Of a stretch of 64,000 bases of DNA, positions 1 through 64,000 are shown piece after piece. Below the pieces are notes generated by a model that was not told where the DNA came from, searched no databases, and saw nothing but the letters and a program-made list of their open reading frames with translations. The position numbers and the translations under genes were made by a program. Source of the DNA: Phoronis australis (Eukaryota; Animalia; Phoronida); contig NMRA01000113.1 in the NCBI GenBank assembly GCA_002633005.1, positions 340,441 through 404,440 on the forward strand. Reading direction: 5' to 3'. Every line of letters starts with the position of its first letter. Position 1 is the stretch's first letter.

Positions 1-172
1 GTTGTTTTGTGAAGTTTTATCACGTGTAAGCAGTGGCCCGAAACTTTCTTCGGCGAATCCGGGAATTTACAAAAGTGGCCGAAAGTGTTAGCCAATGAAA
101 CGCGTTAAAGATCGATTCTGCATATCCCATGTTCACGCGACTTGCTTACAAGTCATCGGGAGGCCAGGCGTG

Positions 173-313
173 CGTTCAGTAGACGCTAGGACTTATGCTA
201 GGACCTAGCTAAAACCTAGCCAAAGTCACGTGTTCTTATTTAAAATACACGGCAATACCTCACGTAATCTCGCGAAGTCTTGCTTTTTAGCGAGGTCCTA
301 GCGTTACTGAACG
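173..313. mobile_element. Small MITE with ~19-bp terminal inverted repeats
   Basis: cgttcagtagacgctaggac ... gtcctagcgttactgaacg, plus an internal inverted pair gctaggacctagctaaaa / tttttagcgaggtcctagc. Confidence 0.6.
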
Positions 314-763
314 GGAGGCTGTTCTCGGTTAGTGTTCTTTTGAACTTGTATTTGGCAACAACCAAATAAAGGTCGGATTAACAAGAGCTGTTTTGTATTT
401 GCCAGGTATCTGTTGAGAAGTGTAAAAACTCAGCTCGCATTCGTTGGAAATTCCAGGTCGCATTTTGCGACTTTATACGAGCTGACAAAAATCTCAGCTC
501 GCATTTCCAAATTTCAGGTCGCAAATGCGACTTGCAGTTCGTTATGTCGAGCCCTGGATACGTCACAGCTCGTAAATTTGCTTTCACCCTTTTGTTGGAG
601 ACCGTGTTTCAACCGCTTTAGGCTACAACAAGCGCCCCCCCTTCCGAAATGAATTTTTCTAACACCCTGGGCAAATACGGTAGCCCTAATAGATGTTGAC
701 ACCAACGAACAAAACAATGATTTTTATTGACCCTGGCAGCAAGTTTGTGGTGACAGACGCAAA

Positions 764-840
764 CGGGCCGGGCAACTGAATTTCGGGCCGGGCGACTAAA
801 TTTCGGGCCGGGCGTCTGAATTTCGGGCTGGGCGAGTAGA
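764..840. repeat. GC-rich 20-bp tandem repeat x~4 within probable non-autonomous DNA-transposon remnants (~430-890)
   Basis: Unit cgggccgggcgactgaattt. Nearby CCCTG/CAGGG termini-like motifs at 552-556, 665-669 and 870-874. Confidence 0.65.
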
Positions 841-1467
841 TTTTCTGGCTCACACGCCCAGCTGGCGAGCAGGGTTTTGAAACCTGGGTATATCCCTGTA
901 TTATATCACTTTAATTACACTAAGTCTGCTGGGCACAACTTTTTGAAAAAAGACACACTTTTTATCATCAGATGCGCCCAAAGGACACAGGTTCAAACCT
1001 GGCCAGGGATATCCCTGCTCTTCATAAGTTCAAACTGACCAATACTCGTTAACTCTGTGCCTGAGCTATGGTCGCAAAGGTTCGAATTCTTATGGTGACC
1101 CTGGTACGCATCCACTAACAGGAATCTGTGAAAATGTACAAATAAAAGGTTTTTTAAGATTTGTTTTAACTGATAGCCATACCAGGATATGACTCGACCT
1201 GATGTCATCCCTCAATGAAGCACTAAAGTCGCCATGATTTGCCAAAATCCAATGTATCTCTTGGACTGTAGCCAACCCTACAGTGGTTCAAAACAAAGAA
1301 GTCAGTAAAAAGATAACTACCCGAACAGCTTTATATTGTGTTATTTTGGTGCTAAACTGAGTGGTTCCCGTACTAGGAGGCATTAGAATTGCTGCGAATT
1401 TTATGTTGTGGTTGGTTGTTTTCAACCTGATTTGTTTTTTTTTTCAGGATAAACTTAAGCCATAACC

Positions 1468-4400
1468 ATGTACAACGGAATAGGTCTGGATACTGCCAGA
1501 GGAAGTGGCACCAATGGTTATGTTCAGAGGAATGTGGCTTTCATACGGCACCACAAGGACCGTGTGGACTACAAGTCTGAAGAAGAAATGAAAAAATTAG
1601 ATCAAATGTTAAACAAGGGCCCTAACCAGGAGATACTGAACCATGACCGCAAGCGCAAAGTGGAGTTGAAGTGTCTTGAAATGCAAGAGTTGATGGAAGA
1701 GCAAGGGTGAGTGGGCACAGCGGCCAGCTGAGCTGATAGTGGATTTACTATCTGTATGGTCCACAGATGACTGGCTCTAATACCTATGTTGGCTGACTCA
1801 TTGTCTACTGACTATTACTCAATTATGTCAGTTTTTCAAACAAGTAAATATTTAGGTTCTTTCATAATACCTGTTTTTCCAATGCAAACTACTGAGTTTA
1901 GTTGGGATTGCTGCAGATGTCTTGATTATCTTATGTTATGAAATGTGAACGTGTTATTTGTGTTTCTGCTGTTAAATGCACGAATTGAGAGATTTCCCTA
2001 GCATTATTTCACACTGTACTTTCTTTTAGTTGAGAATAACTCATTGCTCTTTCAAATTGACACTTTACATAAAAGTATATTATTACTGACAATATATTTG
2101 ATTGTTTTCTGTATTGTTACAGATATTCTACTGAAGAAATTGAGAAAAAGGTGGCTATCTTCAGGAAAATGTTGACTGACAAAGAAGGTGTAACCGAGCA
2201 TGCAATAGATCGGGATGAGGCAGGCCGACCAACGTAGGTTCAAAGTTTCTTATGTTTTATATATGTTGCAGTAAGAGGCCCTCATCGTCTCACTTTTGTT
2301 GGTAAAGATCTGACCCATTAACCTCGAAAACAACTCATGGAGGCAGTTGTCCTCAGAAGGTTTTTACTGTAAATGTTTATGTTGTCATGACTATTAGCCT
2401 TGCTAGCGCTTGCAAGTGCAGGGTTGGTTACATAATATTGTGTAAGGACAGCTTTTCTTCAGTGAAACAGTAAACTGCACATGGGTAGTTGTGGGTGGTT
2501 TAAGCAGTGTATTACAGGCTTTGAATCCCACACAAAGACTTTGGCTGTGGGAAAGAAATTTTCCCCTAAATATTAATTGCCTATCAGATGTCACAGACAG
2601 CTATCCTAGGTGAACGGGGACCATAAGTAAACATAAGACTTTTTGTTCAAGCTTTAATTTTGTATTGTAGTGTGTGGTAATTTTGAGTTAATTACCAGCA
2701 TTTTCCTTCTAAAAACTGCCGGATCAGCCCAATTAGTGGCTTGTATGACATTGAGGTCTATATAGATTATATGTTTGCATGGTTTTGAGATAATCACATG
2801 GGCTGGAATCAAACTAAGATTGTGCTTGTCAATCAGTTTAAAGGAACTTTGTTTTCTTCAGGACTTTGGCTACCTGTTCATCTCATTAATTAGTTCCCTG
2901 GTTAAGTTGCAGTGTCTTATTTTTCTTGCACTTTGTAGAGCTAAAGAAACTCATCAGATAGCAGAAGCAGCTGCTGAGAAAACCCAACAACTGCGTGCAG
3001 CTTTTGGCCTCAGTGAATACTACCAAGATGGCAGCTCATTTGATCCAAACAGGCGAGCTAAGGAGAAAGAATTGGAGGCTAAAGCCATGGCAGAAAAACA
3101 ATATGCGTAAGCAGTTTGCAGGGTTTCAGACAAAATGTCCAAGCACAGATTCAATTAGTTTCTAACGTCACTTGTTATAATGTATACTTAACAGATTCAC
3201 TTTATGTTCAATACATACCGTCACACATTATAATGTACATTTAGCACAGATTCATTTAACATTCAGTACAAGCGGTTACATGTAATATTGTATACTAAAC
3301 CCAGAATTTTCAATTTATACATGCGATTGCATGTTTTAATGTATTCTATCCTTTATTCTTCAACGAGAACAGTACTCTCTGTGGGAGGTTGCTCATCTGT
3401 GTTTTTAATTTCTAATACCATGCTTAACTAGCTATGTATTATAGCTCTGTGAATTTATTTTCATCCAAATTGTGAAACACGTTTGTGATCAAACAAGTAT
3501 AAATTATAGAAATTAATTAACACAAGCAACCAAGGCATTATGATGGACGTCCATTAAAATTGAAAGTCATTTCAATTAGTACCTATTTTTGATGTGAGGA
3601 CCATTTTTTTAATGTGAGTAGAGGTTAGGATGTTTCAAAGCAAATGAACTGCGTTAATATCTTTTTGTGGTTTGGTTACACTAGTATACTTTGATAACCG
3701 TTCTTCCCTAAAGCAAGTTTGTTTTTCTGTGTGTTACTCTTGGACATATCTACAATCGAACAGTTGCTCAGTGGATGAAACCCGTATTGCAAGACTTTAA
3801 TACGTCAGTGAGAGTGCAGTGAACTAGATTATGCAAATTACATCTGGTCAGATGTTTAGTATATCAACACTGTCTTTTTCAGTATTGTCAAGAGTTCAAG
3901 CTCGTCGAGGTCACCTTCGCCGGTACCAAAGAAAAAAAAGAAAAAGGCCAGGTTGGTAGTATTGTATGGTTGATAGTATTGTATGGTTGGTACTATTGTA
4001 TGGTTGGTAGTATTGTATTATTGGTAGTATTGTATGGTTGGTAGCGTTGTATTAGTCAAACTTAGCACCTGATGTCACGCAGTGAACCTGATGTCCTGTT
4101 TACCTGTCCATAGACCCTGAGTTTTGTAAACAGGAATCCTATTTCCCAGTTCTTGTTCCACTGTGGAAGGGAAGGACTGGTGCTCTTTAGTACGCTAACT
4201 GATTATTTCAAGAAAATTTTCTTTTTGGAATGAATTCAATTAAAAGCTCTTTAGGCTTTCCTGATATTTTTGTCTTTCCAAAAATATGATTAAAAGTGTG
4301 ATGGGATCAACCAAATTTGTCTCTGGATGTTATCTGTACCAGTGATGTAATGTGCATGATGATATCCAGTCTTGTACCCTCTGTTTGAATTGGACTCTAA

Positions 4401-7400
4401 CTAAGGTACCCATAATTAAAATGTTGGTCTTTTTCTTTAAATATCTAAGTAACAGGCAGCTGTCAAGTGTGAAACTAGGAACTGAGATAAATCTATTCAT
4501 GTTATCAACAACACTGTGCCATTCTCGTGGTCACGTGACCATGCGTTGTAGGCAAAATATTTTTGAAAGGTACATTGATATGAAGAAAGTCCTTCCACCA
4601 GAATTCAACAAAATGCTCAAAAAGCGTGTCTGGGATTTTCCATAGTTAGTGTCAATATTGTTAATGGTATTTTGTTTATGAAGTTAGGCTACATGTAACT
4701 TGGCAATGAAGTAGCAACCAAAATGGTTGTATTGAGAAAATGTTAATCACTTATGAGCAGATGTTCAAATAGAAAGTTGGTTGAAATTGTGTATTAAGTT
4801 GTTTGTCTTTGTTCAGGTCAGAGACTCCTTCTCCCTCTAGAAGCAAGAAAAAGAAGTCAAAAAAACAAAAACGTGAAAGGTGGGCTTTTTAGAATGGTTG
4901 TTACTAACACTTTAATCTATAGGGTACACTGGTAGAAATTAACAAGTTTTGTGAGGTACAATACGCATGCATTTCAGAAAAACGCACAACTTTGGTTAAA
5001 ACACGCTTATTTTTATGTTCCCATGTATACATATATGGGCGCATATTGCTGTCGTATCTGTCGGTGCATCTGATGTCCTATATCTCCTAAACCTCGTGCA
5101 GCATGTTAATGAAATTTCACAGATGTGCTCCTACAACGCTAACCACAGATGGCCACGAATTTTGAACTGATGTAACTACCCCTCTACCTCCTTGAGGGAA
5201 TTTTAGTTTTTACATTTGCCTTTGAATTTACGGAGTTCTTGGATGGATTTTGTCGTCCGCGTCTCTAGCTGCCAAACTGCTTAAAGGATCATTATGAAAA
5301 TTGGCAGATGTATTCCAGCCAAGAAGACTAGGTTAGCGTTGATTTTTGGATAAGCCCGACTACTGAGATGGTCCCTAGTGGTAATTTTTCTGTCTGTGGT
5401 TGTATTTCCTTTACCTATTATAGGAACTTTGTGGAATTTGGCAAGCATTTTGAATGTAAAAACAGACGTCAACAAGTTTCGGATGTATCCAACTACCGCT
5501 GTATCGCCTAATGGCAACTTTTTCCATTTACGTCGGTTTCTTCAGTGTTTCTTGTAGGTTTTCATGAAATTTTATCAGGTGTCTATAGTGGAGACGACAA
5601 TGTATTCCCATTTTTGGATGGATTCATCATATTCTGCACCACCTGCTATGGCTGCTGGTGACCATATTTCATTATTTGTGAATCTGTCTGTTGGTGTCTG
5701 TTTCGCTACCAGCTAAACCGTTCCAAGGATCGTTAAAATTGACAAAATGTGTTTTTGCTAAGAAAACCACAAATGATGATTTTTGGATGGCTCTGACTGC
5801 TGTGGAACCTTTTAGTCGCAATTTTTTTCCCTTGCAGGATCAATATGGCAAGCGTTTTCCTATGAATGTTACAATGAATGATTACATTTTTCTGGTGGAT
5901 CCGACTAGTGTTGTACCCCCAAGTTTTAATTTTAGTTTTTATTTTTACACTTATATCTATTATTACAGTTTCTTGACAGAATTTCATGAAATTTGTCAAA
6001 AAAGTGTCTGTTAAGGATACCACAATACCTTATTTTTATCTTTAAGAAAATTTCAGATGTTTTCCTACTGGCAACATCATGACTTACATTTTTTTCGACG
6101 GGCTAGACTACTGTGGCACCCCTTAGTGGCAATCTTTTGCATTTACAACAATTACATCTCCTTAACACCTTGTAGCATATATGTGAAATTTGGCAGGAGT
6201 GACAACAGATGACAAATGTCTTTTGGACGCATCCAACTTGTGCTTTTTCTTGCAGAGGCAATTCTATTTTTACGCGTTTGTCTCTCTTTGGAGTTCTTGG
6301 ACAGATTTCTGTGAAATTTGTTTTAGGGAGGCTGCGAAGCCTTGTCATTTTTATATGGGTTCGACATACTCTGTGTTACGTATTGGCCATTTCTGATATC
6401 CCTAGTAGCATACTGTTTGCGGTGCAGTCATGGGTGCATTTCAAGGCTTTGTGTTTCTCTTGTTTCACTTTTTGTATATTTTCGTTTGGTGTTTTTTCTT
6501 GTCATGTCCGAGTACTTGTTCAAATTATACACAAGATATACCCACATCATTACAGTCAGAAGCATACATTCTACTGTGACAATTTCCCTTCCCTCAATCT
6601 CCCCCTCCCTTCCTAGCCATCCCTTCATCTGCAATATTGATTCATTGCATAAGTACTCTGGCATTGTGTATGCCATTTCAACTTCTCAGAGAACTGTACG
6701 TTATTAAGAATTGTCCTAACTGGTCGTGTTAACATCAAGTACTGTGCTCCTTTTTATGCTTGCCTATTATAGAACAAAGGTAAGGAAACATGTTTTAACA
6801 GCAGAAGATTAGAAATGGTTCTTTTTATGGTAACAGTTAATAGTGATTATCTGTGGTTGCAGATAATTCATTTTAACGGTCTATCAAGTGAAGTGTATTC
6901 GAATGAGTACTTGACCGTCACCAGTAATATTACATGTACTGTTCAAATGTTTACACATGTTGCCAGTGTGAGCGTTTGAACATCACTATTGATGCTTACA
7001 GTTATAGTCACTGTGAACATTTGAACATTGCCGTTGGCGCAGTTACCTTAACTTTCATATGTTACAAATTGTCAGTTAACCTTTGAATATTATCAGTGAA
7101 TGATGGCCGTAGGTCGATGTTTCTTTGGCTTGGCTTTCTCATAGTGCCACCTGAATAAAATGTGTTAGGGGTATCACCTGTTTGCATGATATGACTTTAG
7201 AATAAATGTGTTCCTTTTTCTAGAATTGAAATTTGAATTATGTCTATTGCAGATCGGAATCTCCTAAAGCTAAGGAGAGAGGCAAACAGAAAAAGAAGAA
7301 AAAGCAGCGTACTCCCTCTCCTTCTGAATCTGATAGTAATTCTGATAGTGGTAGCCACTCTCACAGGTATAACAAGCATCGCTAATACTATTTAATTGCT

Positions 7401-10400
7401 GTTGTTACATCAGTCTTCATTTATCCACTCTTCTTCCTTTTAATACCCTTCATTGGTTACCTGTGTTTGGTAAGCATTGTATTACTGGTTATATGTTGCC
7501 TCATTTTCTGCATTTTAGTGAATTTTGTTTTGACTTTTGTGTTATGTTAGTTGTTTTTTTGTGTTCTCTTGGGGTTGCTCTTACAAAAGCAAGGAGCAGT
7601 GACATATTGTAGTAACATGTGGGTGAGTGCTTAAATATCATATGTTTTTTGTACTGTGGTGGACGGTACCTTTTGCTTGGTTAGCAACTTGTTAATACAT
7701 AAACGATGCAAAGATCTCTCTGAAAACCGTATTAATCATTGACACCATTCAGCTTTAAAAAGTATACTTTCCCTCCATCATACATGTACATTTATGCAAG
7801 AAAGGTTGTATGAACCCAAATTGCACTTATACACGTTAAAAGATCTTATATCATTTTGTTGCATAGGTAGTGTAAGAAAAGACGTTTGTCATTTGCTTTT
7901 CCATTTCCCACTCCAACTATTTTAGCTGATAACCTTTAGGGTGATGATTTGTATAGTCTTGAGAAAGTATATATTTGATCTTTGACGAGATCGAATTACA
8001 GTGCCTTGGGCAACTTGATCAGAAATAATATAAAGGAAAATCCAAGTCTTTGTATTGACTGGTTTGTGCGCATGTTGCCTGGCTTTACAAAGACTGGGTG
8101 ATTTGACTATAGCCTGATTCCTGCGTTGAAATACTCAGCTTGCATGAGTACACCAGCTGTCAATCCAAGTAGTGGCACGTTATTACTTCTCTCTCTCTCT
8201 CTCTGTCACTGTTGTCAGTAGGAGTGGCTAGGTACTTGTACAGGTGGTCACATGCATGTTGTACTCTACTGTGGTGTTCTGTTACTGCTGACTTACTGGT
8301 ATAGTCCACGGTGACACTGCCCATTCTTCTGTTTGTGTGTTGGGCACAAATTGGCACTGTTGTTGTACCCATGGTAACCTGATACCATCATTGGTCAGTT
8401 TCATCGATACATTGCATTATAAAAATACAAGTTGATGCAACCATGTTGTTGTCAAACAGTTCCTTGTTGCTTATCACTGGTTGTTTAACTGCTAAACTGA
8501 TTCTGGCGTAATTGCCATCACCTTGTGTTGGATGTGTTAATTGCACCATCACATTATTCTGGTGTTGATTACACCATCATGATTTGCCGGTGTTGATTGC
8601 ACCATCGCCGCCGTGTGCCGGTGTTGATTGCACCATCACCTTGTACGGGTGTTGATAAGTTATTTTCCTAGCAACTCTACTTTCTTATTTTGTCACATTC
8701 GTTGTGGAGTTGAGATGTCTCTTTTGTGATACACAGAGAGCAGTTTTGTTAACTCATGATTTACAGAGATGGTTGTATCCCATCGTCAAATTAGTAAGAA
8801 AGTGGCAACTTGCCATTAGTACCTTGCTTTCTACTTCAGTTTAAAACTGCATGCTGTTAATGAGTTTAAGTGTCAGAAATGTCAAGTAAATAGGGTTGAC
8901 CAAAGTTACAGTGCGAGTGGAGTGGCTGGTGAAAACTGCTCACCCCTCAGCCAATCCGTGTCTAAACTGGACATAGCATATTTTGAATTAGATGAATAGA
9001 AATAGATGAACAGAAATATGGTGGCAAATTGCTCAGAGCTCGACTGCTGTCCCTGTGGTTTTGGATTCACTAGATTATTTGGAACACTAAGTTGAGAAGC
9101 ACACAGGAATCAACAAATACATAATTTATGTACAGGATGTTTCAAAAAGATGGACCTGGTTTAAATCTATTCAGTTCACCTTTTTGAATCCCCTGTGTTG
9201 TATCAAGTTACCATGGCAGTACCTGTGAATTTCAAGTCGTTAATCGTTTTAACCAAAACATCTTACGGAATCAAGCATATATTTTTATTTTAAAAGTCAT
9301 TGTTTGAAACAATTACTGTATAAGAGATTCCAAGTAGGAGACATACTATGATTGACTTTGTGTAAGGTGAACATTGTGTATACATTTGAAGTCTTTCATG
9401 TACTGTGTTGATTGTGAGGACTGATGTATATTGTTGAGGTTTTGTTATCTCAATATACGTTCACTTGGCGCTGAAATGTTATGTTGTGTGCAGTTCATAT
9501 GAGGACCATACATTTTAAGGGATGTTCACTGAACTTTCCATAAAAGAGATGATTTGAGTCGACAAGTAGTTCATCAATTTTGATTTGGCAAAACTATGAA
9601 TGACGAAAGAAGTGTACATGTAAAGAGTTTATTATTGAAACTAGTGTATGTTTTTGTTGATTGTATGGATTTATTTGTATCACCTGATCTTAAGTATTAA
9701 TTAGCAAAAGTTTCTGTTTAGCACTTATCTCATTAATTGGTTTTCGGTGGTTCAATCTTCTGTTTTACCTAAGTTCAATAGATTTGTTGTAAATAAACTT
9801 TTTGTGTTTCTATTCATTGTGCTTCTAATTCTAAGTCAGTCGTGAAATGACATTGTCTTTATTGAATTGTTTAATGAATTTTGATTGTATTATAGTTGTC
9901 AACAAATAAAAATTCATTATTTTTGTCTCTTTTGTGCTTCGTTTCAATGCATTTTCCCAGGGGTTCTACAAGAGGTAAAACTTTTTATCAGAAGTTGTCA
10001 CAAACAACCAAGATAATTTCATATACATGTTTTGGGTAATGCATCACATTACCAGCTGTAGTTCTTGCATTATTGTTAGTCTCAGTTTTGTTGGTGTGGT
10101 TCAAAACTTTTATTGTTTATGGCAATGAAACAAAATCACATTGCAACCATTTTGTGCTTGGTCAGTTGGTGTTGATTCAATCCAAGGTAGTTTATATTTG
10201 CGGAGAATAAAACTAGAATCAATATCAAACGACTAAACATTGGCCTTGAGTATGCAATGTGGTTTTCATTTCATACTTTGGAAGTCAAAATAGGCTGTCC
10301 ACTACCCATGTTGCATGCATGTGATAATATGTGGTCGGACAGTTTCAATGCATTCATAGATATTCTCTTATTTATGTGATGTGCTGCAGACCCAATGGTA

Positions 10401-13400
10401 ATGTACAAAGTGTTGTCTGCTTGGGATTTGGATTTTTAGAGTCTATTCAATTTGGTTTTTAACAATTTGATAAAACAGTATTTTCATACATGTTGGGGAA
10501 ATACAATTCTTCAAGTGTTAAAGTATGTGTGTGAATAGACTGGCTTTTCTTCTTACCACGGAGTATGTTACAACCATGTGTACATTTACAGCACGTGCAG
10601 TCCGCCATCTGGTCTTCAGACCAAGAAGAAGTCGACAGGAATTGAAGGTGGACAGAAAAATGGCATTCAATTAGAGAGCTTGAACGTGGGTGCTGTGACG
10701 AAGAATGGATACAAGGCTACTCCTGCTGAAAGGTTGGTGTGAATCTAGCTGTATTCACAGACAAGTGATAGATTCAAAGAGGTACCATCAGTACCACTAC
10801 TGGCATTGTATGCTTATGTTCAGTTAGGTGACTAGGTGCTCCGATAAGCTGTTTGATTGCACAAATGATATGATATTCCTCTACACAAGTTACCTGCATT
10901 TGAAAGTTAATGTTCTGGTTGTCTAATGTCAGAAATAGGAAAATCACTAGTTGTCGATGAGGCCACATTTCCGCAAGTCACATTTAAATCACTGGAATAT
11001 TTGTTATATGTTATGAAGGTGAACTTCTTTCACTTGCTGCTTGTTTATTGGGATGCATATTTAGCTGAACATGAAGTCTGTTTCATTCGTTTAACACTTT
11101 TTCTCATTTGTTCTCCTTACCATATTAATCCGTAAATTCATCTTTTCACTTATTATCACAACTGATGTTTGTTGTTCAAAGATGGTGAGTTACCGTTTTG
11201 TTTACAACATATGTTCAGACTTCTTGACTATCTGGAGTTATTAGCTTGATTCACTTGTATCTATTTCCATGTTTGTATTGACAATGTAGTTTGTGTGTTT
11301 GGCGTTTATTAACTTGATGTCAGTATGTCTATAGATCAACAACACCTATTCATAACACAAACCTGCAGTCCAAGTCCCCTCAGGAACCATCCAAGACAGT
11401 GAAATCAAAACATTCACGATCCAAAACACCCAAATGGTCACGTTCTCCAACTCCTGCAAGGCGCCGCAGGAGCTACAGTAGATGCAGGTCTAGGTAAGTG
11501 TAGTGTGCGATCTTAACATATAGATGAACCAATGCTGCTGAATTTTTGGTACTGCCTTGGCCGCATGCTCCTTAAACCAGTTATGATATTTTATTCACAG
11601 TTACATATTCTATGTTATCATCAGTTTGCTGCATTTAGTAACTTTTTTGTTTATAATACCACGCTATGGTCTTATTACACTTCTTATGTTTGTTTACAAC
11701 ACCACTGTCAAGGTCTTATTACATTTCTCATGTTTGTTTACAACACCGCTGTCAAGGTCTTGTTACACTTCTCATGTTTGTTTACAACACCGCTGTCAAG
11801 GTCTTATTACACTTCTCATGTTTGTTTACAACACCGCTGTCAAGGTCTTATTACACTTCTTATGTTTGTTTACAACACCACTGTCAAGGTCTTATTACAC
11901 TTCTTATGTTTGTTTACAACACCACCATCAAGGTCTTATTACACTTATGTTTGTTTACAACACCACTGTCAAGGTCTTATTACACTTCTTATGTTTGTTT
12001 ACAACACCACTTTAAGGTCTTTCTTCACTTCTTGTGTTTGCTTACAACACCGTCAAGGTCTTACTGCACTTCTTATGTTTGTTTACAACACCACTGTCTA
12101 GATCTTACTGCACTTCTCATGTTTGTTTACAGTTCCACTTCAAGGTCTTACTACACTTCTTCATCCTCAAGGTCTTGGTCTAGGTATTGAATTGTATTCG
12201 ATGTTTTGTTTCAAATTTGTTATCATTTCATGGTTAGACTATGGTAATACCTTGTAAATTGTAAATTAACACTGTCTTATCAACTATCTTCCACATGCCT
12301 TCATTCAGCTTTCATGTCATCCTAGATCACCCAGAAAACGAAGAAGTAAAAAGTCTCGCAAGCGGCGTTCCTACACCCGTTCACGAAGCCGACGACGTTC
12401 ATACTCTCGATCTCGCAGTAGATCCCGTAGTCCATCTATTCGTCGTCGTTCTGGATCACCAAGTCATCTTGATAGACGTCGGATAACCAGGTAACCTTGG
12501 CCGCACTGTTGTGATTAGCAAATTGATGTTGTCTCGTTTTCCTATCTTCAAGCATATTTTGTACATCTCTGTACTCTTATTATTATTATTTGTTACATTT
12601 TTTTCATCATTCTAATTTAGATTTTACCTGTTTGACCTTCTGTGCAAAGATGTCATATTGTTTATGAGTTGTATTTGTGTATTTCCTTTTCTGACTCTCT
12701 AAAGATCACATGACAGCTACAAGGATAGAAGGAGTTATTCTCGATCATCATCATCATCAGCCCGATCGTCGAGGTCAAGGTCACGATCTTATGGTGGACG
12801 ATACTAGAAGCAGCCGTGCGTGAAGACATGGTAGACTGCCAGTTTGATGCTAGATCTATGCTGCTCACTTTTGACCTTTCACACGATTAACCCTAACCGT
12901 TTGGCTGCTTGTTCATAAAGAGATGAACTAAGAACGCAAGACTTTAATTCACACACTGGTTTTGCCATGATTGCTCTCATCATTTCTTGGAAAAGGTTAT
13001 CAATATTTTTCATCACTTAAGATATTTCGAAACATTGGTTACATTCTGTTGCAAGAGTGGGTTTACAAAGTGACAATTTTAATTTTAACATTGGTTGTGA
13101 ATTTTATGATATTTTGTAAACTTTGATGAGGCCAGTGCTGCCGTGCTAGCGCATTTTTTATGAGCAGACAGCTATTGCTAACTAAACTTACTAATCTTCT
13201 TTACAGATGCACAGCTGTGATGTCTGTACATTTGACATTGAGTTGCACCAACTACCACTTATTAACATTGAATGCTTCATTAAACCAGTTGTTCTTCTCA
13301 CTCCTTTAACACTGCTTTCTGGTTTATGTAAACTTTGCAGATTTAATAAGTTGTAATATGTTTTTCTTTTTTACTTTTCTCATTTGAGACTGACCTAGTT

Positions 13401-16220
13401 ACCTCTATTTGCATGACAAGGTAATGGGTGTTCCTACTCCAAATTATATTCCTTACTGTGGGTCACTTGATAGTCCTGAAAATTGTTCCTCCAAATGTCA
13501 CTAGATGTCAGTAGTAGTTGCTGTAGAGTTGCCCAGATTGTTGTAGCTTACACCTGTTTCTTTTTATTGTGAAATTTGAGCCAAACTTTAATTTCTCTTC
13601 TTGTCTTCATTTTGATGGTAAGCAATATTCATGGCCTTGTACGGTCGGTTGTTTAAGTAGATCAGGCACACTCTTGGAGACCTAGTGTGAGCTCATAACA
13701 TGGTATTGTAATCCTTGCTTGTCTTATGCACTGTCCACTCACTCTGTCGTAGTATAATGTTTTGTGGCCACATCGTTTATCATCATCAAAACGAGCTAAA
13801 TTTTGTCAAATTTGAAACCACATTGGTAAATCCTTGGGATTTGGCCAGAACAACTTGATCATGGTTGCTGTTGACTGTGATGCCATCATTGTTCTTTACA
13901 AACTTTTTTGCATGTTTCTGTCATCCTTGTATTCATCCTGTTCACGTTCAACATCGCATTCGTAATTCTTATCCTGTAATTCCATCAGTATATATGGGAC
14001 TCGCATCCATGTCAAATATTCACTGTGAACGTGCCTGGAACTCTCCCTACAAAACACAATATTAACGATAGTTCAGAAAACCTGGCGACTCACAGTTCCT
14101 TTAAATTAGATGTGGAAGTAGCACTTTACTAACCAAGAAATCATATCACTCCCAAATGTTAACCTTGCACTCAGGCCTTTATGCAGCGTACGTCCTGGGC
14201 GTCCAAATGGATGCCCTAGCACTAATCAGGATGCCCTGGCAAGGACGCCCAGTGTATCATTTGGACGCCCACTGTCAATAGGAACCTTTCAAGTTTCTGA
14301 AGGCTCACAATGGGGGCTCTTTTTACAAAGCAGGAAGAAATATACAATGTACATACAAAGTATATGCATTGTTGCTATTTTGACACTTGATTGACAGCAT
14401 TGTAAAAGTCTTGGTCTACACATTTTTTTAAGTAAAAATGCTCACCAAAGAAGGCTGTTTTATAAACTTAGATGTAAAAACCTTGATCTATGCATTTGTT
14501 GTAAAAAAATCTGTGTGTTTGGGGGTATTGCTGGGGGTTGGGGGTTATGCGTTGGAATCATGGACGCCCTGGAATATTGGGAACCCCATTTTGGACACCC
14601 TATTTTCAAAATCCTGGATAAAGGCCTGCTTGCACTTCACCAAACACAAGTACACCACAGGATGAACAAGAATCGGGTCAATACTCAAAGCACAACTTTT
14701 GGTAACCTGGAACAATCACTAATCGTTGAGTACCCGAAACAACATCATTGGTCACACCCTGCCTGACATATTACAACCGTACAATGCTGCCATCTATCGA
14801 CCAGTTGCCAATATGCTCAACACCCTGTTTCATACATAAATGTATTGCTCTCTCTTGTCTGTCAATAGACACAGCAATTCTCCACGAGCTTACTCGCCGC
14901 ATTTCTCTCACGAAACATTTTGCTCCTCATTCATTTTGTATGAGTCAACTTGGTGAGAATTCTATTCGTCACCTAATTCGCACACAATGAGGTTTGCACT
15001 TAAGAAAATGTCCATGCAAAATCTTGCCATTATTTCTAGTAGTGCACACCTCTTTAACTGTGTTAGTAAGGTCTGAAAAAATAAATAACGTTGTATAGTC
15101 ACTCCGTAATTCATGCACGTGCACGGGATATCTCATGTTGTTTACACATGGTGAAAGGGGTGACCTGGATGAGTGTCGTGTCACCCAGAGTTGTATGGTC
15201 AAAACAGTTTTTCACCATTTATAGGGTACTCTTATACTGGAACAGGATGAAGTAACTTCAACAGGATGAAGTAACTTCATTACTGTTATTTTGACCATGT
15301 TGCCAACCTGCAGGCATTTTGTTCAATTCACACATGTGCAGTCAGCGATGCTTGATTTCTTAATGAATTTCCCACACCTGTCAACTATGCTGATTATATG
15401 TTCAGTATATTTGGCACATCCTGACTATCAGGAAAGTATATTTCATTATGTAATAAGTGGGGAATTACTATATCCTAGCTGTGCATGCTTACAAGTCCTA
15501 AAACTAGTGTGCTGTTTGTCCTCCCTTCTAAATCTAGTGCTTTGCATGCTTGTAGATGCCCATTTATTCTGAATGATGTAGTTTGTGCATACCGATTCAT
15601 TTTGTGTGATGTAAATTATGCATACTGATTCATTCTGACTGATGTAGGTTGTGCATACCAACTCATTGTAGTGGATGTAAACTGTGCACACTGAACGATT
15701 CCAGTTTAGGTAGTACACATAGATTCAGCATATTGACGGATTCTGATTGACATAAACTATACCGATTCCAATTGATATAGAATGTGCATACTGATTCTGT
15801 CATTTATGTAAATTGTAATAAGACTGATTGTGACATGTTGTCATCTTTTTCAGGATTTATTTTCAAAGTGTCCTGTTACAATTTTGTTTGATTTATAAAG
15901 ACAAGTAAGAAACAGGTGGCAGAACATCTTCATGTCCTGCAGATTTTTGTGATGTGCTCAACTTTAAATTGCAACAACATTTAAATAGATTTTTATCGTT
16001 TTTGATAGTGTTTTAAGTTATTCTACCATATTGCGCTATGAATATAGTTATGGCAGACAAATTCTTGTCTGCCCTCTATAAACTGTATGATTTCTTCTCT
16101 TGTTGCAGTGCTCGTAAATGCCCCATCCCGTATCACCGACCAAGCCCTGCCACACCAAGCTCAGACAACAGCTGGTCCCCCCCTCGTAGACGAGTTTACA
16201 GACGCAGTCGATCCAGCTAA
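1468..16220 (+). CDS. SRRM2: Serine/arginine repetitive matrix protein, invertebrate Srrm2/3/4 (cwf21 domain + RS region + eMIC last exon), ~446 aa isoform
   Basis: N-terminus [22 protein letters not shown] is the Cwc21/SRRM2 signature. Exons, all GT-AG: 1468-1706, 2123-2233, 2939-3106, 3883-3951, 4817-4879, 7253-7366, 10592-10732, 11335-11493, 12326-12490, 16109-16220. They total 1341 nt in one open frame. An acceptor at 1446-1447 implies an upstream non-coding exon. AATAAA at 17230. Confidence 0.92.
3951..4052 (+). repeat. 17-bp minisatellite x~6 starting at the exon-4 donor
   Basis: Unit ggttggtagtattgtat repeated directly from the splice donor. Confidence 0.85.
5011..6420 (+). mobile_element. 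Helentron-associated (HINE/DINE-like) non-autonomous element with degenerate internal tandem units
   Basis: Starts TTTTATG + short hairpin cccatgtatacatatatggg + catattgctgtc. Recurring units resembling atgaaatttggcag...tttttggatggatccgactac...cctagtggc. Related copies at ~27890-28950, ~36430-36980, ~38406-38550 and ~53355-53520. Confidence 0.6.
9131..9196. mobile_element. Tc1/mariner-type MITE remnant
   Basis: tacaggatgtttcaaaaaga ... cctttttgaatcccctgt imperfect inverted termini beginning with TA. A related end occurs at ~34403. Confidence 0.45.
9961..9974 (+). other. Candidate 14-nt frameshifting microexon in Srrm2/3/4 intron 6
   Basis: ttttgtctcttttgtgcttcgtttcaaTGCattttcccAG | gggttctacaagag | GTaaaa: long pyrimidine tract, TGC near the acceptor, and a GT donor 14 nt downstream. 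Confidence 0.45.
11668..12180 (+). repeat. 44-bp minisatellite x~11 in Srrm2/3/4 intron 8
   Basis: Unit ggtcttattacacttcttatgtttgtttacaacaccactgtcaa. It explains the three overlapping periodic ORFs at 11532-12190. Confidence 0.95.
12705..12807 (+). CDS. Proximal alternative last exon of Srrm2/3/4 (RS-rich tail, no complete eMIC), gives ~443 aa isoform
   Basis: Pyrimidine tract ttccttttctgactctctaaAG followed by a phase-2-compatible frame (R)SHDSYKDRRSYSRSSSSSARSSRSRSRSYGGRY* whose RS composition matches the gene. Confidence 0.75.
14172..14628. mobile_element. hAT-superfamily MITE, 457 bp, with 8-bp target-site duplication
   Basis: TIRs caggcctttatgcag / ctggataaaggcctg (14 of 15 match), flanked on both sides by CTTGCACT. 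Subterminal ggacgccc repeats. Confidence 0.9.
15570..15830. repeat. Degenerate ~33-bp tandem repeat
   Basis: Recurring ctgattcattctg..gatgtaaattgtgcata. The minus-strand ORF shows 11-aa periodicity (QNESVC). Confidence 0.7.
16109..16220 (+). CDS. Distal alternative last exon encoding the C-terminal part of the eMIC domain
   Basis: Acceptor ttcttctcttgttgcAG. Joined to exon 12326-12490 it reads GSPSHLDRRRITS-ARKCPIPYHRPSP, matching the SRRM3/SRRM4 C-terminal motif RRITSARKRPIPYYRPSP. Confidence 0.88.
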
Positions 16221-18235
16221 CATCATCCTTCACAGTCCACATGTTCTAAATGTCTCATTCACAACTTGAATTACAGTAAAACTCGCACAACTGGTATCGA
16301 GTCAAATTGAGATTTTTTCACAGTAGGACAATTTGGACTTGTCTGTCGAAGGAGTTCAGAGAAAATCTGATTTTGCATGCATGCCTACTTGTGCCCTTTT
16401 ACTGTACATCGTTTCTCTGAATGCATTTACCGTTGTACCAGTAGTACAAGTATCTATTGCTTGTGAGGAGTATTAGTGTGGAATATTAAGTTTATATTTA
16501 TTTATTTATTTATAACAAGTCATAGAATAGTTGTGGGTTGTGCAATACATTCCTTAGTGTTTAGTCTAAATTCAAAAATGTTACCTCAACAGGAGCTTTG
16601 GTGCTCATGTTGTGTTCCTACTACCCTGGTAGCGAATGCCATCAAACATGTTTTCATCACGTTCAATGAACACAGCGGTCTAGTGTTTACTTATTTTAAC
16701 CTGATTAAAACAAGTGTTATGCCTATCCACAAAGTTGCAATTTCTCTATAAAATTTTTGAATAATGCACATGGCATGTATTACAACACCACTAAAGTAAA
16801 AATTGAAGAATGCTGAAGCTGGTAAAGCACTTTAAATCCAGTCAAAAACTTAATTAAAGATGTTAGCTTTCAAGCTTGATAGGAGCAGCCCTTAATAAGG
16901 TATGAAGACAAATGGCACGAAAGGCCCTCTTGTATCAACCTGTTCAAATCTACAAGGGGAGGGATGGGGGAACAAAGACGGAAAATGAGGGGAAATGGTT
17001 AGAGGTTTTGGTTCACGTGGCCCATGTCTTTATGTACCACCATTCTCATGGTTGTTGAAAAACAATTAAAACACTGAGATTTCTTCAGATCTCCCAGAAT
17101 GGTCGCCTTAATTTCTACCGGATTTTTATGTGTTTTTGTAGCTTCTGCATTGTTTCATTTTATCTGGTGTCAACACATCAATTTTAAGAATTAAAGCATG
17201 TACTATGTTATGTGCTTGGAGAACTTTGAAATAAAACTTGAAAAATAATACCCACTGCTGCATTTTCTATTCACCATCTTATCTTCTAAGTCCAGTGCAG
17301 CATTATAATAACATTTATAAAGTGGACAATGTGTAAGACCAATTTACGGTGTTGTTGAGCTTGTACATTGTGTACAGCATATAGTAAGGGATGATCTTAT
17401 TTTAAACATTACTAAAAGAGGGAGCAATACTTGTAAACTCAAATTGCCTCTGGAGGTGAAAGAGAAATCAGATCCGTCCCAAAGTCCTTGTCCTCCGTTG
17501 TCATGATTACAGAATGCACAAGTACGATTTAAGAAAGATCCTACCAGAAGTTTAGGAGACGGAGCCACAGATTATAAAAAACAAAACTGCCACTACGGTG
17601 TGCCACCGTCGTACACTAGTCGGAGTGTCACGAAAATCATTGTCCAATAAGAACATAAGCCACTAAGTTTTCATAATAATCCTTTAAGTAGTTTGCTTAG
17701 TAATACCTCAAACCACCCGAAAATGGGGAGGTATGAGCCAAGCGGACACCAACAAACAAAACTTAAAAAACGACTACTTGTTCTCGGAGAATACGCCAAA
17801 TCCATCCAAAAGCGAGATGCCGGCATCATCTCCATAATGGAATTGAAAATCCAATTGAGGAACTGTGAAGACTGACTCATAGGAGAGGAATAGAAAAAAA
17901 GTTCCACTAGAGCAGGGGCGGATCCCGGATTTTGAGTTGGGAGGGGTCAGGGCACGGGAATAACCAGAATTTGGGGAAAATGCGTGCGCCCAACCTAAAG
18001 TGTGGGGACGCAGAGGCCTCGAATGTTCGGGGTTGCGGACCTGTAGACTAAAAAAAAAGATAAACGGGGTTTGTTCAGGGCCTATGCGTTGTTTATCCCG
18101 GCACCTATAACCCCTGACGTCACCACAGAAACAGAAACAAGACAACAACGGAAGCAAAAGGCTTGGAGGGACAGTGAGTACAGACTCAGGCTAAACAGTT
18201 TCCGCAATCAGAAAAACGCAACCATAAACAGTTAA

Positions 18236-18861
18236 AGGACTTCAGGAAACTGAGTGGAACGAGGGAAGTGATGTGGTCGTCTGAGGAGATGAGATTTAGT
18301 CCACAAATAGTTTCATAAAGGCATTGAGAACGACTCAAACACACCAAGATTGTCAATTGTTGGGACGAAAAGTTTTATTCCCCCTCCCGGCCACCTCCCC
18401 TTTTCTGTACGTTACACTCTGTAACCCTCCACTGCTTTGTACGTTGCGTGGACGGGTAGCGCTGCGTTCTTCACACGAACGAGCTAGCCAAGTACGGCAA
18501 AGTGTGTCATCCTTTGAAAAGCGACGCAAGGTACCCAAAGCGCGTGTGAGACGATAATGAGTACATCCCGGCACGCAGCAACTGCGTGGCATGTTGAATG
18601 ACTTGTAAACAAAAGCAAACGACGACCGAACTTATCACAACCGAGGTAGAACAATGACTGGCTCGACAGCTCTCCCAGTCAGACTATAATGAAAAGAAAT
18701 TGGCGCGAATTAACTCTTGTCTCCCAAAACGTCACTTCCGGAGTAGAGGACGAGAAATTAATCAAATTACAAAAAGTTGTAATTAAGTGAAAATTGTGTC
18801 TGGGATAATCAACGAACCTTATTTTTGCTAAAAGTGACATGAAAAAAGGTTGCCTTCGCCT
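18236..18861 (-). mobile_element. THAP-domain DNA transposon remnant (possibly Kolobok-like)
   Basis: Minus ORF from 18592 reads MPRSCCVPGC...LRRFSKDDTLCRTWLA, resembling the THAP N-terminus (CxxxxC...hrFPkd....W). The region is bounded by TTAA-AGG and CCT-TTAA, but the TIR match is poor. Confidence 0.5.
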
Positions 18862-18964
18862 TTAAATTCAGTGTACACGTGTTAAGGTTTAGTTAAGGGG
18901 GTTTCACAACAAAGTAAAATTTATCGTTGACATTTTTTTTCTATTTTCATTTTTTGTATTTTAG

Positions 18965-20150
18965 TATACAAGTCATGCCATACTTTATTGCATTCGAGGC
19001 CAGAGGCCCAAAGTACAACAAGAAATATATATACACGCACAGTTAATTACGAAGCAGCGAGTTAAACAATTTTTCTCTACGCACCGTGGCTAAATATACG
19101 AACTTTACAATGTTTGCATCGGGAGTCTTCATAAGGAGTCTTCATAATCTTGGTGAAGTATAGGGCAGAGTTAAGATTATCAAAATTTACATTTACATAT
19201 TGCTGACGGAGGCCTGCATAAGCATTACAGACCAACACAAAGTGCAGTTCGTCTTCAATGTAGTTCACGTTACAGAAAACACAAATTCTATTACAGTAAT
19301 CTATTTTGTTTTGCATTCTCGTTTCCACTTCCAATTTGAGGTTGGCACAAGGAAACCTTGAAAATTTTTGTACAAAAGTGGTAGATTAAACCGAAATTAT
19401 TCCTCTGAAGAGTAATTAAATTTGAAAGATTTAAAGTAGAGCAATTTGTGATTTTCATGAATGTCAACTTCCCAACCTTGTAAGTAACACCCAATCAATC
19501 TTTGGGAAAATTGTTATTTCCCGTGTTACACCTTATTTATCCACACTTCATGGAAACCATACTTGGACAAAAGAGATGTGATATCGACTGAGGAAGCCCA
19601 ATCATAAAAAATCTACCGTCAGCTCGGACATACCTGCTTGACGACAGTTTCAGCATCTTAAACCAATATTTTATACATGTGATCAAATGTTTTGCAAACA
19701 GTGGATAACGCCCGCATTCGGCTGCATTGGAAAAAGAAGTGCTCACACCAAGCACCATTTTACAGAATTTCACGTGAAAACGTTCTATGCCGTCATACTC
19801 TTTAAACCCCCAGATTTCAGCCCCATGACAAATTGCTGAAAAAATCGTTGTATCAAATAATTTAAAACGTGGACCATGTGGTAGGTTTCGACATCGGTTA
19901 CATAATTTAGAAATGCTTCCTTTCTCTGAAAGTGTGGTGGTCTCCGTTGTCCAAGAGAGTTTCGTAGTGACAAACAGCGAACAAGGACTTTCATCGCGTG
20001 GTTTTACGGCCGTAAAACGCATTTTTTTACTATTATTGGGTGGGATAGATTCTTGAAGTTATTAGCTTTGTCAAAAGCAATAGAACAGCAAAACTTGGTT
20101 TTCGCCTTTGTCTGCCACACATACTCAAGTTGCACTTTCTTGAATCCATA
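18965..20150 (-). mobile_element. Degenerate 5'-truncated LINE (ORF2 RT thumb and C-terminal Cys/His region plus 3' tail)
   Basis: Fragments GAEIWGFKEYDGIERFHVKFCKMVLGV..ECGRYPL and RICVFCNVNYIEDELHFVLVCNAYAGLR, with frameshifts. 3' GGGCC..GGCCT stem and AATAAA near 18984-19010. Confidence 0.8.
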
Positions 20151-22594
20151 TAGCACGTAATTTCCTTACCGTCTCGAATAATAGATGCAACTTGTCTATG
20201 TACTACAACTCTGCTCGTACATAAATGAGAAAGGAACTGTATTTGCGAGAACTCTAGGCGTTAATTTTATGAAAACACATAGGAGAAAAGAAACAGAAAG
20301 AGCTTAGCCTCTGGAGCAAGAGAAAAGCGATGATACTATGTTTTTTTGGCAAAACTGTGGTAATACCAGACTGATGTATTAGATGAGAGAAGCCAGGAAA
20401 GAATCTGTCAGCTCCTAACAGTAAAATAGACTTGCTTATTGGGCAACATGTATCCGGTCGGGTTGCACTATCCTCTTGTGACCACAGTGGAAGTTGTTTT
20501 GATATGGATGGGTGACGTAACTCATTAATAAAAACATATCTATTGAATTTCATGACCATGAGTCCCTTGGGAGATATCAAGGAGGGTGACAACTTTAATA
20601 GTTAAATTCATCTACACAGTAGCAGTTGCCATCTTGATTTTATTAAAAATGTACCCGCTAAATTTCGCAAAGATTACTATAGCTGAATGGTTGCAGAAAT
20701 ATTAATGCCAAAAAATCAAAATTGTCACTACGGGCTATAGAACCAAACAGATTCGTCCACCATCATCAATACAAACGAACGAGTTACGTACGCCGATTTA
20801 AGTTATATAAATAGTTTTTTCGGTGTTTCGCAGAATTAAAGACAATCACAGACGTAATTGGAGCATTCATTTTGTTTACCCAAAAGTGTCGTCTAAACTT
20901 CGGTAGCAATTTGGGCTCGAGTGCCAAATTCATGAAGATACACTAGATCAAGAAATTTGGTCACACTTTAATATCTTCATGAGCACATTCTCGGAGATTT
21001 TCTACTAAGGACACAGCAATTAAGTAGCCCAGATCCTGCGTCGGAAAACCACTGCCTGTCAATGATGTTCTCGATATTAATAGGCCCACACCAGTCTCGA
21101 GACAGAGACCTGCAAACGCTAAGAACGGTCACCAGAATAGTGAAATTGCCACGGAAAGCACAGGTTAGACCCTTGGAAAATATGCATGTGCTGTGGTCTC
21201 CCTAACAGAATGAAGCACGTGAGGGCAAATTCAAGATGATGTATTAAAGAACATTCTAGGTAAAGATACCAAAAATTAAAACTGAATGTGGCTGCATTTG
21301 CCAGATACGTCTGGAAATTAAAGTAGACCGTTTCCATGATGATAAAAACATATAATTTCTTAGTTTCATGACGTCCCTTCAAGGGCTGCAGCTAGGCTGC
21401 CTTGGTAATGTAGTGTAAATTACACGAGGGAGCGTTGTTTCTCATTGTTGTTTATTAATGACTGTTAATTGGAAACAAAAACCCTATTTTTGTTTTTGCC
21501 AGTGATTTTCTAATTGTTACACATTTAGTTGATGGAAATATATATATTTGAAGTCACTAAAACCCCAGCAAATTAATCTCTAAAGCACGTCAAAGTTGGC
21601 TGGCTAAAAGTCGAGTACAAAAATTAGGCAAAACTTATGGAGCATCAGTTTGGCGCACTGCCAAAGGTTAAAAGGATACTAAATCCTGTCTTCAGTGATG
21701 ATTTAAACCAATTAATCATCGTTCTTCTGATGCAGCCCAGCGTTGGCGTCAGTCTTGAAAGATAAAAGCAGGAATCAACTGAAAACTCATACTCACCCTA
21801 CGTCACCGACATTGACGGGATATTATGGTTCTCATTTAATGGGTGGTCTTTCGATCACACTTGTTTGGCCAAAATATATGAGTACGAACTTTAAATCAGC
21901 TCATATGTAAACAAAGACATTGCATTAATCGGACGTTTCGGAGTGTAATTTTCCCACAGTTGCCCGTTTGCCAGACTTTGAAAGGAGTTTTCAAATTTTC
22001 CTACAAACTTTTGAAGGTTCGAGGGTTACTGACCATCTTAGATTGTTTCAGACTCGGAGAATTGGATGGGAACGTCGTTTTTATCTGTTAATTGGTCAAA
22101 ACCGGGTTCGGTATACTATTAACGGTAGCCTCTTTGAAAACGTAAAACAATCTTATAGAGAATATCAAAGTCTACTTTTCATTATTCTCTATTGCCGCTA
22201 TACCGTTTCAAATACCGGTATATTTCAGTTATTGAACCCAACATATTGATCAGTATGCGACCAAAATATCGATGATGCTGTAACTCAAAAAAATAATCAC
22301 CCAAAAATTTAAAATAAACAAGCAGATTTTTGTTGCTTGTTCGATGTTGACTTTTTTGAAGCCCAAGGGACATATGTCCGAATGAGAGACAACATATGTC
22401 CCCTCTTGTCTGTTCCCGTTGCTTCATTCCACGTCTCCAGATAATTGAGTAATGTTGCTATTGCTTTAACACACTTGTAAATAAGTTGGAACTGGAAGTC
22501 TGCGGGTGATCTTCAGCTTTCCATATTATTTTTCACACTCATAGACAATTATTCCGCAATAACCATGGTGTAACTATTTATTTAGGCGATCAAA

Positions 22595-25500
22595 ATGTTG
22601 AACATGGCAGTGAAGTTGTTTTTATTGGCGTTTATTATCTCGATTTTTGGTCAATACTTCCTTGCCAATGTCAGTGCTATTGATTCGCCCTCACACACAA
22701 AATCACAGTCACGGAAAGAGAGTTCGAAGCTTGGAAAAGGCAATCATGATGATATCAAAGACGTTTTTGAAGAACTTGGCATTTTGGGAAATGATACCAG
22801 TGATAGGTAAGTGTCCTGAATATAAATTCTTTTGTTGAAGTAAGTCTTGTATTCGATTCCTGATTAGAGGAACCTTAGGCTTAGGCATTGGTCATATAGC
22901 GGTCCATGATTTAGAGAACCAGTTCATCCACTAAATAACGGCCCCGTTACTCAGTGATTGCCTGGTTCTCTAAATCAGGGACCTCTATACCCGACCAGTG
23001 CCGAATCCTACTTAGACCATCCAGGAACTCACATAAAGCTAGTTACTAGTGTAGCAGTATACTAGGAGTCGGCAACATGGACAATTACCTCTAACTAAGC
23101 TTGAGCTTTCACATAAGAGCAATTGTTGCCTCTAGGAAGAGTGCAGCCAACACTGGCTACTTTTACAACATGATCCCCCTCCCTAAACGACGGAATCTGG
23201 GCACTGGTCAAATACTAGTAGTAGTATACTGGTAGCGGTCCCCGATTTGGAGAATCTGTTTCAGTTAGTGAATAATCAAGGACGGCTCTATATTCCACTA
23301 GTGCCTGAAAGCCGTCACTGACTGTTGTATTGTATCATGCTATGTAGCATAGTTATATATTCCTATGAATGAAGTAGTTTTCTTGGTACTTACCCAACAA
23401 ATATAAACTGACATGGTCTTAAAGCCTGGTGTCTTCATTATTGCCTCTTACCCGTCAAATGATACTTTACTAAAAATGCTAATTTTAGTAATTGCTATTA
23501 AAAGTCCATCGGTTCCAAAACTTAAACCCGCTATCTCTGATCTGTAATCCAAGCGCCCAAGCCAATCAGCCAAGGGGCAATTGGCCATTGGCAAGTAACA
23601 TGAAGGAGCTTTATTGGACTGTACGTCACACCCTGAAGTCACAACATTGCTGAGTCATATCAAACCAACTGGGAATTGAAACAGGCACCTGCATATTTTT
23701 TGAGCTATAGGAACATACGACACTTCCAATAACCTAAAAGATGGAGCTCTCGTGTAAGACCAGTTATTACCCTCTCTGGACGTTGCACTAACAGCCAACC
23801 ACAAGACTAGTGCATGTAGTGAAGAAGACTATACAGGTTAAGTGGGCAGAACTTGAACCCAGGTCTCCAGTGTGTCATACATGTGTCTCTCAATATATCG
23901 AACATTTAAGAGGCATGACATCATTGTTGGAGCCAGGAGAACTGTTTACAACACTCTTCCCTTCCTTGGAATAGGGGTCATTCTGGTATTATGTGACAGT
24001 AACACTCGGAACATCCAGGAATTTTGCTACGGTGTCACCTTTCCAAACATTGTGGAATTTGCTCTCAGCGACGCTCTTCTTGTATTCTAGATCGTCCCTC
24101 AGTTCGGCCACCAGTCCATCCGTCACTTGAGCAGTTGTGTTTATCACAGGTTGTGAGTCAGACCGTAGTTGATGCCAGACAGGATTCAAACTCAGTTGCC
24201 CATTGGCGAGTAGTTCAGAGACATGATACTCAGTTAATTAAATACTGACTCACTAAGTCTGATGTTTACAGTTATGACAAACTGACCATTAACCTGAACA
24301 AATACAGTGCTGTACGCAATTCAAATGATTTTGTATTTTGGTAAACAATAATTGATAAAGCTGCTCCGTTTCATTGTCAAGGGCTTCTGTCATTGTTGTA
24401 AATGACCCAAGTTTCCAACTATTGTTTGATGGTAGTTATAGTATATCATGAACATTGCCCTCTGAGACAGCATTGGTAATCCTCATGGGTAACTCATCTA
24501 TCGATGGTTAGTTGCCAGGAGCTGGTGATAACTTTTGGCTGACAATATACTGAAAACCAGAAAGCCCAACAAGTTCAGACTTGCATGTCAATAAACTTTG
24601 TCCCTTTTTGATGTTCTTTGATACTTTACTCTTGCAATTAAGGTAAATTTGATCCTATTACCAATTATTTGACCACATCTTTGAAATAGATCAGTTCACA
24701 TGTACATTTTAGTGGTTAAGGTCACAACTTTTTTGGTAAGATGACCTGTAATTTGCATATCTAGGACAAGGAATAAAAGGGGGATAATTGCAGTGTATTA
24801 TTCACAATGAAATGTTTCCATGCTTATTATTTTGTAATATTCCTTATTTTATCAGTCAAGTAAATCTCTTGAGCAGCTCCATTGTAGAGCCATCATTAGT
24901 ATGCTTTTGGCATAAACGGGCAATATATTGACTAATTATGGTGCTGAACTTGGGCATGATAAAGCATTATTTTTACTATCATTTATTAAGAAATAAGAAA
25001 TTATAATGTTCTTTTGTTTGTATTGTTTCCTAAATTGGTGATATTTTACTGTACATACTATTATTTATACCACAATATTAGCCTCGAATGGCAGATACAA
25101 CCGTGTAATAACCCATAAAGTTATCTCACTAGTGAGATAACATTTTGGTGGGAAACCGAGGCCGGATTCGAACCCGCGCGTCAAGAGTTTCGAGTCGCTA
25201 ACTTTACCACTACACCACTCAGTGGCTGACGTCATCGAACGTGAAAATAGAATACTTAAATGAGCACGCGCAACAATCGCTTGTTCAGCAAAGGGCATTG
25301 TACCGACATTGATACACTATGAAAAATAAGACGCATAATTTCCATAAAAACGATATTTTAATTCAGTGAAATTTTTCTCTCGTGTACTTTCACTTGTAAA
25401 TCACCGATCTCCAATTTGAATGCAGGTATCGTGTCGTCGGGATCCTTTGACTTGAGCATTATAGCCAATTACTAGTGGTAACCCACTTTAGCAGACGATA

Positions 25501-28500
25501 TTTTCCCGGTCGAAGCTTAGCGTGATAAAATGTGTAGTAAGCTATAATAGTTGCTAAACCTTAATTTATAGATTCACTCTATGTGTATTTTGTTTTATTT
25601 TTCAATTGGTTTTGAGTAAAAGCAGAATGGCCTGTGTATTGTGTTATTGATTGTCTGATCAAAATATCTATTACACAAACAGTACAGAGTAGTAACATGT
25701 GGGAAATCACTGAAATTATGCAGGTTCATTCATATATGTACCTGCAATAACATGCTTGGTGACAAATTACGACAATGAATTATCTAACGACCTTCTGCTC
25801 TTCAGTTGGGCTCAATTCTGATTAAAACTCCTATTATGGGGTTTCCATCCAATTTTAATTGGTAGTTATGATTATTTTTAAACTCTCATATTTTGTATTT
25901 TGTTCTATGCCTGAGCTAGAAATCTGCAAAAAATATGGAGGACTTTCAAATTTCCAATTACAACAGCCTAAACAGAAGTATCCCTGACATATGTGTGAAA
26001 TTTTTACCGAAAAGCCACCTCTTAAATGAAATCCTATGCTCCAATTTCATTGCTCGATGTCAGTTTTACGTGTATAGTGACTTTACTTGTATTTTTGGTT
26101 TTAAACTAATTTCCTTACATCAGTGTTGATAAACGTTTTTTTCTGGATATTATGTACCTCAAATTTTAGGTTTTTGGTTTCTTTTCAAAAAGGTACTCTG
26201 TTCATTTTTTTCTTTTACGATTTATATTGATGCCTATGGTGTTTTCTATGACATAAGGAAAAATTAGAATCACCAACTCAAATTGTCTCATAATAATGGT
26301 CAATCTAACCTAAGAAGGGTGCTTGCTTATTTCTATGTCAGCTGCGTTTCACCAGATGTCCATTATGTTGATATGTTGTTGGGATTATGAAATAAATTTA
26401 GTTGTTAAATGAATAATCTAAGATGAAAGCGCTCCGAGGAGCGAACCTTGGCGAAATTAACCAAAAAGATGACGATAAAGATGATGATGAAGATGACGAA
26501 TATGACGACGATGGTGGCGAGAATGAACAAAAGAAGTAATAATAAAATACACATGACGAACGTAGAAGTCCGAAATCAGTAAGAAAAAGGCTACAGCCTT
26601 GAGCGACACTTGGCGAAATTAACGGAAAAGACAACGACGGAGATGATGACGATGATGACGAATATGATGATGGTGGTGGCGATGATGAACAACATCTCAA
26701 CATTCATATGATGAACTTAGATGTCATAAATCAATAAGAAATGGGCTACAGTCTAGTTCATAGAAGGTAAACCAACATCAATGCAGCCAAACTCAGTGTC
26801 AGAGCAATATACTTGGCGAAATTTATTTCGCCAAGTAATGACAAGTCTTTTCTTTGATAAATTCTAATTTTTGTTGTTTGAATTAAGTGACTTGGGTTTT
26901 TTCTTTCAAGTTATGTGAAATTGATCTAATACTTCCAGAACTATTTTCTAAAGGATTTGGATGGGTCTCCTGGGGGTTTACGAACTACGAGTAACTTTGT
27001 GCAGTACGCTTTGCGGAAGTTTGATTTTTCTCACATTTTTTGTTATATCATTATAATATATTGACATTATTTGACATTTATGTTTTTAAGCACTCACATA
27101 TATACATTTATATACGCTAACTGCGAAGTGATACCGAAGCCAGTTTACAGTGAAACAACACGAGGATGAGATAACAGGTCATACGTATATATTATTACAA
27201 ACTAAACTACTACAGATATTGATGAATACAAAAGTAATATGTGGAGCTGTAAAGGTGGGTGACTGAATCTGCCAGACAATCGGCGTTAAACTACTGTAGG
27301 TATTGAGAAATCCAAATAAAGGTAAATAGTAGGTCGAGATAGTGAAAAACACGAAGTTATATAATATGATGAGCTATAAAAGTGGGTAAAAATATCCCAA
27401 AGCAATACCATGACATCGATGTGAGAAAATTGAGAATAAGTTGTAAAAAACGGACTGATGAAGGGAAGGTTATAGAAAAATTGACTGAAAAATACAGAGT
27501 TGAAGAAAATTTATGGACCATGGCACAGTGTTGCGACAAGTCAAAGAAATCAGGTGGTACAATTAAAGCAATAGTGAGAGAACAAAGAGGGTCACTGACC
27601 CGAGAATTAAAACAATATGATAATGAGGACGAAGCAGTATAGCTTGCACAAAATAACTTAATACTACTTGATAAATATTATTGACATGCGCTAATTGCAA
27701 AGCTATACCGAAGCCAGTTTACAATGAAACAACACATGAGGATGAGATAAAAAGTCATATTATGACAAACTAAACTACTACAGATATCGATAATTACAGA
27801 AGTTATATAATATGTTGAGCTGTAAAGGTGGGTGACAATCTGTCACAGATGCAGCAGAAGGATGCATCTGCCCAATTTGGGTGCACTGTGCCTTATCCGT
27901 GTCTGTCTGGCGTCCGCCGCTGTATCTCCATAATACCTTGATGGATATTTGTGAAAGTTTGCATACGTGTTCCTAACTTGGATGGTTAACATGAGCAAAT
28001 TGTCGGATGGATCTGAGTTTGGATGTGTCCCCAGTGGCTATTTAAGTGTTTTTACCTTTGTCTTGTTTGTATCTTTGGAGTTCCTGGATGGTTTTCTTGA
28101 AATTTGGCAAATAGGTTTCTGTTAAGGAGACAATGCCACCTTCTTGTTTTCAGATTGATTTGATGTATTTTGGGCCTCCTATTGGCCGTTTTTAATGTTT
28201 TTGAGTTTGTTTTTTGACGTCTGTCTATCTATTGGGCAAACCACTCTAAGAATGCTTATGAAAATTGATATATGAACTCGTACTGAAAAGAGAACGGCTG
28301 GATGACTCTGACCATGGCACTTCCTAGTGGCATTTTTTTGCGTCTGAGGCTTTTTCTCATGAGCCCCTTGCAGAAACATAAATTTGGCAAATGCATTTCT
28401 ATGAAAATGACAACAGATGGCGACTACTTTCGGAGGGTTCCCCAACTGCTACTGTGCTCCTTAAAAACAATTTTTTTTTACGTTTTCCTCTGTATCTTTG

Positions 28501-31500
28501 GTGTTTTTTGATGGGCTTTTGTGAATTTTGACATATAAGTTTCTGTCTAAGAGGCAATAGACCTTCCCATATTCGGATTGATTTGACTTACTATATGCCA
28601 CCTAGTGGACATTTTTTATTATGTTTTATTCGGGTTTTTGACATCTGCCTCTCTATTGACCAAACCACTCTAGGATCATTATGAAAATTGGCATGTGTTC
28701 CTATGATTTTTGAACAAGTTTGTCTGCTGAGGCGTCATTTGTGACAATTTGATTTTTTGCCTGTAGCTCAATACGAATTCATTGATGAATCTTTATGAAC
28801 TTTGGCATGTGTTTTTATTTAGGAAAGTACAACTGACAGTTTTGGGGACAAATTCGACTACTGCAGTCACCTACTGGCAATTTTGTTTTTCTTTGTATTG
28901 GCCTTGATATCTATCAAATTCCTTGTTGGACTTACAGGATATTTGACAAATAAGTTACTATCAATTAGATCCCAGCACCAGTCCTGTTTCACTTGGATTT
29001 GACATCATCTTGTGGCCTTTCTGTTATTTTCATGTCCTGTGTTGTCTGCCTCCCTATTGTTATTGTAATCATCAGTTCTACTTCCAGTAACATCACAGAT
29101 GAAATCAATGCAACCACAACCATCATGATGACGACTACTAGAGCACCCCCTACTGAGGGTCACCAAGACCTGCCTGAAGTGGGCGCTGCTGAGGAGGAGA
29201 AACACAGCAGCATGACTATATTCTTCATCCTCCTGGTTGTTGGTATGTCATTGTAATCACTGTCAATTTAGGATCTAATATGGCAGACATTTTAGGTTTT
29301 TGATACGACCAAATTAATGCTTTACATTTTCAAGTTTTGTACATTAGATATCATCAAGCAATATTTTGAAAAATTGCGGCATTGACTAAAACATTGGTAC
29401 CTGTTTAAAAATGGACAAATTTGGCAATTTTTTAAATTGATATTTTACTCTCCTCTAGTCTAAGGCTAGCAAATAACCACTAACCACTACAAGTGTAGAT
29501 TATTTTGTGCCTTTTGTATAGCTGTCTTTCGAAATAGCCACGTCTTTGGTGGACAGGCGTTCAACACCACCTATAGATCCCATGTAATTCGAACGGTAGG
29601 TTTCAATCTACTGGTTTAAGCAGCCTTTCAACACCTTTCCTGCTATTATGATGCTGGTAAATGTCTAGTGTTTGCGGTGGGTTGTACCAATGGCTTATGG
29701 AAGGAGACAAACCTTTTGAAATATCATTTGATGAACAAGGATGTCCTGATCCATACATTTCCCACTATGTAGATGTAGATGTATATGTGACAAAGCCAAT
29801 GGCTGCAGCTGATAAAGCGACAGAATTTCGATCCCAGCCAGTGTCAAGAAATTAAAATAAATTAGTAAACTTTAACTGACCAAACAATGTGAGGGGTGAC
29901 AGTGGAATTTATTATTCTGCTTTTATGTGTAAGAACCACTATGTGGAAATTAAATTCCTGTCTACCAAATCTGAGTCAGTATCAATGGGAAGTCACTTTC
30001 ATGCTTTCATTACTCTAGAGAGCACCAATATGAAACGTTCCCTATTGGTTTTTTATAAGTTTATTTTAATCAATATTTGATATTGAAGTACTGTCTCATC
30101 TCTACATCTCTGATAAAATGAATAAAAAATTAACTTCAAAAGATGTCTATTTATAGTGTTTGATATCATGACATTCCCATTTATTATCTGACCAAATACA
30201 GCACAGCTGTTTATTTTGAAATGCTGGTAATAATTAGGCATTGATTGTCATTGTAAATAGGCCACACTTGATCATGTATTGTAAACAGGCCACACTTGAT
30301 CATGTATTGTAAACAGGCCACAATGAATCATGTATCGTAAATAGGCCACACTTGACCATGTGCACCTGACAATGTTCTGTAAACTCTGCAGTTTTTGGAA
30401 CTTCACTCTGAACTATGTTTGGTTTTGATTGGTTATCAAAAAAATCAAAAACATCTGTAATATATATTGTTCTGTTTCCTCACTTCCTGTGTTTCAGTTA
30501 TTTGTATCTTGGTGATCCACATGTTGATTCAGACCAAGTTCCACTATCTCCCTGAGAGTGTCGCTGTTGTCTTAGTTGGTAAGGAAATGGTTGAGAAAAA
30601 AAAAGTTACATAACTAATACCCCATGAGAGGCCGACATGAGAATCGATGTTGGTACTCCATTGGTTAGGATCTATTCAGGAATGTCTGTTAGTGTCTTTT
30701 GTGAATTATGGAAACTGGCCAAACACACTGACCTAGCTAACCACTAGTTTGACAAGACTACTAGAGCACCAGGGGATGTCAAAACAACATAATCACCAAC
30801 GGTGTTATCAGAATCTTTATCAGTTTCAAAGTTCAGTTATAGTCCATCTTTGGAAGTGAAAATTCTACTCACAACTAGCATTTTATGCGCATGGAAGATT
30901 TCTTATTTTCTTGCTTGTTATATGTTAGGGGAGGCCAGGGATAGTTTGACCTTGAGACGTTTTCGGAAAATGGGCAGCATATCTAGGACAAAAAGCAAGA
31001 TACAGCCAATTGTCAAAAATCGCATGATGGTTGCAGTGACTAGGAGTTCAAAATAGCAAACTTGTGAAAGTGTATACCAAATTAGGAAGCAAAAATTCAA
31101 TTTCTTCATTTGCGGACAAATTTCATGTTTCTTTTTCAATTTTTATTTCTCTTAAAGTTTCTTAAGTGTAACTAAAAATATAGATGACTTGTGTGTTTAG
31201 GTTGAGCAACATGCTTCAGTGGGATACAATGTTCATTTATATTTTTGGGCCTTACAAGATGCTGCGCAAAATCTCTTGCTATCCTGTTAAGAGTTAGTAC
31301 GGCATGTTGAATAGGAGCATATTGGGCCCATAGTTTATCTCGCACTTTTCCATCAGCAACTTGTTATTGTTATTGTTATTTTTGGTGTTTCAAAGACTAC
31401 AATGCTACTGTTGAGTTTAATTGCTCTTGGCAAAAGTGAAATTTTATGTTGTTCAAGTTCACAGTAGCAAACGCTTGCACATGAACATGCATGTACTATG

Positions 31501-34500
31501 TAAGCATTCCCTGCAAATGTAACGGACTCTATATCCTTGTAGAAGAAGCCAATTGACTTCATACTGTTCAGAACAATATCAAATAAGCTCCAGTAAGACT
31601 AATTCATGAGCATCTGACCATTTGTGTTTCGGTTATGAGTTGGTATAATTTCAAGTCTGTCATACTAACTTAACTCATTTGTAGTTGTTGTTATCTGTTC
31701 TAGGTACAGTAATAGGCCTCCTTCTCAGAGTTCTGTCTATTCACGACATGGGCAACTGGCAGGTTAGCTTTCTCTTTAAGTTAAATTACAGAGTATCATC
31801 TGTGTAACTTGTACACGATTTAGAACAACATAGTCATCTGTTTCAAATTATTGTATAATGTATAAGTACGCTATAGTTTAAGATGCTGTTGGTGATAGTA
31901 TCAAGATTTAAATAAAAGCTGATGGTGTCTGTAGAGCTTGCTTATCAACATATTTTCAAGGTGGTTTCCTTAGTAATTCCTTCAGATCAATACTACGTTG
32001 TCCGTTGAGGTGTTTATCTGTGTTTTTCAGAAAGAGGAGTCCTTTTCTCCAACTGTTTTCTTCTTGGTTTTACTGCCTCCCATTATTTTTGAAAGTGGTT
32101 ACAATCTACACAAGGTAAGCTTTGTCTGTATGTTTCCATGGAGTATTGTGTTCCAGTGCAGTCTCGCTCAAATACATTGTATGTCTGTTATCTGGTATAC
32201 ATTTAAATACTATGTATGTACATCCTCAGGTATACGCTCAGTTGCAAACAAGCAAGAGAACTGCGTTCTAATTCTCATGTGCAAACTAGCTCATACATTG
32301 TATACAAGTACTGTCAGTTGCGTTGTCTTCTGACGATTCTAGCTTCCTCAGAGTCCTCTCATAATTTTGGAATAATACACTGTACAATGCTCATCGTGAG
32401 AATGAAGAAAACACATCCATGTGCACATGATTTAGGTTTACTCCTGAATCTATAACTGGACGCATCCATTGTCATCAAACGAGAAGTCGAATATAACCGA
32501 CACGATCCTGTATAGAAAGGTGCGGAAAACCTTAAACATGCAGAGACCCCATTAGGATATTACAGAGTATAGACACAAATGACAAGCATACAATTTGAGA
32601 ATGCATTCTTTTCCCTTGCCTTGGTGCTTCAGACCCAAGCTCTCAAATTTAATGATCAATCCTAAGAACTCAACAAATCTAACTTGTGTTTAACAATCTT
32701 AGCTCTAGTAATTTCCATCCGTGATGATTCAAAAAGTACTGACAATGTACAAACTGTGTGCCCAACATAACATCGTGTAGCAGGGGCGAGGTGGTTATAA
32801 CGGTCAGAAGGGCAGGAAACTTGGTATACGACGTCAGCCTGAGATAGAGGGCGCTTTTTGTGTGAATGTTTTTGATCAGAAATGAACAGTTTGTCTTTAA
32901 AACCATGTGGCAAAATGTTGTCGTTCAAAATTCTACGAGCACATGTTGCCACAGTGATACTTAACAGAATACATATTTTTCACATCGCATGGTCTTTTCT
33001 TTGGGGTATCCAGAATTCATTAGTAAGACGGGCAATAAATCAATTATTGTTCCTTTGTTAACAAACATATGTTGACTGTATGCTTTTAGTCATTAACAAG
33101 TGTTCTGATGGAGCACATATTGTCAGCGCTACATCTCGGACATCAATTTTAACTCTTGAAGTATGCTTGAAGACATCTTTCAAAGCATTCATACCAGCCC
33201 TAGATGACACAATAAATGTATCGTCTCTATGGGACACATATACCTACCTCATGTTTGATGTTTTCATCCAAAAGACCTTATTTTCACATACATATGTTAA
33301 AGTCTCGCCAATTTCGGACAAAGCAAAACGGTCTTTTTTCATTTCTAAAAAGTTTCTGAAACAGGAATCCCCACAATTTCTCAGTTACATTGTCTGATAC
33401 TAGTTATGGTGTAGATCTTCAAAACTTTTAAGCATTTATTTATTGCTAATTATCTTTTATGAAAAATGGAAAATCAAATGTCACTTGTCGGCCATATTGT
33501 GTCCTACATTGGTGATGTTTTACCTTTAGTAACTTGCAAAAATGGGGTGTATTGGACTATCTATAGAGACCTCTTTTACCTGCAAGAATAACTTGCCATT
33601 GAGGTGCCTCAAAGGCATGCATGTGTGAGACTGCCTAGTTGCTGCCAACTTATAAAAGTACACTTGTATGTATATGCATCCACCTTCTGCTGTACAGTTA
33701 CTAGTATATTTACATGAAAGATACAAAAACAGAAAACATTTGTGAATTTGTGTAAATTATGTACTATAGCCAATAATGCTGTCTCCCCATTCGTTGTCGT
33801 CGGCTACAGTCCCTGTCTTCACATTACTCACTAGTGTTATGTTAATGATAACCGTCATTTCTTGTAGCTGCTTGTAATTCTACAATATGATGCGCTGTTG
33901 TACTTACAGGGTAACTTCTTTGAAAATATTGGAACCATTCTACTGTTTGCCATTTTGGGGACTGTGATATCAGCCTGCATAATTGGTGGTGGTATATACC
34001 TACTGGGTATGGTGAGTAAAGCTTTGTTGTGCTTTGTACATTTAACACAGTCGTTATACTTGACATTGTACTCATTATGATATGCATGTTTATCTAGAAT
34101 GTTATGACAAAAACTTTATTTAATAAACAAAATCATCATGCACCAAAGCTCTCACAGCTGAATATGATGGAATGCATGATTTCAAAATATGACTAATTTG
34201 GTATTTAAAAGCAAATATTTCATTATATATATTATCATTATAGTTATTGCTGGGAATCAGTGTGAGCTTGTATCCGTAATCAGTCATTTAGTGCAGCCGA
34301 GGAACCTGTTTCATCTGAGCTTTTGTAGCCATCACAGTAAATTTGGCTGCACTATTGTTACAAAATGTGTTAATGGTTTGTATTGATTGTTACTGTATTG
34401 AATACAGGATGTCTTCAAAAGGATGTAGCTAATTTCCATACTTAACAATTATATATGAGGGTAGTGGCTGCACTGATTATTTTAGTGCAATAATATTAGG

Positions 34501-37500
34501 CGCTACTTCGCATTTCTCCAACTGGCAGCTATGAATGCTTTATGCTGGTTGAGATTACTATAGCCACTTACCACAGTACACAGACATTTATGACTGGCTT
34601 CTTTTGTTTGGGATCAGGGAACAGACATGGCTGTCATGGATAACAGCTACCTGTTCGGGGCAACATTCTTTCCTGCCCATTCTAGACACTGTGCACTATT
34701 CAACTAAATCCATCATTGAAAACTAAACTTTTTTATTATTTTAAGAGCAGATTGAAATTAGTTCAATTATACAACAGTAAAAAAGGGAAATGGTATGCCT
34801 TGCAACTGGTGTTCCTTTGTTGATATGCCCCAACCCTGAGCAACACAATGGGACGACTTGCCTTGTGTACACTACTGCTTAGTGATCTTAATACTTCCTA
34901 AGAATGCAGTGAAATTTGAATTTGGGAGTATATCATAAACTTACGATTGTAGAGACAGCAATTTCATAATTTCATACTGTGTCTTGAAACACACTTGTGT
35001 TTCCTCAGTGTATGCCTGGTGCATTATACCATTATTTGTCGATTAACATTTTGTCTAACCAATAAAGTGAAATGTTGAAAACCCACCTTCTGTCAAAAAT
35101 ATCTTTTGATTTAGACCGCTTTAGCTGTAAAATTGGTCTCAATTGATTTCTGGAGTTGGAAAGAACTGAGACTTTGTTACTGCTGGAGGCCAGGCCCAAC
35201 AAGTTTACTTGTCACGCCGGGTCATTCTAAGCTCGGGGTGTGATACCAAGCCAATAATGAACTTTTAGTTCTTGCAAAGTACAGAAGCTTCTTGTTATCT
35301 GAGTATGTTGGCCTAATAACTTGACACCAGTTCTGTAGCAGTACATGGTCTGAATCAAATTTTGGAATGCGGGTTTGCTACAGCTTTGAAATCTTTCCAC
35401 AGGCCAGTGTCGCGTACAAGCTGGACATTATTGAAAGTTTCGCATTCGGCTCAATGATATCTGCGGTTGACCCTGTAGCCACTCTAGCCATATTTCATGC
35501 CCTGGATGTTGAACCCATTTTGTGCATGTTGGTATTTGGTGAGAGTGTGCTCAACGATGCTGTCTCCATTGTGCTTACCACGTAAGTTGACGTGTTTTAA
35601 CTCGATGTATGACTTGCTGAAATTGATAAACAAAATAGGTTGTAAGATTTAGTGTTGGGTGGTAATGAACATGCTCGAATTAAAACCTGCCTTTACTATT
35701 GGAGTTTGAGAACATGTTGTAGTGTTATTTGCCTGTTTGTGCATATGTGATGGTCAAACAAGGCTATTTTAACGTGTTGGTAACTGTTGATAGTGGATTT
35801 TGCAAATCTCCAACAACTAGGGTATTGCCAGGTGGTTAAGTTCACAGCCCAGCTCGCTCTTTATTATTGTTTTCAAGACAATCTCAGAGATTGTCAGCTG
35901 CAACATTCAGAGAATTTCATCAAAGATATCACAAAAAGCATAGTGTACGTAACTGGCTCAGAAGAGCAAATCCAAGCATGACAATAATTTGCTCAGACGA
36001 GGTGGATCAAATTGGCCCATAAGTGGTGGACCCTAAAATGTAAGTAACTGGCTCGTAAGAGGTGGACCCAAAGATGTAAATAATTGGCTTAGAAGATGTA
36101 GACCAAAAGATGAGTCTTGCTGTCTTGATGTGCTTCATGACTGTCTTTAGGTTGTACATTAAACATTGTGAAGTTGTTAACAGAATACTACACTAGTCAG
36201 CTTTTTCCAATTAAGTCCACGTACTTTATCAAAATTCCACTTTTTCTTTCAGAACTATCGTGGAATTGTCTGATCCCAAGATAGCAGCCATGAGTGGGAT
36301 GGCTGTCTTCTTTCATGCTGTTGGACGCTTTTGTCTTATGTTTTTTGCATCAGCTGCAATTGGAGCTGTGTTTGGTGTTATAAGTGCAATAATATCCTTT
36401 TGAATACTTTACCCGTCGAAAAATATATTTACGTACTCACATGTACATTTGTGGTCACATGTTAGGGTCATCTCCATGTAGACGTTATGCATCTGCTGCT
36501 GTGTCTCATAGTTGCAGGATCTTTATGAAATTTGGTATATGTTACGATCAAATTGACATATGACGACTTTTGGACTAATCTGACTACCGCTTTAGCTTCT
36601 AGTAGATTTTTTTTGAAATTTGCCTCTGTATCTACCTAACTTTCTGACAGGATTTAATGAAATTGTGCCAATACCTATTGGATGGATTCAATGTATATTT
36701 GTGCTTCATGGGGTCTGTTTTCATTATTTGTTGAGCCTATTTTTGGTGCCTGCTTCTCTTTCTACTGGAACGATCCTTATGAAATTTGGAAGATGTGTTC
36801 CTGTTGAGGAGAGCATGACTAATGTTGATTTTCAGATGAGTTTGATAACTGTGGCACCTCCTAGGGTCAATTATATTTCTTTGTCGCTCCCTCAAGTTCC
36901 TTTATGGATCTTCAATCCAGCAAATATGTTTCTATGAAGGAGAGCACCTCATTTGTATCTGTGGGCACATGTCAATGCTCTGTTATTGTTGTTATAATTA
37001 TTGCTGTTAATTTATTATAAACATTAAAGGGTTTATTTCTTCTTCAGCAGTTCTAGTTTGCTCAAAATCAGTGATAAGAAGTTGTTTTACTTAACCAAAA
37101 GCACCTTCTTAAATTTATTGACCTTCGTAAAACTCCGTCGTTGGAGTTTGCTATGATGTTGGGCTTCTCCTACGCACCATATGCCTTGGCAGAAGGACTT
37201 CATTTGTCTGGTAATGTACACTTTTGATTGGAGTGGGTATGAGTAGATAAATATGCTGTCAGTGATATACTAGTGGTTCATAGTTTACATCCAACATGTG
37301 TTGTTTTGGTCCTTTTAAGTGCCACAGATTGATCATACTTTGAAATGAAATTAAGTTAGTCATGTGACACTTTTGTTCAAAAGTTTACTGCACTGATTAA
37401 CAAGTAAATTTAGGTCTGATGTACAAACAGACTACAGTAAAACTGCTTACAAAAATTTGACTAAGTTTGGTCAAGCATGATCGATGATGGCATATTGCTA

Positions 37501-40500
37501 GCATTGTTCTGCAAGCTTATATCAAACTTTGAATACAATAGGCCCAAAAAACGGGAATCTTGTTGGCCAAGCTTAAATAAAGCTGCATATCTTTTAGCCA
37601 AAAGGTCAATTAGTCTTACCGGTAAAAATTTTTCAAGCAGTTTAGTGTGTCGTTGTGTATTGCAGGAATCATGGCTATCTTATTCGCTGGTATTGTGATG
37701 TCCCACTACACTCACTTAAACCTGTCACCAGTGACACAGATAACAGTTCAACTGACATTCCGTACTATATCATTCATTGCAGGTATGTACATTTCACAGT
37801 CACATTTTGACAAGATCAGATTGTATGCTTTACTACTGTTCAAGACTAATGATAATTTGATATTACTGAATGGCTGCCGGCAGGCAATAAATGTAGCCGC
37901 TTGCCTCATGGACAATTATTTCATTTTTTAAACAACTGCAATTAAGCCCCCACAGCTCAGTCTTGTACCCACCTGTAATTTACTTCACTGAATTGATTTT
38001 CAAAATTCTAAGGTGCACTTTCAAATGCAGAAACCGGATGAATTTTGAGTTACAGTGTATCCTGTTAGGGTTGGTACAGGTCGCTGAAAAGCTGTGACTA
38101 CAGGAGACACATTTTCACAATGTTTGGTGCATATAATTAAGAAAATTGGTTGTATTAATGATTTAATCAAAATATGATATTTTTTTCAGAAACTTGTGTG
38201 TTTGCCTACCTTGGTTTGGCTATTTCAAGTTTCGAACATGATGTGCGACCGCCTCTAGTCATCTGGAGTGTTGTAAGTCACCCACTTGTCAGTGCTTCTC
38301 AATCTCTAGTGTTTTAGTTAGAAATTACTGCAGTCAGTTGTCTTATACATTTGCATTTTGGTTCCTACTGGTTGTAGTCGTGAAACTTATTTTTGGTGAT
38401 TAGCTTTTTATGCGTCCACTCACACATATATATATATTATATATGTGTGTATTATGGAGACATTATACCATTATTCCTGTATGTCTGATCATCCATCCGT
38501 CCGTCTGATGTCCAGTGTCTGCCGTTGTATCTCCGTATCTCCATATGCCATCCTATCAGTCAAACCACTATAAGGGTGAGCGCTGATGAGCAATGCGCCT
38601 CAAATGTAAATTAGCTCAGTTCAGAGTTCACGACTGCAGCAAAATGAAGATTTTACCTCACGGGGTGTTGAGGAGAATGCATTCTTTTATCTGGCACACG
38701 TGAATCATTATAGCATTTGGGTGAGATGGACGGACTATGTGCTTAGCTGATTGCCTTCGACTGCTAATGAAAATTAATTATTGCATCACTTGACAATTTT
38801 GTAATGGTATGTACTAACTACGTTTACTACAAATGTATTGAGTAGGTGACATGGGTGGTGCACCACAGGGTGCTGGGGAGGGGGCTGCAGCCCCCCACTT
38901 TTTTCAGTGCTGTACCGCCCATGAGGTGAGTGAGCATTTTGCTCGCCATTTGCTGTAACCTGCATCGAATTTTGAGCCGAGCTGACAACAGCTCAGCTCA
39001 CAGTTTCTCGTCATTATGAAATTTGACATATGTGTTCATACTGGGAAATGCATTGTTGTTATTATCACATGGACAAGAGCATCTGCCCCATTTGAGATGT
39101 CTTTCAACTAAATTGTGCCCACTAGTGTCATTTTTGTTATTTTTGTGACCTGTCTTTATTGTCCACTTTCCCAACCTATCCACCAAGCTCCTTGAAAATC
39201 ATGATGAACGTGGCAGGTGTGTTCTTATTGAGGAGAACATTGCTGGCTTACTTTGAACATCTTAGAGGCTACTTCAAGTTTACTAGTATTGCTCCCTTTA
39301 GTGTGATGATCCCTTGTATTTGCACTGTATGCGAAAGCATATGGTGAGCACAAATCAAATCTGCTCTTGTTTTTTTTTAAATTACGAGACTTTTAGATAC
39401 TCAAGAACAAGGCTCAGTTTTTCAGTGTGCTATTGTCAGTAACTGTTATTTCATAAACTTGAAGAGTAGACTGGTCCCGTGGCACCGGTGAATTATAATT
39501 ATCTAATCAATTGATATAACTTCATGAAAGTCTCCTTGATCATTTGGTTTTCATCTGTCTTGTTACTTTTTCTTTGTTCAGGTGCTCTGCTTGATTGGCC
39601 GTGCCGTCAACATATTTCCATTGTCCTTCTTGGCCAACTACTTCAGAGAGCATAAAATAACACGGAAAATGCAGTTCATCATGTGGTTCAGTGGTACGTT
39701 ATCTTCATAATAGTAAATCTCTGCATGTAGGTAACTTAAAGAACAAGTCTGCTTTCAAAAGCTAAGCTGATTGAGGCTCCTGATAGCTTATGGCACTTTA
39801 GATTATGCTTCTATGTAGGGGGCATTTTTCTGCTAAGACTGATGAACAGGCTGGGGCTACAAATGTTTGGTTTTTGACACTTGTATACCTTTGTATACCT
39901 CATATGTTTTGGGCTATAATCGTTTGCTATCTTGCCTAATATGTGATTGCTATTGGATACTTGTTCTTGAAGTAGTGAAGGACTTTTGCATGATTTTTTG
40001 CAAAGTTTGTAGGAGTTGGAGTCTTAAGCTGAGGTTGATGCACTTCCAATTAGATTTGCTTTGGACAATGCATTACTAAACATGGCAAATGATTCAGACT
40101 TTTTTGTTTTTGTCGTCTGAGTTTATTGCTTGACAAGAAGTGCCAATTCTATGGGACATAAGTTTTCTAAACTACTGCATTTTAAAACACACAGCACTCA
40201 ATGTTTTACTCGTACTCACCTTAAGATACATCATAGCCAATAGAGCACACCTTTCTGTTTTACAAGGAAATTCTTCTTTATCACAGTTAACTTATTTTTA
40301 AATTCTCATAATCATCTTACCAACAGTTGTTTTTGATGGAAATGAAAATTCTAGGTCTGAGGAGTGATACACTTCATCCTGAAAATTTCACATTGTAGGT
40401 CTCTTAGTAAAATGTAGTGTGTTACTGTGTTTACTCGGGAGTCTGAGTTGGATGTGTGTTAAACGGTTAGAGGTAGCATATTATTATGTGTACTCAGCCA

Positions 40501-43144
40501 TCTGAGTACAATGGTAGAAGTTCCTCACTGAACACTTGCTCACTGTGTTATTCTAGGTCTTCGAGGAGCGATTGCCTTTGCTCTCAGCATGCACACTGAG
40601 TTTGGCACAGAAAAGCGTCATGTGATCGTTACAACAACTCTGATTATTGTTCTTTTCACCATTGTAATTCTTGGAGGCTCTACACTACCTCTCATGAAGG
40701 TAAGGTGCAACAGGACATTGACAACATTTTGTAAATGCTGTCATGTCCTGTACAGGTCATTATTTAATTTTGATTGGTCAAATTATGATTGACCTGTATT
40801 AGTGATGCCCCAGAAAGGTGGTGTTGACAATATATTTGCGTCACTTTTTCATTGGATATGGTGTTACTTTGGTTTAAAAAGTACTAATCCTGTTAGATCT
40901 GTGTACATGTAAGCCATAATTTCTGTAAAGGTCTCAGACGTGTAGTCCACCATCAAATGGATGCACAACTATGTTGTTCATTTATATACACTGGACATTT
41001 TTTGTTATTATTTTCTCGAAACATGACTTGTAAGCTGGTGATCAACTTATTAAAAAACCTACTATTCTATTGTAAATAATTTGCTAGAATGTGCACAGCA
41101 AGAATCTGCCTTAGTTATAACTGCTTTCAACTGCTTAAAACATATTGAATTTTTTGTTACTATGTGATTGTTGTTAATTCCTGAGGAAGACCTGTAAAGA
41201 TGCTTATTTTTGGTTGACCTTGAAACCGTTTTGTAATAGCAGGTTTCAAGGTCAGAAATATTACGTATACTGTAATGTGGAAATGGAAATTTGACTTGTT
41301 CATTATGATTTCAGATTTTAAACAAAGCTGAGGAGAGCTCCAAAAAAGGTAGAAGGAGGAAACAAACTAAAATTGTTTCTTTAAGTAAAACGAAGGAAAT
41401 GGTGAGTTGTGAATGTTGTCTTTAGTTATTTGTCTGAATAATGCACAGGTGAATACGCAGTGAACATTTGTTTGTGAAATGTGTCTTTAACCATTTGTAA
41501 TACATACAGGTGTGAAACGAGCATTACATGAATCTAGAATTTGAAACCCAAAGCTTTACCCAGTCTTGAGTTGTACTACTTGATTGACTTGGTTTTGCGT
41601 AATGGAGTTTCCCCCATGATAAGCGTTTTCGTTCATTTCTGTACTTGTTCAGTAAACGACGGGAATTAAGTTAGCTTTAACTTTGTCTTATTCCCAGTTT
41701 TACAAAAATGTGGAATAATGATCACCACACATTGTAGTAAGCAGTTTTGACGGAATGGTCTTGCTGTGATGGGCTCAGTAATCTGATCGTGAGGTCTAAT
41801 TTCTATACTTGAAACTCAACTTGAAAATTGACCAACTGCATGGTACACTTTGAGTGAACTCACAAATGTGCACTCTTATTATGTGGCTATGTTAATTTTC
41901 AAGTTTGAATTTGCGTCTGAGTTTAAAGATTTAGAACCTACATCGTGGTACATTTTAAAAAACTTCTAAGTGGTGTGTGTTATGTCTCATTACAGCCTCC
42001 CTCTCTACATTAGAGTGATCAAGATTATTGTTGAGTTAAGAGCATTCTCCTCTTGCATAACTGAAGAATTGTTTTGTTTCCAGGGTGATGCAGTTGACTC
42101 TGAGCATCTGTCCGAACTAACTGAGGAAGAGTATGAATACAATTATGTGAAACCTCACATGAAAGGATTTAAGAAAATTGACGCCAAGTATCTCATTCCA
42201 TTCTTAACCAGGCGTTTTACTCAGCAGGTATACTTAAAGTAATACTTATTGTGATATACACATGTCTGGTGACTTGTGCTCAGTAGGTATACCCAACTTA
42301 CTGTAGTATTCACATGTCTGCATGATGACTTGGTGCTACTTGCGTTTGCAGGCTTCATTCTAGTTATTAGTATTTTCTAATTTGAAGTCTTATTCGTAAA
42401 GTTACTAAGCTTTTATACTTTGAGCTAACAGACAGTCTGTAAGATACTTGATCCCAAAAAGAAAGCTATATGTAGATTTATTTTAATCAAATAGATGTTG
42501 CAATGCCGTGCACACTCTTAAGAAAGAGCGCATTGCTCGATACGTGGGGATATTTTAATATATTTTAGTACCGACGCTCATCATTTTAGTTTTACTATTT
42601 TATAGATTTATTATGATATGTTATTGTTTATGTACTGTAACGAGGCAAATAACCAAAAAAAAACAAAGATTTGTGAGTATTGATAGGCGAATACATGTAG
42701 TGTTTATGACAGCTGTGCCACCAGGAGTGATAAATAGATCACATCTACAATCTTATTATAATGTTCCTTTTGATCAACTGCTGTAACTGCTATTTCCACA
42801 CAAATGTAAGTGTCACCATTATTAGCAGTCAACACCTTAATATTTCTGTAAGATATCTGCATTACGACATTTTGAGAACATTATTGTGTATATGTCTATA
42901 ATTGTGTTTGTGTCGTAGTGAGAAAAAGATATTATGGATGTCATTTAAATTCATCAGGTTTTCTAACTGACATCTTTTTATTGTGCTATTTTTATAGGAA
43001 GTAAAAGATGGTAAAAAACAGATGATCAATCTGACAGACAAGTGGTATCAAGATGTCCGTGCTGCTCCTAGTGAATCTGAAGATGATGAGGAAGAGGTCA
43101 ACCAGACGCCAGCGACACCCCTTGTTGATGTGACGCATCACTAG
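22595..43144 (+). CDS. SLC9A8: Sodium/hydrogen exchanger 8 (NHE8), ~649 aa, 16 coding exons
   Basis: Exons: 22595-22806 (signal-peptide-like), 29088-29242, 30498-30578, 31704-31762, 32031-32114, 33910-34011, 35403-35581, 36253-36391, 37105-37210, 37666-37782, 38190-38272, 39582-39693, 40557-40699, 41315-41401, 42084-42227, 42998-43144; total 1950 nt. Motifs [63 protein letters not shown] and [13 protein letters not shown] are NHE8-like. Confidence 0.95.
22876..23010. repeat. 135-bp near-perfect palindrome (hairpin MITE); degraded second copy at ~23198-23310
   Basis: Left arm taggcttaggcattggtc...tgatttagagaaccag...taacgg pairs with ccgtta...ctggttctctaaatca...gaccagtgccgaatccta. Termini are TA. 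Confidence 0.85.
25154..25224 (-). pseudogene. tRNA-derived SINE head or tRNA pseudogene
   Basis: A-box TGGTGTAGTGG and B-box GGTTCGAATCC. Acceptor (CACTGAG/CTCGGTT) and T stems mostly pair, while the D and anticodon stems are broken. Confidence 0.65.
26400..26838 (-). mobile_element. Different HINE-like element with terminal palindrome and (GAT/GAC)n-containing ~161-bp duplicated units
   Basis: Palindrome acttggcgaaatttatttcgccaagt at ~26811-26836, followed on the minus strand by atattgct. Two copies of cttggcgaaattaac...gatgatgacgaatatga...gaacaa. Confidence 0.5.
27131..27836 (+). repeat. ~135-bp dispersed direct repeat (27131-27263 and 27706-27836) with a partial third copy near 27352
   Basis: ataccgaagccagtttaca.tgaaacaacac...aaactaaactactacagata...gagctgtaaaggtgggtgac is present twice. 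Confidence 0.8.
27890..28950 (+). mobile_element. Second copy of the same HINE-like repeat family (NHE8 intron 1)
   Basis: Shares ctgtatctcc, gaaatttggca, cctagtggc and caaaccactcta units with the 5011-6420 element. Confidence 0.55.
30250..30361 (+). repeat. 28-bp tandem repeat x4
   Basis: Unit attgtaaacaggccacacttgatcatgt. Confidence 0.85.
36392..37104 (+). other. U12-type (minor spliceosome) AT-AC intron of NHE8
   Basis: 5' end ATATCCTTT, branch-site-like TTTTACTTAAC at 37085-37095, terminal AC at 37103-37104. Removal joins ISAI|[15 protein letters not shown] in frame. Confidence 0.93.
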
Positions 43145-46100
43145 TGTACCCTTGTTCGTCAAATGTTAATTGTCTTTCATGTAATCGCTTTTAAAGTTAC
43201 ATACAGCAGCAATGATGGCAGATCAACATGATGAAATGTACACTGGAAAGCTAAAGTATTTGATGTCAAATCTAACTGCAGTAGCAAGCAATGAATTTCA
43301 CTCACTCTATGGTGTAACGGGACAAATTAATAATGCTCTCTCACTGTTAAATCTTTAAAGTGGATTCTTTACAAATGTTGACATTTTAAAGGTGTTTCTG
43401 TATGTAACTTTAACTGTGGACTTGTGCATTTTAACACCGTTAATCTGGTTAATTGCATTAATAAGTGAACTGTAGTTATGTACAAATTGTGGAGCAATAC
43501 AATTGTTCACCACAGTAGTTGGTTCTTGTATATATAAATATGTGAATGTTTTCTCGAGCGGCAGCAAATATGTTTTGAAAATACCTCCATCAAATTGGAG
43601 AGCACCTGCGAGTCAAAGTGTAAAATGATATTTCAGACCAGGATTTGATAAACTGATGTGTTGGTACAGTTATGGAGTGTGGTCTTGGGAAAGTTCAGGA
43701 CAAGATTACGATCTTGTTCTGGTGTTAATGCGAATGCTGTCTTCAAACTGGAAATTGTGTGCACCTCGGGTTGTTTGCATTAATTTGCTATGTGTCTGGC
43801 AGCAACTTTCCAGCTTCTATCAGCCAAACACAGGGGTTAGTTTGTTGTAATAGTTCTGACAAGGTGTTGAGATCTACAAAACGGGTCTACGGTATTTATT
43901 TTACTGACACGATTATACTTTATGTTAGAAAAAAAATTATACAACATATTTTAATATTGGTACATTTTCTGATCTTTAGTGTTACACGACACATTGAATT
44001 ATTTGATTTCTCTGTGTAGAGTTAAGGGGCGGGTTTAAATGCATTATTTATGCATCAAAAATGTCACAGTTGTTTGGGGCAACTTCAATTGTTTTCTATT
44101 ACTTGTCAATTTCTCTTTAGTGCATGGGTTGATTGTTATATAATTTCGTATTCCTATTTATGGTCTGTGGCCAATGGAACAGCGTCTTAGATATTTGATT
44201 TTCCGGCCATTGCTCAAGGCCAGGTTCTTCAAATTGGTATGTCATTTTAGGCACCAAGTATTGTCTCAAGAAATAACAAAGTGTCAGTACTTTGCAAACC
44301 AAGAAGTCGCTTCTCATTCAAAAGTTTGCTTCTTGGACGAAACATACTTTCAGCACTTTTAAAAAGTATTTGACGAAATATGAAACACTTCACAAAGGTT
44401 GACAATTGTAATAAATTTGCACCTTCTACAAAAAACAAACTTTTAATTGAAGCCACTTGCTCTTCTTGTTCTTTACTCTGATAAGAAGTGATCCTTAACT
44501 GTTGAGGAGAACTGACAGGTCCCCATTATTGCTTCATACCATGCCTGTAATCTGTAGACACTAGACACTCACGATGAGCTTACGGCGAGAATTTTTTTGC
44601 TTATGTAACCTGAACTACATTTTGTAATTCAACATTCCAAAATCAGTAACAAGTCACTTCTGATCAGTGCCTGCCATTTTGTTTCAGAGTACACTACTAA
44701 TGTCCCACTTGTGTGCTAGCGTAACACTTGTCATTCACTTGTGTCATTCACCTGTTTAATATCGTGTGATCTTGTGTGATCTTGCTTAACTGCATGTTTC
44801 TTGCCTCTACGAAATGCACCCCAGGATCATTACTTTGGTTGTCAAGGGAAGTTAATTTTAGTTATCAAGACAATATATCCATACTTACAGTATGGCTTTG
44901 ACAAGGTCCACCATACAGCTATCATGACAATTCTTACTCCGTACATAAGTAACAGATTTTTGTATCAGAATATTGAGTTGTTTACACATCTTGCTTGTTC
45001 ATGAAACTTACAGGGCTTGGGAAATAAAGGATTCTCTCTATATATATCTACTTGTCTTATTCATTTCTAATAAACTATAACTTTCCAAGTAAAACGGATT
45101 ACTGTCAGAGATCTCCAAGACTCCTATTTTTGTCCAAAGAATCCACAATGACTTCTGGAGAACTGTGAGTTGTATTATTAGAATCACCGTTCATCAATAG
45201 ATAGCTATTCAGTACTGTTTTAATGGACTCTTCCGGTGTATCACTTGAAAAACCTGATGCTGGGTAGGGAATTTTTCGTGGAACTCATTTTTTTTGACTG
45301 AAACCTCCAAGTTTCAAGGCATGGCGTAAACAAGTTTAAGTGCATTGTGAAACGTCTGTGGAGTCCGTGCGAATAAATTCTTCAGATTCTCTGTGTGTAT
45401 GTTTATTTGTTGCTTTTCTGGTGTTGACATTTTTAACCTCTCGGGGGGGGGTATATGTCTAAATGGTAAATGAGGGCCCATTTATCCGTCTAAACCGGTT
45501 GTCATTGGGAATTCCAGGTGATTTGTCAATACTTTCAATTGAAGCAAATAACCAGTTTTCACTCCATATCTGTAAATAAATTTGTAGAACATGGTAAATT
45601 CCCGTGGTGGAATCCTGGAGTAAAAAATGTGAAAAAATTCTGAATAAAAGCTATGAATATATTTTCTTTTGGAAAGAACTTTTGTCATTTTTCTGCGTGG
45701 CCAAAGTAAGATGAAAATAAGGCTTTATTTGTGACAGATTGAATGCGAACTATAAACATCAATTGGGCAAGTTCCTTTCAGCCCGACTTGTCTGTATTGG
45801 CATCCGTATTGTTATGCAGTTTCTGTCTGTTTCAGGACTTCCTTGTTGACCCAAATGTAATCATAGGCATCTTTTAGAACTCTGAACATAGGCCCTAAAA
45901 CATTTTCCAGTATTTTTAGAGAAGGTGATATGTAGCTTGAAGTGGCTATAAAATGGGATGGAAGGATTTGCGTGATATAAGTTTTGGTCAGATAATACTC
46001 TTGGCGGTATGAATACGGACGTGATTTTAAGATGTGGCAGGAGGTTGATTTGGGTAGACTCCAGAAAAGGTGTCACTTTTTTTTAACAAGTATAGATTTG

Positions 46101-47920
46101 AACAACTAAAGCTCTTGGTATAAACATGGGTTGCAATATTTTCTCATTTTGGCAGTCTGGGCTCAAGCATCCATGAATTGTTAGTTCTTTCCAGGACCAG
46201 AAATCCCATCTGTTATGACTAAGGAACAATTTGAGACCTGCTTCATATTGGGTACAATTCAAGTTGTTTTTAAGATGGAAGTCGGCTATAAAGCCACTGC
46301 ACTTTAAGATATCCGCATGGTTTACCTTTGAACAAAAATCAGCATTAAAATTTGTTTTTTTCTTGAAGTGGAGGGGGACAAATGCTCATTTGCTTTGCGC
46401 TTGTTAGACTTCATAACAGTAACTACAGAGAGTGTGTTTGTTAGAACTATCATGTGTCGGAATGACCTTTTTGTGCAACATTTGTGCAAAACTCCCTGCC
46501 AAATGCAAAGAGCATGTGTTGCTTCGAATTGATGAGGCGCCAGTGTTGCCTTCAACCCTACTTGTATTACTTGCGAATAACAAATTGATTACAAAATATT
46601 ACACATACAAAACTACAATTACTTACCTTCTAGTGTTTTGTCATAACTGAACTATTCAAACAAGTTGTGACAGCCTGGTAATATAACGCAGACACTTTTC
46701 AGCATGGAGCCAAGTAAATCGCTCTCCTTGGATTGAATTTAAGCATTTGTGTAAAGGATGAACATGGCCAATGTTTATTCATCTAACAGATACAGTAAGT
46801 TTGATTTTGTTGGGTTTAGTGATTATCAGACACTATAATACCTCTATTCATAAGTTATCTCTGGCTTCTGGAGATAGCTTTCAGCTAGGATTGTCAATTT
46901 ACTACTAATGACACCTGTTGGTAACACAGGTCAGTGGATTTATCCCCTTTTGTGATAACGAAGACATGGCTACATTTGATGTTGCTTTATCTATTGGTAT
47001 TTTAACCTCCTTGAGCTTGTTAACTCTTACGGATTACTTTAAGTCTCACAGATTTCATGGCACCCAAAATCCTCAAGGGTGAAAGGAAAGAGTACCAGAT
47101 TTCTTAAATGCACTTCTGAATTAAAAAATACTAGATTTGGATGTCACTTAATTCTGTTTCTAGAACTAGTCCATGATTTCACAATTGTCTTTACAAATTC
47201 TTGCTGAAAAATACAGATTTTTTAAAATGTCACAGGCAACATTCATAATTGAATGACATGTGTGCCCACCCTGTCAGCAGAGTTAAAACAGTGTCATACT
47301 TAACAAAAGACAAAATCACATATGAAACAACGGGTACAATTGTTACAAAATAGACATGTAATACCATGAAGAAGAGTACAGTAGCCAGAACAAGAACCAG
47401 CATAACAGACACAATGCCAACTAATGAAATGCCAAGACATCTCTGACTGCTACCTTGTCGTTTTGTCTTGAACTAAAGATTTGTAGTTTGGTTTGTCCAA
47501 TCCTAGAGCAGGTCAGAGAACTGAGTGAAAAGATGCCTTAAATTTTACAGTTCTTTTCCTCAGATGTTTTTGAATGTTAAGAAATTTGTTGGTGTATGCC
47601 CAACAAAAAGATTATCAAAATTTACATGAAAGGTAGCCATGCATTCAGTGATGCTAGTTTAAAAGCAGGCATTCCATTATATGTGATATGTATATTGCTA
47701 AGTCATGCATTGGAGACATTGTCTTCAAATATGAAAGAATATAATGCTTGGTACTTTAGCTCAATTATAAAAACATCTCAAGAAATTGAATATCAAGAAC
47801 ATTGTCCACAAAACAATACTAAAAACTGCTTACACCTTAGAGGTAAGTACTTAGCATATATAAAATCTGACACAATGAATATGCCAGTAATAGTACAAAA
47901 AGTCCAGTTCAAGCTTGAAC

Positions 47921-50743
47921 CTACTGCACGTTAGCCTCAACAGCGGGTTCAGGCAATTTTTCATTCTTTTCAATCATTTCATTGACCTCAGCCACCACAT
48001 CAATGGTGCGAACTGGCAGGACAGGCCTCTCCATTTCTTGGAACTCAATGCCATGTTTCCGCAACAATCCCTGAAGAACTTCAATTTCGTGCTCCTGCGC
48101 CTGACAGTACTCTCTGAACTTGGCTAGTTCCTGCTCAACTGCTTCACGCTGCCGCCTCTCTCGTTGAATTCGCTTGTCCGCTTGCGCCTTCACTGACAAA
48201 ACAATGCCTAAAACAAAACGGTATACGTTGTGGTCAGTTGTTTTACTGTACCACAGTTATCCTGTACATGCTTAAATGAAAGTCATCAAAGCATTGAGGT
48301 AAATAACACGTTCCATCCTGAATACAGCATCGTCAATCAAATTATGCATTGTTTAGTACCAGGAACAGCCCAGAGGACTCTTTTGGAAATCTTTTTTCTT
48401 AAGAAGACACTAAACCCAGTTTTGGTGACTTCAACCAACCCTCATTATGTCCCCTGCAAATTCATTGGCATGTACTCACTTGAGTGATAAAAGCCAAATT
48501 CAGATAGCCTCACTGTAGCATACAATGGACATTATGGTTCTTGGTGGGTAGTCTTTTCTTAGTTGTCATGTAACTCCCCTAAAGCGTTGTTTGTGCTGGC
48601 CTGTTTAGCAGACATCGTAAGAAGTTTTCAAACTTTTGCCCCAAACTTTTGAGGATTGACAAGGGTTAGAGAGTATTGTTTTGTTTTTGAGAATTGAATG
48701 GGAAAGTCATTTATTTCAGTCAGAAGGCCAAAACCAGATTTAATATCCTTTTAACAACTTACCAATCTTTAAAAGATAAAAATTAAGAAATTGACGACAT
48801 CTCACATGGGCGTACAAAAAAAATCCCCAAATACCACACATGGAGGTTTTATTAACTTAATTTTTCCGAAAGCCTGCCATGCACACTCCTTCTTGGTAGT
48901 GCTCTTTTGGAAATCCTTCGTACCCACAATGCAACACATCTGTCTGGCATTATCATGGAACATCACACATATTGTTTATTGCTCTTATACTGCTTGCTTG
49001 TTTACATCTAAATCATCATCTCATTACGCATTCAAACACCATCAAAGTTTTCTTGTTGTTCAGAGAGTTGCATTGCTAACAACATGAAATTGGGCAAGGG
49101 CATTTGTGAATTCTGAAAACTATCCTTGTGCCGCACAATCCATTTAAATTGAAACAGAATTTGCTTTGAATTAGTTTCAACTATGAATCAGGGATTTCAC
49201 GAAAGAAAGATCTTCCTGAAATGATCGCTTTGCCTAAGTGACCCAAGATTGACTTTTGGAAAAAGTGGTGGGGCTCATTTGTAAACTAATCGCCCACAGC
49301 ACCCTCGTTAATTCATGGCTTTCAAGAGGAAGTCTTCACTTTATCAGTAGCTTGGCTACTAGAAGAGAAGCGACATATGTGTTGACAAGTGATGAATGAA
49401 CTTGAAATGTTCCTTTAAGGTTATGTAGAACCCTGGAAAAAGTATGTCTAAATTTGGCAAACTTCGCAACATCATAACTCAGAAACGGATGATCATATTC
49501 ACACCAAACTTTTTGGCACTATGCTACATGCGCAGTCTCCAAAACTCTGCTAAATATTTCTTTCAAAACTGTCCACTTTTGCAAGAAGGACTATAAAAAT
49601 TGGGACTTTTATGAAAAAAGTTGCTCAAAATGATGATTTAGAATTACGTAACAGCATTTCTGACACTTCGTCTTGAACATTTACATTGAATGAAACTTGG
49701 TCAATTTATTGATACCATTTTTCGCCATCCAGGTAAAGACAGTATCACATGACCCAATTAATATCAGATTGGTATTAAAGTCAAAAATCAAATTTTATAA
49801 GCTTCCTACATTCATAAAATAAATTCTTCTATTGAAATAAAATCTATATTTATAGATATGTGGCTAAATATACTGACAAGTCATTATGTCCTACATAACC
49901 TTAAAGATAAAAAATTGAGAAGATTTTGACATCTGGCCCTTTTCTCTAACGTATACCTGTCCAGAAATGGAAAATGATCCAGAAAGAGGCTTTTCCAAAC
50001 CTTGTTTCCAAAAGAGCCCCCATCGGACATTTTTCCTGGTGGAGGCTCTTTCAGAAACCCCCAGTACTGTGCAAAAATGTATCACAATGCACGTCAAAGT
50101 ATTTCAATGCCTGTCACATGGTGCTAATGGAAACTTGCTATCAATGGAGAGTAATCAGTTTTTGAAGGGTAACAAAACTGACACTATTTTACATCATTCA
50201 ATGTAACAAGAGACGGAACTAATACAATCAGACAGACATCATACCATTCAACACTCTTGTGATACGCCACAGACGTAAGATGACTAACAATCCCACACTG
50301 GCCTGCACATCTTCACTGTCAATGAAAGCAATGTCCAGAGCAAATGAAACAATGACAATAACAGCATCAAATATCTCCATTTTGTGCTTGAAAAAAGTCA
50401 TCCGCATGGCATACAGTTTAACGATCAACTCAATGATAAAGATGCTTAAGATCGCGATGCTCATGAAATGTAAGGTTTCTGCAGCAATCTTAAGACTTTC
50501 CTCATGGCCCTGGATAGCTTCCAAATCAATAAGCAACTCGGAAATGACAAGAAGACAGTCAAGAATGACTAGACATATGATAATAATCTGGAACTTGTTT
50601 GAGTGGATGACATGATTGACACGCTCATGAAATGGCAGTGGAGCGTTCTTGGCCTCATCCGAGTCTGTTGTGACGGAGCTGCTGGTCTCTTCTTTCTCAA
50701 TCACTCTTTCAAGGTCATCATGAAGTTTCTTGAAGCCATCCAT
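47921..50743 (-). CDS. HVCN1: Voltage-gated proton channel Hv1, ~261 aa, two coding exons
   Basis: Exons 50743-50245 and 48207-47921, phase-1 GT-AG, 786 nt. S1 selectivity Asp in VILDCLLVISELLID, S3 EIFDAVIVIVSFALD, S4 RLWRITRVLNG, and a C-terminal coiled coil. No pore domain. Confidence 0.95.
49419..49900. mobile_element. Kolobok-type MITE (482 bp) in the Hv1 intron
   Basis: TTAA|GGTTATGTAG ... CTACATAACC|TTAA: perfect 10-bp TIR, purine-purine terminus and TTAA target duplication. Confidence 0.8.
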
Positions 50744-51387
50744 GTTTTCTAAAAATAGAACAAAAACCAAGGCAAGGTAAATGGAGGAGGGTTTTCTGAA
50801 GATTAAGCCAAGAAAGTACCATAAGTACTCAAAAGGTGGTGCTGTTTCAATGGAAGACTACCAGAATATGGTAAAGTTTCAGTATTGGCAACCAGTTGCG
50901 ATCACTTGGTAAATGGGTGCAGGTTTTAATGAAAAAATCATTGTATCGTCACATTTTATTTAGCAAGATCAGCGGCTCCATTTCGTAACACATGATACCT
51001 GAAAATGAAAACTAGTGAGATCCCATGCTCTGTTGTAATGCATTGTACAATCTCTCGAAGACCTGCATGATCTCATCAAATTCAGAAGAGACCAAAGTTG
51101 CAAAGACCAGACCCATCAAAGCTGCATATTTTTAATTTACATTCAGCCAAGTACCAAGCAGCCCCATATTTGAAAACCATTCAGGTTTTGTGTCATATCT
51201 AGGTATGAAAGTCTTTCGGTACATCCTTGATACCCGCCATCAAAAAGAATGTGGATTTTTCTACATTGGAGACCAACAATGGAAGAACCNCTCCCCCGAG
51301 CACACACACATTCTAAGTCAAAGAAGGAATTCGTACAAGAATTAGTTTACAATAGAGGAATAGCTAAAATAGAAGGAATTAACATAC

Positions 51388-51716
51388 CATCTGTAGTGCT
51401 CTTTACTGACTCTTGAGGCTACTTCGAAAGAACAAAATTGGCTTAAAACACAAAACAAAACAAAGGCAGGCTGCAATCCTTGTACCTTGTTTATTTACAT
51501 TTAAAGATGTCGCTTCATGTCACGTGAAAACCACATAATTATTATTAGTTGCAAGATTTTCATTGAAGTTTAGTAAAATTTTTATTAGAAATTAGAATGG
51601 TAAACAAAATTGCAGATCTGAAGTAGGAAAAATCAATTTTTACAGGTTTGATATTTTTCTTAAAACGTACTCCGAGTTTGAGATAAAATAGGTCAAAGAA
51701 ACATAAATAGGTCATC
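51388..51716. promoter_or_regulatory. Probable short bidirectional promoter between Hv1 (-) and PRKRIP1 (+), including the Hv1 5'UTR exon
   Basis: A minus-strand donor (GTATGT, starting 51387) pairs with the Hv1 acceptor at 50750-50749. The PRKRIP1 ATG is at 51717. E-box GTCACGTGA at 51519-51527. Confidence 0.55.
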
Positions 51717-54700
51717 ATGGAGTCGAAGGAAAAGAAGTTGGACGAGAAGCCAGTTGTGTTAGCAAGGACAGCCACAGATATTCAGCGTATGAAACTCGAG
51801 AAACTGATGAAGAGCCCTGTATGTATGACTGGGACTTTTATTAACAACTGAGCTCGAAAATAAAACTACCTGCCTCTCGGCTTTTACCAAACTGTCCTAG
51901 GTAAACAGGGTAGGCCTGCTAAATAAATGTAAGTTCATTGAGTGAGCACCGAGTGTGTGCTGTACTTGGAATCCTGCTTAATCTCAAGATCGCGTTTGTG
52001 TGAACTTGGAATTGGATATTCATTAAGGCAGTCGGGAGAAATTTGTTCTCTTTGTAAAGAATATGAGCAGTTACCTGCCTCACGATCACCAATGTTTTCC
52101 TTTACCCGGTAAAGGCTTTACCGGAATTGTGTTACAGAATGGGAGGAATCATACTCAGTCATAGGCGGATTTAGGGCCCTCCCCCCCCCTTTGGCTGCCG
52201 CAAGCAAAATGAAACAACAGACAGTGTGGAGTGTGAGGAAATACTGAGTTCAGTAACAAGGACTGGTAGCGGAAGAGGGGGGGACTATACTCAGACCCCA
52301 GATGGTAGCTGGACTCTGTTCCCCGTGTTTTTTTAGTCCAACGACAGACTTTGCTAATACTAATAGAAGGTCCACAAGCACGGCCCTGCAACATACGGGC
52401 CCCCCCCGTGCACATACAGTCGCTTTGCCCTATTCCCCGAGGCAACTTGTTGGGCCCCCCTCATGGTGTCCTAGATCCGCCACTGGGAATACGTGAATGG
52501 TAATTACAATTTTGTTTGGTGAATAAGATCGCCAATAGTTGAAAATAGGTTGGTTAAAATTTATATTGTTGATTAACATGTAATTTGCTTTAGTTCAGTG
52601 CAATTTTTTATCAACATGGATGTGATTATTTGTGTGAACTTTCCAAGTTTTAAGGTATATTCCAAGCATACGTGAACTTAAGATTAAGCAGAATTCCAAG
52701 TTCACGTGCAGCATGTGCACTGAGTTTGAGACAGAGTCTGACTGCACAAACAGGTGACAACACAAAAGTCTGAGGCTCCTATTTGGAACAGTGATTTCTA
52801 ACCAAAACAATCATATGAACAGGTGAAGCACCCTTCGAGAAACCCAAGAAATTGAACAGCCCCGTTCATTGTTATTGACAAAAGTCATAATGGATGACTG
52901 AATCGGGATATCTGAATTGGAGAACTGGCAAACTAAGCGAATGTCCTGAAAACCCAAGATCACCCATGTAGCCTTTTTCGTCTGTTTCAAATTTAGAAGT
53001 GCACTGTGTTTTTGATGATGACCAATGCCCTCTGCCAATCTCACCTACCTAAAGAAGAAGCCGCCGATTAGGATAGCAACATATGTCATAGGCCGCGCAA
53101 CACTGACTATACCGTAGTTCCTATCAGTAATTATCGTGTTTCATGTGCCTGTGGTAACGGCTTGAATTTGGTACAATATACAATATTTTATTTGTTTCAG
53201 GACAGACCAGCTCACATTCCTGACAAGCCTAAAGAATGGGCACCACCACCTCCTCCTGAGTTTGTCAGGAATGCATGGGGTAAGTACCAGTAGCTTTAAA
53301 GGGGAACATTCACTTTACTTTTTTTGAAAGCGTTTTTGGCCAATTTGACATATTTTTATGCACCCACATATATGTATGTGGTCACACATTGCCGTCTTCT
53401 CTGTAACCCTCGGAGTATCTTGATGAAAGTTGACTGAGTTCCTATGGAGATCACGACGGATGGCGATGATTTTTGGATGGATCCAACCACTGCAGTGTCC
53501 CCTAGTGGCAACTTTTCAGTAAACCGTGAAATGTAATTAAAAGTTTTAAAACATAAAACTGATATCATATAATGAAATTGATCCATTCTCAAAACAATTT
53601 CAATCATCAATTTGATTATTAGAGTTGGCTTTTCAGTAACCTGATATTTTTCGTTTTTGCCAAAGATTGTCTTGGGCAATCTGATTTGGTAACTTTCACA
53701 CTTTTTGTGTTTTTGTGGTAGGCAAAGACCATAATAAAAATACAATTTTTTTAAATTCAACAATAAATTGAAACTGTGTCAAAACCCACGAATGTGCATT
53801 TTGTAAACTGAATGTGTGTTAAACAGACCTTTCCTTCAGTATCAAATCACAGGGAATGATCACATGATGCAACGCCCTTGATCTCTGAGTGTACTGTGAA
53901 CAACTTGATGCAGTTATGGTTAATTTCAGGGTCTAGTGCTGGTGCTGGCAGTGGCGAGTTTCATGTTTACAGGGGAGTCAGGCGGAGAGAGTTTGCACGG
54001 CAAAAGTATCTTGACATTAAAACAGAAAAGGTATTTAAGCATTTGTCACGCTCTCGCTGTTTGCACTCTGTGTAAAGGAAATTGAGAGTACAACATGAAA
54101 ATTGTATCTGATTATGTGAGTTTTTCAGGACCATTGCTCCTGCGCATTAAACAAATATCCCAAGATGAAGTAATACTTTATCACCAATCTGATATGTGGT
54201 TTTGTATGGTGTTGAATTCACGTTTATCGGCAGCTAAAGGAAGTAATGTTAAAATTTTCTCTTTGATCTTATTCACACGTAGCTATTTGGCTTGCATCTG
54301 AGCATGTCACGACACTTTGTCACATATTCTTGTAACCCTGTGTCGTTTTATTTTTGCCTGAGGATGAGACAAGAATAGTCTAGAAATATTGCTGTCATTT
54401 TAATTAGTTTTCTTATGTCTCTTGGGCATCTGCTTTATTGTTGCACTGGGAACGACCGTTGAACGTTCATTGAGCTCGAGGAAGTATCATTGAAAATTAT
54501 TAACAAATTTTGTCAACATTGCTATTTACAAAAGACTTATAGTTCATTTTAAGTAATCCCAGATATTAAATGTGTACTTCATGCTTGGTTTGTTTAGATT
54601 AAATCAAAGATATTTGGTTTCAGGAAAAGAAGAATGACGAATATCATAATAAACTGGAAGAAAATAAAAAGTTAGCAGAGGAACGCACAGCTAAAAAAAG

Positions 54701-55337
54701 AGCAAAAAGGCATGAATGTATTTGATGTTAACTTTGGAACTGTTTAAGAATAAGTTCACTTTGGGGCTTACTTGCATTACGAAGTACGTCTTTGTGTCTT
54801 TGCTCTATGTGGAAAGTGGAAGAAACTTGGTGAGACCGTAACTGGCTAGTGTGTTTTTCAAAATTCATACATTCACTTTTTTGTAATTTATTCCAAGTGT
54901 TATCTGAAAGTTATAACTGATTGTTGAACTGATGTCACACTGATATTTTGAATCGGTTGTTTGTGATTATTTTCTGCTAGATGTAGTAAACTGAATTACA
55001 GGAACAGATGAAAAAGAGAAGTTCCAGTCAAAATGTACTTATGGGTAGATTTGACAAAGTATTTCTCATGTTGTTGAAGACGTGATGAAAGTCAGACTAT
55101 GCTTAGCTTGGGCGGTCATATTAGTTGTAATACACACCAGTGTGTGCAAGACTCTGGAAAGCATTAACACTGAATAATTTTTGTAGGTTAAAAAAGAAGC
55201 AAAAAGAGAAAAACAAGAAACAAAAAACTGATGTAAATGAGAGTAAAGTTAGCGAAAGTGAAGAAGAAGAGGACGAAGAGAGTGAAAACAAAGAAGATGA
55301 TGCTGAAGAAAGTAGTTTTGTGATTGGTGGAAAATGA
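51717..55337 (+). CDS. PRKRIP1: PRKR-interacting protein 1 (spliceosome C* factor), ~172 aa
   Basis: Exons 51717-51818, 53201-53279, 53930-54030, 54624-54709 (GC donor), 55187-55337; total 519 nt. Motifs PPPEFVRN and [15 protein letters not shown], with a basic then acidic C-terminus. Confidence 0.93.
52156..52485. mobile_element. GC-rich MITE (CAGTGGCGGATCTAG-type termini) in PRKRIP1 intron 1; related end at ~17913
   Basis: cagt[cata]ggcggatttagg ... cctagatccgccactg with internal gggccc/poly-C motifs. No clear TSD. Confidence 0.6.
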
Positions 55338-56696
55338 AGGCAGCTGTCTGAAGCAAGAAAAGTGGTGATAAGAAAGTAAAGGTTTCACAGAAGTAAAGGA
55401 GAGCACTCAAAATGTATTCTTGCTTTTGGTATCAAAGGAAGTTGCACTGAAAAGCAATTGAAGACTAGTAGTTCTGAATTACTGTGTTGTCAAAAGTGCT
55501 GCAAATGGCTTTTATGTCCTCAAAAACACCTTCGAGGACGATGCAAATATGTCAAACCAGAAAAGAATATTTATTGACTGGTCACCTCTTATATACTCAG
55601 GTAACTGTTGTGGGTTGATCACTCTTGTGGACTGGTCATTCTTATGGACAGGTCACTCATATGGACTGGCTGCTCTTTTGGTTGCTTTTATGAATGATCA
55701 GAACTAATACTTGTTTTACAGAAATTTTTGATATAAGTTGTGTCTGTGAAAATTGAACCGTAATGGAAGTAAACACGTTTTATGAGTTTTAGTTGAAGTA
55801 TTTAGGCTTGAACAGTTATTAACTAATTTGGACTTGAAAACATTTAAAGTCTTGTCGGCATGCCATCTGTTGGCCACATCACGTGACCTAATGGACTTGT
55901 ATCATTCTGTTAGTATAATGTCTGAAGGAACGTCACCAGTAAACGATGCTAGCCTAAATGGTGGGACCTAGTTTGTGTAGATAGACATGAACATTGGTAG
56001 GACTGAGTTTGTAGAGCAACGTGAACATTCTGAAGTCATTACCGTAGTCATGGTTGATCTTTGGAAAGATTTCTGTTCTACCTTTGAAGAAACCCATCTT
56101 GGCATTGTTTAATAGTTGGCGTGATGGCTTTCTTGTCTACCTCATTCCACTTTTCATCATTTTATATTGAACTTCAACGTGAGATGAATATGGAAATATC
56201 AGCTTAGGATATTTTGTTGATCTTCAGCGGAGTTAAACACTTTTTGTTTTTGGAATTTATTTTCCATGGATGTATTAAAAATGGTAGTCAGTACACCGTC
56301 AATGAACAAATAACATTTAACCCTGTTACTGACTTCCATTCCTCCTTAACTTCAAACAGTAGTAATTGTGGCGAGTTGTCATAAAATTTTATGATGTTCC
56401 TTTTTGTTACCAAGAAATCACTTTTATATGCTCATTGCAGTTGTTAGGTTTTGTGTATTGATCTTTTTGTCTAGTTGGTGAGCATGTAAAATGAGTCAAA
56501 CAATAAATTGTTTGTACAGCATGAGCTAGATAATGGTGCAGAAAAACCAGACAAGTGTTTCTGTGCTACATGACTGGTTGAATCGGAAAATAATTCCCCC
56601 TCCCCGTGTACCCCTGGGAGATCAACTTGTAAATTGCATTCTGATGAAGGCAATTACATGGAATAACGAAAATTGATGTTAAACTGAGAAAACCTG

Positions 56697-56977
56697 GCAC
56701 TGACAACAACACTGTCTGTTCTATGCTTTAGTAGTGGGTAACATTTTGACCTTGCACTGACAACAACGCTGTCTGTTCTATGCTTTAGTAGTGGGTAACA
56801 TTTTGACCTTGCACTGACAACAACACTGTCTGTTCTATGCTTTAGTAGTGGGTAACATTTTGACCTTGCACTGACAACAACACTGTCTGTTCTATGCTTT
56901 AGTAGTGAGTAACATTTTGACCTTGCACTGACAACAACACTGTCTGTTCTATGCTTTAGTAGTGAGTAACATTTTGA
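56697..56977. repeat. 57-bp minisatellite x5, nearly identical copies
   Basis: Unit gcactgacaacaacactgtctgttctatgctttagtagtgggtaacattttgacctt. It explains the 19-aa periodic ORF at 56654-57016. Confidence 0.95.
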
Positions 56978-58095
56978 AGTAAACACTTCTTCATACACAC
57001 TGTAAAATGAACACATTCCATACTGAACTAGGCATGGTGTAATGTTTTTGCCATGCGTTCAATGGTCACTGTGTCACAAACAGCCCACAGCTTACATATG
57101 ATATGACTCATAAGACTGCAATTAATAAAAATTTATTACTTGCCTAAATGAACACATGGCAACATTTGGTCATTTTCAGAGAACCCTTATTGAGTTGTTT
57201 GTTCCAGAACATTTTTGTAGCAGATTTCCAAACATTCTAATGGCGCTTTTTACGAGTTTTCGCAAACTGTAAGTTCGTGCTGAAAATAAAATGGGAGATG
57301 TCCATCATTAAAGCGCCTATACAAACTTGTACTGTGAGAGGAACTGAATTTGTATTTGGACCATTTACGGCTATAAAATTGGTCTCGAGTTGTACTTACT
57401 CAAATGAGAAATGATTTTGACTATTATTGACTAGAGACCATGCTTGGTGAATAAAATGAAACACTGTGACAAGTCAGCTTGTAGAGCTAGGTCGCGAGAA
57501 ATTAACAACTGTCGTTTTACCAAAGGTCAAAAATCTCATCCGTTTTGATTGAGGAAGAATTTGAGACCAACAGAAACTGGTCTAAATCAAAAACTGTTTT
57601 ATGACGTAAGGCAGATTTGTAGTCAAGCGGAACAGTCGCGCCATAACGGGACGGTTAGTTAGCAAGTGGGATTTCTGCATACTTAGTTCATGACCTTCCA
57701 ACTGAGTGCCACTTCTTTGCTGAATTTGTGAATTGAAAGGAATGTATATTGTTGAATTCTTGATAGCACTGTTTTTGGAGAACTGTAAGCCTGCCAATAA
57801 ACATGCGCATAGGGTACTTTCAGTCTGCCGTGAGTCGATGTAAGTCCACCCGCAATCCTCCCGTTGGGAACATGGTATAAGCCACAAAATTATTTTGCAT
57901 GAAAAACACAGAAATAAACGCTTTTCCTACAAATCATGGAAAGAATGCTGCATTTTAACATGTTTTTGTTCATCATTTCTAAACTGCCGATTGAAGGTAT
58001 GATAAAAAGTTCGTGGATCATCCAAGAAAATAGGTTGTGAATCAGAAAATGTAAAGGCGTAGCATATGTAATTAGGGGTACGATGGACACTTCAC

Positions 58096-59009
58096 CTTAT
58101 CGGCCACACACTCCATCTTATACATTGCGAGTCTGTGTACCAGTCAATATTGACTTGTGATGCTCATCATACCTCAAGACAGTGCATGTTTACATTATTA
58201 CGACATACGTACCTCACTTCGCGATGTGATGTCATCTGCGCAATCGAGGTGCTCATGTCGGTCCCCTGCAGTGGCCGTCACTTCTTGAATTTGCCTTTGT
58301 GCCAGCTGTACATCTTTGTTCATCTTGTGAGCGACTTGATAGAGCTAGAACCACAACATGGTACAATTAGAATAAAGTGGAAATCACCTACGTCACAAGT
58401 TAGTAATCTGCTTTACACGTAGTTTACAACATGCATCACCTCGATGAATTTTCAACAATTAAGCCCCTGTTGCGCTTGAGAACGATTTCCATTACGAATA
58501 TCTTCGTATAAGGACCGGAGCGCCAGTAGCAGTTGCATATGTACGCCACTGAAAACAATTTACAGTTACGGTCAGTATAAACAGCTACTTTCCGCGGTCT
58601 CATTTGCATGTTGTCATTTTGAGACACCTTTTTCCAATATGACGTCTTACTGGCCAATTTCTTAGTCCATGCATTTTGGAAGACAAGTTTAAGCCGAATA
58701 AGTAAAGACAGTGGGTTAAAATACGCCAGTCTTTAATTAAACTTATTTTGAAATGGAAAGAACCTGGATTTCACACAGATCTCCTTAAAAACCAAAATTC
58801 ATTCTTCTGTCACTGGAAATCGGAACATACAGAGCTTACGTTTTGAAACTCTTTCTTCACGAGACCAGAACGTGCAGTTATACAGTCACTCTGTTCTTGA
58901 GTAAGTGTGAGGCTCTGGTGTAGGTAGTCGACAAGATCGTCAATGTGGCACACGGGGTCGTTAGACGCAGCGTTAACAGTTGTCTGCTGCTCGCCTGTAG
59001 TTTTATTGC
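58096..59009 (-). pseudogene. Decayed death-fold (CARD-like and death-domain-like) exons
   Basis: Exon-like 59009-58840 encodes IDDLVDYLHQSLTLTQEQSDCITA, a gapless fit to CARD helices 2-3. Shifted frames give SREERVSK and, further on, DVILEKG. Exon-like 58344-58213 reads LYQVAHKMNKDVQLAQ. Confidence 0.4.
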
Positions 59010-61744
59010 CTGAAATTTTTTTGTGGTAGAACTAGAGTTTTACTGTGCTAGGCACGAAAAGCGGAACTGTCAATCATAACAAACTTTGGGTTAGGCTTTT
59101 TTAATACTTGGGGGAAAAGAGACATTTGCTTTTAATTCACTTTCTAAATAAGTTATAACAATGTTATTTAGCCATACAAATTGAGTCACAAAAGTTCCGA
59201 TGACCAGCAAAGAAAACACCCCCCAAACAAGTTAAGCAGGCACCCAATCACTACTACCGCACTGCATTCATTTGTACTGAGGCGCTTTCTTACACAAAAC
59301 TGCTAGGTGAAGTTTAAAGAAAATCAAGACGACTATTTATGAATTGCACAAAGACAATATTTCCGATGGTTTTATGAAAGTAAATTGGTGGGATTTTTAA
59401 TTACCGTGTATAGTGTACAAAAAAGTACCCAAAGCACATGTACGTAAAAAATATCTACCACTAATTAGTGGAGTGAAAGTTTAATTAATAAACTGTAACA
59501 GGCTTTCATAAGAATGAAATAGAATTCATGACAACATTCTGAAAAATTCTTGGTGAGGGCCTCCAAATGTCTCTGTGGGATGCCCATGCTCTTCGGATAT
59601 CCCGTCAAGTGACTGTACGCATGTTTTCGCTTGAAATTCCGCAACGAACGACTCGGTGTTATTTTCTGCGACGATAAATTGATTTACATGTTTGTGTATG
59701 CACAATAATCGACTGATTTATAGATGATGTTTTGTCAATAAAAAGACACTCCTTTAAAACTTGATGAAACTCGAAAACATTTCTATCATCCAACTTGAAA
59801 CAGCAAAGTATAGTAGATAATTTATGAAATCCTGAGATCTGGCAGCGGTGAATTTTGGCCTAGAGAAGTAAAATTCACTCAAATTTTTATATGATCTGCC
59901 CCACCCCACCCCGAGGGGAAGGCGCACCCACCAAAATCACACTTGGGTATCCGCGTTTCAACAAGGAATTTTGAAATAGTTTCTAAGGCAGTGTACCGGG
60001 GAACACCAGAACTACACCCTTTCAAACATAAGTGTACCTCAAAACATGACCCTATAGCTAATAAATTTTTCCAAAACTAGGCACTAATAAAGTAAATCTT
60101 GACGTAAGGCCTCATTTTCACTCTCCGAAATAGAGAAAACTATAACCGGAGTTTTGAGAAGATGTTCTGTCCGCTCAGTTCCAAGGTGATGCTATTCATC
60201 CCGTATTTCTCCGGATTTCATAGATTCCTAGGACCGCGGTAAGAATTCCGTTACTTATATAGCCTGTGATGTTGACAGTACATCTTTTTAGCAACCGTGA
60301 ATTTCATTAAATACTCCGACCTCTTGAATGCACTCGTGTAAAGTGTTCAGGCCTAATAAATGATGTTCCCCCTCTAATATTTGCGGGGCCTTTGCCTACG
60401 ACCGTCGTGGCTTACGACCGTTCTTGGGAAAATGCTAGGAAAACGGACCCGTTTTGCCAACCCAAATTAAACTGCAGAATGAAAGTCGCAGCAGACTACA
60501 AATAAAAATGATTTTGGACAAATTGATGTTGTATCCATTGCCACTGAAATGAGTACGTCGGCCCAATAGCGGTCGGGCGTAGAACGTTGCTGGTAAACGT
60601 AGATTGCAAACATGTGTGGGTATCAGAGTTGTCAATGACATGCAATTACTAATGTTTGCCATGGTTTACAAATCAGCGCAAGCGATTTAAGAGTTGGTTT
60701 GTTCATTTGCGGCACTGCAATGGATTTGTGAGAAGGGGAGGTACTCACATAGAACTTACGAAAGGGTGCCTTTTAGTACCGATCAGTTCCCTACTGAATG
60801 GTTCACTTTAGTAGGAACCTGAAACTTGACAAAAAACGGTTTTTTTCGACTTCTAAGTCTGTATATTTTTAATGAGGTACCTTGCTTTCAGGTTGCAAAA
60901 GAAGTATTAATTTTCAACAGCATTGTGCCCTCTTCTTATTTTGAGCTCAAAAGTGTTCATTTACGTTTATGGAGTTTTTCTTTACAAAATGGAGTACGTC
61001 TGGTGTAAGCTCTACAAACTAACAGATGGTTGCCCTTTCCAATTTCATTCTCTAAACGAGTTAGTATCCTAGTTCTCAAGCTGCATCCCCTCGGTTATCT
61101 GTTGCAAACCGGTTACCCATTTTGTACCACCCGGAGTTTTCCAAAATTATGGATTTGTTCGTAACAAATACAACTTACAACTGTGCAATTCACCAGTGGC
61201 AAAATGGCGGCAGTGGGCATACCATCTACGGAGTAGGTAAGAAACTAAAACTGTGATGAGTTTTTCTTGTACACTACTGCGTACGTGAGTTAGATCTTTA
61301 CCCACATGACCGTAGTGTACTATGAATAACACATTTTTCCAACATATCTTTGAAAATGTGTACAGACGATGCTTTTGGTTTGAAAGTGATCAGTCAAAGT
61401 TGCACATGTCGTACTCAAGTCATGTGAAGGAATGCGTCTGATACGATGCGGATAAGCGTTGGTATGATAATCAGAACCATGTAAGCCGATTTCTGACAAC
61501 CATGGGAGTGGGAGTTCGGAAAATCGGTGACGACGGGTTGTGCAGAAAATTAGGAACGTGTGGAAAAAGTTTTGATAATGACCGCAGAAGGTTCTCGATA
61601 GAAAGCCACGGAGGATTGATCAGACTGCAAAAAAGAATATTTGACCTTCAGTTTGAGCCTACGGCCTTCCATGTCATTAATTATGTCCTTGACAAGTATA
61701 AACAATTGTTTTCAAGTTATTATTGTGCCTGGCATTTCGGATCT

Positions 61745-63982
61745 TTAATTTGAAATGCTGTCGTAAATAATACAAAATTCTGTAAACTTACTATCTGGAT
61801 AGTTGCAGGCTTGTTGTCCTGGAAGCGTCTCTTTGTTGCCACCGTAAACCAACATTTCTTCGCTATCTTTGGCGTCCTGTATGCAGGTATTGTAAAGGTA
61901 GTAAGAAGCAGTGTTATTTCGCTGTTGCTCAGTCGTCTTGCACGAGAGTTGAGCATTTGCAATAATCTTGGCTATTTTTTTCTCCGTAAAGCTTAGTTTT
62001 ATCTCGGCTTTGCTAAGCTTTTCCTGTAATTCCATTATTGTGTGGTTTCGTTGCTGAAGCAGTTGTGTGGTTAACTGAGAATTCGAAGAGTGAAGATAAC
62101 ATTCATCTTTGCTATGTTTTTCCAACGTTCGTGTAGCGTTCTGTTGCAACAAAGTGGTCTCACTCAATGACTGACACTGGTTTTCCAAGCGCTCGTTTTC
62201 CAACTGCAGTGCTTCAATTCGTTCAGATAGTTCAACAACTTTTTCATTAGCGTTTTCCAGTGACTGTGTTTGACTTTGAAGCTCTCGTTCAAGGTTAGAT
62301 GATCTGTCTGCCAGAGTCTGACGCATGTCTAATGATTCAACCACGTGCCTGTTTTCCGCCGCTTTTAGTTCATTTTCAAGCTCGTGAACTTTCTTATTAC
62401 GCTTTTGAATAAATGTTTTAAGAACTTCATTGTCTGCAGACATTGTATCAATCGTACATTGCAAACGGGAAACCTTTGTTTCAGAACTTTGAAGTTGTGT
62501 TCGAATTACTGTTTCATGGCTCCGCGCTTCAGCTAGTTGACTCTGCAAGCTGTCAACTGTCCTGTTAAGGACTTCGTTTAGCTTTTCTTTCTCAGAAAGT
62601 GCCACCTTTATGTCATCAAACTCTTTACACTCAAGGTGCTTTACGCGTTCGTCTAGATTGGACCTCTGTGTACGAAAAGTGGTATACAATTTCTTTAGAA
62701 TCACAAGTTCTTTATCCAGTTCACCTAGTTTTGTACGTGTTTCTTGTAAGTCTTCGTCTTTCATCTTCAGCTGTTGATGGAGTACCAACTCACGGGATTC
62801 TCGCTGAGAAATAAGTTTCAATTGTGATTCTAATAAATCGGCTTTCGCCCGCAGATCGCTTACAATACTCAATCTCTTTCTTGCATTTGTCTCACCAAAT
62901 TTTAAATAATTAGTTAAAGTGTGAAGAAGAGTTTGTGAGTTAATCTCTATCTCCGACACATGCCCACTCAACCTAGATATGTCTTGTTTAACGTCACACA
63001 GATTATTATTTTCAACTTGATCTTCAAGAGCATTTATTTTTTCTTTAAACAATCCGATCGCGTCGTTCTTCAAACTGATATCAGTTCGTAATTTACCTTC
63101 AGTAGACTCACTGTTCCCTTTCTCTTCACTGCTTTTGGCATGCTGAAGATCATGTATTTGACGTAGGTAAGTACTTCGTTCCTCCTCGTAGCTTTTTTGT
63201 TTCTCCCAATATAACGAACGCAGCTCTTCAATGGCTGAGAATTGTTTCAGCAAAGCAGTGGCACTTTCCCTTAATTCCTCGAACGCCTCCTTACCTAAAG
63301 TCATTTCTCTAAGGTTAACTTCTTTTGCCACCAGTCTCTCCTGGAGCTCGTTGATCTGCTGGTCTTTTCTTTTTATGTCCATTTCAAGAGAACTGTGCAC
63401 AGCTTCAAAGTTGATGGTATTATCAGGATACTCGGACAAATTGTTCACATTTCGATTATGCGGCTGCTGTTCACTCAGTTTTCTGCCAAGACTATCATCC
63501 GCTTCTCTGATTTGTTGAGCATCCGACGATGTCGTTGCCGAAAAGTTGGTCACACTGTCCCTCTGATCTGGCTGAATTGGTTGGGCATGATCATGGCTAT
63601 AGTGCTTAACGCTTCCTTCTCCATCTATGTCATGACAATGAATTTTCATCAGACTTCGCTGAGTTTGACCAAGCTCTTGTCTGAGTTGTGAGTTTTGTTT
63701 GGCAACGATTTCCAATTCTCTCTCTTTCTCTCTAACGGTTTGTCTCATCAGTCCCATAAATGCGTTTTTTTCAAAGCGCATTGATGTGAGTTGTCGTTGT
63801 AAACTACGTATTCTATCATCCTTCAACTCTGTTCTCGACTGTAAAGTCACTTCGATCTCACTTCGAAGTTCTTCAGGGCTTACAATACCATCAGTGACAT
63901 CTGCCGGTCCTTCAAAAGAACTCTGAGAACTCTGAGAAACACGCATATGTAGTTTTTGTTGAAGCACGTAAACTTGTGACAT
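61745..63982 (-). CDS. Large exon encoding a long coiled-coil protein, probably partial (gene extends beyond the window)
   Basis: 745-codon uninterrupted ORF rich in L/E/K/Q with heptad-like periodicity. The frame stays open to the window edge. Possible acceptor at 63992-63991 and GTAAGT donor at 61791. Family not recognised. Confidence 0.7.
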   Translation of the reverse strand: MSQVYVLQQKLHMRVSQSSQSSFEGPADVTDGIVSPEELRSEIEVTLQSRTELKDDRIRSLQRQLTSMRFEKNAFMGLMRQTVREKERELEIVAKQNSQLRQELGQTQRSLMKIHCHDIDGEGSVKHYSHDHAQPIQPDQRDSVTNFSATTSSDAQQIREADDSLGRKLSEQQPHNRNVNNLSEYPDNTINFEAVHSSLEMDIKRKDQQINELQERLVAKEVNLREMTLGKEAFEELRESATALLKQFSAIEELRSLYWEKQKSYEEERSTYLRQIHDLQHAKSSEEKGNSESTEGKLRTDISLKNDAIGLFKEKINALEDQVENNNLCDVKQDISRLSGHVSEIEINSQTLLHTLTNYLKFGETNARKRLSIVSDLRAKADLLESQLKLISQRESRELVLHQQLKMKDEDLQETRTKLGELDKELVILKKLYTTFRTQRSNLDERVKHLECKEFDDIKVALSEKEKLNEVLNRTVDSLQSQLAEARSHETVIRTQLQSSETKVSRLQCTIDTMSADNEVLKTFIQKRNKKVHELENELKAAENRHVVESLDMRQTLADRSSNLERELQSQTQSLENANEKVVELSERIEALQLENERLENQCQSLSETTLLQQNATRTLEKHSKDECYLHSSNSQLTTQLLQQRNHTIMELQEKLSKAEIKLSFTEKKIAKIIANAQLSCKTTEQQRNNTASYYLYNTCIQDAKDSEEMLVYGGNKETLPGQQACNYPDSKFTEFCIIYDSISN

Positions 63983-64000
63983 AAGTGATTCTATAGTTTT

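Follow-up and report, generated by a model that had tools for sequence, protein, structure and literature searches.

The window, the whole 64,000-nt stretch of Phoronis australis DNA that was analysed, contains a Srrm234 gene on the forward strand. The original prediction had recognized a microexon-regulator gene at this position, and this identity was confirmed by an N-terminal cwf21 domain (Pfam PF08312, E = 1.2e-7, above cut-off) and a split eMIC motif. The cwf21 homologues are named SRRM2-like, and the top single-domain matches show 82–87% identity, the named ones being from molluscs and annelids.

Exon organization and isoforms of Srrm234

Exon boundaries were taken from RNA joints, with the exception of the E9 donor, which was placed from a GT and the reading frame. 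The RNA comprised three read runs (X2–X4, with about 18–19% of the reads of each run used) and a contig set (X1). The gene model is as follows:

1448–1706, + strand: E1, the first coding exon, with the ATG at 1468 and the start of the cwf21 domain (PF08312); E1>E2 joint in 4/4 runs
2123–4879, + strand: E2 (2123–2233), E3 (2939–3106), E4 (3883–3951) and E5 (4817–4879), from RNA joints and open frame
7253–7366, + strand: E6, providing the donor upstream of the candidate microexon; also the terminal exon of the short isoform, by read-through into intron 6
7367–9955, + strand: 3′UTR of the short isoform within intron 6, with its 3′ end between about 9720 and 9955
10592–10732, + strand: E7, from the E6>E7 joint, holding a TAG (10672–10674) that is reached only with the 14 nt included
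11335–12490, + strand: E8 (11335–11493), E9 (12133–12183, skipped at times) and E10 (12326–12490), from RNA joints
12705–12830, + strand: E11, a stop exon that interrupts eMIC, with a TAG at 12805–12807, 23 nt before the last junction
16109–16220, + strand: coding part of E12, the second eMIC half; the eMIC motif is also found in 6/120 homologues

In line with the original prediction, the internal coding exons from E2 to E11 are all multiples of 3 (10/10), each in phase 2. A start of E8 at 11369, used in the first exon model, was dropped because it broke the frame and the RNA acceptor is at 11335. E10 contains the first half of the eMIC/SRRM_C region (PF15230, E = 2e-4, which is under cut-off with that half alone), and the eMIC motif is split across the last exons with the non-eMIC exon E11 interposed. 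In the genome sequence, E10>E12 splicing encodes a 463-aa eMIC isoform, compared with 460 aa for the non-eMIC isoform; this E10>E12 joint was absent among the RNA joints listed for X1–X4, and the E11 joints were represented by 34/32 reads in and 22/29 reads out (X2/X3). Both eMIC forms are found in Haliotis (P0044/P0045), and a transcript contig (L014) comprises the stop exon and the distal exon. The eMIC switch is E11, a fly-type eMIC-off exon, rather than the candidate microexon. In Drosophila, Srrm234 isoform G contains a proximal ‘poison’ exon of full size, which is skipped under Elav/Fne so that eMIC is turned on (bioRxiv 10.1101/2021.02.24.432780). Its role matches that of E11 exactly, as a stop exon between the eMIC halves that is joined to the distal exon, and it differs from the candidate in that its skipping turns eMIC on, whereas inclusion of the candidate would turn eMIC down.

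A short, cwf21-only isoform of 260 aa is produced by read-through of E6 to a TAA at 7383–7385. Intron 6 up to about 9720–9955 is the 3′UTR of this abundant isoform: sense depth in X2–X4 was 10.9–37.3 in the bins covering 7792–9955, compared with 0.8–1.5 in 9956–10496, and an X1 contig ends at 9721. The short isoform was near-exclusive in X4, and X2 and X3 contained both short and long forms. This 3′UTR was overlooked in the original prediction, as was the fact that E6>E7 splicing is common to the eMIC and non-eMIC long isoforms.

Sequence features of the candidate microexon

The following elements, all read from the sequence, lie toward the end of the short-isoform 3′UTR and just beyond it:

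9792–9797, + strand: AATAAA, through which the short isoform may be polyadenylated (candidate signal, of presumed use)
9905–9910, + strand: AATAAA, second candidate poly(A) signal, adjoining the tract upstream, also of presumed use
9913–9917, + strand: possible YTNAY branch point with its A at 9916 (−45), not of the strong CTAAY form
9917–9957, + strand: pyrimidine tract with TGC at 9935–9937 and 9948–9950
9958–9960, + strand: CAG acceptor (4.0 bits, window-trained matrix)
9961–9974, + strand: candidate 14-nt frameshifting microexon, with no inclusion among the RNA joints listed
9975–9980, + strand: GTAAAA donor (GAG/GTAAAA; 4.3 bits, 25-donor matrix)

The tract, TGC, CAG, 14-nt segment and GAG/GTAAAA donor are thus each present as originally predicted, and the acceptor does resemble those of eMIC targets: its TGC copies are at −26 and −13 relative to the candidate exon, and its tract, with 0.76 pyrimidines over −45 to −4 and two TCTC/CTCT tetramers, lies within a 63-nt AG-free zone. 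Among the 26 acceptors of two gene models, only 2 surpass the candidate in AG-free zone and none in pyrimidine share, 6 score below its 4.0 bits, and TGC at −20 to −6 also occurs in 4 of these ordinary acceptors. The donor is at the low end of the range, with 4/25 donors of the two gene models below its 4.3 bits. Known eMIC targets are 3–27 nt long, a range that includes the 14-nt segment, and are characterized by UGC between the pyrimidine tract and the AG, close to the 3′ splice site, by a long UCUC-rich tract and AG-exclusion zone, and by a strong CUAAY branch point; their 5′ splice site is strong in mammals and weak in flies, and the introns flanking fly targets are short. The AG-exclusion zone, UGC and UCUC-rich tract of the candidate acceptor are shared with fly and mammalian targets, and a low donor score would be in keeping with the fly ones. 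Counting against such a target are the weak donor, whose score is common (141/2144 intronic GTs are equal or better, with 4.4 equal GTs per kb), the lack of a CTAAY branch point in the 100 nt upstream of the candidate acceptor, and long flanking introns, unlike those of fly targets.

Translation of the inclusion product (E6, 14 nt and E7) reproduced the predicted frameshift and gave 286 aa ending at TAG 10672–10674, 58 nt ahead of the E7 junction. As had also been claimed, further junctions lie downstream of this premature stop, the last one of the eMIC isoform 433 nt away, which is beyond the 50–55 nt NMD rule. In the same intron, 3′ of the candidate, there are two overlapping TGCATG (10312–10321, + strand), an Rbfox-type motif; with 0.45 expected per 617 nt, this is a weak observation.

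The rarity of the site was estimated with a moderate rule (AG-free zone of at least 40 nt, pyrimidine share of at least 0.70, TGC at −20 to −6, exon of at most 27 nt and donor of at least 3 bits). The candidate was the sole match in 13.2 kb of Srrm234 introns, and there were 0 matches in the 18.6 kb of introns of the neighbour gene (31.8 kb for both genes together). The combination of AG-free zone of at least 40, pyrimidines of at least 0.70 and TGC was found at 1/707 intronic YAGs of the two genes. Loose thresholds gave 4 matches in Srrm234 introns and 3 in the neighbour gene; the sites at 6256, 6773 and 7519 and the three in the neighbour gene fell short of the moderate thresholds. When the Srrm234 introns were dinucleotide-shuffled in 100-nt blocks, in 300-nt blocks or as whole introns, at least one match to the moderate rule was obtained in 74, 47 and 36 of 300 runs, respectively, and thresholds fitted post hoc to the candidate were matched in 6, 1 and 0 of 300. 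The moderate rule gave one match in 81.9 kb from 15 of 80 related loci. Since the shuffles yield such a site in 12–25% of runs, the candidate is unusual but not clearly above chance.

RNA evidence and explanations of the site

As a spliced exon, the 14-nt segment is an unproven candidate. Skipping (7366>10592) was represented by 30 reads in X2, 16 in X3 and 0 in X4 and X1 (46 in sum); for inclusion, whose junction reads had been proposed as a check, joints to the 14-nt segment were absent among the RNA joints listed for X1–X4, which are of unspecified tissues and mostly non-eMIC. If the joints beyond those listed rank below them, inclusion amounts to at most 2 reads per run, or a PSI of at most 0.06 in X2 and 0.11 in X3. 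Because the samples are mostly without the eMIC isoform, the absence of inclusion among the joints listed is weak counter-evidence.

Our best explanation, held tentatively and at a little under an even chance, is that the 14-nt segment is a poison microexon spliced in by the gene's own eMIC isoform, whose level it caps. In neurons, E11 would be skipped and the eMIC isoform made, a step that is driven by ELAV in flies; eMIC on the UGC region would recruit SF1/U2AF, the 14 nt would then be included in a share of long transcripts, and these would be degraded by NMD or translated into the 286-aa protein without eMIC. The originally proposed autoregulatory loop stands in part: the acceptor, the frameshift and a precedent in mouse Srrm3 speak for it, and inclusion is missing among the joints listed. 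Also counting against it, if that ranking holds, is the PSI ceiling of 0.06–0.11, compared with 0.33–0.57 for the mouse Srrm3 exon in neurons without NMD block.

A serious rival, to which we give a somewhat lower probability, is that the tract is the poly(A) downstream element of the short isoform or an ELAV-type U-rich site, and that the AG and GT are coincidental, with no meaningful splicing. The first of these roles is suggested by the short-isoform 3′UTR ending just upstream: sense coverage stops in the bin with AATAAA 9792 and 9905, the following bin being lower by a factor of roughly ten or more, and the tract begins 7 nt past AATAAA 9905. This position, directly after an AATAAA with which an abundant 3′UTR ends, counts against the microexon. 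The 74/300 locally shuffled intron sets that match the moderate rule and the lack of listed inclusion joints agree with coincidence. However, thresholds at the level of the candidate were matched in just 0–6/300 shuffles (post hoc), the AATAAA that serves (9792 or 9905) is presumed, and an exon of the same type exists in the mouse paralogue and a similar flagged exon in the human one.

It is improbable that the sites act as decoys that are rarely ligated, with the tract bound by U2AF/eMIC and the donor by U1 just behind the poly(A) signal, so that cleavage is blocked and long isoforms are favoured, which would be positive rather than negative feedback. U1 suppresses nearby poly(A) sites, the acceptor, donor and AATAAA 9905 all lie inside 75 nt, and X4 has almost solely the short isoform while X2 and X3 have both forms; however, X2 and X3 read through despite little eMIC isoform. 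A real yet eMIC-independent or noisy event, with low inclusion or with the 9961 acceptor leading to an alternative terminal exon (280 aa, AATAAA 10206), is likewise unlikely: this AATAAA is accompanied by open reading of 26 extra residues and sense depth over 9956–10496 is low in all four runs, but such depth suits unspliced RNA equally well and no 9961 joint is among those listed.

Related systems and implications for eMIC dosage

The precedent for a self-included poison microexon is a 20-nt exon of mouse Srrm3, MmuEX6021616 (mm10 chr5:135867127-135867146). It is eMIC-sensitive (PMC8797185 table S2), labelled NMD_in (PMC13078869 table S2a) and NMD-stimulating, with PSI rising under cycloheximide from 0.57 to 0.81 and from 0.33 to 0.64 (PMC11188260). 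Like the candidate, it is a non-triplet microexon of an eMIC-encoding gene and lies upstream of the eMIC exons; its splicing and regulation have been demonstrated, whereas those of the candidate are proposed. Its flanking exons are 178/347 nt long, compared with 114/141 here, which makes a different intron phase probable, and Srrm3 always has eMIC, whereas Srrm234 here has it in one isoform only. For human SRRM4, a 16-nt exon (chr12:119144539-119144554) is flagged NMD_in, with the model call ‘nonNMD’ in the same row (PMC13078869 table S4a). It is a non-triplet microexon like the candidate, with flanks of 157/305 nt as against 114/141. All three exons are situated late in a long intron, the distance to the next exon being 1026 nt in mouse Srrm3, 826 nt in human SRRM4 and 617 nt for the candidate. 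The flanking exons are 3n here and 3n+1/3n+2 in Srrm3 and SRRM4 (judged from exon lengths); because these lengths modulo 3 disagree, the intron probably differs from that of Srrm3/SRRM4.

SR proteins, hnRNPs and ARGLU1 are described as having autoregulatory NMD-coupled poison exons (PMC13542418; 10.64898/2026.09.14.751627). These are frameshift or stop exons in the pre-mRNA of the splicing regulator itself, like the candidate; as described there, they are usually highly conserved and demonstrated by NMD inhibition, and the candidate is a sequence-level proposal. Also counting against the poison microexon, no row named Srrm234 was found at 59/63 places in the table of fly eMIC exons. When metagenomes were scanned with E10, none of the 597 matches was a relative. 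A scan with E1 retained 80 of 151 loci, and none of those of at least 3 kb extended as far as the exons on either side of the matching intron. The literature searched, which includes PMC13281805, 10.1101/2025.04.24.650407, PMC10551640, PMC12626424, PMC11188260, PMC13078869, PMC13542418 and PMC11648925 and did not reach the 2019 eMIC paper, contained no passage on eMIC self-regulation by a poison microexon and no description of a mechanism that sets an eMIC ceiling.

Misexpression of eMIC outside neurons harms fly tissue, and microexons vary in their sensitivity to SRRM3/4 level; a tight limit on eMIC dose is therefore needed. If our explanation is true, a self-included poison microexon would provide this ceiling. 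Should the site instead be a look-alike, the result would reduce to a modest widening, to spiralians, of the on/off architecture of eMIC known from flies. It is possible, although we consider it less likely than not, that eMIC-triggered poison microexons are bilaterian-wide, with spiralian Srrm234 and vertebrate Srrm3/SRRM4 each limiting eMIC through a non-triplet microexon included in the gene's own transcript, whether by ancient inheritance or by convergence. In the present gene, the brake would then be added to two other controls, a poly(A) switch within an intron and an on-switch of the ELAV type. The spiralian case would then widen a few mouse and human supplement rows to a cross-bilaterian principle.

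Srrm234 and its isoforms

The original prediction placed the candidate exon in the microexon master-regulator gene, and the identification of this gene as Srrm234 was confirmed. Its first exon (E1) encodes the start of cwf21, for which the top single-domain homologues are 82–87% identical, the named ones being from molluscs and annelids; the host is therefore probably a spiralian. Exon E10 alone gave a weak match to SRRM_C (E = 2e-4, below the cut-off), and E10 joined to E12 restores the eMIC motif, which is present in 6 of 120 homologues.

RNA was compared over window positions 1300–17500 using one contig set (X1) and three raw-read runs (X2–X4; about 18–19% of each). Two Srrm234 isoforms were observed and a third is encoded. 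In the abundant short isoform (260 aa, cwf21-only), E6 runs on into intron 6 (7367–9955), where sense depth is 10.9–37.3 through the bin ending at 9955 and 0.8–1.5 beyond. X4 contains this isoform almost exclusively. Homologues P0002, P0003, P0011, P0017 and P0053 end abruptly at about 220–250 aa with a read-through-like tail, which suggests that a short isoform generated by intronic polyadenylation is common to several spiralians, probably ending one exon earlier in these homologues than in the gene of the window.

The long isoform with E11 is the major form in X2 and X3 (34 and 32 reads, respectively, with joints into E11, 22 and 29 with joints out of it). E11 (12705–12830) interrupts eMIC: it separates the two halves of the motif and contains an in-frame TAG 23 nt upstream of the last junction. 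The E10>E12 joint that is required for the eMIC isoform was absent among the joints listed for X1–X4. Flies show the same arrangement, with a stop exon that must be skipped for eMIC: in Drosophila, a proximal 'poison' exon is skipped under Elav/Fne control so that eMIC is made (bioRxiv 2021.02.24.432780). Both eMIC and stop-exon forms were found in Haliotis (P0044, P0045), and contig L014 holds a form with the stop exon and the distal exon. The E6>E7 splice is thus shared by the eMIC and non-eMIC long forms, and X2 and X3 are mostly eMIC-off samples. In a distant animal Srrm234 (L051, 3439–3880), the eMIC halves are separated by a short intron, read-through of which leads to a stop. The in-frame, 51-nt E9 (12133–12183) is partly skipped (4, 9 and 1 reads vs 18, 17 and 0 entering it). 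In X1 and X3, unplaced ends of reads before 1447 suggest a non-coding exon upstream of 1448, lying outside 1300–17500.

Other features of the window are as follows:
3950–4025, tandem repeat, about 19-nt units (by eye)
11680–12135, tandem repeat, about 46-nt units, ending at the E9 acceptor (by eye)
22604–43145, Na/H exchanger gene, 651 aa (PF00999)
36392–37104, AT-AC intron of the Na/H exchanger gene, donor ATATCCT
47900–50743, minus strand, ion-transport-domain gene (PF00520)
51719–55340, plus strand, DUF1168 gene
56700–56980, tandem repeat, about 61-nt units (by eye)

We take these genes to be NHE8-like, Hv1/HVCN1-like and PRKRIP1-like, respectively. AT-AC introns are characteristic of the minor spliceosome. 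In human, HVCN1 shares 12q24 with SRRM4, and PRKRIP1 shares 7q with SRRM3; an old linkage of Srrm234 with HVCN1-like and PRKRIP1-like neighbours is possible.

Architecture of the candidate segment and its expectation by chance

The candidate (9961–9974) lies in intron 6, between E6 (7253–7366) and E7 (10592–10732). The predicted splice signals are all present in the sequence: TGC at 9935–9937 and 9948–9950, CAG at 9958–9960, the 14 nt, and GAG followed directly by the donor GTAAAA. The claims about the reading frame also hold, in that 10 of 10 internal coding exons (E2–E11) are divisible by three, in phase 2, and the candidate between E6 and E7 leads to a TAG at 10672–10674 after 286 aa, 58 nt upstream of the next junction.

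The unusual part of the candidate is its upstream architecture, with an AG-free zone of 63 nt (longer in 2 of 26 modelled acceptors), a pyrimidine share of 0.76 in the tract (higher in none of the 26), two TCTC/CTCT tetramers and TGC at −13. The acceptor scores 4.0 bits (6/26 modelled acceptors lower) and the donor 4.3 bits (4/25 modelled donors lower; 141 of 2144 intronic GTs equally high), and the putative branch point matches the YTNAY form only. Srrm234 and the neighbouring Na/H exchanger gene, whose model is based on the open 651-aa frame, not RNA, supplied the 25 donors and 26 acceptors with which the matrices were trained. At 2594 and 617 nt, the introns on either side of the candidate are long by comparison with fly eMIC targets (PMC8797185).

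A moderate rule comprised an AG-free zone of at least 40, pyrimidines of at least 0.70, TGC at −20 to −6, an exon of at most 27 nt and a donor of at least 3 bits. The candidate was the only one of 707 intronic YAGs to match its acceptor part and the sole match to the full rule over 31.8 kb of introns of the two genes. A variant with a consensus-match donor gave one match on the plus strand of the whole window and none on the minus strand. Related loci gave one match in 81.9 kb (15 of 80 loci, picked for animal-like character and DNA 3′ of E1). When Srrm234 introns were dinucleotide-shuffled in 100-nt blocks, 300-nt blocks or whole, at least one match to the moderate rule occurred in 74/300, 47/300 and 36/300 runs, and candidate-level thresholds, set post hoc, were reached in 6/300, 1/300 and 0/300; loose thresholds gave ∼2 matches per shuffle. 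A fair chance estimate of such a site in Srrm234 is 0.12–0.25.

Intron 5 contains a 7-nt segment bounded by AG and GT (6773–6779), with three TGC, a strong donor (10.9 bits), and an AG-free zone (31) and tract (0.64) that are shorter and weaker than those of the candidate. Judged by sequence, it may be a second, weaker microexon candidate.

RNA evidence and competing readings

The E6>E7 skipping joint was found in 30 reads (19 starts) in X2 and 16 (11 starts) in X3; X4 and X1 gave none. The joints expected from inclusion, 7366>9961 and 9974>10592, were absent among those listed, X2 and X3 being mostly eMIC-off; the E9>E10 joint must exist yet is also absent among the joints listed, so the list cannot rule out inclusion. 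The letters of the candidate between E6 and E7 occurred in none of the rows listed, which go down to 2 reads. If the row ranking is global, inclusion would not exceed 2 reads in any run (PSI ≤0.06 in X2, ≤0.11 in X3). Little eMIC and active NMD predict low inclusion under either reading, and the RNA result therefore lowers the odds of inclusion only slightly. In X4, E7 has a depth of 9 at 10623 and 7 at 10649, with no E6>E7 or E7>E8 joint among those listed; unspliced RNA is the simplest cause of this depth in 10592–10690.

That the candidate is an eMIC-driven poison microexon is our tentative reading, to which we give close to an even chance. To the observed isoform architecture, target-like acceptor and frameshift, it would add that E11 is skipped in neural cells, that eMIC binds at the UGC by the candidate, and that the candidate is then included and the transcript decays. 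Even without decay, the product of inclusion would still be without eMIC. The main rival, that the segment is a look-alike at a poly(A) site, is possible, if somewhat doubtful: AATAAA occurs at 9792 and 9905, in the same bin where short-isoform coverage stops, and the pyrimidine tract begins 7 nt after the latter. A U/GU-rich downstream element is expected just 3′ of a poly(A) signal. It is improbable that the segment is a decoy, with splice-site recognition at the tract repressing cleavage, and eMIC-independent use of the candidate is similarly unlikely.

Vertebrate precedents

A 20-nt exon of mouse Srrm3 is listed as eMIC-sensitive, i.e. lost on Srrm3/4 knockdown or Srrm4 knockout (PMC8797185), and flagged NMD_in (PMC13078869). 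Under cycloheximide, PSI of the Srrm3 20-nt exon rose from 0.57 to 0.81 at day 12 and from 0.33 to 0.64 at day 24, at other coordinates that we assume denote the same exon on another assembly (PMC11188260). A 16-nt exon of human SRRM4 is flagged NMD_in, yet the model in the same row says nonNMD (PMC13078869). A term search of the accessible main texts of PMC13078869 and PMC11188260 gave no mention of Srrm3/SRRM4, and the fly exon table of PMC8797185 has no row named Srrm234 among 59 of its 63 places. The vertebrate Srrm3/SRRM4 exons lie 1026/826 nt from the next exon and the candidate 617 nt; the exons on either side have lengths of 3n+1 and 3n+2 in Srrm3/SRRM4, whereas both neighbours of the candidate are 3n, so strict homology is not supported. 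Membership of the candidate in this class is unproven; if real, it would act like the mouse Srrm3 exon.
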